DNA from: Alphaproteobacteria bacterium
GTDB lineage: Bacteria; Pseudomonadota; Alphaproteobacteria; Rickettsiales; 21-14-0-20-44-7
Direction of reading: 5' to 3'
NCBI GenBank assembly: GCA_043757405.1
Contig: JAYVPI010000001.1
Location: 211,437 to 275,436 of the forward strand
Length of the DNA: 64,000 nucleotides
Every line of letters begins with the position of its first letter. The first letter of the stretch is position 1. Of the stretch, positions 1 through 64,000 are shown one piece after another. The notes below the pieces were generated by a model. The model ran no database searches and was not told the origin of the DNA. It worked only from the letters and a program-made list of their open reading frames with translations. The position numbers and the translations under genes were made by a program.

Positions 1-567
1 GAGCGCTCATATGATATTTACTCGCGCCTCTTAAAAGAGCGCATCATCTTCGTCACCGGCGAAGTGGAAGATCATATGGCGACATTAATCGTTGCCCAGC
101 TCTTGTTTTTGGAATCTGAAAGCCCAGATAAGGATATATTCATGTATATCAACTCCCCTGGCGGCGTTGTTACTTCAGGTCTCGGAATTTATGATACAAT
201 GCAATATATTAAACCAAAAGTCGCCACTCTTTGCATGGGCCAAGCCGCCTCAATGGGATCGCTCCTGCTTACAGCGGGCGAGCCTGGCATGAGATATGCA
301 TTACCAAATGCAAGGATAATGATTCACCAACCAAGTGGCGGTTTCCGCGGTCAGGCAACTGATATCGAAATCCACGCCAAGGAGATTCTCGATTTGCGCC
401 ATAGACTTAACGAGCTTTATGTAAAACACACCGGTCAAAAACTGGCAGTTGTCGAAAAAGCGATGGAACGCGATAATTTCATGCCAGCCAGCAGGGCTAA
501 GGATTTCGGTCTGATAGATGAGGTTCTGTTGCAACGCCCAGGCGCAAAAGAAGGCACAAAAAAGTAG
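1..567 (+). CDS. clpP: ATP-dependent Clp protease proteolytic subunit ClpP (5' end outside window)
   Basis: Frame 1 is open from base 1 ([17 protein letters not shown]...). Catalytic Ser/His contexts GQAASMG and MIHQPSGG are present, and clpX follows. Confidence 0.95.
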
Positions 568-620
568 TATACGATTAATTAATGGTTTCATGTGTAGGAT
601 AATTATAGTCAGTATTATAT

Positions 621-1901
621 ATGTCAAAAAACGATAAAGAACTTGAAAACACCCTCTACTGCTCATTCTGCGGCAAAAGCCAGCATGAGGTAAAAAAACT
701 TATCGCCGGTCCAACCGTTTTCATCTGTGATGAATGCGTTGAGCTTTGTGTTGAAATTATCCGCGAGGAAACCAAGGCTAATACAATCAAGCCAGTCGAA
801 GGCGTTCCGAAACCAAAAGAAATCATGGATGTGCTTGATGATTATGTCATCGGCCAGACCCGCGCTAAACGTATTCTTTCCGTAGCGGTGCACAACCATT
901 ATAAGCGCCTCGCTTTGATGGAAAAAGGCTCCGATATCGAAATCGCGAAATCAAATATCTTGCTCGTCGGCCCATCCGGCTGCGGTAAAACCTTGCTCGC
1001 GCAAACCCTCGCCCGCTTTCTCGATGTTCCGTTCACCGTTGCTGACGCCACCACATTGACCGAAGCCGGTTATGTCGGCGAAGACGTTGAAAATATCATC
1101 CTCCGCCTCCTCCAGGCCGCTGACTACAACGTCGAGCGCGCGCAAAAAGGTATCGTGTACTTGGATGAAGTAGATAAAATTTCCCGCAAAGGCGATAATC
1201 CATCAATCACCCGCGACGTTTCCGGCGAAGGCGTCCAACAAGCGCTCCTTAAACTCATGGAAGGTACAGTCGCATCTGTCCCGCCACAAGGCGGCCGTAA
1301 ACATCCACAGCAAGAATTCTTACAAGTTGACACTTCAAACATCCTCTTCATCTGCGGCGGTGCATTCTCCGGTATCGAAAAAATCATTTCCGCCCGCGGC
1401 AAAGGCACGGCAATCGGCTTCGGTGCCGACGTAAAAGGCGAAGAAACCCGCCGTGCTGGTGAAATCTTGACTAATTTGGAAACAGAAGATCTCTTGAAAT
1501 TCGGCTTAATCCCTGAATTCGTTGGCCGTCTTCCGGTTATCGCCACGCTGAATGATTTGGATGAAGACACTCTCATCCGCATCCTCACCGAACCGAAAAA
1601 CTCATTGATCAAGCAATACAAAAAAATGTTTGAATATGAAAATGTCGAGCTGAATTTTACTGATGATGCGATGAAGGCGATTGCCAAAAAAGCTATTGTC
1701 CGCAAAACCGGTGCACGCGGCCTGCGTTCAATCCTCGAAACCACGCTTGTGGATTTGATGTATGACGTACCAGGCATGGATGATTTGATCGAAGTCGTTA
1801 TCGACGGCGATGTGGTTGACGGCAAAAAAGCGCCACTCTTAATCAAAGGCGCAGAGCCAAAAGCTAAAGAGAAAAAGAAAACCATTCAGAAAAAAGCTTA
1901 A
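621..1901 (+). CDS. clpX: ATP-dependent Clp protease ATP-binding subunit ClpX
   Basis: N-terminal zinc finger CSFCGK...CDEC and Walker A GPSGCGKT are present. Length is 426 aa and the gene sits in clpP-clpX synteny. Confidence 0.97.
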
Positions 1902-1997
1902 CAGTCTTCGGACGTCAGACTTCAGTATATGAAGTACGTATAAGCAACATATTTCGTGAATTTTTCTGGCGTCTAGTGCCTGATGTCTGAAGTCTTC
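1902..1997. repeat. Imperfect hairpin element (GTCTTCGGAC/TCAGAC family), ORF-less copy; possible clpX terminator
   Basis: TCAGACTTCAG (left) and CTGATGTCTGA (right) are inverted repeats. AGTCTTC is a direct repeat at both ends. The same words recur at 28546-28594 and 47264-47655. Confidence 0.5.
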
Positions 1998-2044
1998 AAG
2001 AAAAACTAGCCATTAACCTTACCATTTGTTAAAAACTGTAATAA

Positions 2045-4264
2045 ATGCAGTTAAGACAATTATTATTCACCACGACAGCAATGGCTCTGGCGCTTTATGC
2101 AACTGCGGCGGCAGTTTCCTTACCCAAATTTGAAGAAAAAAAATTACACATCCCGGAGATGAATAAAAAAGAAGAAGTCTTCATCGAAGCCGACCGTATG
2201 GATTATGACGCTGAAAAGAAACTCGTCACCGCGAGCGGCCATGTCGAAATCCTCAAAGGCGAAAACGTACTTTTCGCTGATAATGTCACTTACAGCAAAA
2301 GCACCGATATCGTAACCGCAGATGGCAATGTCAGTGCTGTGGGCGCGGAAGGCAACGCCCTGTTCACCGATCACATACAATTAAAAGGTGATTTCAACGA
2401 AGGCGTAATCAAATATTTCCGCGCCCGCCTGGTAGATAACTCACTCCTCGCCGCTGCCAGCGCGAAACGCATTGATGCCAATAAAATCGTGCTCCATAAA
2501 GCAGTTTATTCCCCTTGCCCAATATGCTCCACGAAAAACGAAGACGGCACCAGCAAAGCCCCGCAATGGCAAATCAAGGCCAACACCGTGACGCTTGATC
2601 GCGCCGAACAGCAGGTTAAATACCGCGACGCAAAATTTGAGCTTTATGGAATACCGGTTATGTACACCCCGTATTTCGCTCACGGCACACCTGGCGCGGA
2701 TAGGGAATCTGGCTTCTTAATGCCAACATTCCGAACTGACCGCAATTTGGGCGCCACTATCACCACTCCATATTATTGGGCCGTTTCCCCAAGCATGGAT
2801 TTGACCGCCGAACCGGTTTTCGTCGCCAATGAAGGCGTTGTTTATGGCGGCCAGTTCCGCCACCTCACCCCTTATGGCGGCTATGAACTTTACGGCAGTA
2901 TAACCAATCCCGGCAAAGTCTCAGATATAGACACCGCCAATAACGATGTTAATAAATGGCGCGGGCATTTGAAGGGTGATGGCAATTTCAGCCTGTCAAC
3001 ACATTGGGATGCCGGATTTGATGGCGAAATTTCCAGCGACGATACATATCTAAAACGCTATAATTACGCCCGTCAAGATTTGCCTTCCAGCCGCGCCTAT
3101 AGCCAGGATTTGTTAACCAGCAAAGTCTATGCTGAGCGTATTGAGAATCGGGATTATAGTTCAGTGCAGGCACTGCATTTCCAAGGATTGTTGCAACAGG
3201 ATGACGACCGCAGAATCCCTCTTGCGCTCCCATATGTCCAAAATCATATCGAAAGCGGCAAAGGAATTATACCAAGCTTCACAAACTCTACAATTTGGGG
3301 TGATGTTTCCGGATTCGGCATTAATCGTGATATTGGAGAAGAAAACCAGCGCGTTTCCGCCACAACCGGCGTCACTATCCCATTAATCGCACCAGGCGGG
3401 CAGCTATTCCAGCTCGACGGCTCACTTCGCGGCGATAAATATTATTTGCAAGACACCGCCTATGGCAGAGAGGCCCACCGTGTTATCCCGGAATTAGCCG
3501 CAACCTGGCGCTATCCTCTTTTCAGCCAAATTACCCATGATGGGCATTTATTACTTGAGCCGATCGTCAAATTGGTCCTGACGCCAAACCGCGATTACAA
3601 CAAAAACATCCCCAACGAAGACAGCCAGGATATCGAGTTTTCGGATTTAAACATGTTTGAAGATAACCGTTTCCGCGGCCTTGATCGCGTGGAAAGCGGC
3701 GCCCGCCTATATTACGGCCTGCGCGGCGGATTTTATGAGAATGACTACAACGTCAGCTATTTATTAGGCCAAGATTATCGCCTCGGGCAATCTCCGACAC
3801 AAATACCTTTGAATTCCGGCATTGAGGACGATCTTTCTGATTTCGTCGGCAGGGTCAGCGCCAGTTTTGATGGCAAGCTCGATGTCTCTTACAAATTCCG
3901 TTTCGACAAAGATAACTTCCGCAGCCGCCGCAATGAGTTGGATACAACGTTGAATATAAAGCCAGTCAAGCTATCTTTGAGCTATTTCAACCTCGATTAT
4001 GACTTCACCGATCCCACCAATAACCGCGAAGAAATCAACGGTTCGGCGCAAGTTGAAGTCAGCAACCAGTGGAGCGTCCTCTTCGGCGGCGAGCGCAACC
4101 TGGCTGCGGATAAAAATATCCAAGGCAGGGTGGGCTTGCTATATGAGGGAGATTGCACTAACATTTTGACCACGGCGCGGAAAGACTTCCTTTCCGACCG
4201 TGACGCCCATTCAGGCGTTTCTGTCACCTTCCAGTTGGGCTTGAAAAATCTCGGCAATTTATAA
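2045..4264 (+). CDS. lptD: LPS-assembly outer membrane protein LptD (OstA family)
   Basis: The 739-aa product has a signal peptide (MQLRQLLFTTTAMALALYATAAA) and beta-barrel-like composition. The gene sits in conserved lptD-surA-rsmA order. Confidence 0.85.
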   Translation: MQLRQLLFTTTAMALALYATAAAVSLPKFEEKKLHIPEMNKKEEVFIEADRMDYDAEKKLVTASGHVEILKGENVLFADNVTYSKSTDIVTADGNVSAVGAEGNALFTDHIQLKGDFNEGVIKYFRARLVDNSLLAAASAKRIDANKIVLHKAVYSPCPICSTKNEDGTSKAPQWQIKANTVTLDRAEQQVKYRDAKFELYGIPVMYTPYFAHGTPGADRESGFLMPTFRTDRNLGATITTPYYWAVSPSMDLTAEPVFVANEGVVYGGQFRHLTPYGGYELYGSITNPGKVSDIDTANNDVNKWRGHLKGDGNFSLSTHWDAGFDGEISSDDTYLKRYNYARQDLPSSRAYSQDLLTSKVYAERIENRDYSSVQALHFQGLLQQDDDRRIPLALPYVQNHIESGKGIIPSFTNSTIWGDVSGFGINRDIGEENQRVSATTGVTIPLIAPGGQLFQLDGSLRGDKYYLQDTAYGREAHRVIPELAATWRYPLFSQITHDGHLLLEPIVKLVLTPNRDYNKNIPNEDSQDIEFSDLNMFEDNRFRGLDRVESGARLYYGLRGGFYENDYNVSYLLGQDYRLGQSPTQIPLNSGIEDDLSDFVGRVSASFDGKLDVSYKFRFDKDNFRSRRNELDTTLNIKPVKLSLSYFNLDYDFTDPTNNREEINGSAQVEVSNQWSVLFGGERNLAADKNIQGRVGLLYEGDCTNILTTARKDFLSDRDAHSGVSVTFQLGLKNLGNL

Positions 4265-4273
4265 ACATAAAAT

Positions 4274-5518
4274 ATGCTATCTAAAAAAACACTTTTACTC
4301 GCCGCTATAATCTCATGCCTATCACTGGGTGTATGGGCGGCTAGTACGGAAATCATTGCCACAGTCGGCGATGATGCGATTACTACCCAAGACCTGATCG
4401 CCCGCACCCGTTTGATTATAGTTTCGTCAGGATTAAAAGCGGATGAGGATACCGCCAAAAAAATCGCGCCGCAGATCTTGCAGGGATTGATCAGCGAGCG
4501 TTTGGAGGTACTGGAGGCGCAAAAATTGGAAATTCCGATAAGTAAAGAGGAAATCGCCAAAGCTATTGCCAGTATCGAACAACAAAACAAAATGGGTGCC
4601 GGTCAGCTCAAAGTCATTCTCACTAAAGCGCATATCCCAATTTCTACGCTGGAACAACAAGTAAAAGGCCAGATCGCCTGGGCAAAAATCAGGGGTAAAA
4701 AAATCCAACCAAAGATATTTGTCACCGATGAAGAAGTGGACGATTATCTGAAAGCACAAAGCCTGCAACCGGTGCAAGTGGAATTGAATGTTAATGAAAT
4801 TATACTGCCGGTTGAAACGCCTAAGGAAGATGCAAAAGTAAAAACTCTTGCCAATAAACTTACCGGTGAATTGCAGAAAGGCGGTGATTTCAAAAAGATT
4901 GCCCGCCAATTTTCACAAGCCGCATCTGCAGCAAACGGCGGCGCGGTAGGTTGGCTGGCGGAAAGCCAGATCCCGAAGGAATTGCTGGAAGAAATCAAGG
5001 CAAAAGGCCCTAACAAAATTATCGGCCCGATAAAATCAGTGGAAGGCTATTTCATATTGCGAGTTGATGGCGCTCGTGATGCGGATAAGGCTTCCGACAC
5101 GCAAATTATAACGCTACGCCATTTTGAAACCCCATTAAATGAGAAAACCCTGAAAACTTCGGTTGATAAAATCAACGCCGTCGAAGATCCGATCCGCGGC
5201 TGTAAGGATTCCCAAGCCTATGCTGATTCATTAGGCGTGGATTTACAGGATTACGGTTCGCTCCAGGTCAAGGAACTCCAGCCCGCCATCCGCAAAATGA
5301 TAACCGGATTGCCAGTTGCCCGCTATAGCCATCCGCTGAATACCGGCACCTCACTAGTGACATTTCTCATCTGCTCTAAAGTTGATACTTCCAAATTGCC
5401 GGATGAAGTCCAACGCAACAACGCCCGCGAAACCCTGTTCAAGCGTAAAGTCGAGTTGGAATCGCGCACTTACCTGCGCGGTTTACGCCGTAACACTAAT
5501 ATCGAAGTCAAGATTTAG
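4274..5518 (+). CDS. surA: Periplasmic chaperone / parvulin-type peptidyl-prolyl isomerase SurA-like
   Basis: A signal peptide and a parvulin-like segment (GGAVGWLAESQIP) are present. The gene lies between lptD and rsmA. Confidence 0.75.
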   Translation: MLSKKTLLLAAIISCLSLGVWAASTEIIATVGDDAITTQDLIARTRLIIVSSGLKADEDTAKKIAPQILQGLISERLEVLEAQKLEIPISKEEIAKAIASIEQQNKMGAGQLKVILTKAHIPISTLEQQVKGQIAWAKIRGKKIQPKIFVTDEEVDDYLKAQSLQPVQVELNVNEIILPVETPKEDAKVKTLANKLTGELQKGGDFKKIARQFSQAASAANGGAVGWLAESQIPKELLEEIKAKGPNKIIGPIKSVEGYFILRVDGARDADKASDTQIITLRHFETPLNEKTLKTSVDKINAVEDPIRGCKDSQAYADSLGVDLQDYGSLQVKELQPAIRKMITGLPVARYSHPLNTGTSLVTFLICSKVDTSKLPDEVQRNNARETLFKRKVELESRTYLRGLRRNTNIEVKI

Positions 5519-6324
5519 TGATACCCAGCCCGGCGCAAATTGCTGATAATTATGGCCTCCGCGCCATCAAAAACCTCGGTCAGCATTTCCTCTTTGACTT
5601 AAACATCACCCGCAAGATCTGCGCCCATGCCGGCAACTTGGAGGGCATGAACATAATCGAAATCGGCCCCGGCCCTGGCGGCTTGACGCAGGCGATTCTG
5701 GAGCAGAATATCAATAAACTCGTCGTCATAGAATTCGACGAACGCGCAATTGCTGGGTTGGAAGAGCTGCAAAAACATTATTCGGGCAAGCTCGAAATTA
5801 TTAACGGCGATGCCTTGGACCTGGATTTGCGTGAGATCGCGCCCAGCCCAAGAATGATCATGTCCAACCTTCCCTATAATATCTCCACCAAACTCCTAAC
5901 TAATTGGCTGGATTATGCCGATGAGTTTGAGTCCATGGTGCTGATGTTCCAAAAAGAAGTAGCCGAGCGTCTATACGCCGAGCCGCGCACCAAGGATTAT
6001 GGCCGCCTCTCTGTCATAACGCAGTGGCTGTCCAACGTCGAAAACCTCTTTGACCTCCCGCCAAGCGTTTTTACCCCGCCACCAAAAGTCACCTCCAGCG
6101 TGGTAAAAATCACCCCATATAAAACTCTGCCCTATCCCGCTAATAAAAAGAAAATGGAAAATATCCTCCGCTCCGCCTTCGGCCAACGCCGGAAAATGCT
6201 GCGTTCATCACTGAAATCCATAGTTAAGCCGGAGCAATTGGAGGCAATCGGCATAAAGCCAACCGCCCGCGCCGAAGAATTATCAGTTGAAGATTTCACC
6301 AAAATCGCCAATCTACTGGCATGA
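5518..6324 (+). CDS. rsmA: 16S rRNA (adenine1518/1519-N6)-dimethyltransferase RsmA/KsgA
   Basis: Motifs GQHFLFD and the SAM-binding EIGPGPGGLT are present. The GTG start overlaps the surA stop. Confidence 0.9.
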   Translation: MIPSPAQIADNYGLRAIKNLGQHFLFDLNITRKICAHAGNLEGMNIIEIGPGPGGLTQAILEQNINKLVVIEFDERAIAGLEELQKHYSGKLEIINGDALDLDLREIAPSPRMIMSNLPYNISTKLLTNWLDYADEFESMVLMFQKEVAERLYAEPRTKDYGRLSVITQWLSNVENLFDLPPSVFTPPPKVTSSVVKITPYKTLPYPANKKKMENILRSAFGQRRKMLRSSLKSIVKPEQLEAIGIKPTARAEELSVEDFTKIANLLA

Positions 6325-7316
6325 ATAAACTTACCATATCCCTTGACGCAATCTCTGCCAATTATCGGGATTTAAAAAATAAATTCACCGGCAATGAATG
6401 CGGCGCAGTAGTGAAAGCCAATGGCTATGGTTTGGGCGCATCTCCAATTGCGGCGCGGTTGGCGAAGGAAGGTTGCCAAAAGTTTTTTGTGGCGGCTATT
6501 GAAGAAGGAATTGAACTGCGTAAAACTATTAAAGAACAGATTTTTGTTTTTCATGGGGCGCAGAAAAATGAAGTTTTGGATTTTCAGGCTCATAACCTGA
6601 TCCCCATATTGAATAGCCCGGAACAACTGGCAGCCTGGCCGAAAGATAAGCCATGCGTTTTGCATTATGATAGCGGCATGACTCGCCTGGGTCTCACGGA
6701 GCCGGTTTTGGATCATAATCCGGTGATGATAATGAGCCACCTCGCCTGTGCGGATCATCCTGATGATCATAAAAACGCTGAGCAATTGGAGAATTTCAAA
6801 AAATTGGCCGCCGCGCATCCTAAAACTCCAAAAAGCCTGTGCAATACATATGGAATTTCGCTTTCATCCGAATATCATTTCGACATCGCCCGCCCTGGAA
6901 TCGGGCTTTATGGCGGGTTTGGCATGAAAAATGTGGTCATGCTCACCGCTCCAATTATCCAAATTCATGAAGTCAAAAAAACCAGCACTGTCGGCTATGG
7001 CGCGGAATATGAGGCAGTTCCTGGAGATATCATTGCCACTATTCCGGTTGGCTATGCTGATGGAATCATGCGCTCGCTCAACCATAAGGGCAAAACATAT
7101 TGCGGCGAATATGAGCTGCCGGTGGTGGGGCGGATTTCAATGGATTTAATTACCATAAAAATAAACAATCTGCCCCCGGAATTGCGCCGGATCGGACAGA
7201 TGGTTGAAATCTTGGGCGAAAAATATAATATCTGCGATATGGCGCGTGATGCGGGAACGATTGAATATGAAATCATCACGCGGCTCGGTAACAGGTTTGA
7301 AAGGATTTATAAATAA
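6321..7316 (+). CDS. alr: Alanine racemase
   Basis: The PLP-lysine motif VVKANGYGLG and the C-terminal EYEIITRLG context are present. At 331 aa it is somewhat short. Confidence 0.85.
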   Translation: MNKLTISLDAISANYRDLKNKFTGNECGAVVKANGYGLGASPIAARLAKEGCQKFFVAAIEEGIELRKTIKEQIFVFHGAQKNEVLDFQAHNLIPILNSPEQLAAWPKDKPCVLHYDSGMTRLGLTEPVLDHNPVMIMSHLACADHPDDHKNAEQLENFKKLAAAHPKTPKSLCNTYGISLSSEYHFDIARPGIGLYGGFGMKNVVMLTAPIIQIHEVKKTSTVGYGAEYEAVPGDIIATIPVGYADGIMRSLNHKGKTYCGEYELPVVGRISMDLITIKINNLPPELRRIGQMVEILGEKYNICDMARDAGTIEYEIITRLGNRFERIYK

Positions 7317-8107
7317 TGGCAATGGCATTGGATAATAATCCGCTCGGCAGTATCGGCAGGATTTTTAACTCCTTCCTTTCCGCTATTGGCCGGTTTTCAT
7401 TTTTCACCGGCACTGCCGTAATAAACATTTTCCGTCCCAAATTTTACTTCCGCAACCTTTTTGCACAAATGAGGGAAATCGGGTTTTATTCCCTCCCCGT
7501 GGTCGGCCTCACCGCCGTTTTCACCGGTGCGGTGCTGGCGCTGCAATCATATACCGGCTTTTCACGCTTCAATGCCGAAAGCTCCATTCCGCTGGTCGTT
7601 GTTCTGTCCATCACCCGTGAACTTGGCCCCGTTCTCGCCGGACTGATGGTGGCGGGCCGCGTTGGCGCAGCAATGGCCGCTGAAATTGGAACCATGCGCG
7701 TTACCGAGCAAATTGATGCGCTGACAACGCTTTCCACAAACCCGGTGCGATATTTGATCGTCCCGCGCGTTGTAGCGGCGCTATTGATGATGCCATGCCT
7801 GGTGCTGATCGCGGATATAATCGGTGTTTACGGCGGTTATCTTGTCAGTATCCATAAACTTGGTTTTAATCCCGGTTCATATATGAAAAATACCGTGGAT
7901 ATTCTGCAATTCCGTGATGTTTCATGCGGACTGGTCAAAGCGGCGGTGTTTGGATTCATCATTTCTATCATGGGCTGCTACCACGGCTTCAACTCCAAAG
8001 GCGGCGCACAAGGCGTCGGCGCTGCAACTACAAATGCGGTAGTGGCATCGTCGATCATGATCCTGCTTTCCAATTATCTCGTAACCGAATTATTTTTCTC
8101 CCGATGA
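7316..8107 (+). CDS. mlaE: Phospholipid ABC transporter permease MlaE
   Basis: Multi-TM protein with the ITRELGPVL motif, followed by an ATPase through an ATGA overlap. Confidence 0.85.
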   Translation: MAMALDNNPLGSIGRIFNSFLSAIGRFSFFTGTAVINIFRPKFYFRNLFAQMREIGFYSLPVVGLTAVFTGAVLALQSYTGFSRFNAESSIPLVVVLSITRELGPVLAGLMVAGRVGAAMAAEIGTMRVTEQIDALTTLSTNPVRYLIVPRVVAALLMMPCLVLIADIIGVYGGYLVSIHKLGFNPGSYMKNTVDILQFRDVSCGLVKAAVFGFIISIMGCYHGFNSKGGAQGVGAATTNAVVASSIMILLSNYLVTELFFSR

Positions 8108-8871
8108 CCGCAAAAATCAAAGTTCAGAATTTGCATAAAAAATTCGGCGATAAAGTCGTGTTGGACGGTCTTGATGTTGAGGTTGCCAAAGGCGAATCGC
8201 TGGTGGTTATCGGCGGTTCAGGTACAGGAAAATCAGTGCTTATCAAATCTATCCTCGGAATAGTCCATCCCGATTCCGGCTCAATCCTGATCGATGGCAA
8301 AGAAAGTACCAAATTCAAGCGTCATCAGCGCGATGAATTCATGAAAAAATTCGGCATGCTGTTCCAGGGCGGCGCGTTGTTTGATTCATTGCCGGTATGG
8401 CAGAATATCGCATTCCGCCTCGTCAATAATGAAAAAATGTCACCAGGTGATGCGCGTGATTTGGCGATTATAAAATTGCAGCAAGTGGGCTTGAATGCCG
8501 ATGTTGCCAATCTTTCCCCATCGGAACTTTCCGGCGGTATGCAAAAACGCGTGGCGCTGGCGAGGGCAATTGCGGCGGAGCCGGAGATCATATTTTTTGA
8601 TGAGCCCACTACGGGTTTGGATCCGATAATGGCGGATGTTATCAATGATTTGATCGTCAAATGCTCCCAGGAATTGGGCGCGACTACAATCACTATTACC
8701 CACGATATGCACTCGGCCAAGAAGATCGGCAATAAACTGGCGATGATTTATAAGGGCAAAATCATCTGGCAAGGTGACGCCAAAACCATTGATAATAGCG
8801 GCAACGAATATGTCGATCAATTCGTCCACGGCAAGGCCGACGGGCCGATCAAAATGGAGCTGCGGCGGTGA
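8104..8871 (+). CDS. mlaF: Phospholipid ABC transporter ATP-binding protein MlaF
   Basis: Walker A GGSGTGKS, signature LSGGMQKR and Walker B IIFFDEPTTGLD are present. The start is set at ATG 8104 (MTAKIKVQNL); the upstream part of ORF 7924.. lies inside mlaE. Confidence 0.85.
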   Translation: MTAKIKVQNLHKKFGDKVVLDGLDVEVAKGESLVVIGGSGTGKSVLIKSILGIVHPDSGSILIDGKESTKFKRHQRDEFMKKFGMLFQGGALFDSLPVWQNIAFRLVNNEKMSPGDARDLAIIKLQQVGLNADVANLSPSELSGGMQKRVALARAIAAEPEIIFFDEPTTGLDPIMADVINDLIVKCSQELGATTITITHDMHSAKKIGNKLAMIYKGKIIWQGDAKTIDNSGNEYVDQFVHGKADGPIKMELRR

Positions 8872-9698
8872 CGTTCGCGAAGCTTATAAAAAAGGCACTG
8901 GTTGCGATTATTATCGCATACACAACATTAGTAGCGACAGTATTTTTTATGCAAGAGCAGATGATCTATCACCCTACCCCGCCAATTGGCCTGCCTGCTG
9001 ATTACGGCCTCAAGAATTTTGAACAGGTAAATATAACTACCAGCGATAATTATAAATTAGTCGCCTGGTTCCATAAACCAGCAACCGCCAGAAAAGCTTT
9101 GATTTATTTCTATGGCAATGCAGATTCACTACAAAGCTACCCGCAATTCCTAAAAAAGTTTGCCGATCATGGCTATATGGTTTTAGCCATTAATTATCGC
9201 GGCTATGGTGGCTCTGAAGGCAAACCTTCAGAAAAAGGTTTGTATAATGACGGCCGCGCTGCAATCAACTTTGTCTCGGAATATATTAAGTCAGAAAACA
9301 TAATTGTTGTAGGCAGGTCTATGGGAACTGGCGTAACCGTACAAATGGCTACAGAATTTAATTTGAATGCAATCGTTCTGATCTCACCATATACTTCAAT
9401 TACAGATATTGCCGAGCGGCTATATCCATATTTGCCGATACGCCTAATTTCCACAAACCGCTTTGATTCGTTGAAGAAAATCAGCAACATTGCCGAGCCG
9501 GTGCTATTTATTCATGGCGACTTGGATAACTTCATTCCCCTATCAAACGCTCAAACTTTGTTTGATGCCACTAAATCTCGCAAGGCTTTAAATATTTACA
9601 AGGGGGGAAATCACGTTCAGTTGGACAAAAGCCGCATAGCCGATGATATATTCAAATTCGTGGATGGCCAAATGAAAGATAGCAATGCCGATAAATGA
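8868..9698 (+). CDS. Alpha/beta hydrolase (serine hydrolase, unknown substrate)
   Basis: N-terminal TM segment and nucleophile elbow GRSMGTG are present. The GTG start overlaps the mlaF stop. Confidence 0.7.
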   Translation: MTFAKLIKKALVAIIIAYTTLVATVFFMQEQMIYHPTPPIGLPADYGLKNFEQVNITTSDNYKLVAWFHKPATARKALIYFYGNADSLQSYPQFLKKFADHGYMVLAINYRGYGGSEGKPSEKGLYNDGRAAINFVSEYIKSENIIVVGRSMGTGVTVQMATEFNLNAIVLISPYTSITDIAERLYPYLPIRLISTNRFDSLKKISNIAEPVLFIHGDLDNFIPLSNAQTLFDATKSRKALNIYKGGNHVQLDKSRIADDIFKFVDGQMKDSNADK

Positions 9699-10452
9699 AT
9701 TTATAACCGCGCAGATGTTCGGCGTCTTCCTGGTGTTTTGCCGGGTGGGTAGTTGCTTTATGCTGATTCCAGGTTTTGGTGATGCATATGTTTCGCCGCG
9801 GGTGCGGTTGGTTTTTGGCCTGGTCTTGAGTTTGGCTTTGGCAAATGCAGTATCTAATATCCCAAAAATGCCGGTGACGTCATTTGGCACGCTCATTTTG
9901 ATTTTTCATGAAGTGATAATCGGGCTTTTGATTGGGGCGATCATTAAAATCATGACTGCGGCGGTGCATATTGCCGGCACGATTATCGCAGCGCAGTCTT
10001 CATTGGGCCAGGCCAGCCTTTTTGATCCCAGCCAGCAAAGCCAGGGCGCGGTGTTTGGTACATTTATGAATATGCTGGCGCTGGCGATGATATTCGCATT
10101 GGATTTTCACCATTTAATTATCAGTGGGATCGTATCTAGCTATGACGTATTCCCCCCCGTTTCGCCTCTGGCATGGGGAGATTTCTCGGAATTAGCAGTA
10201 AAGACTACAGCGCGGAGCTTTGATATTGGCGTTAGGATTTCGGCGCCGCTGATAGTGGTTGGAATTTTGATCAACCTCACATCCGGCATTTTGGCGCGGT
10301 TGATGCCGGCGTTTCAAGTGTTTTTTGTTATTTTACCCTTACAGATATTGGTCTCGCTATTCATTTTCATGACAACTCTTTCTGGGATTATGTTGGTGTA
10401 TATCCATTACTTGAATGACTCACTCGCCAATATTTTTCCACTAGGTGAGTAA
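9685..10452 (+). CDS. fliR: Flagellar biosynthetic (export apparatus) protein FliR
   Basis: Polytopic 255-aa protein with a FliR-like N-terminus (FLVFCRVGSCFMLIPGFG). Confidence 0.85.
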   Translation: MPINEFITAQMFGVFLVFCRVGSCFMLIPGFGDAYVSPRVRLVFGLVLSLALANAVSNIPKMPVTSFGTLILIFHEVIIGLLIGAIIKIMTAAVHIAGTIIAAQSSLGQASLFDPSQQSQGAVFGTFMNMLALAMIFALDFHHLIISGIVSSYDVFPPVSPLAWGDFSELAVKTTARSFDIGVRISAPLIVVGILINLTSGILARLMPAFQVFFVILPLQILVSLFIFMTTLSGIMLVYIHYLNDSLANIFPLGE

Positions 10453-10523
10453 AATGCTAATAAAAGTTATCGGTTAGTTAATATTTATTAGTTATCTTAG
10501 GTTATCATTCTAGGAGGGAAAGA

Positions 10524-10874
10524 ATGGATAACCTAAATACTACAAATATAACTACACAACAGATAGCAGCCGACATCTACCACAGCTACCTTGAAGAGGC
10601 GCACGGCGTCTTGGAAGATTTTAATATCGGGGCAAGGCCCGAATCACTGAATAAGATGAATATATTGTGGAACCAACTGCATATGGCAGGCGGAGCAAAA
10701 TATATTTATGCCGACGCTTTATATGATGACTTTTCGTCCCAATGGCTAAGTTCCAAAGGTAAGCAACTGATAGACGAACTCATCGAGGACGCGAAAAAGT
10801 CGAAAATGAATAAAGCTCTGAAAACTTTGAAAGAGCTGCGCCAAATTCTGGAAGATAAGCATCTTATAAACTAA
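10524..10874 (+). CDS. Hypothetical protein (116 aa)
   Basis: The ATG is preceded by GGAGGG and the ORF is followed by a hairpin plus T-run. I recognise no family. Confidence 0.5.
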   Translation: MDNLNTTNITTQQIAADIYHSYLEEAHGVLEDFNIGARPESLNKMNILWNQLHMAGGAKYIYADALYDDFSSQWLSSKGKQLIDELIEDAKKSKMNKALKTLKELRQILEDKHLIN

Positions 10875-10902
10875 GCTCACCTTCCAGTTTAATCCGAAAA
10901 CG

Positions 10903-10935
10903 CCCCGGGGCTCCGCGTCCGGGGGTTTTCTTTTT
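10903..10935 (+). terminator. Probable Rho-independent terminator
   Basis: CCCCGG...CCGGGG stem followed by TTTTCTTTTT. Confidence 0.5.
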
Positions 10936-10985
10936 AATTATGGGTTTTGTAACAAAACTGCAATGATGTTGGTGTAGAATTTCTC

Positions 10986-11285
10986 ATGTTAAAATATGGG
11001 ATATTATTAATCGTTCTTTTGATAACCGCTTGCGAAGGTCATCGCGATAATTTTCCTATGCGTAATCCAATCACAAACGAAGCCGTTAATTGTGAAAGCG
11101 GCCCTTATTGGTTTGATGAAGGCGCTCCCCAATTAGAAATTGCACAGGCCTGCATACATGCTTGCGAACTTCATGGATATAGAAGATACACCGGCAATCT
11201 GCATACCGACAAACCACGTCCACAAGTTGCAAATAAATATATGCAATTCAAAATACCGGCTCAATGTCGTGGAGATAAATTATGA
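10986..11285 (+). CDS. Putative lipoprotein (99 aa, Cys-rich)
   Basis: Signal peptide with a lipobox-like LITAC, and four further Cys residues. Confidence 0.55.
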   Translation: MLKYGILLIVLLITACEGHRDNFPMRNPITNEAVNCESGPYWFDEGAPQLEIAQACIHACELHGYRRYTGNLHTDKPRPQVANKYMQFKIPAQCRGDKL

Positions 11286-11407
11286 GCGATTTCACAGCTG
11301 ATGGTAATTGGGCATTATATTCAATGCAAAAGACACTTCCTGGTTTAGGTTATATAGGCGGTATATTGGGCGGATTAAGTGTCCAGCAAGCTATGCGTAT
11401 TGCTTAG
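11282..11407 (+). CDS. Possible 41-aa small membrane protein (Gly-zipper-like), below the ORF-track cutoff
   Basis: The ATG overlaps the lipoprotein stop (ATGA). Product is MSDFTADGNWALYSMQKTLPGLGYIGGILGGLSVQQAMRIA. Support is weak. Confidence 0.3.
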   Translation: MSDFTADGNWALYSMQKTLPGLGYIGGILGGLSVQQAMRIA

Positions 11408-11408
11408 C

Positions 11409-12035
11409 TTATGCCGCCGCTTTAAATACTTCATTACTCGCCAAATTCTTAGCCGCGAATTCCCAGTTCAATAAGTTATCGAGGAAAACTTTGATGAAAT
11501 CAGGGCGTTTGTTTTGGTAATCGAGATAATATGCGTGTTCCCAAACATCGAGTGTCAATAATGGAACATCGCCTTTGGTAAACGGGGTTTCGGCATTTGG
11601 GGTTTTGACGATTTTTAATTTGCCTGATTTGTCAGCAACTAACCATGCCCAACCTGAACCAAACTGGGTGATTGCGGCTTGGGTAAAGTCGGCTGCGAAT
11701 TTATCATAGCCGCCGAGGTCGCTATCAATTTTCTTGGCCAAATCACCGCTTGGTTTGCCGCCGCCATTTTTAGGCGTCAGGCAATTCCAGAAAAATGTGT
11801 GGTTCCAAACTTGCGCGGCGTTGTTGAAAAGGACTTTCTTGGATTCATCATCGGCAGTTTCGAGGATAATATCTTCCAGTGATTTTTTCTCAAGCGGAGT
11901 TCCGGCAGTTAACTCGTTCAATTTTGTGACATAAGCCTGGTGGTGCTTGCCATAATGGAAATCAAAAGTCTTTGCGCTCATATGCGGTTCGAGCGCGGTT
12001 TTTTCATATGGCAATGGGGGCAATGTAAAGGGCAT
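11409..12035 (-). CDS. sodB: Superoxide dismutase (Fe-type)
   Basis: Motifs DVWEHAYYLDYQN and AAQVWNHTFFW are present. The start is set at ATG 12035, preceded by GGAG; the track's 12047 start is TTG. Confidence 0.9.
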   Translation of the reverse strand: MPFTLPPLPYEKTALEPHMSAKTFDFHYGKHHQAYVTKLNELTAGTPLEKKSLEDIILETADDESKKVLFNNAAQVWNHTFFWNCLTPKNGGGKPSGDLAKKIDSDLGGYDKFAADFTQAAITQFGSGWAWLVADKSGKLKIVKTPNAETPFTKGDVPLLTLDVWEHAYYLDYQNKRPDFIKVFLDNLLNWEFAAKNLASNEVFKAAA

Positions 12036-12107
12036 GGTATTCTCCAATTCTGATTAATGGGCCAAGTTTAGTCAAATGCGATAAAAATTCAATCAGGGAA
12101 TTTTATG

Positions 12108-12572
12108 TTATCGAACTGCCTCGGCAGTTAGTTGTGGTAATTTAAAAGCTTTGTCACCTAATCCTAATTGCTGGCAAGCTGAATTGAAATATGCTGCCAT
12201 GGATAGCAACAATACCGAAGCTCCTGGCTTACCTAATTCCGCATGTGATAACTTGCCATATGTAGTTGCGCCTGCAATGTGTTTTTCTACAGCACCTCTA
12301 TCTGTGGGTTTGGGAGTAGTCCTTTCACGATCAATTAATGTCTGCGTGGAGTGATAAGGGCCTGAAAAATTTAAAGGGAATGTGCTGATGGCGCCTAGTA
12401 TATAATTCTCAAGCGCCACTGTTGTTCCGCAGCGCCGAAGCTCATCATAAATTTTCGCCTGTACTGTCGCGGTACCTGAAACTACTTCATCGCCAACGGA
12501 GTCTTTTTGCGCGGCTATTTCATCTAACATTACTAGATAAGCACTTTTATGTATTTGTGGCGTGATATTCAT
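12108..12572 (-). CDS. Hypothetical protein (154 aa)
   Basis: Long ORF in an otherwise unassigned gap. I recognise no family. Confidence 0.5.
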   Translation of the reverse strand: MNITPQIHKSAYLVMLDEIAAQKDSVGDEVVSGTATVQAKIYDELRRCGTTVALENYILGAISTFPLNFSGPYHSTQTLIDRERTTPKPTDRGAVEKHIAGATTYGKLSHAELGKPGASVLLLSMAAYFNSACQQLGLGDKAFKLPQLTAEAVR

Positions 12573-12640
12573 GACTGTCCGCTCAATTAAGATTTATTAA
12601 GCAATATATCAATTAGTCAAATATAACAAGCAAAAAAGCA

Positions 12641-13108
12641 TTAGCTGCGGAGTTTTTCCAGTAGTCCCTGTAATATATAGCTGGCCGCCAACTTATCCAC
12701 CAATTCCTTCTGCCGCGTATGCGTCATCGCCATCATATCCATACTGCGTTCAACGGCTTGGCTACTCATGCGCTCGTCTTGGAAATATATGGGGATATCA
12801 CGGATTTTCAGCATATTACGGCCAAACTGGCGTGAAGACTGGCATTTTGGGCCTTCCGTGCCGTCCATGTTGACCGGAAGGCCGATGATTACGGCACCGG
12901 CCTCATGTTCGTCAATTATGGCAAACAAGCGCCCGGCATCTGCGGTAAATTTTTTGCGCCGGATGATTACTAATGGTGAGGCGATTGTCTGTAATTTGTC
13001 ACTAAGCGCAACCCCAATTGTCTTCTCACCCAGGTCCAGGCCGATTATTCTTTGATTCTTATGGAGTTGGGAAATATCTTCTATGAACATATATTTCTTA
13101 TAAATCAT
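12641..13108 (-). CDS. ruvX: Putative pre-16S rRNA nuclease / Holliday junction resolvase-like YqgF (RuvX)
   Basis: Motif IIGLDLGEKTIGVALSD. Length is about 150 aa. Confidence 0.85.
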   Translation of the reverse strand: MIYKKYMFIEDISQLHKNQRIIGLDLGEKTIGVALSDKLQTIASPLVIIRRKKFTADAGRLFAIIDEHEAGAVIIGLPVNMDGTEGPKCQSSRQFGRNMLKIRDIPIYFQDERMSSQAVERSMDMMAMTHTRQKELVDKLAASYILQGLLEKLRS

Positions 13109-13123
13109 AAGTCATAAAAAGTA

Positions 13124-13675
13124 ATGGTTATATTTGCCAAGAAAACTGTAATCGGCTGGGAGGAATGGCTGGGCTTGCCTGAGCTGGGGCTGCCGGCGAT
13201 CAAGGCCAAGGTGGATACAGGGGCGCAGACTTCTTCGCTGCATGCGATGAATATCAAAGTCGTGCTGCGTAATGGCATTAGGTTTGTAAAATTCCGCATC
13301 AACCCAATTCATAAAAACAAAAAATTCGTTGTCCATTGTTCGGCGCCGTTAATCGACAGGCGTTATGTTGTGGATTCAGGCGGACATAGGGAAAAGCGCT
13401 ATGTAATTGAAACTGAAATGATTTTGGGACGCAAACATCACCGGATCGAGCTTACACTTACTAATAGAAAAACTATGGCTTTTCGGATGTTATTGGGCCG
13501 CCAAGCGATGGAGGTTGCAAAATTAGTGGTCGATCCGGTAGAATCCTGCCGGATGGGCAAGCTCAAGTTGGAGCAGGTCAGAGAAATTTATACAAAAAAA
13601 TTGGAGCAAGAGCAGATAGTTTATGAAGAACAGCACCCCCCGCATGAAGATAGCAATACTGGGCTCCAATCCTGA
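13124..13675 (+). CDS. RimK-associated retropepsin-like / 'ATP-dependent zinc protease' family protein
   Basis: N-terminal [32 protein letters not shown] is typical of the family usually encoded next to rimK. The gene overlaps the rimK start. Confidence 0.7.
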
Positions 13676-14552
13676 ACTCTATTCGCATACAAGAATGATC
13701 GAAGCTGCCAAAGCGCGCGGCCATAAAATCGATTTCATCAATATCAAAAATTGCTACATGAATATTTCGCGCAATAACCCGCAGGTATTTTATCGCGGCG
13801 GCGAAAAGCTAAAAAATTATGATGCCATTATCCCGCGCATCCGCCCTGCCCTGACTTTTTATGGCACCGCAGTTGTACGCCAGTTCGAGATGATGGGCGT
13901 ATTTTGTCTGAATGAATCAGTGGCGATTACACGTAGCCGCGATAAATTGCGCACGCTGCAACTGCTGTCACGCAAGGGAATCGATATGCCGATCACCGCA
14001 TTCGCGCATTCACCGGAAGATACCAAAGACATGATCAGGCTGGTTGGCGGTGCGCCGCTAATTGTGAAATTGCTGGAAGGAACGCAAGGCGTGGGCGTAG
14101 TATTGGCGGAAACTTCCAAGGCGGCGGAATCGGTAATCACCGCGTTCAAATCTTTAAAGGCTGATATTCTCGTTCAGGAATTTATCAAGGAAGCTGCTGG
14201 CCGCGATATCCGCTGCTTCGTGGTCGGTGATCGCATTATCGGTTCGATGCAGCGCGTAGCGAAAGAAGGCGAATTCCGCGCCAATGTGCATTTGGGCGGG
14301 GCAGTAATGCCGGTGGAAATTACTGCTGAGGAAAAAAAACTGGCACTCAAAGCCACCAAAGTTTTGGGCCTGCGCTGCGCAGGCGTTGATATCATACGCT
14401 CCAAAACGGGGCCAAAGGTTCTGGAAGTGAACTCATCTCCAGGTTTGGAGGGAATTGAGGAAGCTACTAAAAAGGATATAGCTTCAGAAATTATCAAGTA
14501 TCTTGAAAAGAGCGCCATCCCCAATAAAGTAAGAACCAAGGGCAAGGGATGA
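13644..14552 (+). CDS. rimK: Ribosomal protein S6 glutamate ligase RimK (ATP-grasp)
   Basis: The [14 protein letters not shown] start and ATP-grasp motifs ([26 protein letters not shown]) are present. Confidence 0.85.
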
Positions 14553-14628
14553 TATTTTATTGCTACCTCATAGTGGTGTTATAATCATGCATTATTAGTT
14601 AGCCGCCTTTACGAAACATCCCATCTCT

Positions 14629-14644
14629 TGGCACGTAGATTGCT
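14629..14644 (+). promoter_or_regulatory. Sigma-54 (RpoN) -24/-12 promoter upstream of flgL
   Basis: TGGCAC-GTAGA-TTGCT is an exact match to TGGCAC-N5-TTGCW. It lies 27 nt upstream of the flgL ATG, with GGAG at 14662 in between. Confidence 0.6.
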
Positions 14645-14670
14645 TGTATTACCCCAGAAATGGAGTAATT

Positions 14671-15576
14671 ATGGCTATTAACCGCGTATCCACAGCTTCC
14701 TTATACCAGCAAAACCTGAGTGATATCAGCAGTGTACAAGTTGAGTTGGCGAAACTGAACAAGCAGATTTCCAGCGGCTATAAGGCTAATTCATGGGATG
14801 AGCTGAATGGCAGTGTAGAGCGCGTTTCAGCTTATCAAACCAAGATTGATAGCATCAGCACTTATAATTCTAATAACACCAGCGTAATGGCGCGGTTGAA
14901 TGTTATGGACCATACTATGGGCCAGCTACAGGATATTGCTACACAATATGCCTCGCTGATTTCCCAGCGTAATAGCGGCGTGGGTGGTAACAGCCTCAAC
15001 TTTGCGACTCAGGCTAAAGCTATGCTTGACCAGATTTCACAAGATATGAACGTACAGATTGCCGGACGCTATGTTTTCAGCGGTTCTAAGACTAATACTG
15101 CCCCGGTTAATCAGCCGATTGGTATTTCAGGCTCGAGCGGAACTCCGAGCAATAGTTATTATAATGGCTCCAGCGATGCTTTAACGGCGCGGATCAGTGA
15201 CGCGCAAGTATTGCATTATGGCGTCCCCGGGGATGACCCGGCTTTCCAAAACCTTATTAGCGCTATAACCACCGGTATTGCCGGCAACGCTTCTAATGAC
15301 TCATCCCTGCTCAGCAAATCGATTGATAATATCAACTTGGCCATCCAGGGTCTGGCTGACGTAAAAACGGGAGTTGATACCAGCATAACGAATATCCAAA
15401 ACGTACAGGATCAGCACGCCACTTTAAAATTATATTGGCAACAAGCACTTAGTGACGAAACAAGCACAGATGTTGCCGAAGCCAGCATAAAACTCGCCGC
15501 CGACCAAACTACCCTGCAAGCCACATTCCAGGCGTTTGCCGGATTAACGAAATTGAAACTAACTGATTACCTCTAA
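14671..15576 (+). CDS. flgL: Flagellar hook-associated protein 3 FlgL
   Basis: Flagellin-type N-terminus (MAINRVSTASLYQQ) and C-terminus are present. fliW follows. Confidence 0.8.
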   Translation: MAINRVSTASLYQQNLSDISSVQVELAKLNKQISSGYKANSWDELNGSVERVSAYQTKIDSISTYNSNNTSVMARLNVMDHTMGQLQDIATQYASLISQRNSGVGGNSLNFATQAKAMLDQISQDMNVQIAGRYVFSGSKTNTAPVNQPIGISGSSGTPSNSYYNGSSDALTARISDAQVLHYGVPGDDPAFQNLISAITTGIAGNASNDSSLLSKSIDNINLAIQGLADVKTGVDTSITNIQNVQDQHATLKLYWQQALSDETSTDVAEASIKLAADQTTLQATFQAFAGLTKLKLTDYL

Positions 15577-15636
15577 CTTAACGAATAATTAAGACAATTA
15601 ACCCAAACTATAAAAACAACTAAAGGAACCAAGAAC

Positions 15637-16092
15637 ATGCAAGCACAAACAACGGTAAAATCCGAAACTCAATTGAAAACACGCTTCGGCGATATTTCAG
15701 CTGATACTTCAAAAGCTATCGAGTTTCCAAACGGTATTCTTGGTATGCCTAATCAGAAAAAATTCCTCATCAGCGCAATGCCAGATAAGAAAATGGAAAA
15801 ATTCCAGGTTCTGCAATCATTGAATGATTCTGACGTTTCCTTCGCAGTGGTGCCTTTGGCAACATTGGGTGCGTTGATTGACAACGAACACCTGGAAGAA
15901 ATCCGCAAAGTTCTCGAAATGAGCCAAGCTGATTTCCTCACTATGCTGATCGTATCGATCCAAAAAACACCAAGCGGCGCGAAACTTTCAGTAAATCTTC
16001 GCGCTCCATTGTTTATCGATACTGCAAACCGCGCCGGCTACCAAATCGTTTTGGCCAGCAGCAAATACCCTGTTCAGCATTATTTAGACTAG
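15637..16092 (+). CDS. fliW: Flagellar assembly factor FliW
   Basis: Contains TRFGDIS...IEFPNGILGMP...F. Length is about 150 aa. Confidence 0.85.
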   Translation: MQAQTTVKSETQLKTRFGDISADTSKAIEFPNGILGMPNQKKFLISAMPDKKMEKFQVLQSLNDSDVSFAVVPLATLGALIDNEHLEEIRKVLEMSQADFLTMLIVSIQKTPSGAKLSVNLRAPLFIDTANRAGYQIVLASSKYPVQHYLD

Positions 16093-16113
16093 TGATTGGC
16101 CTGTAATGAATTT

Positions 16114-16146
16114 AAGGCCCCGGCTATTGACCGGGGCCTTTTTTTA
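16114..16146 (+). terminator. Rho-independent terminator after fliW
   Basis: AAGGCCCCGG-ctattga-CCGGGGCCTT perfect 10-bp stem followed by a T-run. Confidence 0.75.
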
Positions 16147-16160
16147 TATAAGCTGCTGGA

Positions 16161-16925
16161 ATGAAAATAATCACCTGGAACGTCAATTCCATCGGCGCAA
16201 GGCTCCCGCATCTTTTGGTCTATTTAAAAGACCAAAGCCCCGACATTGCATTGTTGCAGGAAACCAAGACGGTGAATGAGAACTTCCCGCGGATGGAGAT
16301 CGAGGATCTGGGGTATAATTTGGCGATTCACGGGCAAAAGTCATATAACGGCGTGGCGATTTTGAGCAAATATGCGATCGAGGATGTTGTCACTACCCTG
16401 CCTGGCGATGATAATGATGTTGAGGCGCGGTATATCGAGGCGGTGGTAAAAGGCTTTCGAGTGGCCAGTGTTTATGTGCCCAACGGGATGGAAATCGGGC
16501 ATGATAAATTCCATTATAAATTGAAGTTTTTTGAACGCCTCCGCGACCACGCGCAAAATTTGCTGCAGTATAATGAAAAGCTGGTGATGGGCGGGGATTA
16601 TAATGTGGCACCGCAGGCGATAGATACGCATGATCCCAGCCGTGACGGGGTGGTTTGTTATCATCCGGCAGAGCGGTCACGTTTTCATGCTATTGAATAT
16701 TTGGGATTAACCGATGCGTTTCGGGCAGTGCATCCAGATAAGCAGAAGTTCAGCTGGTGGGATTATCGCGCTGGCGCATTCCAGCAAAATAAAGGGCTGC
16801 GTATCGACCATCTTTTGCTCTCAGCGGAAGCGGCGGATGGGTTGAGCGCATGTGATATTGATACTACGCCGCGCATATTGGAAAGACCATCAGACCATAC
16901 TCCGGTATGGTGCGATATAAATTGA
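16161..16925 (+). CDS. xthA: Exodeoxyribonuclease III
   Basis: Contains MKIITWNVNSI, LQETK and PSDHTPVW. Confidence 0.9.
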   Translation: MKIITWNVNSIGARLPHLLVYLKDQSPDIALLQETKTVNENFPRMEIEDLGYNLAIHGQKSYNGVAILSKYAIEDVVTTLPGDDNDVEARYIEAVVKGFRVASVYVPNGMEIGHDKFHYKLKFFERLRDHAQNLLQYNEKLVMGGDYNVAPQAIDTHDPSRDGVVCYHPAERSRFHAIEYLGLTDAFRAVHPDKQKFSWWDYRAGAFQQNKGLRIDHLLLSAEAADGLSACDIDTTPRILERPSDHTPVWCDIN

Positions 16926-16931
16926 GGTAAA

Positions 16932-17477
16932 ATGGGCAACCCGAAAAAAAACTTTGCTGAACGTTTCCTGGCCCTCACAGCCAAAATGCAAAAACCGCTA
17001 AGGCCCAAGGCTCCGGGCGAAGTTATTTATGGCGATATGCATAACCGCACTTTTGCGGCGCTGATCGATATAATTTTGCTTTTACCGATTATCCTAGTTC
17101 TTCCAACATTGTTGCTTTCTGATGCCGATGCCCAGAAGCGGACGATTATAATCAACTCTTATCAATTTATTGTGATCGGGATTTATAATATTTACTTCAC
17201 CCATAAATGCGGCGCAACACCGGGCAAGGTTATTGTGGGGCTGAAAGTGGTGGATATTATCACCAATGACAAACTCACTCTCAGCCAATGTGTGATTCGG
17301 TATCTGGCATATGTAACCTTCCCGCTGGGAATGCTTTTTGGCTCATTTCGACGTAATAAGCGCACTTGGCATGATCATATCGCCGATACTGTGGTGATTT
17401 TTTCGTCGAATCGGTGGTACAAGCTACAAGCCGATAGATTGAAGCAGAAGGTGAAATCGTACTTCAATATGCGTTGA
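16932..17477 (+). CDS. RDD family membrane protein
   Basis: TM segments plus an RTWHDHIADTVV C-terminal motif. Confidence 0.7.
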   Translation: MGNPKKNFAERFLALTAKMQKPLRPKAPGEVIYGDMHNRTFAALIDIILLLPIILVLPTLLLSDADAQKRTIIINSYQFIVIGIYNIYFTHKCGATPGKVIVGLKVVDIITNDKLTLSQCVIRYLAYVTFPLGMLFGSFRRNKRTWHDHIADTVVIFSSNRWYKLQADRLKQKVKSYFNMR

Positions 17478-17538
17478 TTTGTTGATTAAGTTAACAATTT
17501 GTCATAAATTGTTCAAATTCTAATGATAATGATTGTTT

Positions 17539-18378
17539 ATGACAGATGAAATAGCAGACCCGTTCAGTAGCTCGTTCACTAAAGGTGAAATTGGCAAATA
17601 TGGAATTGAGGCAATACCACAAGTGGCACTGACGCCAACTGAGGCGCTTGCGGCTACACTCCAAACTTTGGTGGTTGAAGGTAAAGGCGTAGATGTAAAA
17701 AAATTAAAATCCATGGTTGTTAATCTCAAAAACCTGGCGCCTTTGGTTGATAGTGACAATGATGGTAAAGTTACGCGCGAAGAATTTGGCGTAGCATTAC
17801 GTAAATTGCAATTAGCAGATAAAACAATAACTGCCGCGCTATCACCATCGGTAATAACGGATCTTGTTAAAACGATTCCGCCCGAAGGTCTAGGGATTGA
17901 TGAAATTAATGGGCAATTTGATTCGCTGAATGAAAAACTTGATGCCGCCGATAAAGATGGCAACGGTTATTATGATGGCAGTGAAATAATAATGCCAATT
18001 ACTAATGAAGGCGCATATAACTATGAGCAGTTTATAAAAGAAGTTTCTGAAGGTGAGCTCAGCAAGCCACTAAAAATTCCAACTGGATTCGGACAATTTA
18101 TAAGAATCACCCCTGCTCCTGAAACGCTTATTGGGGCTAAATTAGTATTGGATACAGTGCCAAAAGATATCGATAAATTGGACCTCAATGGCGATGGCGG
18201 GGTTTCCTTGAGTGAGTTAAAGCAACAATTGTTTAAAAGTATCGGTATGGATGCAGGCCAGCAAATTCTGCATAGTATTGGGCTGGATAAAATACCGGAT
18301 GGCGATCCACAGCTGACTGCGCCATTACAGGGAATAGCCAATCCGCTCCCGAATACTGAAATTGATAAAACAAGATAA
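17539..18378 (+). CDS. EF-hand calcium-binding-motif protein (3 loops), otherwise unknown
   Basis: Canonical 12-residue loops DSDNDGKVTREE, DKDGNGYYDGSE and DLNGDGGVSLSE are present. The first ATG is 17539; the track's 17533 start is TTG. Confidence 0.6.
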   Translation: MTDEIADPFSSSFTKGEIGKYGIEAIPQVALTPTEALAATLQTLVVEGKGVDVKKLKSMVVNLKNLAPLVDSDNDGKVTREEFGVALRKLQLADKTITAALSPSVITDLVKTIPPEGLGIDEINGQFDSLNEKLDAADKDGNGYYDGSEIIMPITNEGAYNYEQFIKEVSEGELSKPLKIPTGFGQFIRITPAPETLIGAKLVLDTVPKDIDKLDLNGDGGVSLSELKQQLFKSIGMDAGQQILHSIGLDKIPDGDPQLTAPLQGIANPLPNTEIDKTR

Positions 18379-18382
18379 AGCT

Positions 18383-19222
18383 TTAATCTGATTTTTTCAC
18401 AATCTCGTCAATGGCTTTCAACTGGGTCAGCAATCCTTCCATATCTTTTAACTTCACCATGCACGGCCCGTCAGATGGCGCGTTGTCCGGATCCTGATGC
18501 GTTTCCGCAAACACGCCCGCCACACCTGCCGCCACTGCGGCGCGGGAGATGTATGGAACCATATCGCGGTTACCGCCGCTGGCCGTACCCTGCCCGCCTG
18601 GTTGTTGGACTGAGTGGGTGGCGTCGATAACTACCGGATATCCTGTTTCCGCCATAATCGGCAGGGCGCGGATATCTGTCACCAATGTATTATAACCAAA
18701 TGATGCGCCGCGATCGGTGAGGATTATTTTATCGCAACCGGTGGAGGCGATTTTATCGGCGACATTTTTCATATCCCACGGTGCGAGAAATTGGCCTTTT
18801 TTGACATTGATGGCGCAGCCGTGTTTTACTGAAGCTTCCCCCGCCGCAATCAGGAGGTCGGTCTGGCGGCATAAAAACGCCGGAATTTGCATAATATCGA
18901 CAACTTGCGCCAGTTCGTCGCATTGCTGGCGTTCGTGGATATCGGTGAGGACGGGGACTTTAAATTCTTTTTTCAACGCCTCAAAAACCGCCAGTGATTT
19001 TTCAAGCCCCATCCCGCGCTGGCCTTTCAAGCTTGTGCGGTTTGCCTTGTCGAACGAGGTTTTGTAAATCAACGGGATGCCGAGCTTTTTGGTAATTTCC
19101 ACCAACTCGCCGCACATCATGAATGCATGGTCTTTCGACTCCATCTGGCATGGGCCGGCGATGAGGACGAAAGGCTTTTTATTGCTGAATTCTACGTTTT
19201 TAACTTTTACAGTTTTTTGCAT
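18383..19222 (-). CDS. kdsA: 2-dehydro-3-deoxyphosphooctonate aldolase (KDO-8-P synthase)
   Basis: The 279-aa product resembles KdsA along its full length (PFVLIAGPCQMES, ATHSVQ). Confidence 0.95.
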   Translation of the reverse strand: MQKTVKVKNVEFSNKKPFVLIAGPCQMESKDHAFMMCGELVEITKKLGIPLIYKTSFDKANRTSLKGQRGMGLEKSLAVFEALKKEFKVPVLTDIHERQQCDELAQVVDIMQIPAFLCRQTDLLIAAGEASVKHGCAINVKKGQFLAPWDMKNVADKIASTGCDKIILTDRGASFGYNTLVTDIRALPIMAETGYPVVIDATHSVQQPGGQGTASGGNRDMVPYISRAAVAAGVAGVFAETHQDPDNAPSDGPCMVKLKDMEGLLTQLKAIDEIVKKSD

Positions 19223-19231
19223 ATAGCTAAT

Positions 19232-20860
19232 TTAAGCCACCCGTTTAGGTTTTGCAACCTTGCCTTTCCCCATTGCCGCTTTCACGAAACTTACAAATAA
19301 CGGGTGCGGCTGGAACGGGCGGGATTTTAGTTCCGGATGGAACTGCACTGCTACAAACCACGGGTGGTCTTTGCGCTCTACTATTTCTGGTAATTTTCCA
19401 TCGGGGGAGATTCCGGAGATAATCAGGCCGGCTTTTTCTAATTGGGCAGCGTAATTTATGTTGGCCTCATACCGGTGGCGGTGGCGTTCGCTGATTTTGG
19501 CGGCGCCATAAATTTCGTGCGCTTTGCTGCCTTTTTTAAGTTCGCATGGATATGCACCAAGGCGCATTGTGCCGCCGATATCGCCTTTATCACCGCGTTT
19601 TTCTTTTTTCGCGCCCTTCTTCCATTCCGTCATCAAACCAACAACTGGCGATGCGCATGGGCCGAATTCTGTGGTATTGGCGTCCTTGATTTTGGCGACA
19701 TTACGCGCCGTTTCGATTACGGCCATTTGCATGCCGAAGCATATTCCGAGGAATGGGATTTTTTTCTCGCGGGCATAGCGAATAGCATCAATCTTGCCCT
19801 TGGTTCCGCGCTCGCCAAAGCCGCCGGGGACTACTATTGCATCAACGTCTTTATAATCTTTGCCGGTGGCGAATTCCGCATCCAGCCACTTTACTTTTAC
19901 TTTTGCGTTATTTACAAACCCGCCGTGGTCAAGAGCTTCGAGGAGGGATTTATAGGCATCGGCCAGGTTATATTTGCCGACAATCGCCACAGTCACCTCA
20001 CCTTTTAAACTGCGGATGGTTTTGATTATGTTGTTCCAGTTTTTCAAATCCGGCTTCTTATTACTCAGTTTAAAATAATTCGCCACGCGTGTATCGAGAC
20101 CATATTCATGATAGCTCACCGGAACTTCATAAATATTTTTTGCGTCGAGCGCCGGAATTACATCAGCCTCCGGAACATTACAAAACAATGCAATTTTCTT
20201 GAGTAAATCTTGCGGGATTACGCGGTCACTGCGGCACAAAATCATGTTTGGCTGGATACCGATCGAGCGTAGTTCTTTTACGGAGTGTTGTGTCGGTTTG
20301 GTTTTCAATTCTTTGGCTGACGGGATGTATGGCAACAATGTTAAATGGATATACATCGTTTTATCGCTGCCGAGTTGATAACCAATCTGGCGGATGGCTT
20401 CATAAAACGGCAAGCCCTCGATATCGCCGATGGTGCCGCCGATTTCACACAAAATGAAATCCGCGCCGTCAGTATCTTTCAAAACAAAGTTTTTGATTAG
20501 GTCGGTTACGTGCGGAATCACCTGCACCGTGCCGCCCAGATAATCGCCTTTGCGTTCCTTGGCGAGCAAGGTGGAATAAATTTTTCCGGCGGTGACGTTG
20601 TCGCCTTTGCGTGCATCGACACCGGTGAAGCGCTCATAGTGGCCAAGGTCGAGATCAGTTTCTGCGCCATCTTCGGTCACAAAAACTTCGCCATGCTGGA
20701 TCGGCGACATCGTGCCGGGGTCAATGTTTAAGTATGGGTCTAATTTGCGGAGACGGGTTTTATATCCGCGGGCCTGGAGCAAAGCTGCCAAACTGGCTGC
20801 CGCAAGGCCTTTCCCAAGTGATGAAGCAACCCCGCCGGTGATGAATATAAATCTGGTCAT
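19232..20860 (-). CDS. pyrG: CTP synthase
   Basis: Contains [18 protein letters not shown] and a GATase domain (GICFGMQ). Confidence 0.97.
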
Positions 20861-20924
20861 GACGGGAGACTATTTAAACTATTTATATAGCCGGGCGCAA
20901 GGATTAAGTTGCATAACCATTATC

Positions 20925-21145
20925 GTCATTGCGAGCTCTTGCGCGGTGTTGTATGGTAAGACTCCATAACATAAATAAGGACTGTCATCCTCGAACCGAA
21001 GGTTCGGGGATCCAGGGTTAAAGCCACCGGCGGAGTGTTTGATCCTGGATCCCCGCCCAAGTGGGCGAGGATGACGGTGTCTGTTTTTGGTAATCAAATA
21101 TCAATAACTTACCGAGCCATGCAACAATGCCGCTCTTGCAATGAC
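20925..21145. repeat. Composite nested palindromic element: outer GTCATTGCGAG...CTTGCAATGAC, with inner GTCATCC...GGATGAC at 20984-21075
   Basis: The outer arms are imperfect inverted repeats and the inner element has two hairpin modules. The reverse complement closely matches 23849-24119. Confidence 0.8.
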
Positions 21146-21155
21146 GGCTATCATA

Positions 21156-21911
21156 TTAACGGAAGAAGATTCTGATTGCCTCTAATCCCGCCTCACTACC
21201 ATATGGCAAATTGCACATAATCAGCCCGGAGCCGAGTGTGTTGGCGGTTTTGGAGAATATAATTTCCTGCTGCCAAAACTTCGGTAAATTATAGGTTTTT
21301 ATGGTGTCGACCATCACATCATGCGCCCCACTTTTTAAGATTGGGTACCATAGCATGATCACCGTTTCCGGCCATTTCTTGTGGAGCTTGCGGACGAATT
21401 CAGCCGTCTGGCCATATTCATCCTTTATCTCATAACTAGGATCAATCAGCACCAGCCCGCGCCGCACAATCGGCGGCGAAAGCGCCAGGGTTTGGGCGTA
21501 ACCATCTTCATTATGGGTAAATACATTACTGTAATTACCCATATTATCTTTCAAAATCCGAAATTCCTGCGGGTGCAGTTCCATCAAAAACATACGGTCA
21601 TCACGGCGTAGGATTTTATGGGCGATTGTCGGCGAGCCGGGATAAATGTTTTTGGGCAGGGAGTTTAAGATTTTTGTATATGGATGATTGGCAGGGAGTT
21701 TGTTCCGCAAAGCAATAATCCCCGCATTAGCCTCCCCGGTTTTTGTAGATTCGACACTGCTCAAATCATACAGGCCGCGACCGGCATGAGTTTCCATATA
21801 ATAAAGCGGTTTGTCTTTTTGCACCAACTGCTCCAGCACAACCGCCAGCGCCGCGTGTTTTTGGACATCAGCCAGGCATCCGGCATGGTATATATGTTGA
21901 TATGAGAGCAT
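21156..21911 (-). CDS. rlmJ: 23S rRNA (adenine2030-N6)-methyltransferase RlmJ
   Basis: N-terminus MLSYQHIYHAGCLADVQKH. Length is about 250 aa. Confidence 0.85.
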   Translation of the reverse strand: MLSYQHIYHAGCLADVQKHAALAVVLEQLVQKDKPLYYMETHAGRGLYDLSSVESTKTGEANAGIIALRNKLPANHPYTKILNSLPKNIYPGSPTIAHKILRRDDRMFLMELHPQEFRILKDNMGNYSNVFTHNEDGYAQTLALSPPIVRRGLVLIDPSYEIKDEYGQTAEFVRKLHKKWPETVIMLWYPILKSGAHDVMVDTIKTYNLPKFWQQEIIFSKTANTLGSGLIMCNLPYGSEAGLEAIRIFFR

Positions 21912-21927
21912 GAATTAGAAATTGAAT

Positions 21928-22218
21928 TTAGCGCATTATATCGGCTTTAGCTTGAGAAGCTGTAAGTGCATTAGCGTTAAAACCATTCTGCTTTGCGGTT
22001 GCCATAATAAAATCTCTTTGAGTGGCCGCAATACCTATGGGCATATTTGATATATCAATTGTGACTCTAAATCGCGGTATATCAACATCTAGCTTGAAAT
22101 ACTTTAATATATCTCTGAATGCCGGTTCTCTAAGTATCCAGAAATTAATATTTATTGCGGCAGGAGCTATTGGCTGCTGGCTTATTACTATATGCGTTAA
22201 TTCTTCTGGTTTCACCAT
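21928..22218 (-). CDS. Hypothetical protein (start uncertain)
   Basis: The track ORF extends to 22293, but that GTG lies inside the tRNA. The first ATG is at 22218. The region is AT-rich and no family is recognised. Confidence 0.35.
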   Translation of the reverse strand: MVKPEELTHIVISQQPIAPAAININFWILREPAFRDILKYFKLDVDIPRFRVTIDISNMPIGIAATQRDFIMATAKQNGFNANALTASQAKADIMR

Positions 22219-22263
22219 ATACAAAGATATATGCGATATCTTAACAAATGTCAATATTTGAAG

Positions 22264-22348
22264 TGGTGCGGTTAAAAAGACTCGAACTTTCACCCCGTGA
22301 AGGACAGCGACCTCAACGCTGCGCGTCTACCAATTCCGCCATAACCGC
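22264..22348 (-). tRNA. tRNA-Leu (anticodon GAG), class II, CCA encoded
   Basis: Manual fold: acceptor GCGGTTA/TAACCGC; anticodon stem CAGCG/CGCTG with loop TTGAGGT; long variable arm; T-loop TTCGAGT. The 3' end is ACCA. Confidence 0.85.
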
Positions 22349-22395
22349 ACACTGGAAGCGGGTTTAGCAGGGGGCAGAAAAAGAATCAACTGATT

Positions 22396-22455
22396 TCGTT
22401 TATCGTTGATCGTTGATCGTAAATTGTATAACGGTAAACGATCAACGATAAACGA
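22396..22455. repeat. TCGTTGATCG-type palindromic element (copy 1)
   Basis: TCGTTTATCGTTGATCGTT and AACGATCAACGATAAACGA are perfect 19-bp arms around AAATTGTATA. The element is related to 46953-47024. Confidence 0.7.
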
Positions 22456-22459
22456 GCTC

Positions 22460-23071
22460 ATGCAAATCATAAGATCAAACGAGCTGGTAGATTATCCTTC
22501 GGCGCTTTCCTTCATGGAAAACCGGGTGGACGCGATTATTGAGGGCACGGCGGAAAACACGCTTTGGCTGCTGGAACATCCGCCACTATACACTTCAGGT
22601 ACCTCAGCCAAAATCTCGGATTTATTGCAGCCGGAATTTCCAGTTTACAAGGCCGGGCGTGGCGGGGAATATACTTATCACGGGCCAGGGCAGCGCGTGG
22701 TTTATGTTATGCGGCGGCTGGAGAAACATGACTTGCGGGCCTATGTGCGGGATTTGGAACAGTGGATAATCAATACGCTGGCGCATTTTGGGATCATGGG
22801 TGAGCGGCGTGAGGGGCGGATTGGAATTTGGGTGGCGGCGAATGGCAGCGAAGCAAAAATCGCAGCACTGGGAATCCGCGTGCGGAAATGGGTGGCTTAT
22901 CATGGGATCGCGATCAACGTGAAACCGGATTTGCGCCATTTTGGCGGAATTGTTCCCTGTGGGATTTCAGAATTTGGGGTGACATCGTTTGAGAAACTGG
23001 GAGTGAAAGTTTCGCTGAATGAAGTGGATGAAGTTTTGATTGAGGAATTCATAAAATTATTTAAAAACTAA
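22460..23071 (+). CDS. lipB: Octanoyltransferase LipB
   Basis: Contains [11 protein letters not shown] and [17 protein letters not shown]. The start is set at MQIIRSNE; the upstream part of the track ORF runs through the palindrome. Confidence 0.9.
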
Positions 23072-23072
23072 C

Positions 23073-23119
23073 GTCATCCTGAGCATAGCGAAGGATCTTT
23101 CGCTTGCGCTCAAGATGAC
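23073..23119. repeat. 48-bp-type palindromic element (GTCATYCTGAGCGCAAGCGAAGGATC... family), intergenic copy
   Basis: GTCATCCTGAGCATAGCGAAGGATCTTTCGCTTGCGCTCAAGATGAC begins 2 nt after the lipB stop. Confidence 0.8.
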
Positions 23120-23133
23120 GTATAGATGGAATT

Positions 23134-23841
23134 ATGAAGCTAATAATCTCCCCTGCTAAAACCCTGGATTTTGAAACACCGGCGCAAACCAAAAAATTCA
23201 CGCAGCCGCTTTTTAAAGATGAGACGAAAAAACTACTTGGTAATCTGGAAAAATTCTCAGCTAAGAAAATTGGTGCGCTGATGCATATCAGCCCAAAACT
23301 TGCGGCACTGAATTATGAGCGATTTCAGAATTTTGCGGGACAGCCGAAGAAACAGGCCATCCTTGCATTTGACGGCGATGTTTATCTGGGACTGCAGGCG
23401 GGCGATTTTACGGAAGTCGAATTGTTATTTGCGCAAGAGCATTTATTTATTCTATCCGGACTTTATGGTTTGTTGCGGCCATTGGATTTGATCCAGGCCT
23501 ATCGTTTGGAAATGGGAACGGAACTAAAGCCGAACTTATATAAATTCTGGGGCGATAAGCTGACCAATACAATCGGTGATGAATTGGTCATCAACCTCGC
23601 CTCTGTCGAATATTCCAGCGCAGTGAAGCCAAAAAATATGATCAATGTGCATTTCAAAGAAATGAAAAACGGCAAGCCGGCTGTGGTTGCATTATTCGCC
23701 AAAAAAGCGCGCGGCATGATGGCGCGGTTTGTTATTAAAAATCGGGTGGCGGACGCTGAAGGATTAAAGGAGTTTGCGGATAGTGGATATAAGTTTTCCA
23801 AACAATCTTCTAACATAACTAACTTTGTATTTATTAGATAA
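23134..23841 (+). CDS. yaaA: Peroxide stress protein YaaA (UPF0246)
   Basis: N-terminus MKLIISPAKTLDF. Length is 235 aa. Confidence 0.85.
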   Translation: MKLIISPAKTLDFETPAQTKKFTQPLFKDETKKLLGNLEKFSAKKIGALMHISPKLAALNYERFQNFAGQPKKQAILAFDGDVYLGLQAGDFTEVELLFAQEHLFILSGLYGLLRPLDLIQAYRLEMGTELKPNLYKFWGDKLTNTIGDELVINLASVEYSSAVKPKNMINVHFKEMKNGKPAVVALFAKKARGMMARFVIKNRVADAEGLKEFADSGYKFSKQSSNITNFVFIR

Positions 23842-23848
23842 GTTTATT

Positions 23849-24119
23849 GTCATTGTGGGCTTAGCCAGCGTTGTTGCATGGCTCGGAAAGTTATTGATAT
23901 TTGGTCACCAAAAACAGACGCCGTCATCCTCGCCCGCTTGGGCGGGGATCCAGGGTCGAACACTCCGTAGGTGTCTGTAGCCCTGGATCCCCGAACCTTC
24001 GGTTCGAGGATGACAGTCTTTATTCGTGCTATGGAATCTTAACCATGCAACAACGCCGCTTAAAGCCGTAATCAATCTCCATGCTTGAGTTGAGATTGCG
24101 GCTCGTAGGCCGCAATGAC
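23849..24119. repeat. Composite nested palindromic element, inverted copy of 20925-21145 (inner element 23923-24014)
   Basis: Aligns base for base, with few differences, to the reverse complement of 20925-21145. It carries an extra hairpin, ATTGCGGCTCGTAGGCCGCAAT. Confidence 0.8.
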
Positions 24120-24131
24120 AGAGTTAGATAA

Positions 24132-25952
24132 TTAGTGGAAAAAATTATAAACTATCTCAGCCGTCTTGGCGTTAATCCCCTCAACCGTCTGTAAATCTTT
24201 TACACTTGCTTCTTTTATCGCGCCCACTGAACCGAAGTGATGGAGCAAAGCTTTTTTACGCACCGCCCCTACTCCGCTGATTTCATCCAGCCCGGATTTC
24301 ACAAAATCTTTTGCGCGTTTGGCGCGGTGCGTTGTGATGGCAAAGCGGTGGGCTTCGTCGCGGATGCGTTGCATGAAATAAGCGAGCTCACTGCCTTTAC
24401 GAAGGCGGAATGGGGCGCGGCCAACCATATGATATTCTTCGTTTCCAGCGTTGCGCTCAGGCCCTTTGGCGATAGCGATTAGGGTAACGGCGCTGACTCC
24501 CATATCATCGAAAACTTGTTTCGCGGCGCTCAATTGCCCTGCCCCGCCGTCGATTAACACTACATCCGGCAACACCCATTCATCCGTTTTTGCGCGTGCA
24601 AAGCGGCGGGTCAGCACTTCACGCATCATGGCGAAGTCGTCATTGCCAGCTGCGGTTTTGATGTTGAATTTACGGTATGATTTTTTGTCCATGCCATTTT
24701 CGTTGATGACAATCATCGCGCCTATGGAATTTGTGCCGGAGATGTGGCTGTTGTCATAAACCTCAATGCGTTCCGGCTGGCCGTCGAGTTTAAATTCTTC
24801 GCAAAAAAGTTTCAGCAATTTTTTCTGCGTTGCGTTTTCCGCCATGCGCCGTGCCAAAGCTTCCTGCGCATTGCGCTCGCCTTGCTTCAAAAGCACTAGT
24901 TTATCGCCCTTTTGCGGATTCTCAATTTCAACTTTGTGACCCGATTTTATAGCCAGCGCTTCTTCAATTACTGATTTATCTTCCAGTGCCGTATTAATAA
25001 TAATTACTTTTGGAATCGGATTGCTTTGATAAAATTGCATCAAAAATTCCTGCGGCATTTCGCTTTCTTGCATGCCTTCATGATAAGTTGGGAAATATGA
25101 GTTGTTGCCATAGTTAAAACCGTTCCTAATAAATGTCACCTCAACGCAAATTTTTCCGGCCTCGTTATAAAACGCAACTGCATCAAGATTTGTATCGGAT
25201 GACATATTCATCCTGCTTTCCGATTGCACGCGGGATAATGCATAAATACGATCGCGCATTGTCGCGGCCCGCTCAAAATCCATATGGTCGGAGGCTTGCT
25301 GCATTTGTTTTGACAACTCGCCTTGCACATCAGAAGTTTTGCCGGAAAGGAATTTCGCCGCCTGGCTTTCAATTTCTTTATAATCTTCCAATGAGATTTT
25401 TTCTACGCATGGAGCGGCGCAACGCTTGATTTGATATTCAAGGCATGGGCGAGTGCGTGAGGCTAAGGTTGCATCAGTGCAGGTGCGTAGCGGAAAGGCT
25501 TTTTGCAAATGATTGAGAGTTTGCATCACGATTCCAGCGGATACAAACGGGCCGAAATATTGCCCCTTGCGCGTCTGCTTGCCGCGGAATTTGAGCATCA
25601 TATTATAATCTTTATCGCCGGTAAGCAGGATATACGGAAAAGATTTACCGTCTTTGAGGAGGATATTATAACGCGGCTGCAATTCATGGACGAGGTTGGA
25701 TTCCAGCAATAACGCCTCCGCTTCGGATTTTGTGACGTTGAATTGCATCGAGCGTGTAAGCGAAATCATCACCTGCAGCCGGTATGGCAGCGCCTCAGGC
25801 CGCGTATAACTGGCCACCCGCTTAGGTAACGACTTGGCCTTGCCAATATAAAGGGGGGCGCCTTTTTCATCGAGGAAACGATAAACACCCGCCGAATCCG
25901 GCATCTTCTTGATATGCTCACGGATGATTTCGATGCTGGTTTTTAAGGACAT
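24132..25952 (-). CDS. uvrC: Excinuclease ABC subunit C
   Basis: GIY-YIG N-terminus (GVYRFLDEKGAPLYIGKAKSL) and a C-terminal HhH are present. Length is 606 aa. Confidence 0.95.
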   Translation of the reverse strand: MSLKTSIEIIREHIKKMPDSAGVYRFLDEKGAPLYIGKAKSLPKRVASYTRPEALPYRLQVMISLTRSMQFNVTKSEAEALLLESNLVHELQPRYNILLKDGKSFPYILLTGDKDYNMMLKFRGKQTRKGQYFGPFVSAGIVMQTLNHLQKAFPLRTCTDATLASRTRPCLEYQIKRCAAPCVEKISLEDYKEIESQAAKFLSGKTSDVQGELSKQMQQASDHMDFERAATMRDRIYALSRVQSESRMNMSSDTNLDAVAFYNEAGKICVEVTFIRNGFNYGNNSYFPTYHEGMQESEMPQEFLMQFYQSNPIPKVIIINTALEDKSVIEEALAIKSGHKVEIENPQKGDKLVLLKQGERNAQEALARRMAENATQKKLLKLFCEEFKLDGQPERIEVYDNSHISGTNSIGAMIVINENGMDKKSYRKFNIKTAAGNDDFAMMREVLTRRFARAKTDEWVLPDVVLIDGGAGQLSAAKQVFDDMGVSAVTLIAIAKGPERNAGNEEYHMVGRAPFRLRKGSELAYFMQRIRDEAHRFAITTHRAKRAKDFVKSGLDEISGVGAVRKKALLHHFGSVGAIKEASVKDLQTVEGINAKTAEIVYNFFH

Positions 25953-26007
25953 GCGTTAATATCTGTTAATTTACCTTGATTGCGCTTGCTGGAACTATAT
26001 AATAACT

Positions 26008-26730
26008 ATGAAACTTAATGGAATAATAAATACACCTACATCTGATATGCACAGAAGATTTTTTACTGAAGAGGATATATGCAAGTTAAGCGCTGACTTA
26101 GCTAAATATATACCTAGATTTTTATTTGAAGAAGCTTTTGGGGAGGATGATAGCAAACATATGATCACCAGCTTACCCTCAGGAGCCAGGATCATTATGC
26201 CTAAAAATCCCCGAACATTAGATCGACTATATGATGCACTATTAGAGTTTGGTCTTATCTATGGTATGGCTCGAAAGGAACATCATATTGAAATTGACGC
26301 TGCGGAAGCTAGGGAATGTTTGGACTATGCGCATAAGTTAGAAAAATACATTGGCACAAAACTAGAAGCCGCATTACATAATACAACTTACTACACGTGC
26401 TTTAGTCAAATGGTGGAATCGGGTTTTGATGTAGTTGAAGATAAAATTGATCCTATAATCCAATGGAGACCGCTCGAAACCGATATAACATTATTTTTTC
26501 CGCCAATGGATGATCAATTAATAGGTTATGCGTCAATACCTGCAATTGATAATTTTACACGTGCGACACGATCACTCAGAGATGACGTTTGTGTTAGAGA
26601 GCATATAATAGAAAAAACGGCAGTTATTATACGTATGGATTCGGAAAAGTTGCTTACTAGATTAGGTATTAATCCTAATGCAGTACAATTTATAAACGTT
26701 GCTAAGGGTATTGAAAGAAGCGCAGATTAG
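26008..26730 (+). CDS. Hypothetical protein (240 aa)
   Basis: ORF in an AT-rich spacer between uvrC and mutL. I recognise no family. Confidence 0.5.
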   Translation: MKLNGIINTPTSDMHRRFFTEEDICKLSADLAKYIPRFLFEEAFGEDDSKHMITSLPSGARIIMPKNPRTLDRLYDALLEFGLIYGMARKEHHIEIDAAEARECLDYAHKLEKYIGTKLEAALHNTTYYTCFSQMVESGFDVVEDKIDPIIQWRPLETDITLFFPPMDDQLIGYASIPAIDNFTRATRSLRDDVCVREHIIEKTAVIIRMDSEKLLTRLGINPNAVQFINVAKGIERSAD

Positions 26731-28490
26731 CCTTTTCGCCCAAACAGCTTCTCTACATCACTCAACTTTAATTCCACATATGTCGGCCGGCCGTGGTTGC
26801 ATTGGCCGGAGTGTGGCGTGGCTTCCATTTGGCGGAGCATTTCGTCCATTTCCTGGATGCTGAGTTTGCGGCCAGCGCGGATGGAATTGTGGCAGGCGGC
26901 GGTTTCCAATACATGCTCAAAAGCTTGCATCAGGCTCAAATCGGAGCCATGTTCGATGATGTCGTCGGCGATGTCTTTTAATAATTCGGAGGCGGAATGT
27001 TTGGTGAGTAAAGTAGGGATTTGCCGAACTTCGATTTCTCCCGCGCCAAATTTCTCAACTTCAAAGCCGAATTTGCTCAACACAAGTTTGAGGTTGAGGA
27101 TGATGTCTAATTGTTTTTCATTCAAGCGTATAATTTCGGGAACTAGCAAAGGCTGTTTTTGCAGACGGTTTTCGTCAATCTGGCTTTTGTAATTCTCATA
27201 AACCAGGCGCTCATGCGCTGCGTGTTGATCGACAATTACGATTGAATTTGCGGTTTCGGCTATAATATAAGTCGCATGCAATTGCGCCTTGGCGTGGCCG
27301 AGCGGATACCCTTCCCCAGCCCCTTCCTTGAGGGAAGAGGCTTCAATTATCTCCTCCTCCCTCAGGAAGGAGGTCGGGTGGAGGGTAAACGCCACGGCCT
27401 CTTCGCGCAGCGGCAGATAATTTGTTTGCGGCGCGTTGTAATAAGCGTTCTTATAAGCCGCTCCTGCATTATTGCGCGACATAGAGTGCAACGCGAAATC
27501 GGCAATCGTCGTCGAGGCTTTGTGGCCAGCAGAGCTGATGGCGCCGCGCAGGGCGGAAATTAATAAGCCGCTCATCATGCGGCCATCACGAAAACGGACT
27601 TCAGATTTGGCGGGGTGGACGTTGACATCAACTTCGGCGCTGGGAATTGTGATGAATAGCGCCAAAGCCGGAAAGCGGCCGCCGCCGAGGAAATCGGCAT
27701 AGGCGGCGCGGATCGCCCCTTGGAGGACTTTGTCTTTTACCGGACGGTTATTGACAAAGATATACTGGCTCTCGCTGGTGCGGCGGTTATAGGTTGGGAT
27801 GCCTGCGAAACCGGTGAGTTTTATGTCTCCGCGTATGGCGTCAATGGCGACGGAGTTGTCTCCGAAGTCATCACCGATAATATCAGATATTCTTTGCACT
27901 GGCGATGCGGGTAGGAAATGTAGTTTTTCTTTGCCGTCAACTTCAACTCTAAACGCAGTTTCAGGATTGGCCATAGCGATTTTGCGGATGATATCCAGGC
28001 ACTGCGATTTTTCGCTATCATCGGTTTTTAGAAATTTCAGGCGTGCGGGAGTGGCGAAGAATAAGTCACGCACATCAATTTTAGTGCCAGCGTGCGTTGG
28101 GGTTGGCTGTATCTCGCTAACATCGCCGCCGATAACTTCGATTTTCGCACCGCGGCTGCTGATTTTCAACTTTGCTACGGAGCCGATTGCGGGCAATGCC
28201 TCACCCCGGAAGCCGAAAAAGCGAATATTGAAAAGGTCATCGTCCAGTAATTTGGAAGTGGCGTGGCGTTGCACTGCCAGTTTCAATTCCTCGGCATTCA
28301 TGCCTATGCCATCGTCGGAAATGCTGATTAAGTTTTTTCCGCCAGCTTCGATTTTTATTTCGATATTTTTTGCACCGGCATCGAGGGAGTTTTCCACCAG
28401 CTCTTTAACTGCGGAACTTGGACGCTCAAGCACCTCACCGGCGGCGATGCGGTTGATTATATTTTGCGGGAGAAGGCGGATTATGGTCAT
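26727..28490 (-). CDS. mutL: DNA mismatch repair protein MutL
   Basis: Contains INRIAAGEVLERPSSAVKELVENSLDAGA. Length is 587 aa. Confidence 0.95.
   Translation of the reverse strand: MTIIRLLPQNIINRIAAGEVLERPSSAVKELVENSLDAGAKNIEIKIEAGGKNLISISDDGIGMNAEELKLAVQRHATSKLLDDDLFNIRFFGFRGEALPAIGSVAKLKISSRGAKIEVIGGDVSEIQPTPTHAGTKIDVRDLFFATPARLKFLKTDDSEKSQCLDIIRKIAMANPETAFRVEVDGKEKLHFLPASPVQRISDIIGDDFGDNSVAIDAIRGDIKLTGFAGIPTYNRRTSESQYIFVNNRPVKDKVLQGAIRAAYADFLGGGRFPALALFITIPSAEVDVNVHPAKSEVRFRDGRMMSGLLISALRGAISSAGHKASTTIADFALHSMSRNNAGAAYKNAYYNAPQTNYLPLREEAVAFTLHPTSFLREEEIIEASSLKEGAGEGYPLGHAKAQLHATYIIAETANSIVIVDQHAAHERLVYENYKSQIDENRLQKQPLLVPEIIRLNEKQLDIILNLKLVLSKFGFEVEKFGAGEIEVRQIPTLLTKHSASELLKDIADDIIEHGSDLSLMQAFEHVLETAACHNSIRAGRKLSIQEMDEMLRQMEATPHSGQCNHGRPTYVELKLSDVEKLFGRKG
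27301..27385. repeat. CCTCC/GGAGG double-hairpin element inserted in frame in the mutL linker
   Basis: The reverse complement aligns with 57667-57747 in thiC. It encodes ...PTSFLREEEIIEASSLKEGAGEGYP... Confidence 0.7.
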
Positions 28491-28545
28491 GAAGCCAGAT
28501 TAGCTTTCTCGCCTCAGTTGTGCAACTTAAATAGACTTTGGTCAT

Positions 28546-28594
28546 CAGTCTTCGGACTTCAATAATTATTTAAAAACTGACGTCTGATGTCTGG
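28546..28594. repeat. GTCTTCGGAC/TCAGAC-family element, short ORF-less copy
   Basis: The sequence is CAGTCTTCGGACTTCA...CTGACGTCTGATGTCTGG, between the mutL start and the rne stop. Confidence 0.4.
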
Positions 28595-28601
28595 CGACTA
28601 A

Positions 28602-31130
28602 CTACTCGATCATTTTCCGCCACCAGCCTTTGCGATTATCAGAAGGCTTCGCTGAGCCGCCTTCTTCACCGGCATGGGCGACTTCTTTGACCGGTTTTTC
28701 ACGGTAGCCTTGCGGGCTTTCCTCGCCGGTGCTTACCTGGGTTTGCCTGGCTGGGCGTTGCGGGCGTGCGCTTTTCTTTTTCTCCGGCGCAAAGCTCATG
28801 CGAACTGGTTTGCCTGGCTCGAAATGTGTGACGGCGGGGACATCTGCGATGACTTTACTGCTACCGCGTCTTGGTGATGCTGCCTCAACTTCGATTTTTT
28901 CACCCGGGAGTTCGTGCGCGTGGTCATGCTGCTGTTGCGGCTGGCGTTCGCCACGATCTCGGCTGCGATTGCGATTTCTGCTGCGGTTGCGGTTGCGGCG
29001 GTTGCCTCCGCGGCGTTCGCGGTTTTCGTTGAAGCCAACTTCTTCCACGTTTTGCGGACGGGTTTCGCCACCTTCGTTTTCCATGGTCTGGATTTCGTTT
29101 TCAATAAATTTATCATCAGAAACTTGTCCGCTGGACTTGCGCCCGCCGCGATCGCGGTCACGGCCTCGGTCACGCCCACCACGGCTGCGCTTGCCTTTTT
29201 CACCGCGCGATTGCGGCAAGCGGGAAGTATCCCGGTCATCGGATGAAACGGAGCGTGATTTACCGCCTGCGGAATCTTCCAATTGGATACGGAAGGCGGC
29301 TGGGCTCATTTCGGCGACGTCGAGGACTAGTTCAAAACTATATTTGGATTCCAGTTCCGCGATATGTTTCCGTTTATTGTTCAGGAAATATAGACCGAGG
29401 GAAGCCGCGGTTGTGACTATTACGCGGCCAATTTGTACTCCCTGCTCTTGCGCGACTGCCAATTCGTTTTCAATTGAACGGGCGAGTTGTATCATTGCGG
29501 AATCGTTGGAGCGGATGATGCCAGCACCTTTGCAGGTTGGGCATTCGACCATGTTGATTTCGGTGAGTGATGGGCGCAGGCGCTGGCGCGACATTTCCAT
29601 CAAACCAAATGGGGAAATTCTGCCAACTTGGATTTTGGCACGATCGGAGCGCAGCGCGTCTTTCAAATTGCGCTCGACATTGCGGCGATGGCGTGAATCC
29701 ATCATATCGATAAAGTCGATGACGATAAGTCCGGCCAAATCGCGCAGGCGGAGTTGCCTTGCAATTTCATGCGCGGCTTCGATATTAGTGCGCGTGGCAG
29801 TATCTTCGACATTACGCTCCCCAGTGGCGCGTCCGGAGTTGACGTCGATGGCGATCAAAGCTTCGGTAGTGTTGATGACGATATAACCGCCGTTTGGCAA
29901 AGTGACCATCGGATCATTCATCGAGGCAAGATGGCGTTCGATGTTATATTTGTTGAAGATCGGAACCGGCTCTTCGTATTGAACAATTTTTTTGACATGC
30001 GTGGGCATGATCAGCTTCATAAAATCGCGGGCAGTCTCGAAGGCTTTTTGGCCGGCGACTAATACTTCCTCGACATCGCTATTATAAAAATCGCGCAAGC
30101 CGCGTTTGATCATGTTGCCTTCTTCATGCACCAGTGCGGGTGCGGACGAAACAAGTGTATCTTCGCGGATTTTATTCCAGAGTTTGATGAGATAAGTATA
30201 ATCACGCGTAATATCTGCTTTAGTGCGGCCCATACCGTTGGTGCGGACGATCAGGCTCATTCCATCTTTTAACTCTAAACCTTCGATTGTTTCTTTGAGT
30301 TTCCGGCGTTCTTTGACGTCGTTGATTTTGCGCGATACGCCACCACCGCGATTTGTGTTTGGCATAAGCACGCAATAGCGTCCCGGCAATGAAATATAGC
30401 TGGTAACGGAAGCGCCTTTATTGCCGCGCTCTTCTTTGATTACTTGAATCAGGACAATTTGGTTTTTCTTGATTACTTCTTGGATTTTGTAACGGCGGAT
30501 ATTGGCGCGGCGTGGGCGCTCGTACACTTCGTCATTGCCTAAATCCTCGATACCTTCCTGGCTGCCGGATTGTAATTGCTGCTCTTCACCCTCGTGGTGA
30601 TGCTCGGAATTTTCCGCTTCTTCGGCGGAAGTTAGCGGAAGGATTTGCTCGTTTATTGAAAGTTCCTCTTCCTGCGGCAGAACTAAATCTTCCGGAACTA
30701 TATGCGCTTCGTCATCATGTTCAATTTCGCTGATTTCTTCGGATACTGCGACTTCTTCGATGCCACTATCGTTTCTTGCCTCGCGGCCACTGCGTGACTC
30801 ACGCTCGATTTCGGCTTCAACCTGGCGGTTTTCAGCTTCACGCTCTTCGGCTTGGGCGCGTAATAAATCTTGCTTATCAGCAACTGGAATCTGGTAATAA
30901 TCCGGGTGAATCTCTGAAAATGGCAAAAAGCCCTGGCGGCCGGAACCATATTCGACAAATGCGGCCTGAAGCGAAGGCTCAACCCTCGTTACTTTTGCCA
31001 GATATATATTGCCTTTATTTTGCTTCTTAAAACTGGATTCTATATCAAATTCGATTAAAGCATCATCATCCGCGATTGCCAGACGAGTTTCTTCTTCGTG
31101 GAGGCCATCCACCAGCATACGTAAAGTCAT
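28602..31130 (-). CDS. rne: Ribonuclease E (Rne/Rng family)
   Basis: The S1 domain (GNIYLAKVTRVEPSLQAAFVEYG) and catalytic core are present. The C-terminal half is Arg-rich, with an acidic insert. Confidence 0.9.
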   Translation of the reverse strand: MTLRMLVDGLHEEETRLAIADDDALIEFDIESSFKKQNKGNIYLAKVTRVEPSLQAAFVEYGSGRQGFLPFSEIHPDYYQIPVADKQDLLRAQAEEREAENRQVEAEIERESRSGREARNDSGIEEVAVSEEISEIEHDDEAHIVPEDLVLPQEEELSINEQILPLTSAEEAENSEHHHEGEEQQLQSGSQEGIEDLGNDEVYERPRRANIRRYKIQEVIKKNQIVLIQVIKEERGNKGASVTSYISLPGRYCVLMPNTNRGGGVSRKINDVKERRKLKETIEGLELKDGMSLIVRTNGMGRTKADITRDYTYLIKLWNKIREDTLVSSAPALVHEEGNMIKRGLRDFYNSDVEEVLVAGQKAFETARDFMKLIMPTHVKKIVQYEEPVPIFNKYNIERHLASMNDPMVTLPNGGYIVINTTEALIAIDVNSGRATGERNVEDTATRTNIEAAHEIARQLRLRDLAGLIVIDFIDMMDSRHRRNVERNLKDALRSDRAKIQVGRISPFGLMEMSRQRLRPSLTEINMVECPTCKGAGIIRSNDSAMIQLARSIENELAVAQEQGVQIGRVIVTTAASLGLYFLNNKRKHIAELESKYSFELVLDVAEMSPAAFRIQLEDSAGGKSRSVSSDDRDTSRLPQSRGEKGKRSRGGRDRGRDRDRGGRKSSGQVSDDKFIENEIQTMENEGGETRPQNVEEVGFNENRERRGGNRRNRNRSRNRNRSRDRGERQPQQQHDHAHELPGEKIEVEAASPRRGSSKVIADVPAVTHFEPGKPVRMSFAPEKKKSARPQRPARQTQVSTGEESPQGYREKPVKEVAHAGEEGGSAKPSDNRKGWWRKMIE

Positions 31131-31377
31131 GTTTATTCCTTAAATTGTAAAAAGGCGCAGCGGGCAAATCAATGCATATATATGTGTGAAGACCCGTCAT
31201 TTGCGACCTAAAGTTGAAATTTCCTATATTCTCCGGTTTACCGGCGGCTCTTATAATTGCAGGTTTGCCCCCCCAATTGCAAGAAGAGTTTTATATTTCT
31301 TCGTTCTGTTAACCGTTTCTTAGAAATTATGGGTCATTATAGAATAAATTTAATTAAAATTTAATTGGTAGGCCCTT

Positions 31378-31830
31378 ATGAAACAGATCCTTATTGAAAA
31401 CATCCTCTACATCGAACGCCTCCACCGCCGGTTTTTGGACGTTATCAAGGCCGAATTGGATCGCTTGCGGGTTGATGATATCAACAACGTGCAAACGCTT
31501 ATTTTATATAACATAAGCTCTGAGCGCATGACCATTTCCGAGTTGACCAATCGCGGTTATTATTTAGGCTCAAACGTATCATATAACATCAAAAAACTGG
31601 TCGAAAACGGCTATTTAATACAAGAAAAATCCCCCCACGATAAACGCGCCGTCCGCATCAAGCTTTCTGAAAAAGGCCTGGAACTGACTGGCAAAATCGA
31701 TGCTTTCCTGGAACGATCAGTAGTCGTTATGAAAGACATGGGCGTGAAGGAACAGGAAATGGGCGATACCAGCAAAGTATTACGCAAAGTTGAGCGCTTC
31801 TTGAGCGATTTGTTGGCTAATGTAGTGTAG
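31378..31830 (+). CDS. MarR-like winged-helix transcriptional regulator
   Basis: The 150-aa product has a wHTH-like centre (ISELTNRGYYLGSNVSYNIKKLVENGYL...DKRAVRIKLSEKG). Confidence 0.6.
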   Translation: MKQILIENILYIERLHRRFLDVIKAELDRLRVDDINNVQTLILYNISSERMTISELTNRGYYLGSNVSYNIKKLVENGYLIQEKSPHDKRAVRIKLSEKGLELTGKIDAFLERSVVVMKDMGVKEQEMGDTSKVLRKVERFLSDLLANVV

Positions 31831-31850
31831 TAATTTTTCTAAGAGGGTCC

Positions 31851-32603
31851 GTGTCCAGCAGAAAAGGATTTACACTTGTTGAACTGGCTATTGTATTAGT
31901 CATAGTCGGCTTACTAATTGGTGGCATACTTGCAGCACAAAGCATGTCAGGAACTGCAAAAGTTACGGCTCAGGTTAAGCAAATCCAACAGTTTGATATA
32001 GCAGTCACCAATTTTAAAACCAATTATGGCGGCCTTCCAGGAGATACAGCCAAAATCTCGCCTGGCACAGCTAATGGCGATGGATTAATAGACGTAACTA
32101 ATTGCTGCGGCGGCCAGGAGTGGATGACCAACGAAAACGGTTATTTTTGGACGCAGCTAACTACAACACAAATGTTCAACGACACCCATTCATATACAAG
32201 TGGCTGGTGTTCTACTGCTTCTTGGCCAAGCACATGCGCCCCGACTAGCCCTTTGAATCCTAAAGCCGGCACAGTTGCTTATGGTATAACATCACTGAAT
32301 AAAAATTATTACAATATAGTCTGCGGCAATTCATCCAACTACTTTGCCCAATGTCCGTCAATTAATCCGGTTGATGCGTTAGCCTTAGATAGCAAAATGG
32401 ACGATGGAGATCCGAGCGCCGGTACGGTCGTGGCTAGAAATGGCCCCGACTCGCAAACGACGACATTAGGAAACGGTTGGTGGAATGATAACTGCACCGC
32501 TGTATCAGGAAAATACAATGTTAGCGGCACAACAGGTTATATAACTGCTGCAGTTAAATGTAACATGCGGATCGAAATGCTGGCACAGACTGGGCAGCAA
32601 TAA
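31851..32603 (+). CDS. Prepilin-type N-terminal cleavage/methylation domain protein (pilin/pseudopilin-like)
   Basis: The GTG start follows AAGAGGG. The N-terminus is KGFTLVELAIVLVIVGLLIGG and the C-domain is rich in Cys and Trp. Confidence 0.65.
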   Translation: MSSRKGFTLVELAIVLVIVGLLIGGILAAQSMSGTAKVTAQVKQIQQFDIAVTNFKTNYGGLPGDTAKISPGTANGDGLIDVTNCCGGQEWMTNENGYFWTQLTTTQMFNDTHSYTSGWCSTASWPSTCAPTSPLNPKAGTVAYGITSLNKNYYNIVCGNSSNYFAQCPSINPVDALALDSKMDDGDPSAGTVVARNGPDSQTTTLGNGWWNDNCTAVSGKYNVSGTTGYITAAVKCNMRIEMLAQTGQQ

Positions 32604-32706
32604 GAAATGCATATATAAGAGGCGCTTAAAACGTCTAAATTTTACCCTCTTGCATTGCACAAAATTAGGCGTATTATGCGCGCGATTTAGTCACTTTTAA
32701 TGGCAA

Positions 32707-34683
32707 ATGATAGAATTTAAAAAATTGCGGGATCGACTTTTAGGCCCGCCGCGTGATCCTTTCAGCAAAGACACAAGACATAAGATAAGCCTTGCGATTT
32801 TCCTTGCCTGGGTCGGACTTGGCGCGGATGGTCTTTCGTCATCATGCTATGGCCCGCAGGAAGCATTTATCGCGCTGGGTGAGCATTCAAGCCTCGCCTT
32901 TTATCTGGCAGTCGCAACTGTAATTACCGTTTTCATCATTTCATTTGCCTATATGCAAGTGATCGAACTTTTCCCCAATGGCGGCGGCGGATATCAAGTG
33001 GCGACCAAATTACTTGGGCCATATGCGGGGCTACTTTCCGGCTCGGCATTAATTGTTGATTATGTCCTCACCATCTCAATTTCCATCGCCAGCGGTATCG
33101 ATGCATTGTTCAGCCTTTTTCCCGAAGTCCCCCATGTTTATAAAATTGTGCTATCGGTCGGGATAATTTTGGGCATGGTTTATCTGAACCTGCGCGGCAT
33201 TAAAGAATCGATCAAAATCCTTATGCCGATTTTCCTCGGCTTCGTGGTTACGCATGTATTCTTAATTTTATGGGGAATTTTCGCGCATCGCACGGCAGTG
33301 CCGGAGATGATTCCGAATGCGATCCACGAAACCACAACTCTCGGTGCGACGATGGGGTGGATATTTGTGGTTACATTATTGATGAAGGCGATTTCTCTCG
33401 GCGGCGGAACCTACACCGGTTTGGAAGCTGTATCTAATAATGTCGGTACAATTGAGGAGCCGCGGGTTCGTAATAGCAAGCTGACGATGCTATTAGTCGC
33501 CTGCTCATTGGCCTTTATGGCGGCGGGTATAATTACACTTTATTTAATTTGGAATGTAAAATACGTCCCCGGAGAAACGCTTAACGCAACCGTGTTCGGC
33601 GCCATCATGCAAAACTGGAATATCGGCGGTTTCGAACTCAAAACCATCCTCCTCCCGATAGTATTGTTCCTCGAAACCGGACTTTTATTCGTTGCCGCCA
33701 ATACCGGATTTATCACCGGCCCAATCGTATTGGCGAAAATGGCGACGGACAAATGGATGCCGGATTCCTTCTCTGCACTTTCCAGCCGCCTGGTTACCAA
33801 AAACGGCGTTATGCTGATGGGAGCCGCGGCAATCGGGGTGATTTTGGCGACTAATGGCCGCGTTTCGACCCTCGTCGTATTATATTCCATCAACGTATTC
33901 ATCACCTTCTCCCTCTCCTTCCTCGGACTGATGAAACACTGGCTTGGACGCCACCGCAAGAAAATCAGCATCGGTAAATGGTTCGTGAAGTTCACCTTGG
34001 CCCTACTCGGTTTTATCATGGCCACCGGCATCCTCATCATCACTATAGTCGAAAAATTCGGCACTGGCGGCTGGCTGACAATTTTGATTACTAGTTTCGT
34101 GGTTTATATCGGGTTGTCCATCCGCAAAAGTTATCGTCAACTTTCCAACCGCCTCAATAAATCGGAATGCAAGGTTGAGATCGGTGAGAAAAAAGATCCG
34201 CGCCATACTCCGCATATCCACCACGAAAAACCGACAGCAGTATTTATTCTTGATTCAAATGTCGGCAGCACGACTTACGCCGCGGAATGGGTGCACAAAA
34301 CATTCCCCGGAATTTATAAAAACTTCGTTTTCGTCGGTGTCGGCGAAGTAGATTCGGATAATTTTACCGAAGATGAAGTTTGGGAAAAGCAAAAGCGCGA
34401 TATCAAGCAGAAGCTGCGCTACTTCGTGAACCATTGGCACAATCTTGATGTTGCCTCGACTTCATATATTTCCTACGGAACGGATATCGTAGAAAAAGTC
34501 AGCGAACTCGCCGGTAAAATCGCCCATGATTTCCCGAATTCAGTTTTCTTCGCCACAAAAATGGTGATCAAGGATGAGAACTTCTTTACGCAGATGCTGT
34601 ACAACGAAACCAGCTATATCATCCAACGCCGCCTGCATAATACCGGACATACGATGATTATTATTCCGATGAATTTGCAGTAA
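32707..34683 (+). CDS. APC-superfamily permease with C-terminal soluble domain
   Basis: About 12 predicted TM segments over the first ~470 aa, then a ~180-aa hydrophilic tail. Confidence 0.6.
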   Translation: MIEFKKLRDRLLGPPRDPFSKDTRHKISLAIFLAWVGLGADGLSSSCYGPQEAFIALGEHSSLAFYLAVATVITVFIISFAYMQVIELFPNGGGGYQVATKLLGPYAGLLSGSALIVDYVLTISISIASGIDALFSLFPEVPHVYKIVLSVGIILGMVYLNLRGIKESIKILMPIFLGFVVTHVFLILWGIFAHRTAVPEMIPNAIHETTTLGATMGWIFVVTLLMKAISLGGGTYTGLEAVSNNVGTIEEPRVRNSKLTMLLVACSLAFMAAGIITLYLIWNVKYVPGETLNATVFGAIMQNWNIGGFELKTILLPIVLFLETGLLFVAANTGFITGPIVLAKMATDKWMPDSFSALSSRLVTKNGVMLMGAAAIGVILATNGRVSTLVVLYSINVFITFSLSFLGLMKHWLGRHRKKISIGKWFVKFTLALLGFIMATGILIITIVEKFGTGGWLTILITSFVVYIGLSIRKSYRQLSNRLNKSECKVEIGEKKDPRHTPHIHHEKPTAVFILDSNVGSTTYAAEWVHKTFPGIYKNFVFVGVGEVDSDNFTEDEVWEKQKRDIKQKLRYFVNHWHNLDVASTSYISYGTDIVEKVSELAGKIAHDFPNSVFFATKMVIKDENFFTQMLYNETSYIIQRRLHNTGHTMIIIPMNLQ

Positions 34684-34699
34684 TATCCCTATGCTACAT

Positions 34700-34763
34700 G
34701 TCATCCTGCGACTTGATCGCAGGATCTCTTAGAGAAGACCCTATGGTCAAGCCATAGGATGAC
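34700..34763. repeat. GTCATCC...GGATGAC palindromic element, intergenic
   Basis: GTCATCCTGCGACTTGATCGCAGGATC...CCTATGGTCAAGCCATAGGATGAC. The left module is identical to the one in dnaE (42660). Confidence 0.85.
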
Positions 34764-34769
34764 GTATAT

Positions 34770-35417
34770 TTATGATTGAGATTTAAAGCCGATCGCGACA
34801 ATAAACGTCTCCGCTGAGTCCTTACGGCTGGCTTCCGGCTTTATGAACTTTACCTTATCATAATATTTATGCAGTTCTTTGGCGAATCCCTGTTCCTCGC
34901 CGCCTTGCAGAATTTTGGTTAGGAAGATGCCGCCCGTTCTCGTGTTTTCTAGAGCGAATTGCAGCGCCGTTTCCACCAATTCCATAATGCGCAAATGGTC
35001 CGTGTTGGGATAACCGCTGGAGGCTGCGGCCATATCAGAGATTACGGCGTCATATTTGCCGGAAATTAATGGGAGGATAGCGTCGTCAAGAAAATCGCCT
35101 TTGATAAAGCGCACGCCGGTAATCGGCTCCACATCCAGGAGATCGATAGCGGTGACGAGGCAACCGAGCTTCGCCGCATATTGGCTCCAGCCGCCGGGCG
35201 CGGAGCCAAGATCCATAACTTTCATGCCTTTTTTAATGACATGGGTTTTTTCGTTTATATCGATTAGTTTATAGACTGCGCGGCTGCGATAACCATCAAT
35301 CTTAGCCTGCCGCACAAACGGATCATTAAGCTGCCGCTCGAGCCATAACTTGGAGCTCATTTTGCGGCCTTTAGCGGTTTTAACGCGGGTCTTCTCGTTG
35401 CGTCCTGAGGTTTTCAT
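34770..35417 (-). CDS. rlmE: 23S rRNA (uridine2552-2'-O)-methyltransferase RlmE/FtsJ
   Basis: Contains RSRAVYKLIDINEK and DLGSAPGGWSQ. Confidence 0.9.
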   Translation of the reverse strand: MKTSGRNEKTRVKTAKGRKMSSKLWLERQLNDPFVRQAKIDGYRSRAVYKLIDINEKTHVIKKGMKVMDLGSAPGGWSQYAAKLGCLVTAIDLLDVEPITGVRFIKGDFLDDAILPLISGKYDAVISDMAAASSGYPNTDHLRIMELVETALQFALENTRTGGIFLTKILQGGEEQGFAKELHKYYDKVKFIKPEASRKDSAETFIVAIGFKSQS

Positions 35418-35848
35418 GGCTGGCGCACCTTGCCCGCCAGTTCCGGCATGACGCGGATAAAATCTTTTTCATTCAGCGTATAGATATTATCCGCCTGCGC
35501 TTTTTGCGCCGCATACATATGTATTGCATCATAAACCGCGCCACCGCGGATACCGTTCCTGGCAGCACTGGTTATTATTGTTAGATAATCATCTCCATCC
35601 ATGGAAACCAGGGAGATATTCCGCGTAAGGTCATCAATGATTGCCAAAATTTCCGCATGGGTAAAATATGCGCTAAACCGCCGCGCGCTCAAGACATTAT
35701 AAAACTCAGCCAGGCTATGCTGGCTGATAAAAGTATTTTTCTTGTTTGCCCGGGAAATTATCAACCCGCATATTTTGGAATGCGGGTTCATTTCATCAAG
35801 CGCCGCGATCAGGATCGAGGTGTCCAAGTAATTTATCTGTTCTTTCAT
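35414..35848 (-). CDS. vapC: PIN-domain toxin VapC
   Basis: Contains YLDTSILI (Asp), AEF (Glu), VYDAIH (Asp) and TLNEKDF. The stop overlaps the rlmE ATG (ATGA). Confidence 0.8.
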   Translation of the reverse strand: MKEQINYLDTSILIAALDEMNPHSKICGLIISRANKKNTFISQHSLAEFYNVLSARRFSAYFTHAEILAIIDDLTRNISLVSMDGDDYLTIITSAARNGIRGGAVYDAIHMYAAQKAQADNIYTLNEKDFIRVMPELAGKVRQP

Positions 35849-36083
35849 CGCGGGCTTCTTTTAAATAATCCGTCATATCAGTAGGGCTGCCTGATTTACG
35901 CTTCAACAGCCACCAGTTGCCGTTCCTTACCAATTGCGTGGCTTCCTTAATCGGGCGGAGAATTATCTCCTCGCCGTTAAAAATCGTATCCAGCTTGGTA
36001 GCTTCATTAATTCCCAGCGCATCACGCATGGTTTTAGGAATCACCACCCGTCCGGCTTTATCTATATGAGTCTCAACTTGCAT
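35796..36083 (-). CDS. vapB: AbrB/SpoVT-type antitoxin VapB
   Basis: N-terminus MQVETHIDKAGRVVIPKTMRDALGI. The gene overlaps the vapC start. Confidence 0.7.
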   Translation of the reverse strand: MQVETHIDKAGRVVIPKTMRDALGINEATKLDTIFNGEEIILRPIKEATQLVRNGNWWLLKRKSGSPTDMTDYLKEARDERTDKLLGHLDPDRGA

Positions 36084-36123
36084 AATGGTATTTTACAATA
36101 CCATTTACCATTTGTCAATGGTA
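36084..36123 (-). promoter_or_regulatory. Candidate VapB operator: four AATGGTA half-sites as two adjacent palindromes
   Basis: AATGGTAT-tttaca-ATACCATT and TACCATT-tgtc-AATGGTA lie immediately upstream of the vapB ATG. Confidence 0.5.
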
Positions 36124-36158
36124 TTTAGCGTTAAGCCTGCCATAACCTTATTTAACCG

Positions 36159-38381
36159 CTAATACCCAAATTTATTATTTCGTGGAAATCCCTGCGGCGG
36201 CATTTTGCCTGCGGTGCCGCGATCGGCAACCCAGGTGGCGAGAGAGGTTTCGGTCGTGGTGCCGTTGCCGAATTTATAAGTTAAGCCCGCAGAGCGTTTG
36301 AAAGTTATAACATCAGCAAGTTTGCCGTCTTTATATTTCTGCAAAGATATACCCGTACCGCGTTTCATTTCCGGCAAGGCAGTGATCGCGAAAATCAACA
36401 TTTTGCGGTTATTTCCTATTACGGCGATATGATCATGGTCAGCGCCCATTTCCGTCGCCTTAACCGCGCGGTCCCCCTCCTTGACGTTCAAAATCTGTTT
36501 GCCGTTCTTAGTCTGCGCCACAACATCATCAGCCGGCACGATAAATCCTTTGCCGCTTTCTGCCGCAACCAGTATTTTCGTGCCTGGCTTATAAATTAAT
36601 AAATTTTGCAAATCTTCCTGCTGCGCCATATCAACTTGTACTGAAAGCGGCTCGCCGAAGCCTTTGCCTGGCGGGAGTTTGTCGCAGCCGATGGTGTAAA
36701 ATTTTCCAGTGGATGAGAAGACCAGCAACTTATCGGTGGTTTTTGCGCGGATCACGAAGCGCTCTTCGTCGCCTTCCTTATATTTGGCATCGGAAACATC
36801 TTCCTTGTGGCCCTTCAACGCGCGGATCCAGCCCTTATCGGAGCAGAGGATGGTGATCGGCTCGCTTTCCACGAAGGCTTGGATATCGACGACTACACCA
36901 ACAGGTTCCTTGCCAAGTTTGGTACGGCGTTTGCCCAGTTCGGTATCTTTGCCGAAACGATCGCGGATTCCTTGGAGTTCAGTGCTGATGAGTTTTTTGC
37001 GCTTTTTTTCATCATTGACAATTTCCTGCAATGCCGCCTGCTCTTCCATCAATGCTTTTTTCTCGGCCTTGATTTCAAATTCTTCCAAACGGCGTAAATT
37101 GCGAAGGCGTAAGTTAAGGATGCTTTCGGCCTGGAGATCAGTGATTTTGAATTTCTTCATCAATACCGGCTTCGGCTCATCCTGCTCGCGGATGATTTTG
37201 ATCAGTTCGTCAATATTCAAATATGCGACCAATAGCCCACCCAGGATTTCCAAGCGGCGGGCGATTTCGGCAAGGCGGTTATTAGAGCGGCGCAAAACTA
37301 CATTGTTGCGGTGCGCGAGGAAATCTTCCAGCGCTTCCTTGATATTCATCACGCGCGGAACGCCTTTGATGTCGATGACGTTTAGGTTTAATGATATGCG
37401 TTTCTCGAATTCGGTGAGCTTGAACACCGATTCCATCAGCATTTCCGGCTCAACCTGGCGGTTACGAGGCTCAAGTACAATGCGGATTTCCTCGGATGAT
37501 TCGTCGCGGAAGTTGCCGAGTAATGGCAGTTTTTTGGCGAAATACAATTCAGCGAATTTCTCGATCAGTTTATCTTTTTGGACTTGGTAAGGAATCTGCG
37601 TAATGACGATTTGATATGTGCCGTGTGACAATTCCTCTTTCTTCCACTTCGAGCGAATGCGGAAACCGCCGCGGCCGGTCTTATATGCTTCACGCATACT
37701 GGCGCGGCTTTCAATTATTATACCGCCTGTTGGAAGGTCAGGCCCCTGCACTATCTTGCAGATATCCTCGATCGTCGTGGCTTTGCTTTTGAGCAACGCT
37801 TGCGCGGCCTCACACAACTCGTCCAGATTATGCGGCGGAATCGAAGTCGCCATGCCCACTGCGATACCGTCGGAACCATTAGCCAAAAGATTCGGGAAAG
37901 TGGCTGGCATTACTACCGGCTCCTCTTCCGAGCCATCGTAGGTTGGAGAAAAATCCACCGTATCGCGGTGAATGTCGCGCAATAACTCCATCGCTATCGG
38001 CGTCAGCCGCGCCTCGGTATAACGCATGGCGGCGGCGTTATCACCGTCGATCGAGCCGAAATTGCCCTGTCCTTCCACCAACGGATAACGAACTGCGAAA
38101 TTTTGTGCGAGGCGAACCATCGCATCATAAACGGAAATATCGCCATGCGGGTGGTATTTACCGATTACGTCACCAACAACGCGGGCGCATTTTTTGAAGC
38201 CGGTTTCGGGGTTAAGCTTCAACTGCTGCATCGCATAAAGCAAACGGCGGTGAACGGGCTTTAGCCCGTCACGGACATCCGGCAGCGAGCGCGACATGAT
38301 TGTGGACAGAGAATATGCCAAATAGCGCTGCTCAAGAGCGCTTTTAAAACTGACGTCTTCGATGTTCTGTTTAGTTGCCAT
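36159..38381 (-). CDS. parC: DNA topoisomerase IV subunit A
   Basis: KYHPHGD and [10 protein letters not shown] (active-site Tyr) are present. The 740-aa product shows no GyrA-box. Confidence 0.85.
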
Positions 38382-38439
38382 AAAATATTAATTGTGGGCG
38401 ATTGCATTATGGGCGCCAGCGGCCCGCCTATCTTTAATT

Positions 38440-39192
38440 TCAGGCATAAATGCCAGCTTTTATGCGGGTTTGCAAGTGTTTCTTTACCGCCGAAACAAAC
38501 CGTTCGCGCTCAGCCGGAAGCTTGCGCTCGTGGGGAGTGAACAGGTTTTCGGTAATAAAATAGCCGGTGATTTCCAACGCCGCCATAATCTCCCTGTGAT
38601 CATCCATCTGCCCATCCAGCAGGAATTTTGGCAAAGCAAACAACCGCTCCTCATAACCCTTCGCCCCTTCTGCCGTTACTGCGCGGCCGGTGCGGGGGGA
38701 GATGAATTGCAGACCTTCAGTTTTTCCCGTTACTGCACAGGAGCTTAAGTCCATACCAAAGCCCAGATAACGCAACAGCGCCACTTCCATCCACACATAA
38801 CCAGTCAACCAATTATCCTCGCGGCACATCTCGCGCAAATGGTCATGCAAACAATCATACAAATCATTATACGGATTCCTGTCGATCAGGGCTTTGCGCA
38901 GGAGAGAAGTTAGGCTGAGAAGCGCTAATAACTTCATCTGGTCATGGATAAGTTTTGCGGAGATGGCATCGGTCATTTCGGCGCTGAATGTGCCTAATTG
39001 TTCTTCCAATCGGCCAAACCAGGTGGCAGTGACTACATTCCCGGGCTGATAGATGTTGAGCTTTGCTTTTGACTGGCCGCCGCGTACTAAGCCGGAATAA
39101 AGTCCTTTGGATTGGGCGAAAACTTCCACCAGCAATCCGGACTCGCCGAATTTGCGGTTGGAAAGGATGATCGCTTGCTCAGTCCACTGCAT
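38440..39192 (-). CDS. recO: DNA repair protein RecO
   Basis: The 250-aa product has an OB-fold N-terminus (AIILSNRKFGESGLLVEVF). The gene sits in era-recO synteny. Confidence 0.85.
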   Translation of the reverse strand: MQWTEQAIILSNRKFGESGLLVEVFAQSKGLYSGLVRGGQSKAKLNIYQPGNVVTATWFGRLEEQLGTFSAEMTDAISAKLIHDQMKLLALLSLTSLLRKALIDRNPYNDLYDCLHDHLREMCREDNWLTGYVWMEVALLRYLGFGMDLSSCAVTGKTEGLQFISPRTGRAVTAEGAKGYEERLFALPKFLLDGQMDDHREIMAALEITGYFITENLFTPHERKLPAERERFVSAVKKHLQTRIKAGIYA

Positions 39193-39203
39193 TAGTCACT
39201 CCC

Positions 39204-39229
39204 GTCATCCCCGCTTGCGTGAGGATGAC
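39204..39229. repeat. Minimal GTCATCC-hairpin-GGATGAC element between era and recO
   Basis: The sequence is GTCATCCCCGCTTGCGTGAGGATGAC. Its last base is the first base of the era stop-codon complement. Confidence 0.55.
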
Positions 39230-40110
39230 TAAGAAATATTTTTTTTGTCATCTGCTTTTTTCACCTTCACATGTAAAAACAAATGCACCTTATTCCCCAA
39301 CATTTTGCCAAGCTCCAGCCGCGAATTCTGGCCGATTTTTTTGATCATGCTGGCATTGTCGCCGATAATGATTTTTTTGTGACCAAGGCTGCCTGCATAA
39401 ATCGTTTGGTGGATGGTGATGCCTTTTGGACCATTGTCCTTATAAATATCAGTTTCCACATCAATCGCATATGGCAGTTCTTCGCGCAGGAGGTAGAAGA
39501 GTTTTTCCCGCGTAACTTCCGCGGCAGTAAAACGGTCATCTTTGTCGGAAAGTTGGTCTTCAGGATATGCCCAGGGCTGGTCGCCGGAGTTTTTTACTAA
39601 ATATTCCACCAATTCATCGATGCCTTTATTTTTGCTGACCGAGGTCATGAAAATTTCACCAAAAATTCCTGAGTCGAACAATTCCTGCGCCAGTTCCAAC
39701 TTGGCCTCCTGCTCGGCAATGTCGATTTTGTTGATTACCGCAACGGCCTTTACCGCGCCCTGCGCCTTGCTAATCTTGCCTCTAATACCATCAATAATCT
39801 TCTGTGATAATTCCGTCATCCCGCGTTTGGCGTCTAGCAGAAATACAATCTGCTCAACATCTCCAATCCCCTGCCAGGCATGATCCACCATCTTCTTCTG
39901 GCGGTCGTCGTGTGGATTCATGATTCCGGGAGTATCCACAAAAACCAATTGGGTTTCGCCCCTTACAACAATCCCGCGAATATTTTCGCGCGTGGTTTGT
40001 GGCCGCGGGGAAACGATACTAACTTTGGAACCGACAATATGATTCACCAACGAAGACTTGCCCGCATTTGGTGCGCCGCATATGCCGATAAATGATGATT
40101 TTTGGCTCAT
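39229..40110 (-). CDS. era: GTPase Era
   Basis: GAPNAGKSSLVN, DTPG and a KH domain are present. The start is set at MSQKSSFIG (40110); the 25 upstream codons of the track ORF are read-through of a repeat element. Confidence 0.9.
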   Translation of the reverse strand: MSQKSSFIGICGAPNAGKSSLVNHIVGSKVSIVSPRPQTTRENIRGIVVRGETQLVFVDTPGIMNPHDDRQKKMVDHAWQGIGDVEQIVFLLDAKRGMTELSQKIIDGIRGKISKAQGAVKAVAVINKIDIAEQEAKLELAQELFDSGIFGEIFMTSVSKNKGIDELVEYLVKNSGDQPWAYPEDQLSDKDDRFTAAEVTREKLFYLLREELPYAIDVETDIYKDNGPKGITIHQTIYAGSLGHKKIIIGDNASMIKKIGQNSRLELGKMLGNKVHLFLHVKVKKADDKKNIS

Positions 40111-40125
40111 GGCCACATGATATAC

Positions 40126-40173
40126 GTCATCTTGAGCGCAAGCGAAAGATCTTTCGCTCGCGCTCAAGATGAC
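40126..40173. repeat. 48-bp palindromic element at the era/dnaE junction
   Basis: GTCATCTTGAGCGCAAGCGAAAGA|TCTTTCGCTCGCGCTCAAGATGAC has one arm mismatch. It contains the dnaE stop codon (40164-40166). Confidence 0.85.
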
Positions 40174-43100
40174 GATGGAAGGCAAATGCCCTCGATGAAC
40201 ATTATCTGCTCTTTTAAATTATCATTCACCGCATAATATCCCGGCAGTTCCAGCACCACTTCGCTAACGCCCGTTTGCGCTTTTAATATTACGCGGTTTT
40301 TGAACAACATGCCGCTTTCATATATATTCGCAGCTAATAAATTTCTCAGTTTCGCCACCGCTTCCAGGTTATCTGCAACAAAATTCAAGTCCTGGACTTT
40401 TATAAAACGCAGGAAATTTGCCTTAATTGCCGCTTGCAATTCTTCTATCCTCTCTGCCAACAAACGCACACCACCTTCATCTTTCTTCGCCTCGGCCGTA
40501 ATCAATATCGGCGTATTACTCGCCAACATTTCCGCCGCGCGGGTGATTAGGTCATCTTCGTAGAGAACAATTTCAAACACCCCCATCCCATCCGAAACTT
40601 TCGCAAACGCAAACCGCCCACGCTTGCCGGAACGAATATTCAAGGTTGCCAGCACACCAGCTAAACGAACTTTGGTCGAAGCGCTCTTCAGGCGTTCTTC
40701 GATTTGTATTGATGGCAACACGCCCATTTCATCGAGGATATGCTGATAATCATTCAATGGATGGTCTGATAAATAAAACCCAAATGCCTCATATTCCGCC
40801 TTCAGACGCTCATTGGAATCCCAATCGCTGGCCTGTACTAACGAGGGTTTTGGCGCTTCGCCAATCGTTCCTTCGCCAAATAAGCTGATTTGCGAAGAGT
40901 CAATTTCTTCCTGGCAAATATTGTTATACCGGCTGAGCATCTCCGCCGATTCCAGGATCTGCCGGCGGTTGCAAGCCATGCCGTCAAACGCCCCTGCCTT
41001 CGCCAAACCTTCCAAATGCTTCTTATTAATCACCTTAACATCGCAGCGTTTGCAAAAATCAAACACATCGGCGAACTTCCCGTTCTCCTTCCTCTGCGCC
41101 GCCATTGCTTTCGCCGCTTCGATACCAACGCCTTTTAATGCACCTAGCGCATAACGGATTGAGCCGTTTTCAGGTTGGAAATAAGCCTCTGAGGAGTTGA
41201 TATCAGGAGACAAAACTTTGATACCGCGTTTGCTGGCTTCGTGTTTATAAAAGCTGAGTTTGTCGGTGTCGGCAATATCGAGGTTCATACAGGCGGTCAA
41301 AAACTCCACCGGGTAATGGCAGCTCAAATATGCTGTCTGGTAGGCAATCACCGAATAAGCCACCGCGTGGGATTTGTTGAAACCGTAACCGGCGAATTTG
41401 GCGATCAAATCAAAAATATCCGCCGCCAGTTTTTTATTGATCCCCTTCTCCGCCGCACCTTCGGCAAACATCAGGCGTTGTTCATCCATCTCCGCCTTAA
41501 TCTTCTTGCCCATCGCCCGCCGCAGCAAATCCGCTTTGCCAAGCGAATATCCGGCCAATATTTGCGCGGATTGCATAACCTGTTCTTGATAAACCAAAAT
41601 TCCATATGTCTCATTCAACAAATCCGACAATGAAATATGCGGATATTGCACCTCTTCCTTGCCGTGTTTCCGCGCATTATAACTCGGAATATTTTCCATC
41701 GGGCCGGGGCGGCAAAGCGAAGTTAGTGCCACGATATCCTCAAATTTATCAGGGCGCATTTTGCGAATTGCGTCTTTCACCAAAGTTGTATCCAACTGGA
41801 ATACACCCGCCGTTTCACCTTTGGAAAGCATATGGAAAATCTTCTCATCATCCAGCGGTAGGTTGTGGATATCAACTTTATTCCCCCCAGCCTCAACAAA
41901 CTGCCGCGCCTTATCCACCAGCGTCAATGTACGCAAACCGAGGAAATCGAACTTCACCAACCCGGCCGTTTCCGCATCTTTCATCGAATATTGCGAAACC
42001 GGCATTTCTGAGCGCGGGTCTTTATATAACGGCACCAACTCCACCAATGGCCGGTCAGCAATCAATATTCCCGCCGCATGTGTAGAAGCATGGCGATTCA
42101 ATCCTTCGAGTTTCAGCGCCACATTCAACAATCGTCCGATATTCTCATCATCACGTTGCAACCGCCGCAGTTCAGGATCCATATCTATCGCTTTGGAAAG
42201 CGTCACCGGGTCAATTGGATTGAACGGAATCATTTTAGAAATCCTATCAACTTCCATGTAGGGAATTTGCATCACCCGCCCGACATCGCGCAGCACCGCC
42301 CGCGCTTGTAGTTTTCCGAAAGTGATAATCTGGCAGACACGGTCGTGGCCATATTTATTACGCACATAATCGATCACCTCATCGCGCCGCTCCTGGCAGA
42401 AATCGATATCAAAATCCGGCATTGATACACGTTCAGGATTCAAGAACCGTTCAAACAGCAAGCCAAACCGCAACGGGTCAACATCGGTGATTTGTAGCGC
42501 CCAGGCTACTAAGGAACCTGCACCCGAACCCCGTCCCGGCCCCACCGGAATTCCCTGGCCCTTCGCCCATTTGATGAAGTCGGATACGATTAAGAAATAG
42601 CCCGGAAATTTCATCTTGATAATGACATCAAGCTCGAATTCCAGCCTAGTCCAATATTCGTCATCCTGCGACTTGATCGCAGGATCTTGTGAGTGCATCT
42701 CAGGAGGTCCTGCGGTCAAGCCGCAGGATGACGTTTTAGTATTTAAGCGCTCCTGCAAACCCTCACGCGCCTGCACCCGTAACTCATCTTCCTGCGTCCT
42801 GCCAGCCTCAGTTGGATAATCCGGCAACATCGGCTGACGTCCTTCTGCTTTAACCGAGCAACGTTTCGCAAGCTGCACCGTATTGGCAATCGCCTCCGGA
42901 ATATCCGCAAAAATCGCTATCATTTCCTCAGCTGATTTAAAATAGAATTGGTCGTTATATTTCTTGCGGTTTTCATCAACCAAATATTTGCCCTCGGCGA
43001 TACATATCAGCGCGTCATGGGCCTCGGACATATCCTGGGTTGAATAGAAGCAATTATTAGTGGCGATCAGTGGGAGATTATATTTATAGGCTATATCTAT

Positions 43101-43625
43101 CAGGCCAGGTTCAACTTTTTCCTCTTCCTCCAATCCATGCCGCGTCAATTCAACATAGAGGCGGTTCGGGAACATACCATTCAGGCGCTCGGCGAATTGT
43201 TGGGCTTTTTGGGTTTCACCCTTGGAGATGAGTTTAGCCATTTCCCCTTCCACTCCGGCGGTTAGGCATAGCAAACCTTCGGTATATTGTTCCAACTCCA
43301 CCAGATCAAGGCTCGCTTCGTGCGGGGAGCTGGAGCGGAGTATAGATTGGCTGACTAATTTGAGGAGATTTTGGAAGCCTGTTTGATTTTGCGCATATAA
43401 AACTAATTTTGAACCCTCAACTTTGACTTCGCAGCCGATAATGGGCTGCACACCTTTATAGGCCGCCGCTTTGGAAAATTCCAGGATGCCAAAAAGATTG
43501 CCGCTATCAGTAATCGCCACAGCCGGCATATCATAATGCACCGCCATCTCCACCAGTTCCCCAATCCTAATCGCGCCCTCGGAAAGCGAAAACTGGGTGT
43601 GGTTGCGGAGATGGATGAATTGCAT
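40164..43625 (-). CDS. dnaE: DNA polymerase III subunit alpha
   Basis: The PHP N-terminus (MQFIHLRNHTQFSLSEGA) and FPGYFLIV are present. Length is 1153 aa. Confidence 0.97.
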   Translation of the reverse strand: MQFIHLRNHTQFSLSEGAIRIGELVEMAVHYDMPAVAITDSGNLFGILEFSKAAAYKGVQPIIGCEVKVEGSKLVLYAQNQTGFQNLLKLVSQSILRSSSPHEASLDLVELEQYTEGLLCLTAGVEGEMAKLISKGETQKAQQFAERLNGMFPNRLYVELTRHGLEEEEKVEPGLIDIAYKYNLPLIATNNCFYSTQDMSEAHDALICIAEGKYLVDENRKKYNDQFYFKSAEEMIAIFADIPEAIANTVQLAKRCSVKAEGRQPMLPDYPTEAGRTQEDELRVQAREGLQERLNTKTSSCGLTAGPPEMHSQDPAIKSQDDEYWTRLEFELDVIIKMKFPGYFLIVSDFIKWAKGQGIPVGPGRGSGAGSLVAWALQITDVDPLRFGLLFERFLNPERVSMPDFDIDFCQERRDEVIDYVRNKYGHDRVCQIITFGKLQARAVLRDVGRVMQIPYMEVDRISKMIPFNPIDPVTLSKAIDMDPELRRLQRDDENIGRLLNVALKLEGLNRHASTHAAGILIADRPLVELVPLYKDPRSEMPVSQYSMKDAETAGLVKFDFLGLRTLTLVDKARQFVEAGGNKVDIHNLPLDDEKIFHMLSKGETAGVFQLDTTLVKDAIRKMRPDKFEDIVALTSLCRPGPMENIPSYNARKHGKEEVQYPHISLSDLLNETYGILVYQEQVMQSAQILAGYSLGKADLLRRAMGKKIKAEMDEQRLMFAEGAAEKGINKKLAADIFDLIAKFAGYGFNKSHAVAYSVIAYQTAYLSCHYPVEFLTACMNLDIADTDKLSFYKHEASKRGIKVLSPDINSSEAYFQPENGSIRYALGALKGVGIEAAKAMAAQRKENGKFADVFDFCKRCDVKVINKKHLEGLAKAGAFDGMACNRRQILESAEMLSRYNNICQEEIDSSQISLFGEGTIGEAPKPSLVQASDWDSNERLKAEYEAFGFYLSDHPLNDYQHILDEMGVLPSIQIEERLKSASTKVRLAGVLATLNIRSGKRGRFAFAKVSDGMGVFEIVLYEDDLITRAAEMLASNTPILITAEAKKDEGGVRLLAERIEELQAAIKANFLRFIKVQDLNFVADNLEAVAKLRNLLAANIYESGMLFKNRVILKAQTGVSEVVLELPGYYAVNDNLKEQIMFIEGICLPSSS
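42660..42732. repeat. GTCATCC...GGATGAC element inserted in frame in dnaE
   Basis: GTCATCCTGCGACTTGATCGCAGGATC...CCTGCGGTCAAGCCGCAGGATGAC encodes SSCGLTAGPPEMHSQDPAIKSQDD. Confidence 0.85.
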
Positions 43626-43706
43626 GGTTCATTTATAAACCATGCAGTTGCCAAATATCAAATGCCAAATGTTAGTTCTGTTATTTGATATCTGACATTT
43701 GGCATC

Positions 43707-44378
43707 CTATTCAACCTTCCCGCCATGGATCTTCAACACACGATCCATCTTATCGACCAGCGCCTGGTTATGCGTGGCGATCAACGCGCAGCAGTTGGTT
43801 TTTTTAATCATCTGGCGCAGCAAATCGAAGACTATACCGGAATTGTGCTCGTCCAGGTTTCCGGTTGGTTCATCGGCCAAAATCACCGCTGGACTATTCG
43901 CCAATGCCCGTGCAATTGCCACACGCTGCTGCTGCCCGCCGGAGAGTTGGGATGGGCGGTGAGTTTTACGGTCGGACAGGCCCATTACTTCCAAAAGTTC
44001 TTCTGCTTTTTTGAGGGCGGCGGTTTTGGCAACGCCATTTATGATTTGTGGGATGCACAGGTTTTCCAGGGCTGTAAACTCCGGGAGTAAATGATGGAAT
44101 TGATAAACGAAGCCAATATTCTTACGGCGGGCGGCGGTGCGCCTTTTATCATTCGCAGTGGCGAAATCTTCATCGCTGATTTTGATAATACCGGATTGGG
44201 GTTTGTCTAATAGTCCTGCGATTTGCAGCAATGTGGTTTTGCCGGAACCGCTTGGCCCCACGAGCGCAACAACTTCGCCAGGATTGAGGCTGATATTTAT
44301 GCCGTTAAGGACTTTGATTTCCTCGCCGCCCTGGATGAAATGCTTATGCACATTTTGCATTTCAAGTAACTTACTCAT
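43707..44378 (-). CDS. lolD: Lipoprotein-releasing system ATP-binding protein LolD
   Basis: GPSGSGKTT, LSGGQQQRVAIARA and a LolD-type motif region are present. ATG 44378 is preceded by AAGGATGGAG. Confidence 0.85.
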   Translation of the reverse strand: MSKLLEMQNVHKHFIQGGEEIKVLNGINISLNPGEVVALVGPSGSGKTTLLQIAGLLDKPQSGIIKISDEDFATANDKRRTAARRKNIGFVYQFHHLLPEFTALENLCIPQIINGVAKTAALKKAEELLEVMGLSDRKTHRPSQLSGGQQQRVAIARALANSPAVILADEPTGNLDEHNSGIVFDLLRQMIKKTNCCALIATHNQALVDKMDRVLKIHGGKVE

Positions 44379-44396
44379 AACTCCATCCTTCAACAG

Positions 44397-44476
44397 CCGT
44401 CACCCCGCACTTGTTGCGGGGTCTATTCACAAGTTCATGCCCTGTAATGGATGCCGCAACAAGTGCGGGGTGACGG
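44397..44476. repeat. GTCACCCCG...CGGGGTGAC palindromic element between lolC/E and lolD
   Basis: Perfect 23-bp inverted arms CCGTCACCCCGCACTTGTTGCGG / CCGCAACAAGTGCGGGGTGACGG flank 34 bp. Confidence 0.9.
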
Positions 44477-44485
44477 TTTTGGTGG

Positions 44486-45736
44486 CTATTCATAACGCAA
44501 CGCCTCCGCCGGATCTAGTTTGGCGGCGCGCCAGCTTGGATAGATCGTGGCGATCAGGGAAATTAATAGCGAAATTCCCGCTACTTCGAGAACTTCTTTT
44601 GGGTTCACCAGCGCTGGAAGATGATCGAGGTGATAGATCTCCGGGTTAAAAACTTGTGTTTTGGTGACATATTCAACTGCTTTTTGTATGGGGCCGATGT
44701 AGTGGCAGAATAATAAGCCAAGTAAAACTCCGCTAAGCGTTCCGACGACGCCATTAAAACTGCCAACTAGCATAAATGCGCGTTGCACGGCGCGGCGCTC
44801 CATTCCCATTGTGCGGAGGATGGCGATTGATTGGGACTTGTCTTTTACAAGCATAATCATGCCGCTGATGATGTTGAATGAGGCCACCAAAATTATCATG
44901 CTGAGGATTATGAACATCATATTGCGCTCGGTTTGCACGGCGCCAAAGAATTGGGAGTTGGCTTGCTGCCAGTCATAGACGCGGTACCTGTCGCCGTAGC
45001 GATCGTGCAGTTTATAAGCATATGGCAGCGCATCGTCTAAATTTTTGACTTCAATGCCAAGGCTTTCAACCTTACCGCCAAAATCAAAGAGCCCTTGCGC
45101 AGTTTCAAGCGGGATATAAACCATATTGCGATCATATTCCTGCATACCAAGATTAAAGATGCCGACGATTTTGAAAGTTTTCTTGCGCGGGATGGCGCCA
45201 AAGACGGTTGAGGTGGATTGAGGAGTGAGGATGGTAATTTCGTTGCCGATATATGCATCCAACGCACTGGCCAGTTTGAATCCGATGATGATGCCATCTT
45301 CGCCAAAATCTTTCCATTCGCCAACAAAATCCATATTATTGACGAGCTTATTCGCCTGTAATTTTTCCGACGGAACCCCGCGTACTTTGACGCCTTCAAC
45401 CGCACCTTTGGCATGCGGGTTGAAAATCACCGCATTGCCCTCGATAGTTGGCGTCACGGATTTAACTTCCGGATCTTTCTCAATTTCCTTTTGAAGCAAC
45501 TGCCAATCCGGCAATCCGCGCTCCAGTGAATAAACCGAAACATGCGAATTTACGCCAAGGATGCGGCCCAGCAAGTCATTACGAAAGCCGTTCATAACTG
45601 AGAGGACGATGATAAGCGTCGCCACGCCGAGGCTTATGCCGACAATCGAAAGTCCCGCCACAATCGATATCATTCCCTCCCGCTTTTTTGTGCGTAGATA
45701 GCGGGCGGCGAGTGTTAGTTCCAGTTTATTGAACAT
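44486..45736 (-). CDS. Lipoprotein-releasing system transmembrane protein, LolC/LolE family
   Basis: N-terminus [21 protein letters not shown], with MacB-like periplasmic and FtsX domains. Length is 416 aa. Confidence 0.85.
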
Positions 45737-46949
45737 TTATTACCTTATTTAAAGCCGCCTCAACCGAAACTTCCTGCTTCTCACTAGATTTGCGATTCTT
45801 CAACTCAACCATTCCATTGGCCGCGCTTCTTGGCCCCACAGCAATTTGCCACGGTAGCCCGATCAAATCCATCGTTGCAAATTTCGCACCCGCTGAACCA
45901 TCGCGGTCATCGTATAAGCAGCTTGCGACTTTGCCATAGATTTCACTGCAGATTTTATCGCAGGCAGCATCACCAGGTTTGATGTTGATTAGCCCGAGTT
46001 TATATGGCGCGACCGGTTCCGGCCAGATGATGCCATTTTCGTCGTGGCTGGCTTCGATAATCGCCCCCACCAGTCGCGAAACGCCGATGCCGTAACTGCC
46101 CATTTGCGGGATAATTTCCTTACCGTCCGGCCCTTGGACTTTGACTTTCATGGCACGCGAATATTTATCGCCGAAATAGAATATGTGGCCAACTTCAATC
46201 CCCCGCGCTTCCTTGAAACCTTGTGGCGCGGTTTTGGGATCGTGCATTTCATCGGCCATGGCATATGAAAAATCATCGGTGTAATAAAGCGCCGACTCTC
46301 CGGTCTGCGCGACGATATGGAATTCGTGGCTCAAATCTCCGCCGATTGGCCCTGTATTGGCGCGAACAGGCACGGCTTTCAATCCCATGCGGGAGAAGGC
46401 TTTTAAATATGCGCCGTGATATTTCCAATATGTTTCCTGCGCCGCTTTTTCGTCGATATCAAAGCTATAAGCATCCTTCATCAAAAATTCGCGGCCGCGC
46501 ATGACGCCGAACCGTGGGCGGACTTCGTCGCGGAATTTCCATTGGATGTTATAAAGCATTTTTGGCAGGTCTTTATATGACTTGCAGGATTGGCGGAAAA
46601 TATCGGTGACAACTTCCTCCGCTGTCGGGCCAAAGAGCAGATCGCGGTCAGAGCGGTCTTTTATACGCAGCATTTCCTTGCCATAAGCTTCATATCGCCC
46701 AGATTCCTGCCATAATTCAGCCGGTTGCATAGTCGGCATCAATAGTTCCAGCGAGCCGATCGCGTCCATTTCCTCCCGAACGATTTGTTCGATATTTTTG
46801 AGGACTTTCAAGCCCAAAGGCAGCCAATTATAGATCCCCGCCCCCACTTGGCGCACCATTCCGGCACGCAGCATCAGGCGATGTGAGGCAATTTGCGCCT
46901 CAGCCGGATTTTCTTTGATTATCGGAAGGAGATATTGGCTTAGTTTCAT
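45726..46949 (-). CDS. proS: Proline--tRNA ligase (short form without editing domain)
   Basis: N-terminus [34 protein letters not shown]. Class II motifs are present. Confidence 0.9.
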
Positions 46950-46952
46950 AAG

Positions 46953-47024
46953 TCGTTCGTTGTTAATCGTTGATCGTTCATCGCTTGTAATTCGATAAAC
47001 GATTAACGATGAACGATCAACGAA
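46953..47024. repeat. TCGTTGATCG-type palindromic element (copy 2)
   Basis: TCGTTGATCGTTCATCG...CGATGAACGATCAACGA with a TTGTAA centre, between the proS and rpmG starts. Confidence 0.65.
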
Positions 47025-47089
47025 AAAGCTTGACTTTGCTGTGGGCGATGGCTAAAAACCCTGACAAATCAAAGAATCGGATAAGAAAA

Positions 47090-47257
47090 ATGGCTAAAAA
47101 AGACGCAATGTTAATCAAGCTGGTCAGCACCGCTGGCACAGGCTTTTATTATGTAAAAAAACGCAATCCGAAGCGTTATCCTAACAAACTGGCTTTCACT
47201 AAATATGACCCAGTAGTTCGTAAGCATGTTGAGTTTAAGGAAGAAAAGCTGAAATAG
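47090..47257 (+). CDS. rpmG: 50S ribosomal protein L33
   Basis: The 55-aa product is [29 protein letters not shown]...[18 protein letters not shown]. Confidence 0.9.
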
Positions 47258-47263
47258 GCTTCA

Positions 47264-47655
47264 GTCTTTCAGACATCGGACTTCAGTGAAAAAGGGCCAC
47301 AGGGAATTAAAAGTTTGGCAAAAATCTGTGGAGTTGGTTGATAATGTATACAACCTCATAGAGAAATTTCCTAAACATGAAATTTATTCTTTATCTACCC
47401 AATTAAAAAGATCCGCGGTCTCCGTTCCCTCAAACATAGCAGAGGGCTCAGCTAGAAAATCTGACAAAGAATTCATACGTTTTTTGAATATTGCATACGG
47501 CTCATTGGTGGAAGCGGATACGCAAATTTACATAGCCGAAAAAAGAAAATATATCTCCTCTGAAGAAGCAATTTCTATTATCAATGATCTTAACGAAGTA
47601 GGCAGAATGATAAATGGCCTAAGAAACTACTTACTGAAGTCCGATGTCTGAAGAC
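47264..47655. mobile_element. IVS-like hairpin cassette: 22/23-nt inverted repeats enclosing a four-helix-bundle ORF
   Basis: The left arm is GTCTTTCAGACATCGGACTTCAG (47264-47286). The right arm is CTGAAGTCCGATGTCTGAAGAC (47634-47655). They are complementary apart from one extra T. Confidence 0.5.
47286..47651 (+). CDS. Four-helix-bundle protein ('23S rRNA intervening sequence protein' / Avd-like family)
   Basis: Family hallmarks LKVWQKS...FPKHEIYSLSTQLKRSAVSVPSNIAEGSAR...FLNIAYGSLVE are present. The GTG start lies at the last base of the left stem and the stop lies inside the right stem. Confidence 0.8.
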   Translation: MKKGHRELKVWQKSVELVDNVYNLIEKFPKHEIYSLSTQLKRSAVSVPSNIAEGSARKSDKEFIRFLNIAYGSLVEADTQIYIAEKRKYISSEEAISIINDLNEVGRMINGLRNYLLKSDV

Positions 47656-47661
47656 CGCAGT

Positions 47662-48546
47662 CTATTTTTTTGCAAAATAATAATGTTCCCCGCGTTCCGA
47701 TTTAAGGATTTTGAGCCTGCGCTCGGTTTCAATGTTTTGCTGTAACTCGTGATATAGCTTAGTTTCCTGTAACGTGAAGCCAGCCCTTTCGACTATCTTT
47801 TTAATCTCGGAAACCGGTGCGGCGAATTTGTATTTTTCTTTTTTCTTGGCCAATACCATATCCGCAGTTTTTGTTCGCGCATTGCCTTCCATCTCGGACA
47901 TCGAGCCGAAAACTATATAACTTCCCTTAGCGCTTAACGAGGAAATATCGGAGAAAAGTTTTTCCACATCTTTCCTTTCCAAATATGGCAAAACACCCTC
48001 AATCACAAAAAAGCTTTTTTGCTTTTTATCAAATTTAGTTGGCCGCAACGCTTCTTTTAGGTTCTTTTTAGAAAGGTCGGCAGCAACAAAATTCATATTA
48101 GAAGTTGTAATTCCCGGCATCCTGGCCAAAGCATCAAGCTTAATTCTTTGTGTCGCTTGCTGATCCAGTTCAAAAAATTCCATTTGCGGATGTAAGTGTG
48201 AATATTCCAGGCAAAGTGTATCAAATCCAGCACCGATCATTGTTACTTGCGTGACTTCCCCAGCCACAGCTTGCAATTGCTTACGGATATAATTTTTGCG
48301 GGCAGCATAATGTACCGGCGAGCCTTTTATGCCGAAATTATCGATGAGCCAGATAGCGGCGCCGTTCCCAATCAAGTTATGCAAAAGCTTTATGCTCAAA
48401 TCGTTTTTTGCACATTCATTGGCCATTAAACGGCTTATTTCAACCTGCTGTTTAGTCACAAGATCAAAATATTTTTTACTCGCAGCGAGTGCTGGCAGAA
48501 CTTTGGGGATCAGGAAAGCGGTAAAACTCGGCTTCTCCTTTGCCAT
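47662..48546 (-). CDS. Class I SAM-dependent methyltransferase (leucine carboxyl/O-methyltransferase-like family)
   Basis: Contains VTMIGAGFDT and FFVIEGVLPYL. Confidence 0.65.
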   Translation of the reverse strand: MAKEKPSFTAFLIPKVLPALAASKKYFDLVTKQQVEISRLMANECAKNDLSIKLLHNLIGNGAAIWLIDNFGIKGSPVHYAARKNYIRKQLQAVAGEVTQVTMIGAGFDTLCLEYSHLHPQMEFFELDQQATQRIKLDALARMPGITTSNMNFVAADLSKKNLKEALRPTKFDKKQKSFFVIEGVLPYLERKDVEKLFSDISSLSAKGSYIVFGSMSEMEGNARTKTADMVLAKKKEKYKFAAPVSEIKKIVERAGFTLQETKLYHELQQNIETERRLKILKSERGEHYYFAKK

Positions 48547-48548
48547 TT

Positions 48549-49598
48549 CTAGACCGCAGCCAATGCCGGTTTGGCTTTCAGGTTATAATCTTTAACCAAG
48601 GCCTCCGCAATCTGCACAGCATTTAACGCCGCGCCTTTACGCAGATTATCGCCAACCACCCATAAATTGATTCCGTTTTTGATAGTAAAGTCTCTACGGA
48701 TACGGGAAACGAAAACATCGTCTTCGCCAACCACCTCAACTGGGGTTGCGTAACCACCATCTTCCTGCTTATCAAAAACTCTCACGCCCGGGGCATCTTC
48801 CAAAATTTCACGCACCTGCTCAGGAGTGATTGGGTTTTCAAATTCGATATTGATCGATTCCGAGTGTCCAACAAAAACCGGCACGCGCACACAAGTGGCG
48901 CTCACAGCGATATTCGCACCCAATATTTTCTTTGTCTCATTCACCATTTTCAACTCTTCCTTGGTATAACCATCATCCGCGAATGAATCGATATGCGGGA
49001 TAACATTGAAGGAAATGCGTTTAGTAAATTTTTGCGGCGCGACTTTATCGTTCATATAAACGGCTTTCGTTTGCGAAAACAACTCATCCATCGCCTCTTT
49101 ACCGGCGCCGGAAACTGATTGGTAAGTTGAAACTACGATACGTTTGATTTTGGCAGCATCATGCAACGGTTTCAAAGCCGTGACCATTTGGATAGTCGAG
49201 CAGTTTGGGTTGGCGATGATATATTTTTTTGTATATTCGGAAATCGCCGCTGCATTAACTTCCGGCACCACCAATGGAACTTCCGGATCCATGCGGAATT
49301 GTGAAGTGTTATCAATAACAATACATTTTGCCGCCGCCGCTTTTGGCGCGTAAATCGCAGAAACTTTGCTGCCTGGTGAAAACAAGGCGATATCAGTGCC
49401 GTGGAAGTCATGTTTTTCCAAATTTTGGACTTTAACAATTTTGTGATCGCCGAAGCTAACTTCAAGGCCGGCAGAACGAGCGGATGCAAGCGCAACTAAC
49501 TCACGAACCGGGAATTTGCGCTCCGATAAAATTTTTAATATTTCACGGCCAACATTGCCCGTGGCGCCGACGACGGCGACTTTGTAACCTGAGGACAT
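48549..49598 (-). CDS. asd: Aspartate-semialdehyde dehydrogenase
   Basis: VAVVGATGNVGRE and the active-site NCST context are present. Length is 349 aa. Confidence 0.95.
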   Translation of the reverse strand: MSSGYKVAVVGATGNVGREILKILSERKFPVRELVALASARSAGLEVSFGDHKIVKVQNLEKHDFHGTDIALFSPGSKVSAIYAPKAAAAKCIVIDNTSQFRMDPEVPLVVPEVNAAAISEYTKKYIIANPNCSTIQMVTALKPLHDAAKIKRIVVSTYQSVSGAGKEAMDELFSQTKAVYMNDKVAPQKFTKRISFNVIPHIDSFADDGYTKEELKMVNETKKILGANIAVSATCVRVPVFVGHSESINIEFENPITPEQVREILEDAPGVRVFDKQEDGGYATPVEVVGEDDVFVSRIRRDFTIKNGINLWVVGDNLRKGAALNAVQIAEALVKDYNLKAKPALAAV

Positions 49599-49654
49599 AA
49601 CTAACCTTAGAATTTGATAATGGCCGATAATACAGATTTTATTGACTTATTCCA

Positions 49655-50377
49655 CTATTTTTTATCGCAAACCGCCTCAAAAAATATCGCCCGCGTGGTA
49701 TTGGCGAGGTTTTTCTTCTGATACTTAGTTTCAATATGGTCAATAGGTTGTGTTTGCCAATCTGCCCTGGAACCTGCCAACCAACGAAATTTATCGTGTT
49801 CCAGCAATTCTCTGGCGATCCATTTAGCATAATCTTCGTGATCCGTGGCAATTCTGAGCCTGGCATCCCGCTTCATAATTCGTGCAAGCAAGTCTAAAGT
49901 TTGCTTCGATATTATCCGGCGTTTATTCTGCCGTTTCTTTGGCCACGGATCGGGGAACAGTATAAATACACGATCAATAACTCCCTCCCACACGTCATCC
50001 TGCGGCTCGACCGCAGGATCTCCTATGGTCAAGCCATATGGTGACGTAATTAATTGACGAAAATCTCCGGCATAGACTCGGATATTCTTAAGCTCATTCT
50101 CTTCAATCCCACGCAATAATTTTACAGTTCCGTTTACAAACGGCTCGCAGCCAATAAAGCCAATTTTGGGATTTGCCAGCGCCTGATGCAATAAATGACC
50201 ACCATCACCAAAGCCGATCTCCAGCCAGATTTCTTTGAAATCAAACTTAGGAAAGCCGTCAACTTTCACTTTGGGCAAAACTTCCGCCAACAGCTTTTTG
50301 GAATTATCACGCAGCTTGCGCGACTTGGTACGACCAAAGCTTTGCAGGTATTTAGGCGACTGCTTTGCGTAATTCAT
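49655..50377 (-). CDS. trmB: tRNA (guanine46-N7)-methyltransferase TrmB
   Basis: Contains [14 protein letters not shown]. The start is set at ATG 50377 and overlaps the metK 3' end by 26 nt. The track's 50443 start is less likely. Confidence 0.85.
49994..50045. repeat. GTCATCC...GGTGAC element inserted in frame in trmB
   Basis: GTCATCCTGCGGCTCGACCGCAGGATCTCCTATGGTCAAGCCATATGGTGAC encodes [17 protein letters not shown]. Confidence 0.8.
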
Positions 50378-51548
50378 CCGCCAAATCCGTTTTCTCCCAC
50401 GAGAAGCCGCCGTCTTTTTCCGGTTTGCGGCCAAAGTGGCCATAAGCGCTGGTGCGGCGGTAGATTGGTTTGTTAAGCTCTAATCTGGTGCGGATTCCAC
50501 GTGGAGATAAATCCACAATCTCAAGAATTTTCTGCGCCAGTTTTTGCTCGTCTACTTTTCCAGAACCATGTGTATTCACATAAAGCGCCAATGGTTTTGA
50601 AACGCCGATTGCATAGGCAACCTGCATTGTACAGCGATCGGCAAGACCTGCGGCAACCACGTTTTTAGCAACATAACGCATTGCATATGCCGCTGAACGA
50701 TCAACTTTAGTTGGGTCTTTGCCGCTGAATGCGCCGCCGCCATGTGGGGCAGACCCGCCGTAAGTATCGACGATAATTTTACGGCCGGTCAAACCAGAAT
50801 CACCTTCCGGGCCACCGATTACGAAATTGCCGGTTGGGTTGACATAAAATTCTTCTTCACTCGGCATCCAGCCTTTTGGTAAAATACGTTCGACAACCGG
50901 ACGGATGATATCGCGTACATCTTTGGTTTTTAAACCCGCATCATGCTGGTGCGAAACTACAACTGAAGTTGCTTTGACGGCACGGCCATTGCCTTCGTCG
51001 TTGTTTTGATAAAGCAATGTAACCTGTGATTTCGCGTCCGGGCCGAGGCCTTTGATTTTGCCGGATTTGCGCAGGTCAGTCAGTTCTTTCAAAATTTTGT
51101 GCGAATAATAAATTGGAGCCGGCATTAAATCTTCAGTTTCATTACAAGCATAGCCGAACATGATACCTTGATCGCCAGCGCCTTCATCTTTAGTGTCATT
51201 AGAATTTACACCCATTGCGATATCTGGGGATTGGCTGATCATATAGTTATGGATATTCACTTTTTGCCAGTGGAAGCGCTCTTGTTCATAACCCACATCT
51301 TTCACCACACCGCGTGCGATTGCGCAGATTTCGTCCTTGGTCAGGGCTTGTTTGGCCGTTGCTTCGCCGCCGATGATGATATTATCAGGCGTAACCATGC
51401 ACTCCGCGGCAACGCGGGCATATGGGTCTTTGCTTAAATAAGCATCAACAATCGCGTCAGAAATTTGATCGCAAAGCTTGTCCGGATGGCCCTCCGCCAC
51501 TGATTCGCTGGTAAATAAAAATTCGCCGGGATGATTTTTCATGTTCAT
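50352..51548 (-). CDS. metK: S-adenosylmethionine synthase
   Basis: Contains [11 protein letters not shown] and GGGAFSGKD. Length is 398 aa. Confidence 0.97.
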
Positions 51549-51575
51549 TTGGATACCTTGAATATCTGTTATATC

Positions 51576-51659
51576 GTCACCCCGGACTCGTTCCGGGGTC
51601 TGGCATTAGACACAATCTCTTGCCTCAACTTCCGGATCGCGGAACCAGTCCGCGATGAC
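51576..51659. repeat. GTCACCCCGG...CGCGATGAC two-hairpin element in the metK leader
   Basis: The hairpins are CCCCGGACTCGTTCCGGGG and ATCGCGGAACCAGTCCGCGAT. The architecture is that of the superfamily. Confidence 0.7.
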
Positions 51660-51693
51660 GATTATTAATGATGAAGTGGGTTTAACAGAGCTC

Positions 51694-52089
51694 TTACTTA
51701 TCCGCAAGCGACTTAATTAACTCTAACGCCTTCTTGCGAACTTTTGGGTCAGTAATTTGGTAATAAGCTTTGACCAGAGCCATAGTTTCGCGATTTTTGA
51801 GGTTGTCCTCATGCTCAAATGCCGCAGTATCTTCCGCCAGGGCATATTTATTTGCACCAGCTGCACCGCTATCATATTCATCAAAAAAGAAATTAACCGG
51901 GACGCTTAACGATTTTGCAATGTCAAACAACCGGCTTGAGCCGATACGGTTCACACCTTTTTCATATTTTTGCACTTGCTGGAAGGTAATACCAAGCATG
52001 TCCGCCAATTTTTCTTGGCTGATGCCGGTAACTGTGCGGCGGAGGCGGAGGCGTTTGCCTACGTGAATATCGATCGGGTTAGCACTCAT
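51694..52089 (-). CDS. XRE-family helix-turn-helix transcriptional regulator
   Basis: Contains GKRLRLRRTVTGISQEKLADMLGITFQQVQKYEKGVNRI. The lnt-HTH-metK-trmB order is a common alphaproteobacterial arrangement (recalled from memory). Confidence 0.75.
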   Translation of the reverse strand: MSANPIDIHVGKRLRLRRTVTGISQEKLADMLGITFQQVQKYEKGVNRIGSSRLFDIAKSLSVPVNFFFDEYDSGAAGANKYALAEDTAAFEHEDNLKNRETMALVKAYYQITDPKVRKKALELIKSLADK

Positions 52090-52126
52090 TATAAAAATCT
52101 ATAATTAAAAGTAGTAATTGATAGAT

Positions 52127-52140
52127 TAGGAACATTCCTA
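52127..52140. promoter_or_regulatory. Inverted repeat TAGGAA-CA-TTCCTA upstream of the XRE regulator (candidate operator)
   Basis: Perfect 6-bp arms lie 38-51 nt upstream of ATG 52089, flanked by AGATTAG / CTAATCT. Support is weak. Confidence 0.3.
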
Positions 52141-52194
52141 TTATCTGTTATCTAATCTTAATAAGCGAAAATTCCGCGCCCTGCAAGAGAAGTT

Positions 52195-53760
52195 TTAAAC
52201 TTTTCTTCTAAAAATTAATAAAAACTCCACACTGATTATGATTAATCCAAATATTATCCAATCACCGTATAATGAATATATAGTTACCGAATTATTTAAT
52301 TCAAGATCGGCGGATAAAAATCCATGCTGATTATAAGCCAATGATTTTACAATCCGCCCATTCTTATCAATAATCGCCGAAACTCCTGTATTAGCCGCCC
52401 GCAACATTGGCACCCCTTGCTCAATTGAACGCATTTGCGACATCGCCAGATGTTGATACGGCCCCGTCGAATTTCCAAACCACCCATCATTAGTAACATT
52501 AACCAGCAAATCCGGCTTGACTGCCGAATGGGAAAATTCCGGAAATGTGACTTCATAACAAATCAACGGCAAAAACCCCGGCCCGTTTTTATATTTCATC
52601 ACCTCACGCTTGCCCCCTTGCGAAAAATCCAGCGCTCCAGGCGTAATTTTTTCCAGCGGCAAATAATTCCGGAACGGCACAAACTCCCCAAACGGCACAA
52701 GGTGAATTTTGTCATAAGACTGATAAATCCCATCTTTGCTGATAGCATAAAGCGTGTTCCAAACCTGGTAATTACTTTTGCTTTCCCCGCTAGAGCGCAA
52801 CCCGCCAGTAACCAACACCCCATTATCCGGCGCCACACGCCTCAACAAATCCGTCACTGGCTGCTGCCGGTTCAAATAATAAGGCGCTCCCGATTCCGGC
52901 CACAAAACTATATCCGCGTTTTTATAATCCAGCGTCTGCATGAAATCTATATTCTCAATAAACTGCTTCTTCGCCGCCAACGGCTCCCACTTCAACGATT
53001 GCTCAACATTGGGTTGGAAGATTATGACTTTGGCAGTTTTATCTAAATCACCCTCACCTTTGCCAAAACATAACAGGCCATACAGAATTATAATCCCTAC
53101 AAGAGCAACAACCCCAACAAGTGATTTCTTATTTTTATAATAAAGCGGCAATAGCGAAATAATTATCACTACATAGCTCAACAAATAAACTCCGCCCGCT
53201 GAAGCAAGCTGTGAAAAAATAGTTGAAACTAGTGCCGTATATCCAATCAAATTCCATGGAAACCCCGTGAACAACCATGTGCGGATTAATTCAAAAACCA
53301 CCCATAATATAGAGAAAAGGATAATATCATTCCAATTCCCGCATTTGTCATCCTCGGGCTTGACCCGAGGGTCCAGCGATGAGTATGCCGCATGGCTGGA
53401 TCCCAGCCTTCGCTGGGATGACCTAAATGCGAGAGCAAACAACCCAATATAAATCGCCAGACCAAATGGAATCCCGCATACCGCAAACGGAATCAGCCAC
53501 GCAAATTTTTCTGCATCAACAAGTAGTGAGTTAGCAATCCAATATAAGCCAAACACAAAATACCCAAAGCCGAATGCCCAGCCGATTTTGAATGCCTGTA
53601 TCTTATTTTCCGCCGCAGCAAGAATTTTAAAAAATATTGGGAATGAGATAAATAAAACCGGAAAGATATAAAACGGCGCCAATGCCAAATCCGCCAATCC
53701 GCCAGCGGCAATTAGCGTTAAATACTTCAGCTTTCCTTGCAAAAAAAATTTTATCCCCAT
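52195..53760 (-). CDS. lnt: Apolipoprotein N-acyltransferase
   Basis: An N-terminal polytopic region and a CN-hydrolase domain with the LICYEVTFPE catalytic Cys context are present. Confidence 0.9.
   Translation of the reverse strand: MGIKFFLQGKLKYLTLIAAGGLADLALAPFYIFPVLFISFPIFFKILAAAENKIQAFKIGWAFGFGYFVFGLYWIANSLLVDAEKFAWLIPFAVCGIPFGLAIYIGLFALAFRSSQRRLGSSHAAYSSLDPRVKPEDDKCGNWNDIILFSILWVVFELIRTWLFTGFPWNLIGYTALVSTIFSQLASAGGVYLLSYVVIIISLLPLYYKNKKSLVGVVALVGIIILYGLLCFGKGEGDLDKTAKVIIFQPNVEQSLKWEPLAAKKQFIENIDFMQTLDYKNADIVLWPESGAPYYLNRQQPVTDLLRRVAPDNGVLVTGGLRSSGESKSNYQVWNTLYAISKDGIYQSYDKIHLVPFGEFVPFRNYLPLEKITPGALDFSQGGKREVMKYKNGPGFLPLICYEVTFPEFSHSAVKPDLLVNVTNDGWFGNSTGPYQHLAMSQMRSIEQGVPMLRAANTGVSAIIDKNGRIVKSLAYNQHGFLSADLELNNSVTIYSLYGDWIIFGLIIISVEFLLIFRRKV
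53347..53422. repeat. GTCATCC...GGGATGAC element inserted in frame in lnt
   Basis: GTCATCCTCGGGCTTGACCCGAGG...GATCCCAGCCTTCGCTGGGATGAC encodes GSSHAAYSSLDPRVKPEDD. Confidence 0.8.
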
Positions 53761-53763
53761 AAC

Positions 53764-53834
53764 GTCATCCTGCGGCTTGACCGCAGGAACTCCTCATACA
53801 CGCACCAGACCCTGCAATCAAGTAGCAGGGTGAC
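53764..53834. repeat. GTCATCC...GGGTGAC element at the lnt start / bioF end
   Basis: GTCATCCTGCGGCTTGACCGCAGG...CCCTGCAATCAAGTAGCAGGGTGAC. It contains the bioF stop (53818-53820) and lies 3 nt upstream of the lnt ATG. Confidence 0.8.
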
Positions 53835-54951
53835 ACATATTTAGTGTTTTAAGCCAATCCGCCAATAAATCAATTTCACTTTTCGTATGCGCCGCCGTCA
53901 CCGAAATGCGGAGCCGCGCCGTCCCCTTAGGCACCGTTGGCGGCCGCATCGCCGAGACTAGTATTTTATTATCCTTAAGCAACTTCTCCGCCGCTAGCGC
54001 CTTTTCCTCGCTGCCCAAAATAATAGGAACGATACTTGAAGTTCCGTCATTACGAGCGAAGCGCGGCAATGACGATTTAAGATATTCCGTATTCTTCAAT
54101 ACTTTCAAATATAGCTCATCCCGCCCAGCAATCTCCAGCGCCTTTATCGCCGCACCAACCGCGAATGGCGGCAGCCCAGTTGAATAAATCAATGATCGCG
54201 CCTTAGTCTCCAAATACCGAATCAAAGCCCGAGAACCACAAACATACCCCCCATAACTCCCCAGCGCCTTTGACATTGTCCCGATATAAATGTGAGCTTT
54301 AAGTTTTGATTTTTGATAAATGGAGTGTGCGCCGTCAACTATTAGTGTGCAGTTGTTTTTATCGGCGATTTCCTTCAGCTCATCAACCGGAGCAAAATCC
54401 CCATCCATTGAAAAGATCTCTTCGGTGATGATGAGCCGCCTGCGCTTATCGTCATTCTGAGCGCAAGCGAAGGATCCTTCGCTTGCGCTCAGAATGACGT
54501 CTTTCTCCAAACACTTCTTCAAGTCAGCAACATCATTATGCTTAAACCGCACCAGCTTTGCGCCGGAGAGCTTTATTGCGTCGATTATAGAAGCGTGGAC
54601 TAATTTATCGGCATAAACCACTTCCGGCTCCAGCGCTGTGATAACGCCAAGATTTGCCAGATATCCGCTGCCAAATACCGTGGCGGCCTCATAACCTTTA
54701 TAAGCCGCGATTTTTTCAGCAAATTCCCCAAATAATGGATGATTTCCGCCCGCAATCCTGCTTGCCCCCGCTCCTGCGCCATATTTTTCCGCAGCTTCTA
54801 TTCCGGCAATAATCACTTCCGGATGGCGGCTTAAACCTAAATAATCATTTGATGTAAAATTGATAAATCCTTCCCCCCACTCACCCTTGGGCGTTCGCAG
54901 GAGATTTTTATCCTTCAAATCATTTAGTTTTTGCTGTAATAGACTATCCAT
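53818..54951 (-). CDS. bioF: 8-amino-7-oxononanoate synthase
   Basis: SNDYLGL and the PLP-Lys context [12 protein letters not shown] are present. The start is set at ATG 54951 (MDSLLQQKL...); the track's 55011 start is TTG. Confidence 0.85.
54451..54498. repeat. Perfect 48-bp palindrome inserted in frame in bioF
   Basis: GTCATTCTGAGCGCAAGCGAAGGA|TCCTTCGCTTGCGCTCAGAATGAC has 24+24 arms with no mismatch. It encodes [16 protein letters not shown]. Confidence 0.9.
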
Positions 54952-55900
54952 GAACATCCGACACGATTGGAAACAGTCTGAAGTTATAGATTTATTCGCC
55001 CTGCCTTTCAACGACCTAATATTTCAGGCCGCCAGCGTGCACCGCGCCAATCATGATCCAAACGCGGTTCAAATCTCGACATTACTCTCCATAAAAACCG
55101 GCGGCTGCGCGGAAGATTGTAAATATTGCCCGCAATCCGCATCATATGACACCCCCGTAAAAGCCGAAAAACTCACCACAGTTGAACATGTCCGCTCCGA
55201 GGCCACAAAAGCCAAAGCCGCCGGAGCTTCCCGCTTTTGCATGGGCGCCGCCTGGCGTTCGCCTAAGGATCGGGATTTGGATAATGTTATTGAGATGGTG
55301 AAGGTGGTGAAGGATCTGGGGTTGGAGTCGTGCTGCACATTGGGCATGTTGACGAAACCACAAGCCGAGAAATTGAAGGATGCGGGGCTGGATTATTACA
55401 ACCACAACATCGATACTTCCCCGGAATATTACGGAAATATAATCACCACCCGCACCTTCCAAGACCGCCTCGATACACTCGCGCATGTGCGCGAGGCCGG
55501 AATGAAAACCTGCTGCGGCGGCATAGTAGGAATGGGCGAATCAGTGGCCGACCGCGCCGGTATGCTGCTGACATTGGCGAATTTGCCTGAACACCCGGAA
55601 TCCGTCCCGATTAATCTGCTAGTCCCAGTCGAAGGCACCCCATTCGGCAATCGGCAATCGGCAATCGGCAATCTCGACTTCGTCCGCATGATCGCCGTGG
55701 CGCGGATATTAATGCCAAAATCCGCAATACGCCTGTCAGCAGGCCGCGAAGAAATGTCAGACGAAATGCAGGCGTTATGTTTCCTAGCGGGTGCAAATTC
55801 GATTTTTTATGGCGAAAAATTATTAACCACTCCGAATCCGGAAGCCCTTGAAGATAAGAAGCTTTTTGACCGACTGGGTCTTAAAGCTATGGCAGTTTAA
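54950..55900 (+). CDS. bioB: Biotin synthase
   Basis: The radical-SAM motif [11 protein letters not shown] is present. The start is the first ATG, at 54950 ([16 protein letters not shown]). Confidence 0.95.
55645..55673 (+). repeat. Heptanucleotide tandem repeat (CGGCAAT)x4 +1 inside bioB
   Basis: The run is perfect: cggcaat cggcaat cggcaat cggcaat c. It encodes GNRQSAIGN. Confidence 0.95.
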
Positions 55901-55934
55901 TTGACCATTAATCCCTTTCCCCTAATATCCCCCC

Positions 55935-59082
<3,148 letters not shown>

Positions 59083-59136
59083 TCCAATGCTTGCAAAGCT
59101 TTAACCTTTTATCTATAAAGGTTGAAGAGGGTTAAT

Positions 59137-59469
59137 ATGGCAAGACGTATTAAAAATGACGGCGTTTATTTTTGCAAAGCTTTAGGACGTGATTTCGTAG
59201 TTACCGAAACGGCACTCAACAATGTTTTATATGTCCGTGGCCTAAGAAGTATTCCTGGTCAAGAACGCGAGAGAGAGGAACTGGCAGAAATCGTTGGCGG
59301 CAGGAACAATACTGACAGAACAGACTTCATACATGCGATAATTAGAAGCAATCCATCAACCACCATGAATGAAAGAAGGACTTTATGGGACGAATTGATG
59401 AAAAAATCCCCAGCTTTACTAAGGGTTATATGCCCCAAAAATGAACCTCAGGAACTTTCTATTGGCTAA
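59137..59469 (+). CDS. Hypothetical protein (paralogue A)
   Basis: The ATG follows GAAGAGGG. The C-terminal segment FIHAIIRSNPSTTMNERRTLWDELMKK resembles the next ORF. Confidence 0.45.
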   Translation: MARRIKNDGVYFCKALGRDFVVTETALNNVLYVRGLRSIPGQEREREELAEIVGGRNNTDRTDFIHAIIRSNPSTTMNERRTLWDELMKKSPALLRVICPKNEPQELSIG

Positions 59470-59522
59470 ATTGTAATTTCTTACTTGCATATCACCCCAA
59501 ATAGCCTTAATAACTATTAACC

Positions 59523-59810
59523 ATGATCCGTCGAGCATTTACACATCTTGCATTAAAAACAGAGCCCTACCAATCAGCGGCCTTGCATCGCGAAATTTAT
59601 CTCTCAGCTCCAGCTATTAATGCACTAATAAAAGAAAAGGCTAGGGCAACTCCTGACATGGGAAAATTACACTTTCGCGACGCTATTGAAAAAGTAAATC
59701 CAGGAATTACAATTCCTGATAGCAGATTGTTATGTGACGAATTATTTGCCAAAACTGCTGATGATTTAACGGCATTGAAACCTATTGGCAGAGTCTCAAG
59801 CAAAGCCTGA
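59523..59810 (+). CDS. Hypothetical protein (paralogue B)
   Basis: FRDAIEKVNPGITIPDSRLLCDELFAK aligns with the preceding ORF at about 14/39 identities by eye. Confidence 0.45.
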   Translation: MIRRAFTHLALKTEPYQSAALHREIYLSAPAINALIKEKARATPDMGKLHFRDAIEKVNPGITIPDSRLLCDELFAKTADDLTALKPIGRVSSKA

Positions 59811-59818
59811 TTAGCACT

Positions 59819-60697
59819 TTAGGGCTTAGTAATATACTGATATTGCTTAAACCAAGCATCCACATCTTCCAGGACCGGTGCGCGGTTTCTGGCGATGATG
59901 GTTAATGACGCGATGATGTCTATGTGATCGACATTATCATAAAATTTTATTTTATATTCCCCGCCCCTCGCATCAAGTCCGCCTTTTAGGTGGGTGATGT
60001 TTATTTCGCCTACAACGCTGTCTTTTTTGCCCCACAGCAATAACATCGGCGCTTGTTTGCCGTCTATGAAGTTGGTTACGCGGATTAATTTATAATTATC
60101 ACCGGCGGTGGAGAACATTTTGACATAATATTCTTCCTCAGGTGTGAAGTCATAGGGGCCGGCCAATCCGGCGAATGCTTTTATCCATGAGCGATCGCCG
60201 CCGGCTCTTTTCATATATTGGTTATCGGTGGCCAATAATGCCCCGATCTGGGCACCGGCTGAATGCCCGAGCACGTTTATATGTCCGGAGTCTCCTTGAT
60301 ATTTATCGATATTATTATGCACCCATGCCACCGCCCTTGCCGATTCATCTTGCCAGACTGGAAATTTATATTGCGGGTATTTTACATAATCCGGGATCAC
60401 GACAACATAACCGCGGCTTGTAAATGCATCAGCGGTAAAGCGGTACATCTCCTTTGTCCCCATCCGCCAGCCGCCGCCATAGAAATAAATAATTACCGGG
60501 TGGTTTGGCTTATTATCATTGGGCACATAGACATCAAGTTTTGAGCCGTGCCCGCCGCCAAAGTCTATGTCGCGGGTGATTTTTTGATCGGAGAAATATG
60601 CCGGGAGGTTAGCGATAAAACCCATCGCCCTCGCGCTATTAACCGCAAAAAGCAAAACGAGACCAATAAATAGCAGTAGGCTAAGAATTATTTTCAT
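59819..60697 (-). CDS. Secreted alpha/beta-hydrolase fold-3 esterase/lipase
   Basis: Signal peptide, oxyanion motif YGGGW and nucleophile elbow GHSAG are present. The ATG overlaps the stop of the upstream gene. Confidence 0.7.
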   Translation of the reverse strand: MKIILSLLLFIGLVLLFAVNSARAMGFIANLPAYFSDQKITRDIDFGGGHGSKLDVYVPNDNKPNHPVIIYFYGGGWRMGTKEMYRFTADAFTSRGYVVVIPDYVKYPQYKFPVWQDESARAVAWVHNNIDKYQGDSGHINVLGHSAGAQIGALLATDNQYMKRAGGDRSWIKAFAGLAGPYDFTPEEEYYVKMFSTAGDNYKLIRVTNFIDGKQAPMLLLWGKKDSVVGEINITHLKGGLDARGGEYKIKFYDNVDHIDIIASLTIIARNRAPVLEDVDAWFKQYQYITKP

Positions 60698-61425
60698 TCA
60701 AAGGTTAGAATTTTTCTCTTTTTCAAGTAACGTACAGCACCCATCATAGCCACGCATAATAAAGAAGCTATTATGAGACTTATTTCGATGTTGCCGGTGG
60801 TGATGTAGAGCTTATACTGCTCAATGAATAAAATTATCAAAAATGTAGTGAAAATTGTTGGGTAATCTTTGATAATGACTTTGCGGAAGTTGAAAAACAT
60901 CCCTTTAGTCGCAGTGCGGAATTGCGTGAAATCGATAATCCAACGGTTGGTTTGCATTTCGTAAACATCATATTCGGCACCAAATTTATTGCGTAAATAT
61001 CTTTCCTCAGTGGCGATGATGCAGATATAGATAAAATAAAATAACAAGGAACCAACGACTATTGCCAGAGGCGTGCCGTAAAAGAGGAAAATGCCAACGT
61101 AGATTAGCATATTGCCATAATAAAGCGGGTTCCGGCAGATGGTGAACATGCCTTCCGTCACCAATTTATCGGCGAAGACTTGTTTATTGACTCCGCCGCG
61201 TTTGATATATGCAAAACCGATGACCAATGCACGCACCAGAAGTCCGGATAGCGAAAGAAGGATCGCTATTCCATCTTTGATGCCTTCAATGGCATTAGCG
61301 CGGAATAATGCATATGGCGGCTGGATCAGGAACAACACCCCGATAACAAGTGGAAACACTTTGTTGCGATATTTAAAAAAGAAATTGCCGATTTTGACGA
61401 TTGTATCGTTTTTATAAATGCTCAT
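60694..61425 (-). CDS. Isoprenylcysteine carboxyl methyltransferase (ICMT/PEMT) family membrane protein
   Basis: Polytopic protein with the RNPLYYGNMLIYVG motif, typical of the family. Confidence 0.7.
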   Translation of the reverse strand: MSIYKNDTIVKIGNFFFKYRNKVFPLVIGVLFLIQPPYALFRANAIEGIKDGIAILLSLSGLLVRALVIGFAYIKRGGVNKQVFADKLVTEGMFTICRNPLYYGNMLIYVGIFLFYGTPLAIVVGSLLFYFIYICIIATEERYLRNKFGAEYDVYEMQTNRWIIDFTQFRTATKGMFFNFRKVIIKDYPTIFTTFLIILFIEQYKLYITTGNIEISLIIASLLCVAMMGAVRYLKKRKILTFE

Positions 61426-61442
61426 AACTCTCCAGACTTCCT

Positions 61443-61536
61443 GTCACCCCGTCCCCAGCCTTCGCTGGGGCAAGCCTTTGTGACGGGGTCAAGCGGTTCT
61501 TGTAAACGCCAGACCCCGCAACAAGTGCGGGGTGAC
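61443..61536. repeat. Mosaic GTCACCCC...GGGGTGAC element
   Basis: The right arm CCGCAACAAGTGCGGGGTGACGG (61516-61538) is identical to 44454-44476. The internal CCCAGCCTTCGCTGGG is identical to the module in lnt (53402-53417). Confidence 0.8.
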
Positions 61537-61566
61537 GGATAATATTTGTTATTTTAAATGTATCCA

Positions 61567-62334
61567 TCACTTGATTGCGATAATTGCGCAGAAATTATAC
61601 CAGCGGAAATAAACTTCCATGCTTTTGAAGCCGACACGCTTGAGCATGTCAAAGTTTTCATCCATGCGATACGGAATCAGCACATTTTCCAGCGCTTCCC
61701 GTTTTTGTGAGATTTCGGTTTCTGAATAACCATTACGGCGCTTGAAATCATAATAATTATCGATGAACAAGCGATTAAAGATTGTATCTTCGCTAGTCAC
61801 CTTCTCAATCAAAATGAAACAACCGTCATTATTAAGTCCGTCATAAATATTCTGTACTATCCGCTCACGGTGCAAAGGCCGCGCAAATTGCAGAGTCAAA
61901 ATCATCGTGGCGACGCTTGCATTCTCAATCGAAAATGGCTGGTGCAAATCTGCCGTAACCAAATCAATATCCCGCGTAATTCCTGATTCAGCAATTTTGG
62001 TACGCGCTTTTTCAAGCATCTCCGGCGCATTGTCATAGCCAACGAATTTGACTGATTTATCAACTATATCGTCAAATAAAATCATCGTCGTCGCCGTCGA
62101 GCAGCCGATATCATATAAATTCGTGCCTGGCTTGGCGAATTCCGCCACCAGCTCCCCGGTCATGCGCTGCATCTCGGCATAATATGGGACAGAGCGCGAA
62201 ACCATATCGTCAAAGACCTTGGCCACTTTTTGATCGAATTTGAAATCATTGACGCTGGCATTGCCGTCGGCAAATACCTTGTCCGACCCTACTGGCGCCG
62301 ATAACACCAATTTGGGAGTTTTGTCATTTTTCAT
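61567..62334 (-). CDS. cmoA: Carboxy-S-adenosyl-L-methionine synthase CmoA-like methyltransferase
   Basis: FDDMVSRSVPYYAEMQRM...LYDIGCSTATT resembles E. coli CmoA (recalled from memory). Confidence 0.7.
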   Translation of the reverse strand: MKNDKTPKLVLSAPVGSDKVFADGNASVNDFKFDQKVAKVFDDMVSRSVPYYAEMQRMTGELVAEFAKPGTNLYDIGCSTATTMILFDDIVDKSVKFVGYDNAPEMLEKARTKIAESGITRDIDLVTADLHQPFSIENASVATMILTLQFARPLHRERIVQNIYDGLNNDGCFILIEKVTSEDTIFNRLFIDNYYDFKRRNGYSETEISQKREALENVLIPYRMDENFDMLKRVGFKSMEVYFRWYNFCAIIAIK

Positions 62335-62362
62335 GTGGGGGAATTTACTGTTTTAAGCCGCC

Positions 62363-63658
62363 TTAGGCAAGCTTATTCCTCAATTTGTCCCAATATGCCA
62401 TACGTTTCACAATCTCCCGCTCAAACCCGCGGTCAACGGGCTTGTAATAGGATGCACGCTGCATATTATCGGGAAAATAGTTCTGCCCTGAGAAGCCTTC
62501 CTCAGTGTCGTGGTCATATTGATAACCCTTGCCATACCCCTCCTCCTTCATCAATTTGGTCGGGGCATTCAATATATGTTTCGGCGGCATCAACGATCCG
62601 GATTTTTTAGCATCCCGATTCGCCGCCCCATATGCCGTATAAAGCGCGTTCGATTTTGGCGCAGTGGCAAGATATACGACTAATTGGGCGATATTCAACT
62701 CACCCTCAGGCGAACCCAAAGTTTCATAAGCAGTTTGCGCCGCGATTGCCTGCAGCAAGGCTTGAGGATCGGCCATGCCGATATCTTCTGAGGAAAATCT
62801 TATTAACCGGCGCACGATATATAATGGGTTCTCACCACCATCCAGCATCCTCGAAAACCAATAAAGCGCCGCATCAACATCCGAGCCGCGCAGGCTTTTA
62901 TGCAGCGCCGAAATCAAATTATAATGCCCTTCTTGCGACTTATCATATAGCGGTGCGCGTTTTTGGATCAGTTCCAGCAGGCTTTCAGAATCAAGCGGGG
63001 TTTTTATATTGAATAACTCCTCCACCATATTTAGCAAATACCGCCCATCCCCATCCGCCAGGGAACACAACAATTCCCGCGCCGCTTCGTCTAATGATAA
63101 TTTCTTGCCGGTAAAGCCCTCTGCCTGCTTCAGCATTTCCAATAATACTGATGTTTCCAGCCGCTTGAGAACCAGCACCTTGCACCGCGAAAGCAATGCG
63201 CCGTTGATTTCAAATGATGGATTTTCAGTGGTCGCGCCAATCAGCGTAATCGTCCCATTCTCCACATACGGCAAAAACAAATCCTGCTGCGAGCGGTTGA
63301 AGCGGTGAATTTCATCTACTAATAATATCGTCCGCTTACCCGCCGCTTTATCAATCTCCGCTTTCTCAAAAACCTTGCGCAAATCCGCCGTCGCCTGCTG
63401 GATTGCCGAAAACTTGATGAAATTCGCCTTCACCTTCTCCGCAATCAGCCGCGCAATCGTAGTCTTCCCGCAACCCGGCGGCCCCCAGAAAATAATCGAC
63501 GGCAAATTGCCGCTATCCAATGATTTGATAAACAACGAATCCGCAGAAAGTACATGTTCCTGCCCCAGCACTTCACCGAAATTGGTTGGCCGCATCTTAT
63601 CCGCCAGTGGGCGCAGGTCATCGGCGGGGGCAAGGTCTAATATAGGTTGTGATGGCAT
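62363..63658 (-). CDS. rarA: Replication-associated recombination protein A (AAA+ ATPase RarA/MgsA)
   Basis: GPPGCGKTT and VDEIHRFN are present. The start is set at ATG 63658 (MPSQPILDL). Confidence 0.9.
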   Translation of the reverse strand: MPSQPILDLAPADDLRPLADKMRPTNFGEVLGQEHVLSADSLFIKSLDSGNLPSIIFWGPPGCGKTTIARLIAEKVKANFIKFSAIQQATADLRKVFEKAEIDKAAGKRTILLVDEIHRFNRSQQDLFLPYVENGTITLIGATTENPSFEINGALLSRCKVLVLKRLETSVLLEMLKQAEGFTGKKLSLDEAARELLCSLADGDGRYLLNMVEELFNIKTPLDSESLLELIQKRAPLYDKSQEGHYNLISALHKSLRGSDVDAALYWFSRMLDGGENPLYIVRRLIRFSSEDIGMADPQALLQAIAAQTAYETLGSPEGELNIAQLVVYLATAPKSNALYTAYGAANRDAKKSGSLMPPKHILNAPTKLMKEEGYGKGYQYDHDTEEGFSGQNYFPDNMQRASYYKPVDRGFEREIVKRMAYWDKLRNKLA

Positions 63659-63699
63659 CTTTATAATATAATCAATAATTCTTATATTTAAAGGTAGAT

Positions 63700-64000
63700 A
63701 TGGCAATTAGCATTCCCAAAATAATCTGGCCGGATAATGCGGCTGATGCAGTTATTATTCAAAATGAATTGCGGCACAAAGTCAGCTTGAGAAATGACTT
63801 TCCTGAAATTAAAACCATCGCCGGAGTCGATTGCAGCTTCGGTGATGAGGGGCGGGTTTCCAAAGCTTTTATCGTATTAATGAAATTCCCTGAGCTGGAA
63901 GTTATCACCTCCACCCATGCCGAACTTCCCACCACTTTCCCATATATCCCCGGCTTTCTCTCCTTCCGTGAAATCCCGGTTATTTTGGAGGCGATAAAAC
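63700..64000 (+). CDS. nfi: Endonuclease V (3' end outside window)
   Basis: The ORF is open from ATG 63700 to the window end. It contains IAGVDCSF and PYIPGFLSFREIP. It is absent from the ORF track because there is no stop in the window. Confidence 0.85.
   Translation, partial: MAISIPKIIWPDNAADAVIIQNELRHKVSLRNDFPEIKTIAGVDCSFGDEGRVSKAFIVLMKFPELEVITSTHAELPTTFPYIPGFLSFREIPVILEAIK

Follow-up and report, generated by a model that had tools for sequence, protein, structure and literature searches.

The closest described counterparts of the element reported here are the CGTC-tagged REPs, a superfamily described by Di Nocera, De Gregorio & Rocco (2013, BMC Genomics 14:522; PMC3733652). Each unit carries an unpaired terminal CGTC, for which TGTC and CCTC variants are allowed, a stem of 8–9 bp with complementary A and T at positions one and two, a loop of 4–5 nt, and a 3-nt unpaired tail that is mostly CCA (PMC3733652). 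The units occur chiefly as tag-outside dimers ('HH') with spacers of about 1–100 bp and are dispersed in multiple copies per genome, mainly in alphaproteobacteria, with no associated transposase gene (PMC3733652); no RAYT association has been reported for them in the literature. REP-carrying dnaE, dnaE2, polA, uvr genes, trmB and lnt have been catalogued, and intragenic CGTC-4 copies in R. conorii yield the peptides WILRSSRGMT, VIPRLDRGI and DTVVKPRYD, while a further CGTC-4 REP inside R. conorii dnaE (RC1211) encodes DTVVKPRCD at aa 853–861 (PMC3733652). The Rickettsia repeats RPE-1 (Ogata et al. 2000) represent the classic case of in-frame palindromic repeats in many unrelated genes, occupying sites thought to be compatible with fold and function (reviewed in PMC10969869), and RPE-1-decorated proteins are expressed in vivo (cited in PMC3733652). 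For GTAG REPs, RAYT transposases are the presumed mobilizing enzymes (PMC3116915).

A palindromic insert in the DNA polymerase III alpha gene

The window, the whole 64-kb stretch of DNA analyzed here, comes from an uncultured alphaproteobacterium and contains a full-length, domain-complete dnaE gene. PHP, DNA_pol3_alpha, finger and HHH_6 domains are all recognized in its product, and the match to E. coli Pol III alpha reaches E = 7e-260. The catalytic Asp residues D404, D406 and D560 are invariant in the alignment, and dN/dS against the nearest orthologue is 0.027. The gene is otherwise intact; a second dnaE copy may lie elsewhere in the genome, beyond the window. Within this gene resides a near-perfect palindrome of 73 nt (Table 1), which extends to 75 nt (42659–42733) once the C and the G completing the CGTC tags are added, and whose in silico translation, preceded by (T), comprises 24 aa. 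Its sequence agrees with the preliminary description, which had reported a 73-bp in-frame palindromic insertion in DNA polymerase III alpha. An independent assembly (Logan, run SRR23617274) contains the identical gene and insert, with identical junctions.

Table 1. Coordinates of dnaE, its palindromic insert and further palindromes in the window
Feature	Position	Strand	Remarks
Intergenic REP dimer, same family, 64 nt	34700..34763	.	between convergent genes
GTCAT-ended palindrome of a related family, 48 nt	40126..40173	.	overlaps dnaE 3' end
dnaE (DNA polymerase III alpha subunit), 1153 aa, host gene	40164..43625	-	domains, E. coli match
REP dimer, CGTC type, tags outward	42660..42732	-	in-frame in dnaE, aa 299-322
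Module A, GTC-ATCCTGCGA-CTTGA-TCGCAGGAT-C	42660..42686	+	9-bp stem, 5-nt loop; covariance model E = 7.7e-11
Spacer joining modules A and B, 19 nt	42687..42705	.	partial self-complementarity (GTGAG...CTCAG)
Module B, GTC-ATCCTGCGG-CTTGA-CCGCAGGA-CC	42706..42732	-	covariance model E = 3.6e-10
CGTCACCCCGCA-type variant dimer, 80 nt	44397..44476	.	lolE/lolD junction
REP dimer, 52 nt	49994..50045	-	in-frame in trmB-like gene (17-aa peptide); L083 orthologue without insert
REP dimer, 76 nt	53347..53422	-	in-frame in lnt (SSQRRLGSSHAAYSSLDPRVKPEDD); L083 orthologue without insert
Intergenic REP dimer, 71 nt	53764..53834	.	between lnt and bioF-like gene
Second bioF-like hairpin, CGTC-flanked, 30 nt	54046-54075		SLPRFARND
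Perfect palindrome, 48 nt	54451..54498	-	in-frame in bioF-like aminotransferase (16-aa peptide)
REP dimer, 64 nt	56999..57062	+	in-frame in bioA (21-aa peptide)

Structurally, the dnaE element is a heterodimer, the stem sequence of module B differing from that of module A, and the two modules score 46.4 and 44.0 bits in the covariance model. The arms of the overall palindrome (42659–42693 and 42699–42733, 35 nt each) are 86% complementary, and the element folds very stably both as RNA on the transcript strand (-53.9 kcal/mol, z = -10.9 versus shuffles) and as DNA (-31.9 kcal/mol, z = -10.6). The left 27 nt (GTCATCCTGCGACTTGATCGCAGGATC) recur unchanged at 34700–34726, as the preliminary description had recognized for the intergenic copy at 34700, and this 27-mer, with up to three mismatches allowed, occurs six times in the window versus not once in 100 dinucleotide-preserving shuffles. 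Pairing within the modules is reinforced by covariation: across 25 distinct modules, assembled from 10 window modules and the non-queried partner modules of metagenome copies, pairing holds in 95% of cells and double changes occur at five of the nine pairs, in 29 cells, whereas none of 500 shuffles reached the module values and slid controls were at most 41% paired. A search of the entire window with Rfam at the gathering threshold returned one tRNA only and placed no RNA family over the dnaE element, and scanning the surroundings of the insert for promoters and terminators gave no such signal. That the element might be designed to avoid stop codons was rejected, two of six frames being open in the dnaE copy versus 2.4 expected by shuffles.

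The insert occupies a length-variable loop that, in an AlphaFold2 model, connects two helices where the palm region begins. Specifically, aa 299–318, most of the insert, have pLDDT below 50 with no structure predicted and lie between helices 278–300 and 315–337, a placement given by the secondary structure and pLDDT of that model, and the roughly 24 added residues are probably floppy. Among alphaproteobacterial DnaE proteins the loop at this site ranges from about 5 to 22 residues. The loop described earlier as short and variable in E. coli DnaE is indeed of variable length, with about 13 residues in E. coli, while the distance from the insert to the conserved FPGYFLIV motif, previously put at about 25 residues, is in fact 17, the motif standing at residue 340. 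The earlier figure of about 24 aa holds for what the insert encodes, but the net gain is smaller relative to some relatives, amounting to +23 aa when the closest orthologue is the reference and +15 aa for each of the next two. Because 73 nt is not a multiple of three, insertion of the element alone cannot fully account for the junction, and either a shared terminal G at the junction or an accompanying deletion of native loop must be involved. A stretch of 28 nt found in L083 and L084 is absent from the window dnaE, and 73 - 28 = 45.

Assignment to the CGTC-tagged REPs and comparison with other repeats

By its sequence features, the dnaE element is a CGTC-tagged REP dimer, a new member of a described superfamily rather than a new kind of element. 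The tags are present as CGTC at 42659–42662 and GACG at 42730–42733, the stems pair as ATCCTGCGA/TCGCAGGAT over 9 bp and as ATCCTGCGG/CCGCAGGA(c) and start with A and T, and both modules close with the 5-nt loop CTTGA. The tags lie outside across a 19-nt spacer, and the repeat is multi-copy, with 11 strong modules and about 17 palindromes per 64 kb in a genome whose DnaE kin are alphaproteobacterial. The element shares with CGTC REPs the tag, the A-T stem start, the tag-outside dimer and the alphaproteobacterial host, and in both cases copies within ORFs encode 20–30 aa. Differences are also apparent: the host belongs to an undescribed lineage, the usual tail of CGTC REPs is CCA, whereas the dnaE copy ends in CTT or CCT (C-TT and CC-T at its two modules, metagenome copies of the same module mostly ending in ...ATCCA), and the intragenic share is high in the window, at least 6 of about 17 copies in 64 kb.

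Judged solely by the encoded peptides, the closest described family would be CGTC-4, which is Rickettsia RPE-4. The module frames give 19 residues and DPAVKPQDD, like CGTC-4 peptides in all open frames, and CGTC-3 and CGTC-4 have the same 9-bp stem and 5-nt loop as the dnaE modules. RPE-4 and RPE-6 likewise encode this kind of peptide in-frame in essential housekeeping genes, dnaE included; the residence of RPE-4 in the genus Rickettsia, however, is not matched by the window host. The two dnaE insertions also differ, the R. conorii REP being a single unit at aa 853–861 whereas that of the window is a dimer of 24 aa at aa 299–322 in the palm region, and they are independent events. The preliminary description mentioned neither the CGTC REP class nor the REP in R. 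conorii dnaE, nor the at least five other insert-bearing genes of the window. Literature matches to the literal strings GTCATCCTGCG, CGCAGGATGAC, GTCATTCTGAGC and GTCATCCCGCG were primer coincidences only.

Other named systems resemble the element in part. RPE-1 units are about 100–150 bp (about 150 bp according to PMC10969869) and encode their own conserved peptide with unrelated sequence, whereas the dnaE element is 73 nt, REP-like, and encodes a CGTC-4-type peptide. GTAG REPs and REPINs (PMC3116915) likewise combine two inverted modules into a larger hairpin, place the tag beside a co-varying stem, and are non-autonomous, but their tag is GTAG rather than CGTC and they flank a cognate RAYT gene, none of which was seen in the window. 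The Coxiella repeats QMITE1 and QMITE2 (PMC5896051) are small palindromes of an intracellular host that supply terminal residues or stops at gene 3' ends, as does the palindrome at the dnaE stop; they measure 150–400 bp, however, with direct repeats, QMITE2 carries a GTAG REP, and within functional genes they are mostly at the 3' end and not internal. Terminal inverted repeats are present in the dnaE element, as in an IS-derived MITE, but the dnaE copy lacks a flanking direct repeat, no target-site duplication having been found there, and no parent IS is known. An intein or a group I or II intron was rejected, 24 aa and 73 nt being too short.

Copies in the window and absence from relatives

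Approximately 17 such palindromes are distributed over the window, and at least six of them lie inside genes (dnaE, trmB, lnt, bioF twice, and bioA). The covariance model recovers 11 modules at E < 1e-5 in the 64 kb; the remaining strong copies are also tag-outside dimers, and the CGTC tag is found too at 54450, 56998 and 40125. The palindrome at the dnaE 3' end provides the final codons and the stop of the gene, giving ...GICLPSSS(stop) versus ...GIKAC(stop) or ...GVAINQ(stop) in relatives; the insert at the lolE/lolD junction occupies a point where the two genes overlap in relatives and is flanked by a duplication of about 10 nt; and the insert region of bioA spans about 30 residues versus about 8 in E. 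coli BioA. The four two-module intragenic copies are 73, 64, 52 or 76 nt long. A proposal that a length of 1 modulo 3 is special to intragenic copies was rejected, about half of the metagenome copies also having such lengths.

The best-matching DnaE relatives are alphaproteobacteria, the closest of them metagenome bacteria, and the window protein is only about 50–52% identical to Rickettsiales proteins. In a DnaE scan of GTDB genomes the top hits reached about 50% identity, so that close kin of the window genome are absent from the loci obtained. The insert is lacking in the three closest orthologues (89, 83 and 81% identity) and in all 119 of the 119 other best DnaE homologues, an outcome in favor of the earlier reading of the segment as an insert. 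Run with filters off on syntenic DNA of the three closest relatives (50.5 kb), the covariance model finds zero modules; it also finds zero in 1.57 Mb around dnaE at 83 loci other than the window, these loci comprising 80 from other alphaproteobacterial genomes and the same three relatives. The comparison points to a repeat family that has multiplied in the lineage of the window. Moreover, dS between the window gene and its closest orthologue is saturated (2.6), and module A is nevertheless identical to another genomic copy, so the insertion is much younger than the lineage split.

Origin and retention of the insert

We regard it as highly probable that a copy of a CGTC REP dimer inserted into a permissive loop of dnaE and was retained there, the best reading of the repeat being a selfish or neutral one that is kept only where it falls in-frame, stop-free and in such a loop. 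The REP family would have multiplied in the lineage, with one copy landing in the variable dnaE loop and adding whole codons: the gain is a net +72 nt on the assumption of a shared terminal G, and otherwise 73 nt replace 28. This copy would have survived because of its whole-codon gain, because the frame in which it is read lacks a stop, and because the peptide, hydrophilic and rich in Ser, Gly, Pro and Asp, would lie outside the fold. Most likely the insert is transcribed and translated along with dnaE, with a neutral or slightly deleterious effect on the polymerase. That the repeat is selfish, and that it is tolerated, we infer. Only 2 of 85 copies on metagenome contigs with the same module lie deep within long ORFs, against the high intragenic share of the window, and this counts against the explanation. 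As for mobility, the favored, if speculative, route, by analogy with GTAG REPs, is copying by a trans-acting enzyme that would recognize the single-stranded DNA hairpin and the conserved tag. CGTC REPs have no known transposase; none appeared among the 11 window proteins scanned with Pfam, and a 147-aa ORF between paired copies in metagenome locus L140 is, by eye, not transposase-like and resembles a small lipoprotein.

It is improbable that the hairpin is instead kept for a role at the RNA or DNA level in dnaE, for example as a processing site for RNase III or RNase E, a pause point in translation, or an obstacle to replication or transcription that tunes polymerase expression, with the peptide as a by-product. 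The very stable fold, the family-wide compensatory changes that maintain the module hairpin, the second palindrome positioned exactly on the dnaE stop codon, and the argument that many REPs act as RNA elements (PMC3733652) are consistent with such a role, but the insert is missing in every examined relative, so dnaE-specific selection is unsupported, and covariation would arise just as well in a mobile family whose hairpin serves copying only. Furthermore, no promoter-like or terminator-like signal surrounds the insert, and the same elements sit in unrelated genes and intergenic DNA. Retention of a near-perfect hairpin in coding DNA could, even so, reflect selection on structure rather than mere youth. 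Removal of the segment at the RNA or protein stage, in the manner of a mini-intron or an intein-like element, and an artefact of metagenome assembly together constitute an exceedingly improbable account: 72–73 nt is far under the size of group I or II introns and 24 aa far under that of inteins, the Rfam matches add nothing besides the tRNA, the junctions recur in the independent assembly, and the frame is kept through the dnaE element and in five further window genes, a repeated preservation unlike an artefact.

Selection of the insert for altered polymerase behavior, for example as a mutator replicase, appears very unlikely, although Di Nocera et al. speculated on a mutator effect of REPs in replication and repair genes and, noting that REPs recur in dnaE, dnaE2, polA, uvrABCD and recBCD across species, considered a fortuitous pattern unlikely (PMC3733652). 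The inserts in dnaE, trmB and lnt of the window have parallels in R. conorii trmB and S. alaskensis lnt (PMC3733652), but the dnaE sites of the window and R. conorii differ, disorder is predicted for the inserted loop, the other window targets are biosynthetic or housekeeping genes (trmB, lnt, bioF, bioA), arguing for tolerance rather than targeting, and a gene as long as dnaE offers a large target. A broader proposal, namely that CGTC REPs are recurrently captured by replication and repair genes, where the hairpin or the extra loop modulates expression or fidelity of the replicase, is unlikely to be correct; if the insert were such a selected regulatory or mutator device, the two palindromes in a single dnaE gene would make this lineage well suited to testing the idea.

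The palindromic repeat in dnaE is a further example of a described phenomenon, Rickettsia dnaE included, and opens no new category of biology. What is new is that palindromic repeats within essential genes now extend to an alphaproteobacterial lineage not described before and occupy a new position in the replicative polymerase. Where the palm region of Pol III alpha begins, the loop apparently accepts 24 extra residues, which would be helpful for tagging or engineering DnaE, and the genome, apparently rich in intragenic REPs, would be usable for studying how CGTC REPs spread and are absorbed into proteins.

Palindromic element and its repeat family

The 73-nt element within dnaE reads GTCATCCTGCGACTTGATCGCAGGATC-ttgtgagtgcatctcaggag-GTCCTGCGGTCAAGCCGCAGGATGAC, and its palindrome extends by one base on each side, generating 35-nt arms (42659–42693 and 42699–42733) that are 86% complementary. 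The dnaE-sense strand folds into a single long hairpin as RNA (-53.9 kcal/mol, z = -10.9), while the same strand as DNA reaches -31.9 kcal/mol (z = -10.6). The first 27 nt recur at 34700–34726, confirming the identity of the left module with this copy that the preliminary description had reported; with up to three mismatches, six copies of the 27-mer are found in the window and none in 100 dinucleotide-preserving shuffles. GTCAT...ATGAC palindromes form a family within the window, about 17 being counted with variants included, at least six of them wholly intragenic. The core module, (C)GTC-ATCCTGCGR-CTYGA-YCGCAGGAT-C, consists of a 9-bp stem and a 5-nt loop, and paired modules direct their GTC ends outward across a spacer of roughly 0–20 nt in the 52–76-nt copies and about 35 nt in both 92-nt copies.

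CGTC-tagged REPs are defined by a terminal CGTC and 8–9-bp stems starting A and T, with loops of 4–5 nt and a 3-nt tail that is mostly CCA; tag-outside dimers predominate, hosts are chiefly alphaproteobacteria, and copies are found inside genes too, without an associated transposase (Di Nocera et al. 2013, PMC3733652). The dnaE element agrees with this class in tag, stem, loop, dimer arrangement and host, apparently departing only in its tail, which reads CTT or CCT, whereas metagenome copies of the module mostly have CCA. In R. conorii, CGTC-4 corresponds to RPE-4 (PMC3733652), and its intragenic peptides WILRSSRGMT, VIPRLDRGI and DTVVKPRYD (supplementary table of the same paper) occupy the same three reading frames as those of the present module, which include DPAVKPQDD. 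Because of this shared anatomy and the peptides encoded in matching frames, the element is classed on its sequence as a CGTC REP dimer, closest, as far as the peptides tell, to CGTC-4 (RPE-4).

Covariation was assessed in 25 distinct modules, 10 of them from the window and the others being partner modules, themselves not queried, from metagenome copies. Pairing of the 9-bp helix holds in 95% of cells, and five of the nine pairs show changes on both sides (29 cells), for example GCGA/TCGC, ATGG/CCAT, TTCG/CGAA, and ATTCT/AGAAT versus ATCCT/AGGAT. The observed pairing or covariation is reached by none of 500 shuffles, and slid registers are at most 41% paired. Conservation falls on the hairpin and fixed tag, not on the sequence of the stem, as expected for a structure recognised in copying or for one acting in RNA.

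The module covariance model R1 detects 11 modules at E < 1e-5 in the 64-kb window. With filters off, it detects no module in the 50.5 kb of syntenic DNA available for the three closest relatives, and under default filters none in 1.57 Mb around dnaE from 83 other loci (80 from other alphaproteobacterial genomes plus these three relatives). The exact 25-nt module is present in at least 120 contigs, drawn from many freshwater, sediment and wetland metagenomes, with G+C ranging from 0.38 to 0.62 across 80 metagenome loci (L085–L164). A partner module was located for 51 of 85 metagenome copies, 73 nt being the most frequent length, and two of the 85 lie deep inside long ORFs, so that outside the window the family is mainly intergenic, in agreement with the literature. 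Among these contigs, dimers of 73 nt whose spacer is AT-rich (…GGATCCAATAAAAAATAG…) are met repeatedly, and the constancy of the module across apparently diverse metagenome hosts is striking.

Insertion site within dnaE

The element lies in a minus-strand ORF (40164..43625) of 1153 aa that aligns over its full length with E. coli DnaE (E = 7e-260) and contains PHP, DNA_pol3_alpha, finger and HHH_6 domains, together with a weak OB match under the Pfam cut-off. The proposed in-frame position of the palindrome in DNA polymerase III alpha is upheld by this domain-complete ORF and by an independent Logan assembly (run SRR23617274) carrying the same gene and the same insert. Specifically, the element encodes 24 aa (residues 299–322) and ends 17 residues ahead of FPGYFLIV, rather than the approximately 25 first estimated. 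A large protein search recovered an identical protein and a graded orthologue series, the nearest among the matches listed being P0002 (89% identity, 1127 aa), P0003 (83%) and P0004 (81%). The insert is absent from all aligned relatives, namely these three orthologues and 16 further sequences, and a motif scan of the best 120 homologues listed finds CGTC-type peptides in the window's own protein only. By these comparisons, the segment is a lineage-specific insertion.

DNA alignment with orthologous loci places the native flanks of the insert at AAA-AC and GAA-TAT. Between these flanks, the 73-nt element of the window stands where two of the closest relatives (L083 and L084) have 28 nt, so that 45 nt (15 codons) are added on balance; over the short loop of the closest relative (L082), the addition comes to 69 nt (23 codons). 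As 73 nt is no whole number of codons, either the terminal G must be native (+72 nt) or some native codons of the loop must have been lost, at the time of the insertion or later. This loop measures about 5–22 residues across alphaproteobacterial DnaE and about 13 in E. coli, bearing out the variable loop described at this site, and in these alignments it behaves as a general indel hot spot. The site aligns with E. coli DnaE residues ~306–318, which, on the domain boundaries of Lamers et al. 2006, would be the start of the palm domain, just past the PHP domain. In an AlphaFold2 model (mean pLDDT 75), residues 299–318 show pLDDT below 50 and no secondary structure, lying between confident helices 278–300 and 315–337, and this part of the insert is predicted to be unstructured.

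Compared with L082, dnaE has a dN/dS of 0.027, with dS saturated at 2.6; the whole gene is under strong purifying selection, and the catalytic aspartates D404, D406 and D560 are invariant in the alignment. The saturated dS, together with the identity of the module to another genomic copy, indicates that the insertion is far younger than the split from L082. Besides the internal element, dnaE carries a second palindrome at its 3' end, which provides the terminal residues and TGA stop codon (...GICLPSSS*), replacing the native C-terminus (...GIKAC*, ...GVAINQ* and ...GIKIA* in relatives), and also gives the era ORF a spurious N-terminal extension.

Palindromes in other genes and loci

Palindromes within genes of the window or overlapping a gene end, with gene identities from Pfam
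Feature	Window coordinates	Comparison or description
dnaE insert	42660-42732	Missing from orthologues
dnaE 3'-end palindrome	40126-40173	48 nt, near-perfect; starts GTCATCTTGAGCGCAAGCGAAAGATC; overlaps dnaE stop codon
trmB-like insert	49994-50045	Missing from L083 orthologue
lnt insert	53347-53422	Missing from L083 orthologue
bioF-like, first	54451-54498	ORF continuity and Pfam span
bioF-like, second	54046-54075	ORF continuity
bioA insert	56999-57062	~30 residues vs ~8 in E. coli BioA

The bioF-like aminotransferase ORF (53818..55011) accommodates two separate in-frame palindromes, the first encoding 16 aa and the second SLPRFARND, which is similar to the peptides of CGTC-1 reported in R. conorii (DSRFRGND). 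REPs are documented in R. conorii dnaE (aa 853–861) and trmB and in S. alaskensis lnt (PMC3733652, supplementary table and file 3), at other sites, so that the insertions here are independent events. These three genes are common to the window and the published R. conorii and S. alaskensis list, a coincidence that might stem from permissive proteins or from gene length.

Relatives have overlapping lolE and lolD genes (TTATGAATAAG); in the window (junction 44360–44510), an 80-nt CGTCACCCCGCA-type REP dimer (44397–44476) plus ~30 nt part lolE from lolD. The overlap sequence stands on both sides of the dimer (GTTATGAATAG ... GTTATGAGTAAG), which is flanked by duplicated GTTATGA(A/G)TA. From its sequence, the arrangement looks like a ~10-nt target duplication leaving both genes intact, and it could shed light on how insertion occurs.

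ThiC (ORF 57205..59082) has ~24 extra residues relative to Caulobacter ThiC (3EPM), encoded at ~57670–57750 by a different hairpin, CCTCCCTCAGGGAGG, present twice; this is a second, unrelated palindrome family, likewise in frame in a gene. Additionally, a 174-nt inverted repeat (20957–21130 and 23868–24041; 90% complementary), with a 92-nt REP dimer within each arm, encloses 2.7 kb containing an rlmJ-like gene, a tRNA (22267–22348), a lipoyl ligase (LplA/B-type) gene and yaaA, and could be an inversion site or a composite structure. Inverted repeats at 22391–22460 and 46944–47025 are built from one motif, TCGTTGATCGTT(C/G)ATCG, the former upstream of the lipoyl ligase gene and the latter extending upstream from the first few proS bases; the motif would represent either one more repeat family or an operator-like site common to both loci.

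Proposed mechanism and alternatives

The element belongs to a multi-copy hairpin family and occupies a loop of variable length, where it keeps the reading frame and brings in no stop, within an otherwise conserved gene. It would be transcribed and translated together with dnaE as a roughly neutral insert, selection leaving only those insertions that preserve the frame and lie in permissive loops. RPE-1-decorated Rickettsia proteins are expressed in vivo (cited in PMC3733652). A specially open construction of the element was ruled out, two of its six frames being open versus 2.4 in shuffles.

A function of the hairpin at the RNA or DNA level inside dnaE is possible but unsupported, as relatives do not share the insert and no promoter-like or terminator-like signal accompanies it. 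Selection of the insert for altered polymerase properties, as speculated in PMC3733652, is not favoured, given that insertion sites differ between species and the genes co-hit in the window are mostly biosynthetic. The size of the element and the lack of an RNA-family match exclude removal by splicing in practice, while the independent assembly and six frame-preserving cases make an assembly artefact unlikely. The reading of the segment as a tolerated selfish insert, advanced in the preliminary description, holds as the most likely one, and the observation behind it is confirmed.

CGTC REPs have no known transposase (PMC3733652), none is seen among the 11 window proteins scanned with Pfam, and the dnaE copy lacks a target-site duplication. 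The duplication flanking the lolE/lolD copy hints at target duplication in at least some events. On the model of RAYT transposases and GTAG REPs, a trans-acting enzyme working on the single-stranded hairpin and tag is tentatively favoured.

Insertions of this kind have already been reported, for the repeat class as well as for dnaE itself, and the present element adds a further case in an undescribed lineage. Some practical interest lies in its pointing to an apparently permissive loop of Pol III alpha and in the richness of the genome in intragenic REPs.

Follow-up and report, generated by a model that had tools for sequence, protein, structure and literature searches.

RESULTS

An ORF enclosed by inverted heptamer arms follows rpmG

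The 64-kb stretch of DNA analyzed here (the window) carries, between the ribosomal protein gene rpmG and a convergent methyltransferase gene, an open reading frame (ORF) of 121 amino acids (aa) framed by the two arms of an inverted repeat. The features of this locus are as follows.

47090 to 47257, + strand: rpmG, ribosomal protein L33, 55 aa (TIGR01023, PF00471), also called as a gene in the identical contig L001
47264 to 47287, + strand: left (5') arm, GTCTT-T-CAGACA TCGGACT TCAGT, tandem heptamers of the type TCRGACN, the final bases of which overlap the GTG start
47286 to 47651, + strand: four-helix-bundle ORF, GTG start, 121 aa, PF05635/TIGR02436 ("S23p" family)
47633 to 47655, + strand: right (3') arm, ACTGAAGTCCGATGTCTGAAGAC, which encodes the last ORF residues (..LKSDV) and provides the TGA stop
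47656 to 47671, + strand: spacer with a run of seven T residues (47665 to 47671), overlapping the last codons of the convergent methyltransferase gene
47662 to 48546, - strand: LCM-type S-adenosylmethionine (SAM)-dependent methyltransferase gene (PF04072, TIGR00027), convergent, in an operon with asd (48549 to 49598)

The arms are 100% complementary over 20 nt each (47268 to 47287 and 47633 to 47652, separated by 345 nt), and allowing one bulged T lengthens the stem to 22 to 23 bp (47264 to 47287 and 47633 to 47655). The GTG of the ORF lies at the final base pairs of the left arm and therefore within the stem, no Shine-Dalgarno sequence was found upstream of it, and the TGA stop (47649 to 47651) falls within the right arm. 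The original prediction had described this stem-ORF-stem anatomy, which we confirmed, and had placed it after rpmG and before a convergent methyltransferase gene, a setting on which gene calls and profile matches agree. Searches of the window revealed no rRNA match and no rnc gene, and no Rfam family matched the hairpins. The ProS protein encoded in the window shares 64 to 67% identity with those of Rickettsiales and Rhodospirillales metagenome-assembled genomes (MAGs) and marks the organism as an uncultured alphaproteobacterium.

The TAG stop of rpmG is 6 nt from the left arm. No terminator-like site was found in this gap, and read-through into the cassette probably comes from transcription of rpmG. 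Folding of a 451-nt transcript, a check suggested in the original prediction, returned a structure in which the long stem closes the ORF (minimum free energy [MFE], -119.4 kcal/mol; z = -5.2; 0 of 100 shuffles as good). The single arms form no hairpin; each has the other, 345 nt away, as its only pairing partner. In the MFE fold, AAAUAG:CUAUUU pairs lengthen the stem as far as the T run, which could be the end of an rpmG-ORF transcript. No canonical terminator was called between rpmG and the methyltransferase gene, and the T-run site, with its 345-nt loop, was likewise not called.

The ORF encodes a conserved member of the 23S-IVS protein family

Assignment of the protein to the four-helix-bundle family first found in 23S rRNA intervening sequences (IVSs), which had been proposed with a profile search as its test, is unambiguous. 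Matches to PF05635 (E = 1.8e-41; 141.1 bits versus a cutoff of 33.8) and TIGR02436 (132.7 bits versus a cutoff of 24) are far above threshold. The nearest sequence in the PDB is 2GSC (Xcc0516; E = 1e-26; 46% identity). An AlphaFold2 model contains four helices (pLDDT, 95.5), and Foldseek superimposed it on 2GSC with a TM-score of 0.91 to 0.97 and a root mean square deviation of 0.8 to 1.6 Å. Because 2GSC and 2RLD each crystallized with five chains, we infer that the window protein may form a homopentameric ring. The conserved R-x3-S-x3-N-x2-E motif described for the family (PMC3936711), in full G..R...S...N..E, is intact (R42, S46, N50, and E53), and S46, N50, E53, and G54 are invariant in an alignment of 40 sequences.

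The GTG start of the window ORF aligns with the ATG of two orthologs (from loci L002 and L003), and the three proteins have the common N terminus MKKxHRELKVWQKS. Comparison of the window ORF with these orthologs gave a pN of 0.14 to 0.21 and a pS saturated at 0.77 to 0.83; the ORF is under purifying selection. At this one locus in three genera, the protein is conserved at 69 to 78%, compared with 76 to 77% for Asd and 56% for the adjacent methyltransferase. The window contains a single copy of the gene in its 64 kb. A phage origin was considered and rejected, as no homolog was found among 50,697 phage records.

At the same spacer, related genera carry the cassette, carry it inverted, or lack it

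The original prediction had proposed comparing the region downstream of rpmG in relatives, and this comparison proved informative at the asd-rpmG spacer. L002 has the cassette at the same site, and L003 has it in inverted orientation and carries two additional hairpins. The spacer lacks the cassette in the five closest relatives that were sampled (L084, L209, L210, L211, and L212); in the sister lineage L084, it is 53 bp long and has a canonical bidirectional terminator in the cassette's place. The methyltransferase gene is accessory, with a distribution limited to some of the relatives: it is found in L002 and L211 and is absent from L003, L084, L209, L210, and L212. Presence, inversion, and absence at one spacer suggest that the cassette may be mobile, though several losses alone could suffice to explain the patchy distribution. 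We regard the cassette as dispensable and dynamic over evolutionary time: permissive intergenic sites, such as the convergent spacer that separates rpmG from the asd-methyltransferase operon, would acquire it, lose it, or have it turned around.

Between the window and L002, three base pairs of the stem have changed on both sides and yet remain paired, while one has become a wobble and one is broken. These compensatory changes indicate that stem pairing is maintained by selection; gene conversion between the arms, rather than selection on RNA pairing, could also have produced them.

ORF-less hairpins of the same heptamer type occur elsewhere in the window

The arm motif TCRGACNTCRGAC (at most one mismatch) occurs six times in the window versus 0.22 expected, a number reached in 0 of 100 shuffles. 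All six sites are accounted for by the six arms of the cassette and two hairpins that lack an ORF.

1902 to 1997, + strand: ORF-less hairpin 1, CAGTCTTCGGACGTCAGACTTCAGT ... GCCTGATGTCTGAAGTCTTC; -29.3 kcal/mol, z = -2.8
about 28538 to 28601, + strand: ORF-less hairpin 2; -21.1 kcal/mol, z = -5.6

The original prediction had named these two elements (1902 to 1997 and 28546 to 28594) as relatives of the cassette stems, and the shared arms, together with the fact that both fold, bear this out. Hairpin 1 begins right behind the clpX stop codon and is followed by a gene of the same orientation. Hairpin 2 adjoins the stop codon (28602 to 28604) of a minus-strand gene of 842 aa. The outer end CAGTCTTC... 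is conserved in all three window copies (the cassette and the two hairpins).

A further proposal, which views the short hairpins as empty cassette derivatives, fared less well. When four ORF-less loops were compared with three ORFs (12 tests), a single match emerged: the loop of hairpin 2, TTATTTAAAAACT, agrees at 12 of 13 nt with the L003 ORF's 3' end (P = 0.004, uncorrected for the 12 tests). We consider this one marginal match too weak to claim such a derivation. Alternatively, the gene could be a lodger in hairpins that are themselves the primary elements. The three copies have diverged from one another within 64 kb, and inspection revealed no target-site duplication at any of them. Recent transposition is therefore unsupported, as the copies differ and neither near-identical copies nor target-site duplications are seen.

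A search starting from the repeat recovers further cassettes

Metagenome contigs yielded 81 matches to TCRGACN arrays, and for 24 of them an inverted partner lies downstream. Of these 24 inverted pairs, about 20 are short ORF-less hairpins; two enclose intact four-helix-bundle genes (L135 and L148), and one encloses a degraded gene (L113). At L163, a frameshifted gene copy follows an array that has no strong partner. In the unrelated, high-GC cassette of L148, the protein ends in ..KLRSDI, with the TGA inside the arm, the same arrangement as in the window. The proteins of L135 and L148, whose arms are of the TCAGACN type, are only 40 to 48% identical to the proteins of the set that match them best, which do not include the window protein. 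Arrays cluster around stop codons: 32% start between -14 and +10 nt relative to one, versus 6% of random positions. We also considered whether a constant arm polarity (TCAG type upstream) could reveal ORF orientation and rejected this idea: by hairpin symmetry the polarity is identical on both strands, so the apparent "inverted ORF" of L113 is no evidence of inversion.

Inverted tandem heptamers package the gene family across phyla

One search recovered 970 homologs at an E value of ≤1e-5, and a relative is encoded in 597 of the 600 genome stretches listed. We surveyed the flanks of 77 relatives from many phyla, using other ORFs drawn from the same loci as controls. An inverted repeat scoring ≥12 flanks 48 of the 77 relatives (62%), compared with 2 of 135 control ORFs (1.5%). 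The flanking inverted arrays have overwhelmingly a period of 7, with many different units; arm sequences vary between cassettes while the period is retained. Copies on cyanobacterial plasmids, for example, have (TAGGGAG)n/(TCCCTAC)n and similar arrays on their flanks, and some copies are wedged between unrelated genes, such as nrdB/nrdA or cas6/cas4. A core, nnnT(C/T)(A>G)G, is common to the units of 56 loci; its information content of 4.18 bits exceeds both the mean (3.07) and the maximum (3.29) of the null distribution. The left-arm units ACTTCAG and ACATCGG of the window match this family-wide consensus (nnnTYRG). That the arms are tandem heptamers, and that this is a trait of the whole family, had escaped the original prediction.

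The same prediction had implied that a site outside rRNA is exceptional. None of the 80 loci encoding the nearest relatives matched large-subunit rRNA, a count that may be inflated because MAGs are often without rRNA operons. Given that inverted arrays package 62% of homologs, the window locus is instead a typical member of its family, and its value is that of a tidy model case rather than an oddity.

The sequence of the heptamer unit is almost uncoupled from that of the protein (Spearman r = -0.09), a relationship being seen only in pairs at least 60% identical. Beyond close relatives, the units fail to follow the protein subfamilies, which speaks against a simple, sequence-specific mode of arm recognition; a simple form of cognate recognition of the unit by the protein is unsupported at so weak a correlation. 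Cassette genes are co-oriented with the upstream gene in 92% of cases versus 82% for controls; this difference is not significant (P = 0.07), and for that reason we did not use it as evidence.

DISCUSSION

With somewhat better than even confidence, we favor reading the locus as an accessory IVS-type cassette on the rpmG transcript, typical of a widespread and little-described class that combines a PF05635 gene with inverted tandem heptamers. It would be the same kind of unit as the ORF-bearing 23S rRNA IVSs of Coxiella and Leptospira. The stem probably hides the start codon and, by analogy with these, acts as an RNase III-type processing site. Transcription of rpmG would run across the 6-nt, terminator-free gap into the cassette, where the arms would pair as a double-stranded RNA helix of ~22 bp closing the 345-nt loop with the ORF. 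This helix would bury the GTG, itself without a Shine-Dalgarno sequence, and would be long enough to serve as an RNase III substrate. Cleavage might then free the ORF RNA from the rpmG mRNA and uncover the start codon. At the other end, the CTGA units of the 3' arm would place a TGA in all frames, one of them serving as the stop of the ORF. The protein, a basic pentameric ring by homology, would act on nucleic acid, and its most likely target may be heptamer-repeat RNA or DNA, its own arms included. ORF-less hairpins of the same heptamer type would build up behind the stop codons of other genes.

The protein might instead be a domesticated, trans-acting host regulator that binds TCRGACN hairpins behind clpX, the 842-aa gene, and other genes elsewhere and influences the stability or processing of mRNA 3' ends, its own repeats providing autoregulation; the cassette would then not be selfish. 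The strong purifying selection and housekeeping-level conservation at one locus in three genera fit such a role, as do the single gene copy in 64 kb beside two ORF-less hairpins of the TCRGACN unit, the position of hairpins right behind stop codons, and an earlier proposal that heptamer arrays act posttranscriptionally (PMC4679880). Nevertheless, we judge this unlikely: the gene is missing from the five closest relatives sampled, the sister lineage included, degraded copies lie inside arms elsewhere (L113, L163), the unit sequence is nearly independent of the protein sequence, and copies have been wedged between unrelated genes, as at nrdB/nrdA and cas6/cas4. Presence and absence of the cassette among relatives, along with inverted termini, the outer end conserved in the three window copies, and metagenomic ORF-less copies that far outnumber ORF-bearing ones, are what a nonautonomous transposon resembling a miniature inverted-repeat transposable element (MITE) would show, its arms being terminal inverted repeats for a transposase encoded elsewhere, its gene a passenger, and the short hairpins its usual miniature form. 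However, target-site duplications are not visible at the three window copies, no transposase adjoins the cassette, and arms that vary in sequence while keeping a period of 7 are ill suited to a transposase with fixed end recognition. The association of gene and arms across many phyla and many units would also be unexpected for a random passenger, and we find a MITE-like origin quite improbable.

The most mundane account, that the arms are terminators or 3' stabilizers of rpmG and the methyltransferase gene with an unrelated small gene between them by chance, draws on the bidirectional terminator that the sister lineage has at exactly the cassette's place and on the T run after the extended stem. 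The original prediction had itself named plain terminators, with no related copies genome-wide, as one finding that would overturn it; related arms are present in the window, and no terminator was called between rpmG and the methyltransferase gene. Moreover, the single arms are not hairpins, they encode the start and the stop of the ORF, and the packaging seen in 62% of homologs is found around 1.5% of other genes. On the family-wide packaging and the lack of a terminator call we rejected this account, to which we give very little weight. We give still less to the idea of a remnant or orphan accessory protein (Avd) of a diversity-generating retroelement (DGR). The original prediction called the protein Avd-like, and the fold is indeed common to Avd (TM-score of about 0.8 to 4DWL), but a weak bAvd match falls below the Avd thresholds (NF033474 equivalog, 40.8 bits versus a cutoff of 80; PF22296, 37.4 versus 40), and identity to Avd (4DWL) is 10%. 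The original prediction was right that DGR partners are absent from the window. The neighbors are rpmG, the LCM methyltransferase gene, asd, and proS; no reverse transcriptase gene lies nearby; and no direct repeat of the template/variable (TR/VR) type was found in the window, in which direct repeats of ≥30 nt are REP-like palindromes only. The DGR reading was rejected on the Avd scores, the low identity, and the lack of a TR/VR-like repeat.

Beyond the favored reading of this locus as an IVS-type cassette, a broader link is possible but, in our estimation, doubtful. The hairpins and arrays of tandem heptamers known as STRR, GGGAATC, TAACTGA, MTYCTGA, and others might have their gene-bearing ("full-length") form in the PF05635 cassettes, with the protein making, maintaining, processing, or binding the arrays. 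If so, this would be a gene/repeat partnership comparable to RAYT/REP, built on an RNA- or DNA-binding pentamer and rapidly retemplated 7-nt units, and it would offer a first mechanistic handle on both a gene family of unknown function and the puzzle of "prime-number periodicity." To our knowledge, no member of the PF05635/TIGR02436 family has a known function, although the family is large, has been crystallized twice, and is structurally related to DGR Avd. A general connection of the family with the heptamer repeats of bacteria appears to be undescribed, and we consider it a valuable lead: two long-standing puzzles meet in it, and the window provides a clean, intact, and selected example.

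Comparison with known systems

The likeness to ORF-bearing 23S rRNA IVSs claimed in the original prediction extends to fine detail. Such IVSs are found in Coxiella burnetii, Leptospira, Xanthomonas, and Brucella; that of Coxiella has a 28-bp terminal stem, which RNase III cuts, and three GACAGAT heptamers ahead of the S23p start (PMC4990558). IVS and window cassette alike are units of about 400 nt in which terminal inverted repeats, with a stem of 20 to 28 bp, enclose a PF05635 ORF with a poor or absent Shine-Dalgarno sequence, and in both, tandem heptamers in the 5' arm precede the start (GACAGAT three times in Coxiella and TCRGACN in the window). They differ in location, the IVSs lying in helix 25 or 45 of 23S rRNA and the window cassette behind rpmG, toward the 3' end of an mRNA. 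Excision by RNase III has been demonstrated for the IVS, whereas for the window it is suggested by analogy, the stem of ≥20 bp being compatible with it. Further, the Coxiella ORF is decaying, whereas the window ORF is under purifying selection. Proteins of the Xcc0516/BT_0352 family (2GSC, 2RLD) have the same polar motif and differ in nothing essential from the window protein, and the Xcc0516 gene likewise has a heptamer array at its start, a GGGAATC array over the start codon (supplement of PMC4692102).

Avd (4DWL, 8UBE) resembles the window protein in its four-helix fold and, by homology, in a probable pentameric nucleic-acid-binding ring, but Avd genes are not described as hairpin enclosed. 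REP/RAYT systems resemble the window in their layout: a single gene lies between short palindromic repeats in inverted orientation, and gene-free copies of that repeat are dispersed elsewhere in the genome. Unlike a RAYT, the window protein is a small helical bundle that matches only PF05635 and bAvd and has no Y1 (HUH) transposase motifs; its repeats are tandem heptamers that vary by cassette, and nothing indicates that the four-helix-bundle protein spreads them.

Among the intergenic tandem repeats of prokaryotes, heptamers are reported to be the commonest, and there is "no clear clue" as to what they do (PMC6344855). Dispersed examples include the cyanobacterial STRR, Xanthomonas GGGAATC, the Geobacter MTYCTGA hairpins, and Beggiatoa TAACTGA (PMC4692102, PMC2700814, PMC4679880, PMC6344855). 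Like the window arms, these repeats have a period of 7, are intergenic, frequently form convergent (inverted) pairs, have a TCAG/CTGA-like core, and lie next to start or stop codons. Whereas those papers present the arrays as orphan repeats connected with no gene, the arrays in the window and around 62% of homologs frame one.

A heptamer-armed hairpin encloses a four-helix-bundle gene behind rpmG

A stem-ORF-stem unit had been predicted at 47264-47655, and it was confirmed by repeat search, ORF calling, and sequence inspection. The repeat search returned two arms of 20 nt, 100% complementary and 345 nt apart (47268-47287 and 47633-47652); the stem reaches further, to 47264-47287 and 47633-47655, with one bulged T. 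The sole sizeable ORF between the arms encodes 121 aa. Its GTG start overlaps the final base pairs of the left arm, and the right arm holds its TGA stop and codes its last residues (..LLKSDV). In the fold of a 451-nt cassette transcript, a check proposed with the original prediction, the arm stem closes the 345-nt loop (minimum free energy [MFE] of -119.4 kcal/mol; z = -5.2), and 0 of 100 shuffles folded as well.

Features of the cassette locus
47090-47257 (+), rpmG; stop codon 6 nt before the left arm
47286-47651 (+), 121-aa ORF
47662-48546, LCM-type methyltransferase gene, convergent with rpmG; end 7 nt past the right arm

The arms could have been the terminators of rpmG and the methyltransferase gene, an alternative raised in the original prediction itself. 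Terminator prediction called no canonical terminator in the interval between these genes, which argues against it. The mechanical ORF call for rpmG (47009-47257) is 82 aa long; the true rpmG starts at 47090 and encodes 55 aa, and the upstream extension in the longer call crosses a TCGTTGA hairpin.

The ORF had been assigned to the 23S rRNA intervening-sequence (IVS) protein family (S23p) and described as Avd-like, after the accessory protein of diversity-generating retroelements (DGRs). The S23p assignment stood. The ORF passes the four-helix-bundle profiles PF05635 (141 bits, E = 1.8e-41) and TIGR02436 (132.7 bits). An AlphaFold2 model with four helices (pLDDT 95.5) superposes on Xcc0516 (PDB 2GSC), the closest solved structure by sequence (E = 1e-26), with a TM-score of 0.91-0.97 and 46% identity, and also on BT_0352 (2RLD). 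The Avd label fell: the ORF is under both Avd thresholds (NF033474, 40.8 versus 80; PF22296, 37.4 versus 40), and its model resembles Avd (4DWL) only remotely (TM-score of ~0.8, 10% identity). Because of these sub-threshold scores, the housekeeping genes that neighbor the cassette, and the absence of any template/variable-type direct repeat from the 64-kb window, which the repeat search corroborated, we dismissed DGR membership. The ORF product is a standard S23p four-helix-bundle protein outside any DGR.

Heptamer hairpins recur in the window

The left arm consists of tandem heptamers, TCAGACA TCGGACT TCAGT. With at most one mismatch, TCRGACNTCRGAC occurs six times in the window versus 0.22 expected, and each of the six sites is an arm either of the cassette or of one of two ORF-less hairpins (1902-1997 and ~28538-28601), bearing out the predicted ORF-less relatives of the stem. 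These three TCRGACN hairpins start 0 to 6 nt past the stop codons of clpX, rpmG, and an 842-aa gene. Just one match to an ORF end, and a marginal one, came from the loops of the ORF-less hairpins.

A second heptamer-hairpin family has TCGTTGA/TCGTTAA units, and neither of its two window copies is accompanied by a four-helix-bundle gene. L084, the sister lineage, lacks a counterpart of the proS-rpmG copy. Within bioB, a conserved enzyme gene, an in-frame TCGGCAA array alters a loop that reads FAANEK-VEPLDF in L084; such a gene thus tolerates a heptamer array. The genome is unusually rich in several kinds of intergenic hairpin repeat, with REP-like palindromes forming three further families.

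Other repeats in the window
46944-47025, TCGTTGA/TCGTTAA hairpin in the proS-rpmG interval, directly ahead of the cassette's host gene (-31.9 kcal/mol, z = -5.3)
22391-22460, TCGTTGA/TCGTTAA hairpin adjoining tRNA-Leu(GAG) (-35.7 kcal/mol, z = -7.6)
55644-55673, perfect TCGGCAA x4 array, in frame within the bioB coding region
34682-34766, 42642-42734, 49976-50047, 53746-53836, and 56981-57065, REP-like palindromes GTCATCCTGCG..CGCAGGATGACG
23071-23120, 40125-40174, and 54450-54499, REP-like palindromes CGTCATTCTGAGCGCAAGCGAAGGATC..
21005-21055 and 23943-23993, REP-like palindromes CGGGGATCCAGGG..CCCTGGATCCCCG

Packaging in heptamer arms is general in the family

Relatives of the ORF were sampled by profile scan, one genome per species, at no fewer than 80 loci from many phyla (77 analyzable). 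Among the 77 loci listed, 62% of family ORFs lie between inverted repeats with a score of 12 or more, versus 1.5% of 135 control ORFs drawn from those loci; raising the cutoff to 16 gives 40% and 0%. Flanks at the loci listed have period 7 in 32 cases and occasionally period 8 (4 flanks). The units vary by locus (GTCAGTA, GGTGGAC, CGTGAAA, AGCCTTA, and others), and once rotated they have a common core, nnnT(C/T)(A>G)G (4.18 bits, where the null has mean 3.07 and maximum 3.29), which the window units match. This core gives the 3' arm CTGA and therefore, given three units, a TGA in all three frames. The window ORF, its L002 ortholog, and the unrelated L148 cassette (..KLRSDI-TGA) all end at a 3'-arm TGA.

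The original interpretation was partly supported: the cassette is IVS-like, and it is accessory. Its lying outside rRNA is not unusual: 0 of the 80 family loci listed had a large-subunit rRNA match, a count possibly biased because metagenome-assembled genomes (MAGs) often lack rRNA operons, and location outside rRNA is clearly the family norm. Co-orientation with the upstream gene (92% versus a baseline of 82%) did not differ significantly, and we discarded the constant polarity of the arms relative to the ORF as a trivial outcome of hairpin symmetry.

Arm unit sequence is almost uncoupled from protein sequence, and yet both arms and all units within a cassette remain alike, implying some homogenizing process. 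At locus L013, two cassettes 2 kb apart (447-869 and 2953-3372) have the unlike units AGACCTG and AGGGACG, so different unit types coexist in one genome. Plasmid homologs are mostly cyanobacterial (46 records; 20 from Nostoc), and no homolog was found in 50,697 phage records. In Nostoc edaphicum (L207, 1486-1854), the nrdB-nrdA interval holds an antisense cassette framed by (TAGGGAG)n/(TCCCTAC)n. Another, plasmid-borne in Anabaena sp. 90 (L208, 1492-1860), occupies the cas6-cas4 interval, with ~40 GGTGACA/GGGAACA units upstream of the gene (1120-1420). Mixed GGTGACR/GGGAACA heptamers are also found in an alphaproteobacterial MAG spacer (L212, 2913-2945); distant phyla therefore have similar units in common. 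Genes annotated 23S_rRNA_IVP have been seen within cas operons (PMC3936711), and the reported "CRISPR associations" of the family may be insertions into operons, not a functional link.

Starting from the repeat, a scan of metagenome contigs for TCRGACNTCRGACNTCAGT gave at least 81 matches in at least 80 loci. An inverted partner lies downstream of 24 of the matches listed, and about 20 of these 24 pairs are short ORF-less hairpins. Two of the pairs enclose intact four-helix-bundle genes (L135 and L148; loops of 468-508 nt), and one encloses a degraded copy (L113); at a fourth locus, L163, a frameshifted copy stands behind an array with no strong partner. Gene-less hairpins are therefore far commoner than gene-bearing ones among the matches listed, and decaying genes are found inside arms. 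Arrays start -14 to +10 nt from a stop codon closing an ORF 80 codons or longer in 32% of the matches listed, versus 6% of random positions.

The cassette is an accessory element of the asd-rpmG spacer

The two closest homologs among 5.8 billion proteins occupy the same asd-rpmG spacer; all others are at most 56-59% identical. L002 (78% aa identity) has the order rpmG, cassette, convergent methyltransferase gene. L003 (72%) has the order asd, hairpin, ORF, hairpin, convergent rpmG, with the ORF flipped relative to its neighbors and the methyltransferase gene absent. The protein is under selection: orthologs have a pN of 0.14-0.21 and a pS of 0.77-0.83, with synonymous sites saturated, and conservation equals that of Asd and exceeds that of the methyltransferase. 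Three stem pairs differ on both sides between the window and L002 yet are still paired, alongside one wobble and one broken pair; conversion between arms could account for the double-sided changes.

Comparing the rpmG downstream region in relatives, as originally proposed, placed the gene in L002 and, flipped, in L003, and found it absent from all relatives closer by ProS (82-91%) and Asd (L084, L209, L210, L211, and L212). In both trees the sister lineage is L084, for which 21 kb of sequence contain no period-7 array.

Contents of the asd-rpmG spacer
Window, 47258-48548, cassette and methyltransferase gene
L002, cassette and methyltransferase gene
L003, 1137-1710, flipped cassette
L084, 9716-9768, 53 bp with a canonical bidirectional terminator
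L209, 3194-4258, and L210, 3578-4500, other small ORFs
L211, 3142-4271, methyltransferase gene alone
L212, 2878-3254, other repeats, among them GGTGACG/GGGAACA heptamers

This pattern requires several gains or losses and one inversion. The cassette is accessory and dispensable. Within this alphaproteobacterial clade, the permissive spacer between convergent asd and rpmG is a hot spot for accessory DNA, where different genera have a plain terminator, the methyltransferase gene, the cassette in either orientation, other small ORFs, or other repeats. The window showed neither a target-site duplication nor a near-identical copy of the cassette, which leaves recent transposition unsupported, and the cassette's mobility is putative.

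A proposed working and comparison with known systems

We conclude that the cassette, placed at the 3' end of rpmG, typifies a class of four-helix-bundle cassettes with heptamer arms, and that ORF-bearing rRNA IVSs are this same unit. Read-through from rpmG most likely transcribes it, and the ~22-bp stem most likely conceals the GTG start, which has no Shine-Dalgarno sequence. By analogy with homologous stems, RNase III most likely processes this one, which would uncouple host RNA from cassette RNA. The 3' arm supplies the stop codon. Homology suggests that the protein is a nucleic-acid-binding pentamer, with the heptamer arms as its obvious candidate target.

The locus itself is ordinary for its family; the part worth following is the heptamer/four-helix-bundle link, which connects two bacterial genome features that lack an explanation. 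That genes across the family are enclosed by inverted heptamer arrays appears not to have been described: a full-text search, whose coverage excluded subscription journals, found no literature tying the family to heptamer arrays in general. Among intergenic tandem repeats, heptamers were the most abundant class in a survey of 7,006 genomes, which offered "no clear clue" to what they do (PMC6344855), and five MTYCTGA heptamers make up hairpins in Geobacter (PMC2700814). In Coxiella, the 23S IVS shares the anatomy of the window cassette, with a 28-bp terminal stem and, immediately ahead of the S23p start, three tandem GACAGAT heptamers whose number differs among strains; RNase III cuts the Coxiella IVS within its stem (PMC4990558). 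Xanthomonas campestris carries ~186 GGGAATC arrays, ~70 of them in convergent pairs; array 15 overlaps the XCC0516 start codon in the supplementary table, an overlap on which the paper is silent (PMC4692102). XCC0516 is the crystallized family member, and the heptamer array lies over its start codon as the left arm in the window lies over the GTG.

Follow-up and report, generated by a model that had tools for sequence, protein, structure and literature searches.

The segment that lengthens trmB in the 64-kb stretch of DNA analysed here (the window) is very probably a decayed head-to-head (HH) dimer of CGTC-tagged REPs, inserted in-frame in an ancestor, derived as a non-autonomous element from an Ssn cassette, and lodged in a tolerant surface loop of the protein. 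This extends the theme of selfish palindromes inside proteins, best known from Rickettsia, to an apparently uncultured alphaproteobacterial lineage. In-frame selfish hairpins in proteins are already known, and the trmB copy is a further example; new here are the lineage that hosts it, its stem variant, its site in TrmB and the local in-frame density. The sole part that may go beyond the known picture is turnover of the hairpins at a fixed intragenic site.

The host gene, trmB, encodes tRNA (guanine46-N7) methyltransferase and lies on the minus strand (49655..50377); the assignment comes from PF02390, TIGR00091, and an AF2 model searched with Foldseek. In a Pfam search the longest ORF (262 aa, 49655-50443) matched PF02390 (Methyltransf_4) with an E of 3e-36, the product matched solved TrmB structures at the sequence level, and the invariant motif residues E53, G55, G57, and D143-P-W-P-K147 were all present. 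The database protein (240 aa) begins at an internal ATG at 50377. Read from its longest ORF, trmB would share 92 nt with the end of metK (50352-50443); the internal start, which reduces the overlap to 26 nt, is favoured by homologues as well as by the database protein. The TIGR00091 score was 105.8 bits, slightly below the cutoff of 112.65, a caution for annotation, as such inserts can drop genuine genes just below curated family cutoffs. We compared the gene with its counterpart in a sister lineage (described below). Outside the insert, pN was 0.13–0.15 and pS was 0.80–0.83, while within the insert the values were 0.41 and 0.51. Thus, constraint acts on the gene but does not extend to the inserted peptide. 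Judged by these rates, trmB is still functional and under purifying selection, and from that selection and the intact frame we assume that the insert is translated.

The element itself, which reads CGTCATCCTGCGGCTCGACCGCAGGATCTCCTATGGTCAAGCCATATGGTGACG, is a spacer-less HH dimer of two CGTC-tagged REP modules that occupies 54 bp, or 18 codons, at 49993..50046, adds a net 16 residues to the protein, and has its coding product directly upstream of FPDPWPKKR. An earlier, sequence-only reading had described a 52-bp palindrome at 49994-50045. Its sequence was as described, and the inverted repeat GTCAT...GTGAC extends outward to CGTC...GACG at 49993-50046. The intact module (49993..50022, plus strand), supported by a match to the Ssn-related motif discussed below and by its ssDNA fold, opens with the tag CGTC at 49993-49996, continues with a 9-bp stem (49997-50005 and 50011-50019, arms ATCCTGCGG and CCGCAGGAT) around the loop CTCGA (50006-50010), and ends in the tail CTC; folded as ssDNA, it reaches −10.7 kcal/mol with the tag unpaired. 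The opposing module (CGTCACCATATGGCTTGACCATAGGAGATC, 50017..50046, minus strand), an AT stem variant recognised by HMM, module comparison, and ssDNA fold, carries the complementary tag GACG at 50043-50046, and its tail overlaps that of the intact module. The sequence-only reading had called this right terminus degenerate, and it is: 6 of the 9 stem pairs remain, and the ssDNA fold is worth −3.7 kcal/mol. Its closest relative is the right module of an intergenic copy at 34699-34764, from which it differs at 3 of 26 positions. As RNA, the whole element folds at −33.4 kcal/mol (z −6.3 against shuffled sequence). A search of Rfam gave no family matching the element at E≤10, and one tRNA only across the window.

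Comparison with TrmB proteins elsewhere identified the segment as an insertion. Among the best 120 TrmB homologues, 117 could be scored for the spacing between EIGFG and DPWPK, and it was exactly 74 residues in 114 of them. The three exceptions were TrmB of the window organism, where the CGTC-tagged dimer brings the spacing to 90 residues; TrmB of the sister organism (P0002), with 103 residues and a member of this repeat family at identical codon boundaries; and TrmB of a relative (P0004, from contig L127), with 90 residues and a different palindromic repeat. In a syntenic relative (L004), trmB does not have the segment. The sequence-only reading had claimed an in-frame insertion and had proposed an alignment of orthologues and a structural mapping as checks; the claim held, the segment being missing from TrmB of unrelated taxa. 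At insertions in general, comparison with L004, L125, and L126 revealed no consistently visible target-site duplication. The insertion sites are variable linkers, too diverged from these three contigs to fix exact boundaries, and the palindrome may simply reach A-CGTC…GACG-T.

We mapped the site on an AlphaFold model of TrmB (mean pLDDT 89.2, pTM 0.88), which matched E. coli and B. subtilis TrmB in Foldseek with TM scores of 0.78–0.83, the best match being E. coli TrmB 3dxz at 0.83. The model has a helix at residues 106–111 and a strand at 134–140; the element-encoded residues 111–129 are coil, with pLDDT 60–65 and no secondary structure. The insert models as a low-confidence coil joining helix alpha-D to strand beta-5, with the remaining TrmB fold predicted to be intact. 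In Rossmann-fold topology the loop before beta-5 lies away from the catalytic side, which would put the insert next to the N-terminus of beta-5, on the side facing away from the catalytic FPDPW loop. The trmB gene of L127 contains two in-frame copies of another palindromic element (6100-6180 and 6365-6435), built of tandem 8-mers (CGGAACTT)n opposing (AGTTCGGG)n, and one of them falls in the same alpha-D/beta-5 loop. An NTS-like TGTCATTCCCGCG dimer lies just downstream of that gene, at 6812-6895. The same TrmB loop has thus been struck by two unrelated palindromes, a clean natural experiment on insertion-tolerant protein loops.

The trmB element belongs to a family that recurs across the window. 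The 19-mer CCTGCGGCTCGACCGCAGG is exact at 49999-50017 and, in bioA, at 57004-57022, and with up to 3 mismatches it has 7 matches against 0.01 expected from shuffles. A module HMM recovered 10 modules forming 5 inverted pairs at E≤3e-7, plus one remnant in lnt. The general layout is CGTC + ATCCTGCGG + CTYGA + CCGCAGGAT + a short tail, with modules paired head-to-head and tags outside, and all copies of the trmB-type repeat fold far better than shuffled sequence. In addition to trmB, the family comprises an intact dimer in-frame in bioA (56998..57063, +24 aa); a dimer in-frame in dnaE (42659..42733, +15 aa relative to L004), which is missing from the sister dnaE on L125; a single module with a CG stem variant on the plus strand, in-frame in lnt (53346..53376, +19 aa, …SSLDPRVKPEDD…); an intergenic dimer in the gap between the ORF at 32707-34683 and ftsJ/rlmE (34699..34764); and a dimer with a decayed right module in the lnt-bioF gap (53763..53835).

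Related palindromes accompany this family. A second CGTC-tagged family consists of ~50-nt palindromes in which CGTCATYCTGAGCGCAAGCGAAGGA is fused directly to its own reverse complement; it has an intergenic copy in the lipB-yaaA gap (23072-23120), a copy that overlaps the dnaE stop and supplies the final residues (…LPSSS; 40125-40174), and a copy in-frame in bioF (54450-54499, +20 aa relative to L004). A 30-nt CGTCATT…AATGACG element also lies in-frame in bioF (54046-54075, +10 aa relative to L004), so that bioF has two separate repeat-derived inserts. A third subfamily, with the stem CCCCGCA/TGCGGGG (CGTCACCCCGCACTTGTTGCGGGGTCT), has three copies, all intergenic (44398-44475, 51575-51660, and 61509-61537); the trmB-asd gap of the sister organism contains a unit like it (L001 1162-1190). 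With all subfamilies included, the 64-kb window contains ~14 CGTC-tagged elements, and at least seven copies are genic and in-frame (two in dnaE, two in bioF, and one each in trmB, lnt, and bioA). The in-frame density is unusually high, with seven copies in six housekeeping genes over ~17 kb. The syntenic relative L004 had no such repeats across the compared 20.6 kb. All ~14 elements lie beyond 20 kb (20000-62000), and the first 20 kb contain none.

The in-frame dimers all read SSxGLTxG…DPxVKPxDD. We considered this shared frame as a sign of selection on the peptide and rejected it, because each strand has one stop-free frame only; with tag-to-tag lengths all divisible by 3 (54, 66, 75, and 93 bp), the shared frame is a matter of geometry.

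The repeats fit the sequence definition of a known class. CGTC-tagged REPs predominate in Alphaproteobacteria, mostly as HH dimers (Di Nocera, De Gregorio, and Rocco 2013, BMC Genomics 14:522, PMC3733652). They are defined by a CGTC (or TGTC/CCTC) tag, a stem of 8–9 bp with complementary A/T at positions 1–2, a loop of 4–5 nt, and a short unpaired tail with the consensus CCA, the CGTC-3 and CGTC-4 families having a 9-bp stem and a 5-nt loop (PMC3733652). The same study identifies RPE-4 and RPE-6 of R. conorii as CGTC-4 and CGTC-1, the superfamily also takes in Neisseria dRS3, and several species have intragenic copies that encode 20–30 residues, with genes for replication and repair, dnaE among them, standing out as sites; the repeats were judged to be without a dedicated transposase, and many REPs were argued to act at the RNA level (PMC3733652). 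The trmB element has the same tag, 9-bp AT-starting stem, 5-nt loop, short tail, and dimers with outward tags, and the class resembles the window copies in its mostly alphaproteobacterial hosts and in having dnaE among its intragenic sites. The 'VKP' peptide signature of the window copies also occurs in the list of intragenic CGTC REPs (PMC3733652), from which the TrmB site of the window is absent. There are further differences. The window copies have a 3-nt tail, CTC or CTT, rather than CCA, whereas the same module in other genomes ends in TCCA, and the stem variant CCTGCGG/CCGCAGG of the window was found in 0 of 160 hairpins in other genomes. An R. conorii REP listed under 'tRNA-G-N7-methyltransferase' (RC1314, aa 109–117 of 524) appears to lie outside the TrmB-like region, which corresponds to positions 311–511 of the matching 524-residue PrmC/TrmB family model.

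Rickettsia palindromic elements (RPE), reportedly described by Ogata et al. in 2000, are said to lie in-frame in housekeeping genes at fold-compatible positions. Classic RPE-1 is 100–150 bp long and unrelated in sequence to the trmB element. The likeness is that the trmB element too is in-frame in a protein gene at a fold-compatible position; the difference is that its host is not a Rickettsia, with a DnaE only ~50% identical to those of named Rickettsiales. The proposed kinship between the trmB element and RPE is drawn from the equation of RPE-4 and RPE-6 with CGTC-4 and CGTC-1 (PMC3733652). In back-translation, the R. conorii peptides VIPWLDHGI and DTVVKPRYD (2013 supplement) would give a 9-bp stem and the loop CTTGA, the layout found here.

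In order to follow the hairpin beyond the window, we searched one-genome-per-species contigs with a degenerate module pattern, which gave more than 120 loci, mostly in Alphaproteobacteria and including Rhizobium, Agrobacterium, Shinella, Brevundimonas, Devosia, and Hoeflea. The free stem dinucleotides were complementary in 158 of 160 module matches, in seven combinations, and the free R/Y stem pair was G-C in 144, A-T in 11, G-T in 4, and A-C in 1. This complementarity indicates that the hairpin itself is maintained, beyond mere sequence.

A link to an enzyme comes from work in 2025, in which the units were renamed Ssn-related motifs (SRM) because single-domain GIY-YIG nucleases (Ssn, cd10448) bind them in ssDNA form and cut alongside them (Nat Commun 2025, PMC11893778). 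There, the Neisseria NTS/dRS3 repeat is the Ssn-bound member, ssn genes are typically flanked by the motif in the order hairpin-ssn-hairpin, and the demonstrated role of Ssn is to restrict transforming ssDNA, that is, cleavage and not transposition or mobilisation (PMC11893778). Using the published SRM search motif, HGTCWYN(0-2)YYVSBRHN(0-5)WNVSBRGN(0-2)RNCYNB (PMC11893778), we obtained 12 matches in the window against 0.12 expected from Markov-1 simulations, and one of them is the trmB module at 49993-50023. The NTS stem (ATTCCCGCG…) is unlike that of the trmB module, and in-frame copies, a feature of the window repeats, do not appear to be treated in the SRM study (PMC11893778).

The same association appeared in our own matches. 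In four loci (Francisella, Brevundimonas aurantiaca, Hoeflea, and one alphaproteobacterial MAG), an ORF of ~95 aa with a GIY-YIG domain (PF01541) has the module on both sides, tags outward. In the B. aurantiaca locus (L024 7437-7822), the ssn-like ORF lies between its two outward-tagged hairpins, and its frame continues into the downstream hairpin as …DPRVKPEDD…, the same peptide as in the in-frame copies. No ssn-like GIY-YIG gene was found in the 64-kb window by regex, by Pfam on 23 ORFs, or by tblastn with three ssn-like proteins (best E 0.04). The HH dimer looks like a hairpin-ssn-hairpin cassette minus its gene, an analogy that, taken with the 2025 Ssn work, suggests a candidate enzyme for a repeat class said in 2013 to have none.

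We would picture the following. The trmB dimer would be a non-autonomous derivative of a hairpin-ssn-hairpin cassette, as a MITE is to an IS. It would have been set into trmB by hairpin-directed cleavage of ssDNA and joining, through an Ssn-type nuclease whose gene would lie outside the window, and is read in the sole stop-free frame pairing, which gives SSxGLTxG…DPxVKPxDD. The insert presumably survives because the alpha-D/beta-5 loop tolerates added residues. Insertion most likely took place in the common ancestor of the window organism and its sister, and the spacer and part of one stem would have been lost since.

The timing of the insertion was explored in the sister organism through three contigs: L001 and L125, both from one ENA sample, and L128, from a JGI sample with identical TrmB. 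The sister is 90–91% identical to the window organism in DnaE and Asd, with 53–68% of four-fold degenerate sites different. At identical codon boundaries, its trmB carries a 93-bp dimer of this family, 13 codons longer than the window copy and a near-perfect palindrome (−61.8 kcal/mol). Both genes have a derived L-I…W-x-G junction that lies outside the repeat consensus. The same codon boundaries and the shared W-x-G junction support one ancestral insertion. None of the window copies at 34699, 40125, 42659, and 44398 was found in the 13.4 kb of orthologous sister sequence (L125), and the trmB element is the only window copy with a same-codon counterpart in the sister. The suggestion of the sequence-only reading that this is an older copy is thus borne out by its being shared at the same codon position and by the loss of the spacer and of part of a stem. 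A metagenome scan for the REP/W-x-G junction returned a second contig of the sister organism only, and no further lineage.

The intact module has a less simple history. The sequence-only reading had noted that it is identical to the left module of the bioA copy, and the two indeed differ at 0 of 26 positions, with the 19-mer exact at both sites; it differs at 1 of 26 from the right module of the dnaE copy, which was gained after the split from the sister, and at 6 of 26 from its own positional orthologue in L001. Four of those 6 differences make up a paired change from CCTCGGG/CCCGAGG to CCTGCGG/CCGCAGG. The L001 trmB module, in turn, is 1/26 from the window lnt copy. With four-fold sites 53–68% different, a neutral 26-mer would be expected to differ at ~14–18 positions. 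This pattern, from sequence comparison, is not what a simple old-fossil history would predict, as the intact module looks too fresh, and it suggests that hairpins at one fixed site within a gene are turned over or homogenised. With two lineages compared, the slow divergence of the module could stem from the hairpin being constrained, from conversion by other copies, or from a further insertion at this site. We tentatively raise one version, to which we give distinctly less than an even chance, in which the trmB copy serves as a lasting landing pad, its hairpins replaced from time to time by the currently active variant through gene conversion or homing. It would explain the identity with bioA and the single difference from the later dnaE module, the mainly paired compensatory changes relative to the orthologue, and palindromes kept despite near-saturated neutral sites. 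If true, Ssn-type hairpin elements would be in concerted evolution even inside essential coding sequences.

These same data give the strongest alternative to a single ancestral insertion its weight. The window and sister copies may not be orthologous but the products of two or more independent insertions, or of a replacement, at the same trmB site, whether because the site is a hotspot for hairpin insertion or because homing or gene conversion from other REPs brought a new copy to an old one. The closeness of the intact module to bioA and dnaE modules rather than to its orthologue, the absence of that dnaE copy from L125, the closeness of the L001 module to lnt, and the shortfall of module differences against the neutral expectation all speak for it. 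So do the near-perfect palindrome in the sister, the GC stem variant, which its absence from the 160 hairpins elsewhere marks as lineage-specific, and the different palindrome that L127 carries in the same loop. However, the codon boundaries are exactly common to both lineages, and the derived junction that they share is most simply explained by one ancestral event; selection on the hairpin or correction from arm to arm could also slow decay, and the comparison is limited to two lineages. We regard independent insertion as a serious contender whose chances fall only a little short of even.

A role for the insert in its host gene is improbable. Such co-option would mean that the mRNA hairpin regulates the expression or stability of trmB, or that TrmB gains a new interaction through the added loop. 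The strong fold on the mRNA strand, the retention of the insert across a deep split, and the RNA-level action argued for many REPs (PMC3733652) are in its favour. In contrast, the pN and pS within the insert indicate no protein-level constraint, the sister copy differs in sequence and has 13 more codons, one stem is decaying, and similar inserts in five other nearby genes point to a genome-wide selfish process.

Mobilisation as a REPIN, by a RAYT (an IS200/IS605-type tyrosine transposase), is more improbable still. The REPIN-RAYT system (Bertels and Rainey 2011) has the same architecture, a pair of short inverted palindromes able to form either separate hairpins or a single long one, and it too forms a within-genome population with compensatory stem variants. 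However, REPINs have a GTAG tag, a tyrosine transposase as partner, and an almost always extragenic location, and none of these applies to the window elements: the tag is CGTC, and CGTC repeats are not associated with RAYT genes. Neither a RAYT/Y1 nor any other transposase was detected by Pfam among the 23 window ORFs tested, and the genes that the module borders in other genomes are of the GIY-YIG type.

It is hardly credible that the segment is a loop native to TrmB in this lineage, a lesion in a pseudogene, or an artefact of assembly, as nothing favours any of these beyond the segment being in-frame, while the window has at least 10 occurrences of the DNA module, intergenic DNA included, the ORF is intact under purifying selection, and the element is identical (100% identity) in two assemblies from independent read sets (L002 and L003), which shows that it is not an assembly artefact.

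Several other features of the window were recorded. A composite intergenic palindrome of ~95 nt (20983-21077) has the ends TGTCATCCTCG…CGAGGATGACGG and an inner inverted repeat GGGGATCCAGG…CCTGGATCCCC. An unrelated inverted-repeat family of TCGTTGATCGTT-like units, not CGTC-tagged, has two intergenic copies, at 22391-22460 and 46944-47025. A 121-aa ORF at 47286-47651, alone among housekeeping genes, belongs to the 23S rRNA intervening-sequence protein family (PF05635, E 2e-41; bAvd-like). Cumulative GC skew peaks near 28–30 kb (region about 18000-34000), and no E. coli-type dif site was found near this maximum. Genes to the left of the peak run mostly rightward and those to its right mostly leftward, and the skew peak together with these gene directions would fit a replication terminus.

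Follow-up and report, generated by a model that had tools for sequence, protein, structure and literature searches.

The essential apolipoprotein N-acyltransferase gene (lnt) in the 64-kb stretch of DNA analysed here (hereafter the window) contains a small palindromic element through which the reading frame runs on. The question raised by this locus is what the element is, and whether its place among the codons of a polytopic membrane enzyme reflects tolerance of a repeat, a role of the DNA or RNA, a role of the added peptide, or a defect of the assembly or of the gene. The features discussed below are collected in Table 1.

Table 1. Location of lnt, the parts of its palindromic element and related copies in the window.
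Feature	Position	Strand	Remarks
lnt (apolipoprotein N-acyltransferase), host gene	52195-53760	minus	intact 521-aa ORF
Left flank CGCATTT	53340-53346		complementary to right flank; part of target or outer element layer
Element core	53347-53422	minus	identified as CGTC-tagged REP / SRM inverted dimer; lnt reads through in frame as SSQRRLGSSHAAYSSLDPRVKPEDD
Module A	53346-53376	plus	tag TGTC; encodes DPRVKPEDD on lnt strand
Spacer hairpin TCCAGC...GCTGGA	53372-53400		overlaps CCA tails of Modules A and B; RNA and DNA folds
Module B	53397-53423	minus	tag GGTC; encodes SSQRRLGS in lnt
Right flank AAATGCG	53425-53431		read directly from sequence
dnaE insertion	42660-42732	minus	encodes 24 residues; missing in orthologue
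trmB insertion	49994-50045	minus	encodes 17 residues; 16-residue gap in orthologue
Second bioF insertion, 30 bp, CGTCATT...AATGACG	54045-54074	minus	encodes 11 residues
bioF insertion, 48-bp perfect palindrome	54451-54498	minus	encodes 17 residues; missing in orthologues
bioA insertion	56999-57062	plus	encodes 21 residues; missing in orthologues
Composite element, 94 bp, with the same CCCAGCCTTCGCTGGG hairpin	61443-61536		related to lnt copy

Location of the insertion in Lnt

The element (GTCATCCTCGGGCTTGACCCGAGGGTCCAGCGATGAGTATGCCGCATGGCTGGATCCCAGCCTTCGCTGGGATGAC) is palindromic (GTCATCC...GGATGAC), with a perfect 7-nt inverted repeat at its termini and three hairpins in all. The lnt translation across it is ..FRSSQRRLGSSHAAYSSLDPRVKPEDDKCGNW... 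The original prediction described a 76-bp element read in frame; the element itself was recovered, but 76 is not divisible by 3 and the in-frame unit is 78 bp long, with one tag base per side. The translation quoted for it holds as well, except for the residues KCGNW, which are encoded outside the 76 bp. The insert adds ~26 residues to Lnt.

The predicted position, in frame between hydrophobic helices of Lnt, was borne out by alignments in which the insert was missing in orthologues. A loop of the same sequence in unrelated Lnt proteins, which would have spoken against an insertion, was sought among the other retrieved homologues, and all 119 of 119 were without a module-coded peptide or a loop of this sequence. 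The closest Lnt relatives (59-69% identical) were shorter by 22-29 residues, the alignment gap coinciding exactly with the element, and Lnt chains from the PDB showed a 20-residue alignment gap at the same position. The nearest orthologue is 69% identical in protein and its loop too diverged for an empty site to be reconstructed at the nucleotide level, so that the element boundaries given here are approximate and a target duplication could have escaped notice.

Lnt has eight helices and cytoplasmic N- and C-termini, with R123 at the cytoplasmic end of H5. The insert aligns just ahead of the R123 position, and comparison with the homologous structures from E. coli and P. aeruginosa places it in the cytoplasmic H4-H5 loop. 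The side of the membrane that the loop faces, a point that had been left to topology prediction, is given by this alignment. In the AlphaFold model (pTM 0.87), residues ~119-142 are low-confidence coil (pLDDT ~50), with confident helices at 73-118 and 143-163 on either side. The Pfam LNT_N and CN_hydrolase domains were both detected in the product of the ORF, which scored 302 bits against TIGR00546 (cut-off 133) and retained 71 of 71 invariant alignment columns, E289, K351 and C401 among them. At the ORF level the insertion is tolerated, and the modified Lnt is probably active.

Hairpin modules of the element and its relatives in the window

The lnt copy is laid out as a dimer in which the tags point outward and the CCA tails face each other across the hairpin spacer. 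Module A has a 9-bp stem (ATCCTCGGG, 53350-53358 with 53364-53372, including one T-G pair), a CTTGA loop (53359-53363) and a CCA tail (53373-53375). Module B has an 8-bp stem (ATCCCAGC/GCTGGGAT), a GAAG loop and a CCA tail, and its alternative frame would give VIPAKAGI. The inner repeat of the spacer (GGATCCAG...CTGGATCC) was present in many dimers of other genomes. Folding energies for the element were -55.9 kcal/mol for the coding-strand RNA (z = -5.4) and -29 kcal/mol for the DNA (z = -5.9). An Rfam search of the window returned a single tRNA and no family covering the lnt element.

The Module A hairpin CCTCGGGCTTGACCCGAGG (53352-53370) had no second match in the window, even at 3 mismatches; its stem, CCTCGGG/CCCGAGG, is also present in L104, one of the loci examined for comparison. 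The Module B hairpin CCCAGCCTTCGCTGGG (53402-53417) recurs exactly at 61454-61469, with 0 matches in 100 shuffles, in agreement with the earlier claim of a module common to the 61.4-kb copy. The hairpins had also been described as unlike the CCTGCGG/CCGCAGG type of dnaE and bioA, and this too was found: one module differs from that type by two compensated base pairs, and the other end belongs to a different module family.

At least 15 such elements, mostly inverted dimers, lie in the window, and GTC-hairpin modules numbered 22 compared with 3.6 in shuffles. The copies are clustered at 40-57 kb, and six in-frame insertions were verified within ~17 kb, in dnaE, trmB, lnt, bioF (two) and bioA. 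As predicted, the lnt copy is read in the frame (DPxVKPxDD) that is used by the other intragenic copies, namely those of bioA (DPAVKPQDD), dnaE (DPAIKSQDD) and trmB (DPAVEPQDD). This common frame is a survivor effect and not remarkable, since it is forced by the TGA in GGATGAC and the TGA in the canonical module, which close the other frames; for dimers of the canonical module with a GTC..GAC length of 1 modulo 3, the stops in GGA-TGA-C and GCT-TGA leave a single open frame. A tag-to-tag length divisible by 3 was considered as a rule; the four dimers within genes and the 30-bp bioF unit obey it, whereas the 48-bp bioF palindrome breaks it, and the rule was therefore not used to define boundaries.

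CGTC-tagged REPs, Ssn-related motifs and RPEs

Taken together, the stems, loops and tails identify the lnt element, at the level of sequence, as two CGTC-tagged REPs, alias Ssn-related motifs (SRMs), arranged as an inverted dimer. The published SRM pattern, HGTCWYN(0-2)YYVSBRHN(0-5)WNVSBRGN(0-2)RNCYNB (Chenal 2025, PMC11893778), had 12 matches in the window compared with 0.26 in shuffles. Module A was matched exactly (53346-53376), and Module B fits save for its first base, which is G where A, C or T is required. Compensatory changes were seen at 9 of 9 stem pairs across 30 variants, and the module GTCATCCTGCGRCTYGAYCGCAGG was present at more than 115 loci from many phyla among the matches listed.

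CGTC-tagged REPs, in the passages of Di Nocera 2013 (PMC3733652) drawn on here, have an unpaired tag CGTC, for which TGTC or CCTC is allowed, occur mostly in Alphaproteobacteria, and include intragenic units coding for 20-30 residues. The TGTC tag of Module A is an allowed variant, whereas the GGTC tag of Module B is not listed in those passages and sets the lnt element apart from the REPs described there. Both modules show the 8-9-bp stem beginning with A-T pairs, the 4-5-nt loop and a 3-nt tail (CCA) of the kind described, and the window shows a repeated family occurring often as inverted dimers. Module A has the format of CGTC families 3 and 4, its stem of 9 bp and loop of 5 nt resembling those of Rickettsia RPE-4; Module B, with an 8-bp stem and 4-nt loop, has the CGTC-1 format, like RPE-6 and the Neisseria dRS3 and NTS repeats. 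Inverted dimers and, in some cases, structured spacers are shared by the lnt element and the CGTC-tagged REPs as presented in these passages. Hybrid dimers of CGTC families are unmentioned in the same passages, yet were common in the loci examined here.

RPE-4 and RPE-6 (Ogata et al. 2000) are equated with CGTC-4 and CGTC-1 REPs, respectively, in the cited part of Di Nocera 2013 (PMC3733652). Like the lnt element, they are small hairpin repeats found in frame in housekeeping genes and missing in orthologues. The lnt insert itself lies in frame in a conserved gene, is absent from orthologues and occupies a surface or loop site compatible with the fold (AlphaFold coil and structure alignment), as expected of an RPE-type insertion. 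The likeness extends to the peptides: VIPAKAGI, the other frame of Module B, is listed in the passages cited as the peptide of CGTC-1 (RPE-6) units within R. conorii genes, and Rickettsia DTVVKPRYD/DTVVKPRCD are near-identical to DPRVKPEDD of Module A. The same source (PMC3733652), in the sections used here, records a CGTC REP (DTVVKPRCD) in R. conorii dnaE and catalogues a single CGTC-1 REP in the Sphingopyxis alaskensis lnt gene (Sala_3138), at residues 152-160. Unlike the RPEs, the copies described here are found outside Rickettsia, in an uncultured alphaproteobacterium (its nearest named MetK relatives, from Dongia and Sneathiella, are 68-70% identical), and at a high in-frame density; the lnt copy, moreover, combines two different CGTC families in a hybrid dimer whose spacer forms a third hairpin. 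Expression of decorated proteins has been reported for Rickettsia RPE-1. The family is thus known and widespread, and the lnt element is a fresh instance of a phenomenon first described in Rickettsia.

Module A is also close to the Neisseria NTSvar, its 7-bp block CCTCGGG/CCCGAGG differing from ACTCGGG/CCCGAGT at the outer C-G pair alone. The Neisseria NTS/SRM repeats are extragenic (~2% intragenic) and have been studied for their effect on transformation rather than as protein inserts. Chenal et al. name neither RPEs nor CGTC-tagged REPs, and list Rickettsia among the SRM-rich genera (PMC11893778). REPINs and RAYTs (Bertels and Rainey 2011) offer a parallel in their inverted dimers of hairpin repeats folding into a long hairpin, in the flanking of an associated single-copy gene by repeats and in the suspected recognition of single-stranded hairpins; they differ in having a GTAG tag, a Y1 (HUH) transposase and an essentially extragenic location. 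Identity with REPIN/RAYT was rejected, as the tag here is [C/T/G]GTC and the partner gene in other genomes encodes a GIY-YIG nuclease. A classical MITE was likewise set aside: the terminal repeat is 7 nt and not 15-30 bp, the ends carry different hairpins, no direct duplication was seen at 14 copies, and the related coding unit has a GIY-YIG gene and no transposase. A literal search of the papers covered for four module strings matched none.

The GIY-YIG association was assessed at 68 metagenomic loci selected by GIY-YIG protein similarity alone. The module was found upstream at 50 of the 68, downstream at 58 and on both sides at 46, in a unit of ~355-360 bp. Such small GIY-YIG genes flanked by modules agree with the published association of Ssn with SRMs (Chenal 2025, PMC11893778), and the idea that they represent a new mobile element was dropped, the arrangement being the published Ssn/SRM system. 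A search for literature pairing GIY-YIG with MITE, palindromic elements or YhbQ yielded nothing relevant. Whereas the association of the ssn gene with flanking motifs holds in other genomes, no Ssn (cd10448 GIY-YIG) gene was detected in the 64-kb window (tblastn; best E = 0.82 in a profile search). The demonstrated activity of Ssn is the cutting of ssDNA beside its motif (PMC11893778); a role in the spread of repeats is putative.

Origin and retention of the lnt copy

The lnt element is, very probably, a non-autonomous palindromic repeat, a CGTC REP dimer carried as a tolerated passenger in a loop of Lnt, and not a designed loop. Copies would have spread via ssDNA hairpins, possibly helped by a GIY-YIG nuclease of the Ssn type whose gene would lie elsewhere in the genome. 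One copy inserted among the codons of the cytoplasmic H4-H5 loop. [quoted passage not shown] Alternatively, the element may act as a nucleic acid, either as an Ssn site modulating recombination or transformation or as an mRNA hairpin pausing ribosomes after H4, in which case its coding position would be incidental or even selected. The very stable mRNA fold and the clustering of copies at 40-57 kb are in keeping with such a role, as is the finding that gene-flanking NTS/SRM sites alter transformation rates via SsnA in Neisseria (PMC11893778). However, the Neisseria NTS are rarely intragenic, the same repeats occur here in unrelated genes and in spacers, and relatives with the same gene order are without such sites (0 SRM matches in syntenic locus L001 and 1 in L002). 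We regard this explanation as unlikely; it is, in any case, compatible with a tolerated passenger and not exclusive of it.

It is less probable still that the 26 residues were co-opted for a new cytoplasmic function or interaction of Lnt and that selection on the protein retains them. In favour stand the intact ORF and the charged, exposed loop, and the almost perfect hairpins could be taken as a sign of retention; stems kept at the DNA level, however, point to youth or to a constraint on DNA and not on peptide. The same peptide frames recur in bioA, dnaE and trmB, the loop is found in 0 of the 119 other Lnt homologues, and Di Nocera et al., in the passages cited, argue that such inserts are neutral and positioned in loops (PMC3733652). 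The least credible reading is one of artefact or decay, that is, an assembly chimera at a repeat or an lnt pseudogene still open by chance. Contigs of an independent assembly do break at these repeats, but Logan contig L198 (run SRR23617274), 99.99% identical to window positions 44392-53420, includes 74 of the 76 bp of the element, contiguous with the downstream part of lnt. Decay is opposed by 521 open codons, the full set of invariant columns and the TIGR00546 score, and by five further insertions in four neighbouring genes, all in frame.

The complementary flanks CGCATTT/AAATGCG lie outside what the passenger explanation accounts for. With 53347-53424 (78 bp) excised, lnt would contain the perfect 14-bp palindrome CGCATTTAAATGCG, still read in frame (..LAFKCGNW..). 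Pairing flanks were seen in 1 of the 14 window copies examined, the lnt copy only, and none of the 14 had a target-site duplication around it; an unrelated dimer (L008:2305) is also bracketed by a unique 10-nt complementary pair. One speculative proposal, to which we assign a low probability, is that REP dimers associated with Ssn enter palindromes already present, at their centre, which would be the loop of a hairpin extruded from ssDNA. If true, integration at palindrome centres would give a first clue to how a very widespread repeat family inserts and chooses its targets, and would account for the accumulation of the repeats in terminators and within one another.

With the lnt case, a polytopic membrane enzyme joins the proteins that tolerate an in-frame insertion of a hairpin repeat, and the cytoplasmic H4-H5 loop of Lnt is seen to be a permissive site. 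The case also links three literatures, those on Rickettsia RPEs, on CGTC-tagged REPs and on the Ssn nuclease and its motifs. Through this link, the peptide "decorations" found in Rickettsia-type proteins may be understood as by-products of the Ssn-associated repeat system. A genome with so many in-frame copies (six within 17 kb here) would be a promising source of recent insertions and empty sites, which are what is needed to learn how these repeats move.

An in-frame repeat in the cytoplasmic loop of Lnt

Lnt, the apolipoprotein N-acyltransferase of an uncultured alphaproteobacterium whose closest named MetK relatives are only 68–70% identical, carries in one of its cytoplasmic loops an in-frame insertion from a known family of hairpin repeats. 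The gene remains open and conserved, its product scoring 302 bits on TIGR00546 (cut-off 133), and insertions of this family are likewise found in neighbouring genes (see table). The element is translated as ..FRSSQRRLGSSHAAYSSLDPRVKPEDDKCGNW.. and had originally been predicted to be an insertion, which orthologue alignment confirmed: the nearest Lnt relatives (59–69% identity, 492–499 residues) have a gap of ∼20–25 residues precisely at the element, more distant alphaproteobacterial Lnt proteins are also gapped at this position, and the solved structure of P. aeruginosa Lnt gives an 18+2-residue alignment gap at the insert site, with smaller gaps in the E. coli Lnt alignment. Peptides typical of the repeat modules were absent from all 119 other Lnt homologues retrieved. 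In two relatives, the syntenic locus (bioA-bioB-bioF-lnt-HTH-metK) is without any element of this kind. The orthologous loop has diverged too far to give an empty site at nucleotide level.

Eight helices span the membrane in Lnt, and its two termini are cytoplasmic; a conserved periplasmic linker connects H5 and H6, and Arg123 is found where H5 ends on the cytoplasmic side (Wiktor et al. 2017). NWND, directly following the insert, aligns with T120-W121-L122-R123 of E. coli Lnt, and the insert, whose side of the membrane was to be established, thus lies in the cytoplasmic H4-H5 loop. In an AlphaFold model (pTM 0.87) residues ∼119–142 form a coil (pLDDT ∼50) between confident helices (73–118 and 143–163). 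The inserted residues are hydrophilic (five Arg/Lys, four Asp/Glu), and no hydrophobic segment is newly created. E289, K351 and C401, identified from their motif contexts as the presumed E-K-C catalytic triad, belong to the 71 alignment columns invariant in 16 of 16 sequences. Together, the loop placement, the hydrophilic insert and these invariant residues are compatible with a predicted functional enzyme.

Contig L198 of an independent Logan assembly (run SRR23617274) is 99.99% identical to positions 44392–53420, starting two bases inside the lnt element and terminating at another repeat. The insertion is thus no idiosyncrasy of a single assembly, though assemblies break at such repeats; L198, a short-read contig, itself begins and ends within repeat elements.

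Coordinates of lnt, its inserted element and other repeat copies
Feature	Position	Details
lnt ORF, 521 codons, intact	52195-53760	minus strand; Pfam LNT_N + CN_hydrolase; TIGR00546
lnt element, 76 bp	53347-53422	within minus-strand lnt; ends GTCATCC / GGATGAC
Hairpin CCTCGGG-CTTGA-CCCGAGG	53352-53370	
Central hairpin TCCAGC...GCTGGA		between the two outer hairpins of the lnt element
Hairpin CCCAGC-CTTC-GCTGGG	53402-53417	exact second copy at 61454-61469
dnaE in-frame insertion	42660-42732	orthologue gap
trmB in-frame insertion	49994-50045	orthologue gap
bioF in-frame insertion 1	54451-54498	orthologue gap
bioF in-frame insertion 2	54045-54074	orthologue gap
bioA in-frame insertion	56999-57062	orthologue gap
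Repeat copy	44399-44474	lolE/lolD junction
Repeat copy	40126-40173	in, or just upstream of, start of era

Repeat modules and their published relatives

The lnt element comprises module A (53346–53376, tag TGTC), module B (53397–53423, tag GGTC) and the central hairpin between them. As originally predicted, the hairpin of module A is distinct from the dnaE/bioA type, and it has no second match across the window at up to three mismatches; that of module B is shared with the 61.4-kb copy, an exact recurrence matched in no shuffle of the window. The coding strand of the element folds at −55.9 kcal/mol as RNA (z = −5.4 vs shuffled controls) and at −29 kcal/mol as DNA (z = −5.9).

Ten GTCAYYY...RRRTGAC pairs with perfect 7-nt ends were found in the window, with further copies under looser criteria, and ‘GTC + hairpin’ modules numbered 22, compared with 3.6 in shuffles. 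The SRM (Ssn-related motif) pattern of Chenal et al. has 12 window matches (0.26 expected), module A among them, and 0 and 1 in the two syntenic loci; module B departs from it at the first base only. Stem differences between copies are compensated changes: among 30 variants, drawn from other genomes as well as the window, double changes occur at 9 of 9 stem pairs and 97% of cells are paired, compared with ∼37–43% when the partner is slid, the set having been selected for pairing and only the double changes carrying weight.

The distribution of repeats is strongly uneven, with none of the CGTC/SRM family in 1–20000 and at least 15 at 20–62 kb; a module-scan match at 4177 and an SRM-pattern match at 10177 look like chance. 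Two arms of 174 nt (20957–21130 and 23868–24041; 90% complementary), each with a 92-bp repeat dimer, enclose a 2.7-kb segment with a tRNA gene (22267–22348); they may represent an inverted duplication or a composite mobile unit. Elements of a second type, near-perfect palindromes of 47–48 bp (GTCATYCTGAGCGCAAGCGAAGGATC|CTTCGC...GAC), occur in frame in bioF (insertion 1), at the start of era and at 23073–23119. An unrelated AT-rich palindromic repeat composed of CGTTGATCG units lies at 22391–22460 and 46944–47027 and is self-complementary at both places. CCTCCTCCCTCAGGGAGGAGG hairpins (27353–27378 and 57680–57736, two in tandem downstream of bioA) are probably terminators, or another small repeat family.

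The literature settles the class of the lnt element. Di Nocera et al. (2013; PMC3733652) define CGTC-tagged REPs by a tag of unpaired CGTC (or TGTC, CCTC), 8–9-bp stems starting with A-T, loops of 4–5 nt and a CCA tail, found mostly as inverted dimers and mostly in Alphaproteobacteria; they equate Neisseria dRS3 and R. conorii RPE-6 with CGTC-1, and RPE-4 with CGTC-4. Module A has the format of families 3/4 (TGTC, 9-bp stem, CTTGA loop, CCA tail) and module B that of family 1 (8-bp stem, GAAG loop, CCA tail). Entries in their supplementary table include DTVVKPRCD in R. conorii dnaE, a CGTC-1 REP in Sphingopyxis alaskensis lnt and, for intragenic R. conorii CGTC-1 units, VIPAKAGI, which module B would give in a frame other than that of lnt. 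NTS, a longer oriented form of dRS3, and its SRM relatives flank genes of the small GIY-YIG protein Ssn, which binds the hairpin in single-stranded DNA form and cleaves a few bases upstream (Chenal et al. 2025; PMC11893778). The NTSvar stem block of that study (ACTCGGG/CCCGAGT) differs from that of module A (CCTCGGG/CCCGAGG) in the outer base pair alone. Published work already covers in-frame hairpin-repeat insertions and the CGTC/SRM family with its Ssn nuclease partner, and it includes an example in lnt.

Shared reading frame and complementary flanks

Direct reading of the modules bore out the prediction that the lnt copy uses the equivalent frame (DPxVKPxDD). In the canonical module the forward frames VILRLDRRI and SSCGLTAG are open and the third is closed by GCT TGA; in reverse, DPAVKPQDD and ILRSSRRM are open and the third is closed by ..GGA TGA C. 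For the canonical module, SSCG.../...DPxVKPxDD is the sole combination open at both ends. The coding strand of the lnt copy has a second open frame, and the frame of that copy was therefore one choice of two. The GTC..GAC lengths of the four intragenic dimers (52, 64, 73 and 76) are all 1 modulo 3 (54, 66, 75 and 78 with two tag bases added); tag-to-tag lengths of 7 of 8 extragenic elements (23073 left out) are 0, 1 or 2 modulo 3 with no preference. The equivalent frame is therefore a residue of purifying selection, and no further explanation is needed. Other open frames (VIPWLDHGI, WILRSSRGMT) also appear for R. conorii in the supplementary table of Di Nocera et al. (2013; PMC3733652).

Seven bases left of the lnt element (CGCATTT) are complementary to AAATGCG starting two positions right of it; with 78 bp removed, the two would join in frame as a perfect 14-bp palindrome. 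Complementary flanks were seen in none of the 13 other window copies examined. Across all the DNA fetched there are 272 tag-outward dimers; pairing flanks of at least 7 nt occur in seven of them, and five of these seven belong to lineage-specific longer elements; two with unique flanks remain, against a chance expectation that we estimate at ∼0.15. Besides the lnt copy, the only such case is a dimer in an Azospirillum MAG (L008:2305–2409) with perfectly complementary 10-nt flanks (tagaagaatc / gattcttcta). Unique complementary flanks are thus a weak lead on target choice.

GIY-YIG genes and a possible origin of the insertions

No GIY-YIG/Ssn gene lies within the window. Species-representative genomes were scanned for its commonest module, which occurs in >115 loci among the matches listed, including Alpha- and Gammaproteobacteria, Omnitrophota, Chloroflexota, Thermodesulfobacteriota, Muiribacteriota and others. 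Where these loci encode a GIY-YIG relative (4 of 4), a gene of ∼100 residues adjoins modules, lying between two inverted modules in three; the fourth has a module immediately downstream, and the contig stops before the gene. In two gammaproteobacterial MAGs among the four (L050:3029–3388 and L079:1590–1950), the Ssn-like ORF enters the right module (..GSCGQAAG) and its stop is the TGA of GGATGAC, so that repeat and gene end overlap. Selection by protein similarity only gave 80 metagenomic loci, 68 with sufficient flank, in which a correctly oriented module lay upstream in 50, downstream in 58 and on both sides in 46 (wrong-orientation controls, 9 and 18). The mode of the upstream module was 37–40 bp ahead of the start codon, and module-gene-module units peaked at 355–360 bp. 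This independently recovered association agrees with published data, in which 71% of Ssn genes have one or more SRMs close by (Chenal et al. 2025; PMC11893778). Downstream of an Ssn-like gene in a Marinicella MAG (L116:300–1130) lies a tandem array of ∼365-bp units, all of which terminate in the same module and share identical flanks (ctcaaaacacac).

We regard the insertion of the lnt element as a passenger as very probable overall. By the cited work, an Ssn-type nuclease whose gene lies elsewhere in the genome may recognise such repeats as single-stranded hairpins; the NTS-ssn-NTS unit would resemble a minimal insertion sequence, and dimers would be its gene-less derivatives. For this mobilisation step our judgement is about evenly divided, and we know of no published demonstration of transposition of these repeats. 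A reading of the insertion as an artefact or pseudogene gains no support here, nor does co-option of the inserted peptide, nor action of the site as a nucleic-acid signal.

Counting the one in lnt, orthologue-verified in-frame insertions number six in five housekeeping genes over ∼17 kb (within 40126–57062). Repeat-induced assembly breaks may cause intragenic copies to be undercounted in MAGs. If the density of insertions in this region is typical of the genome, its load of intragenic CGTC REPs would be higher than the published one for Rickettsia conorii.
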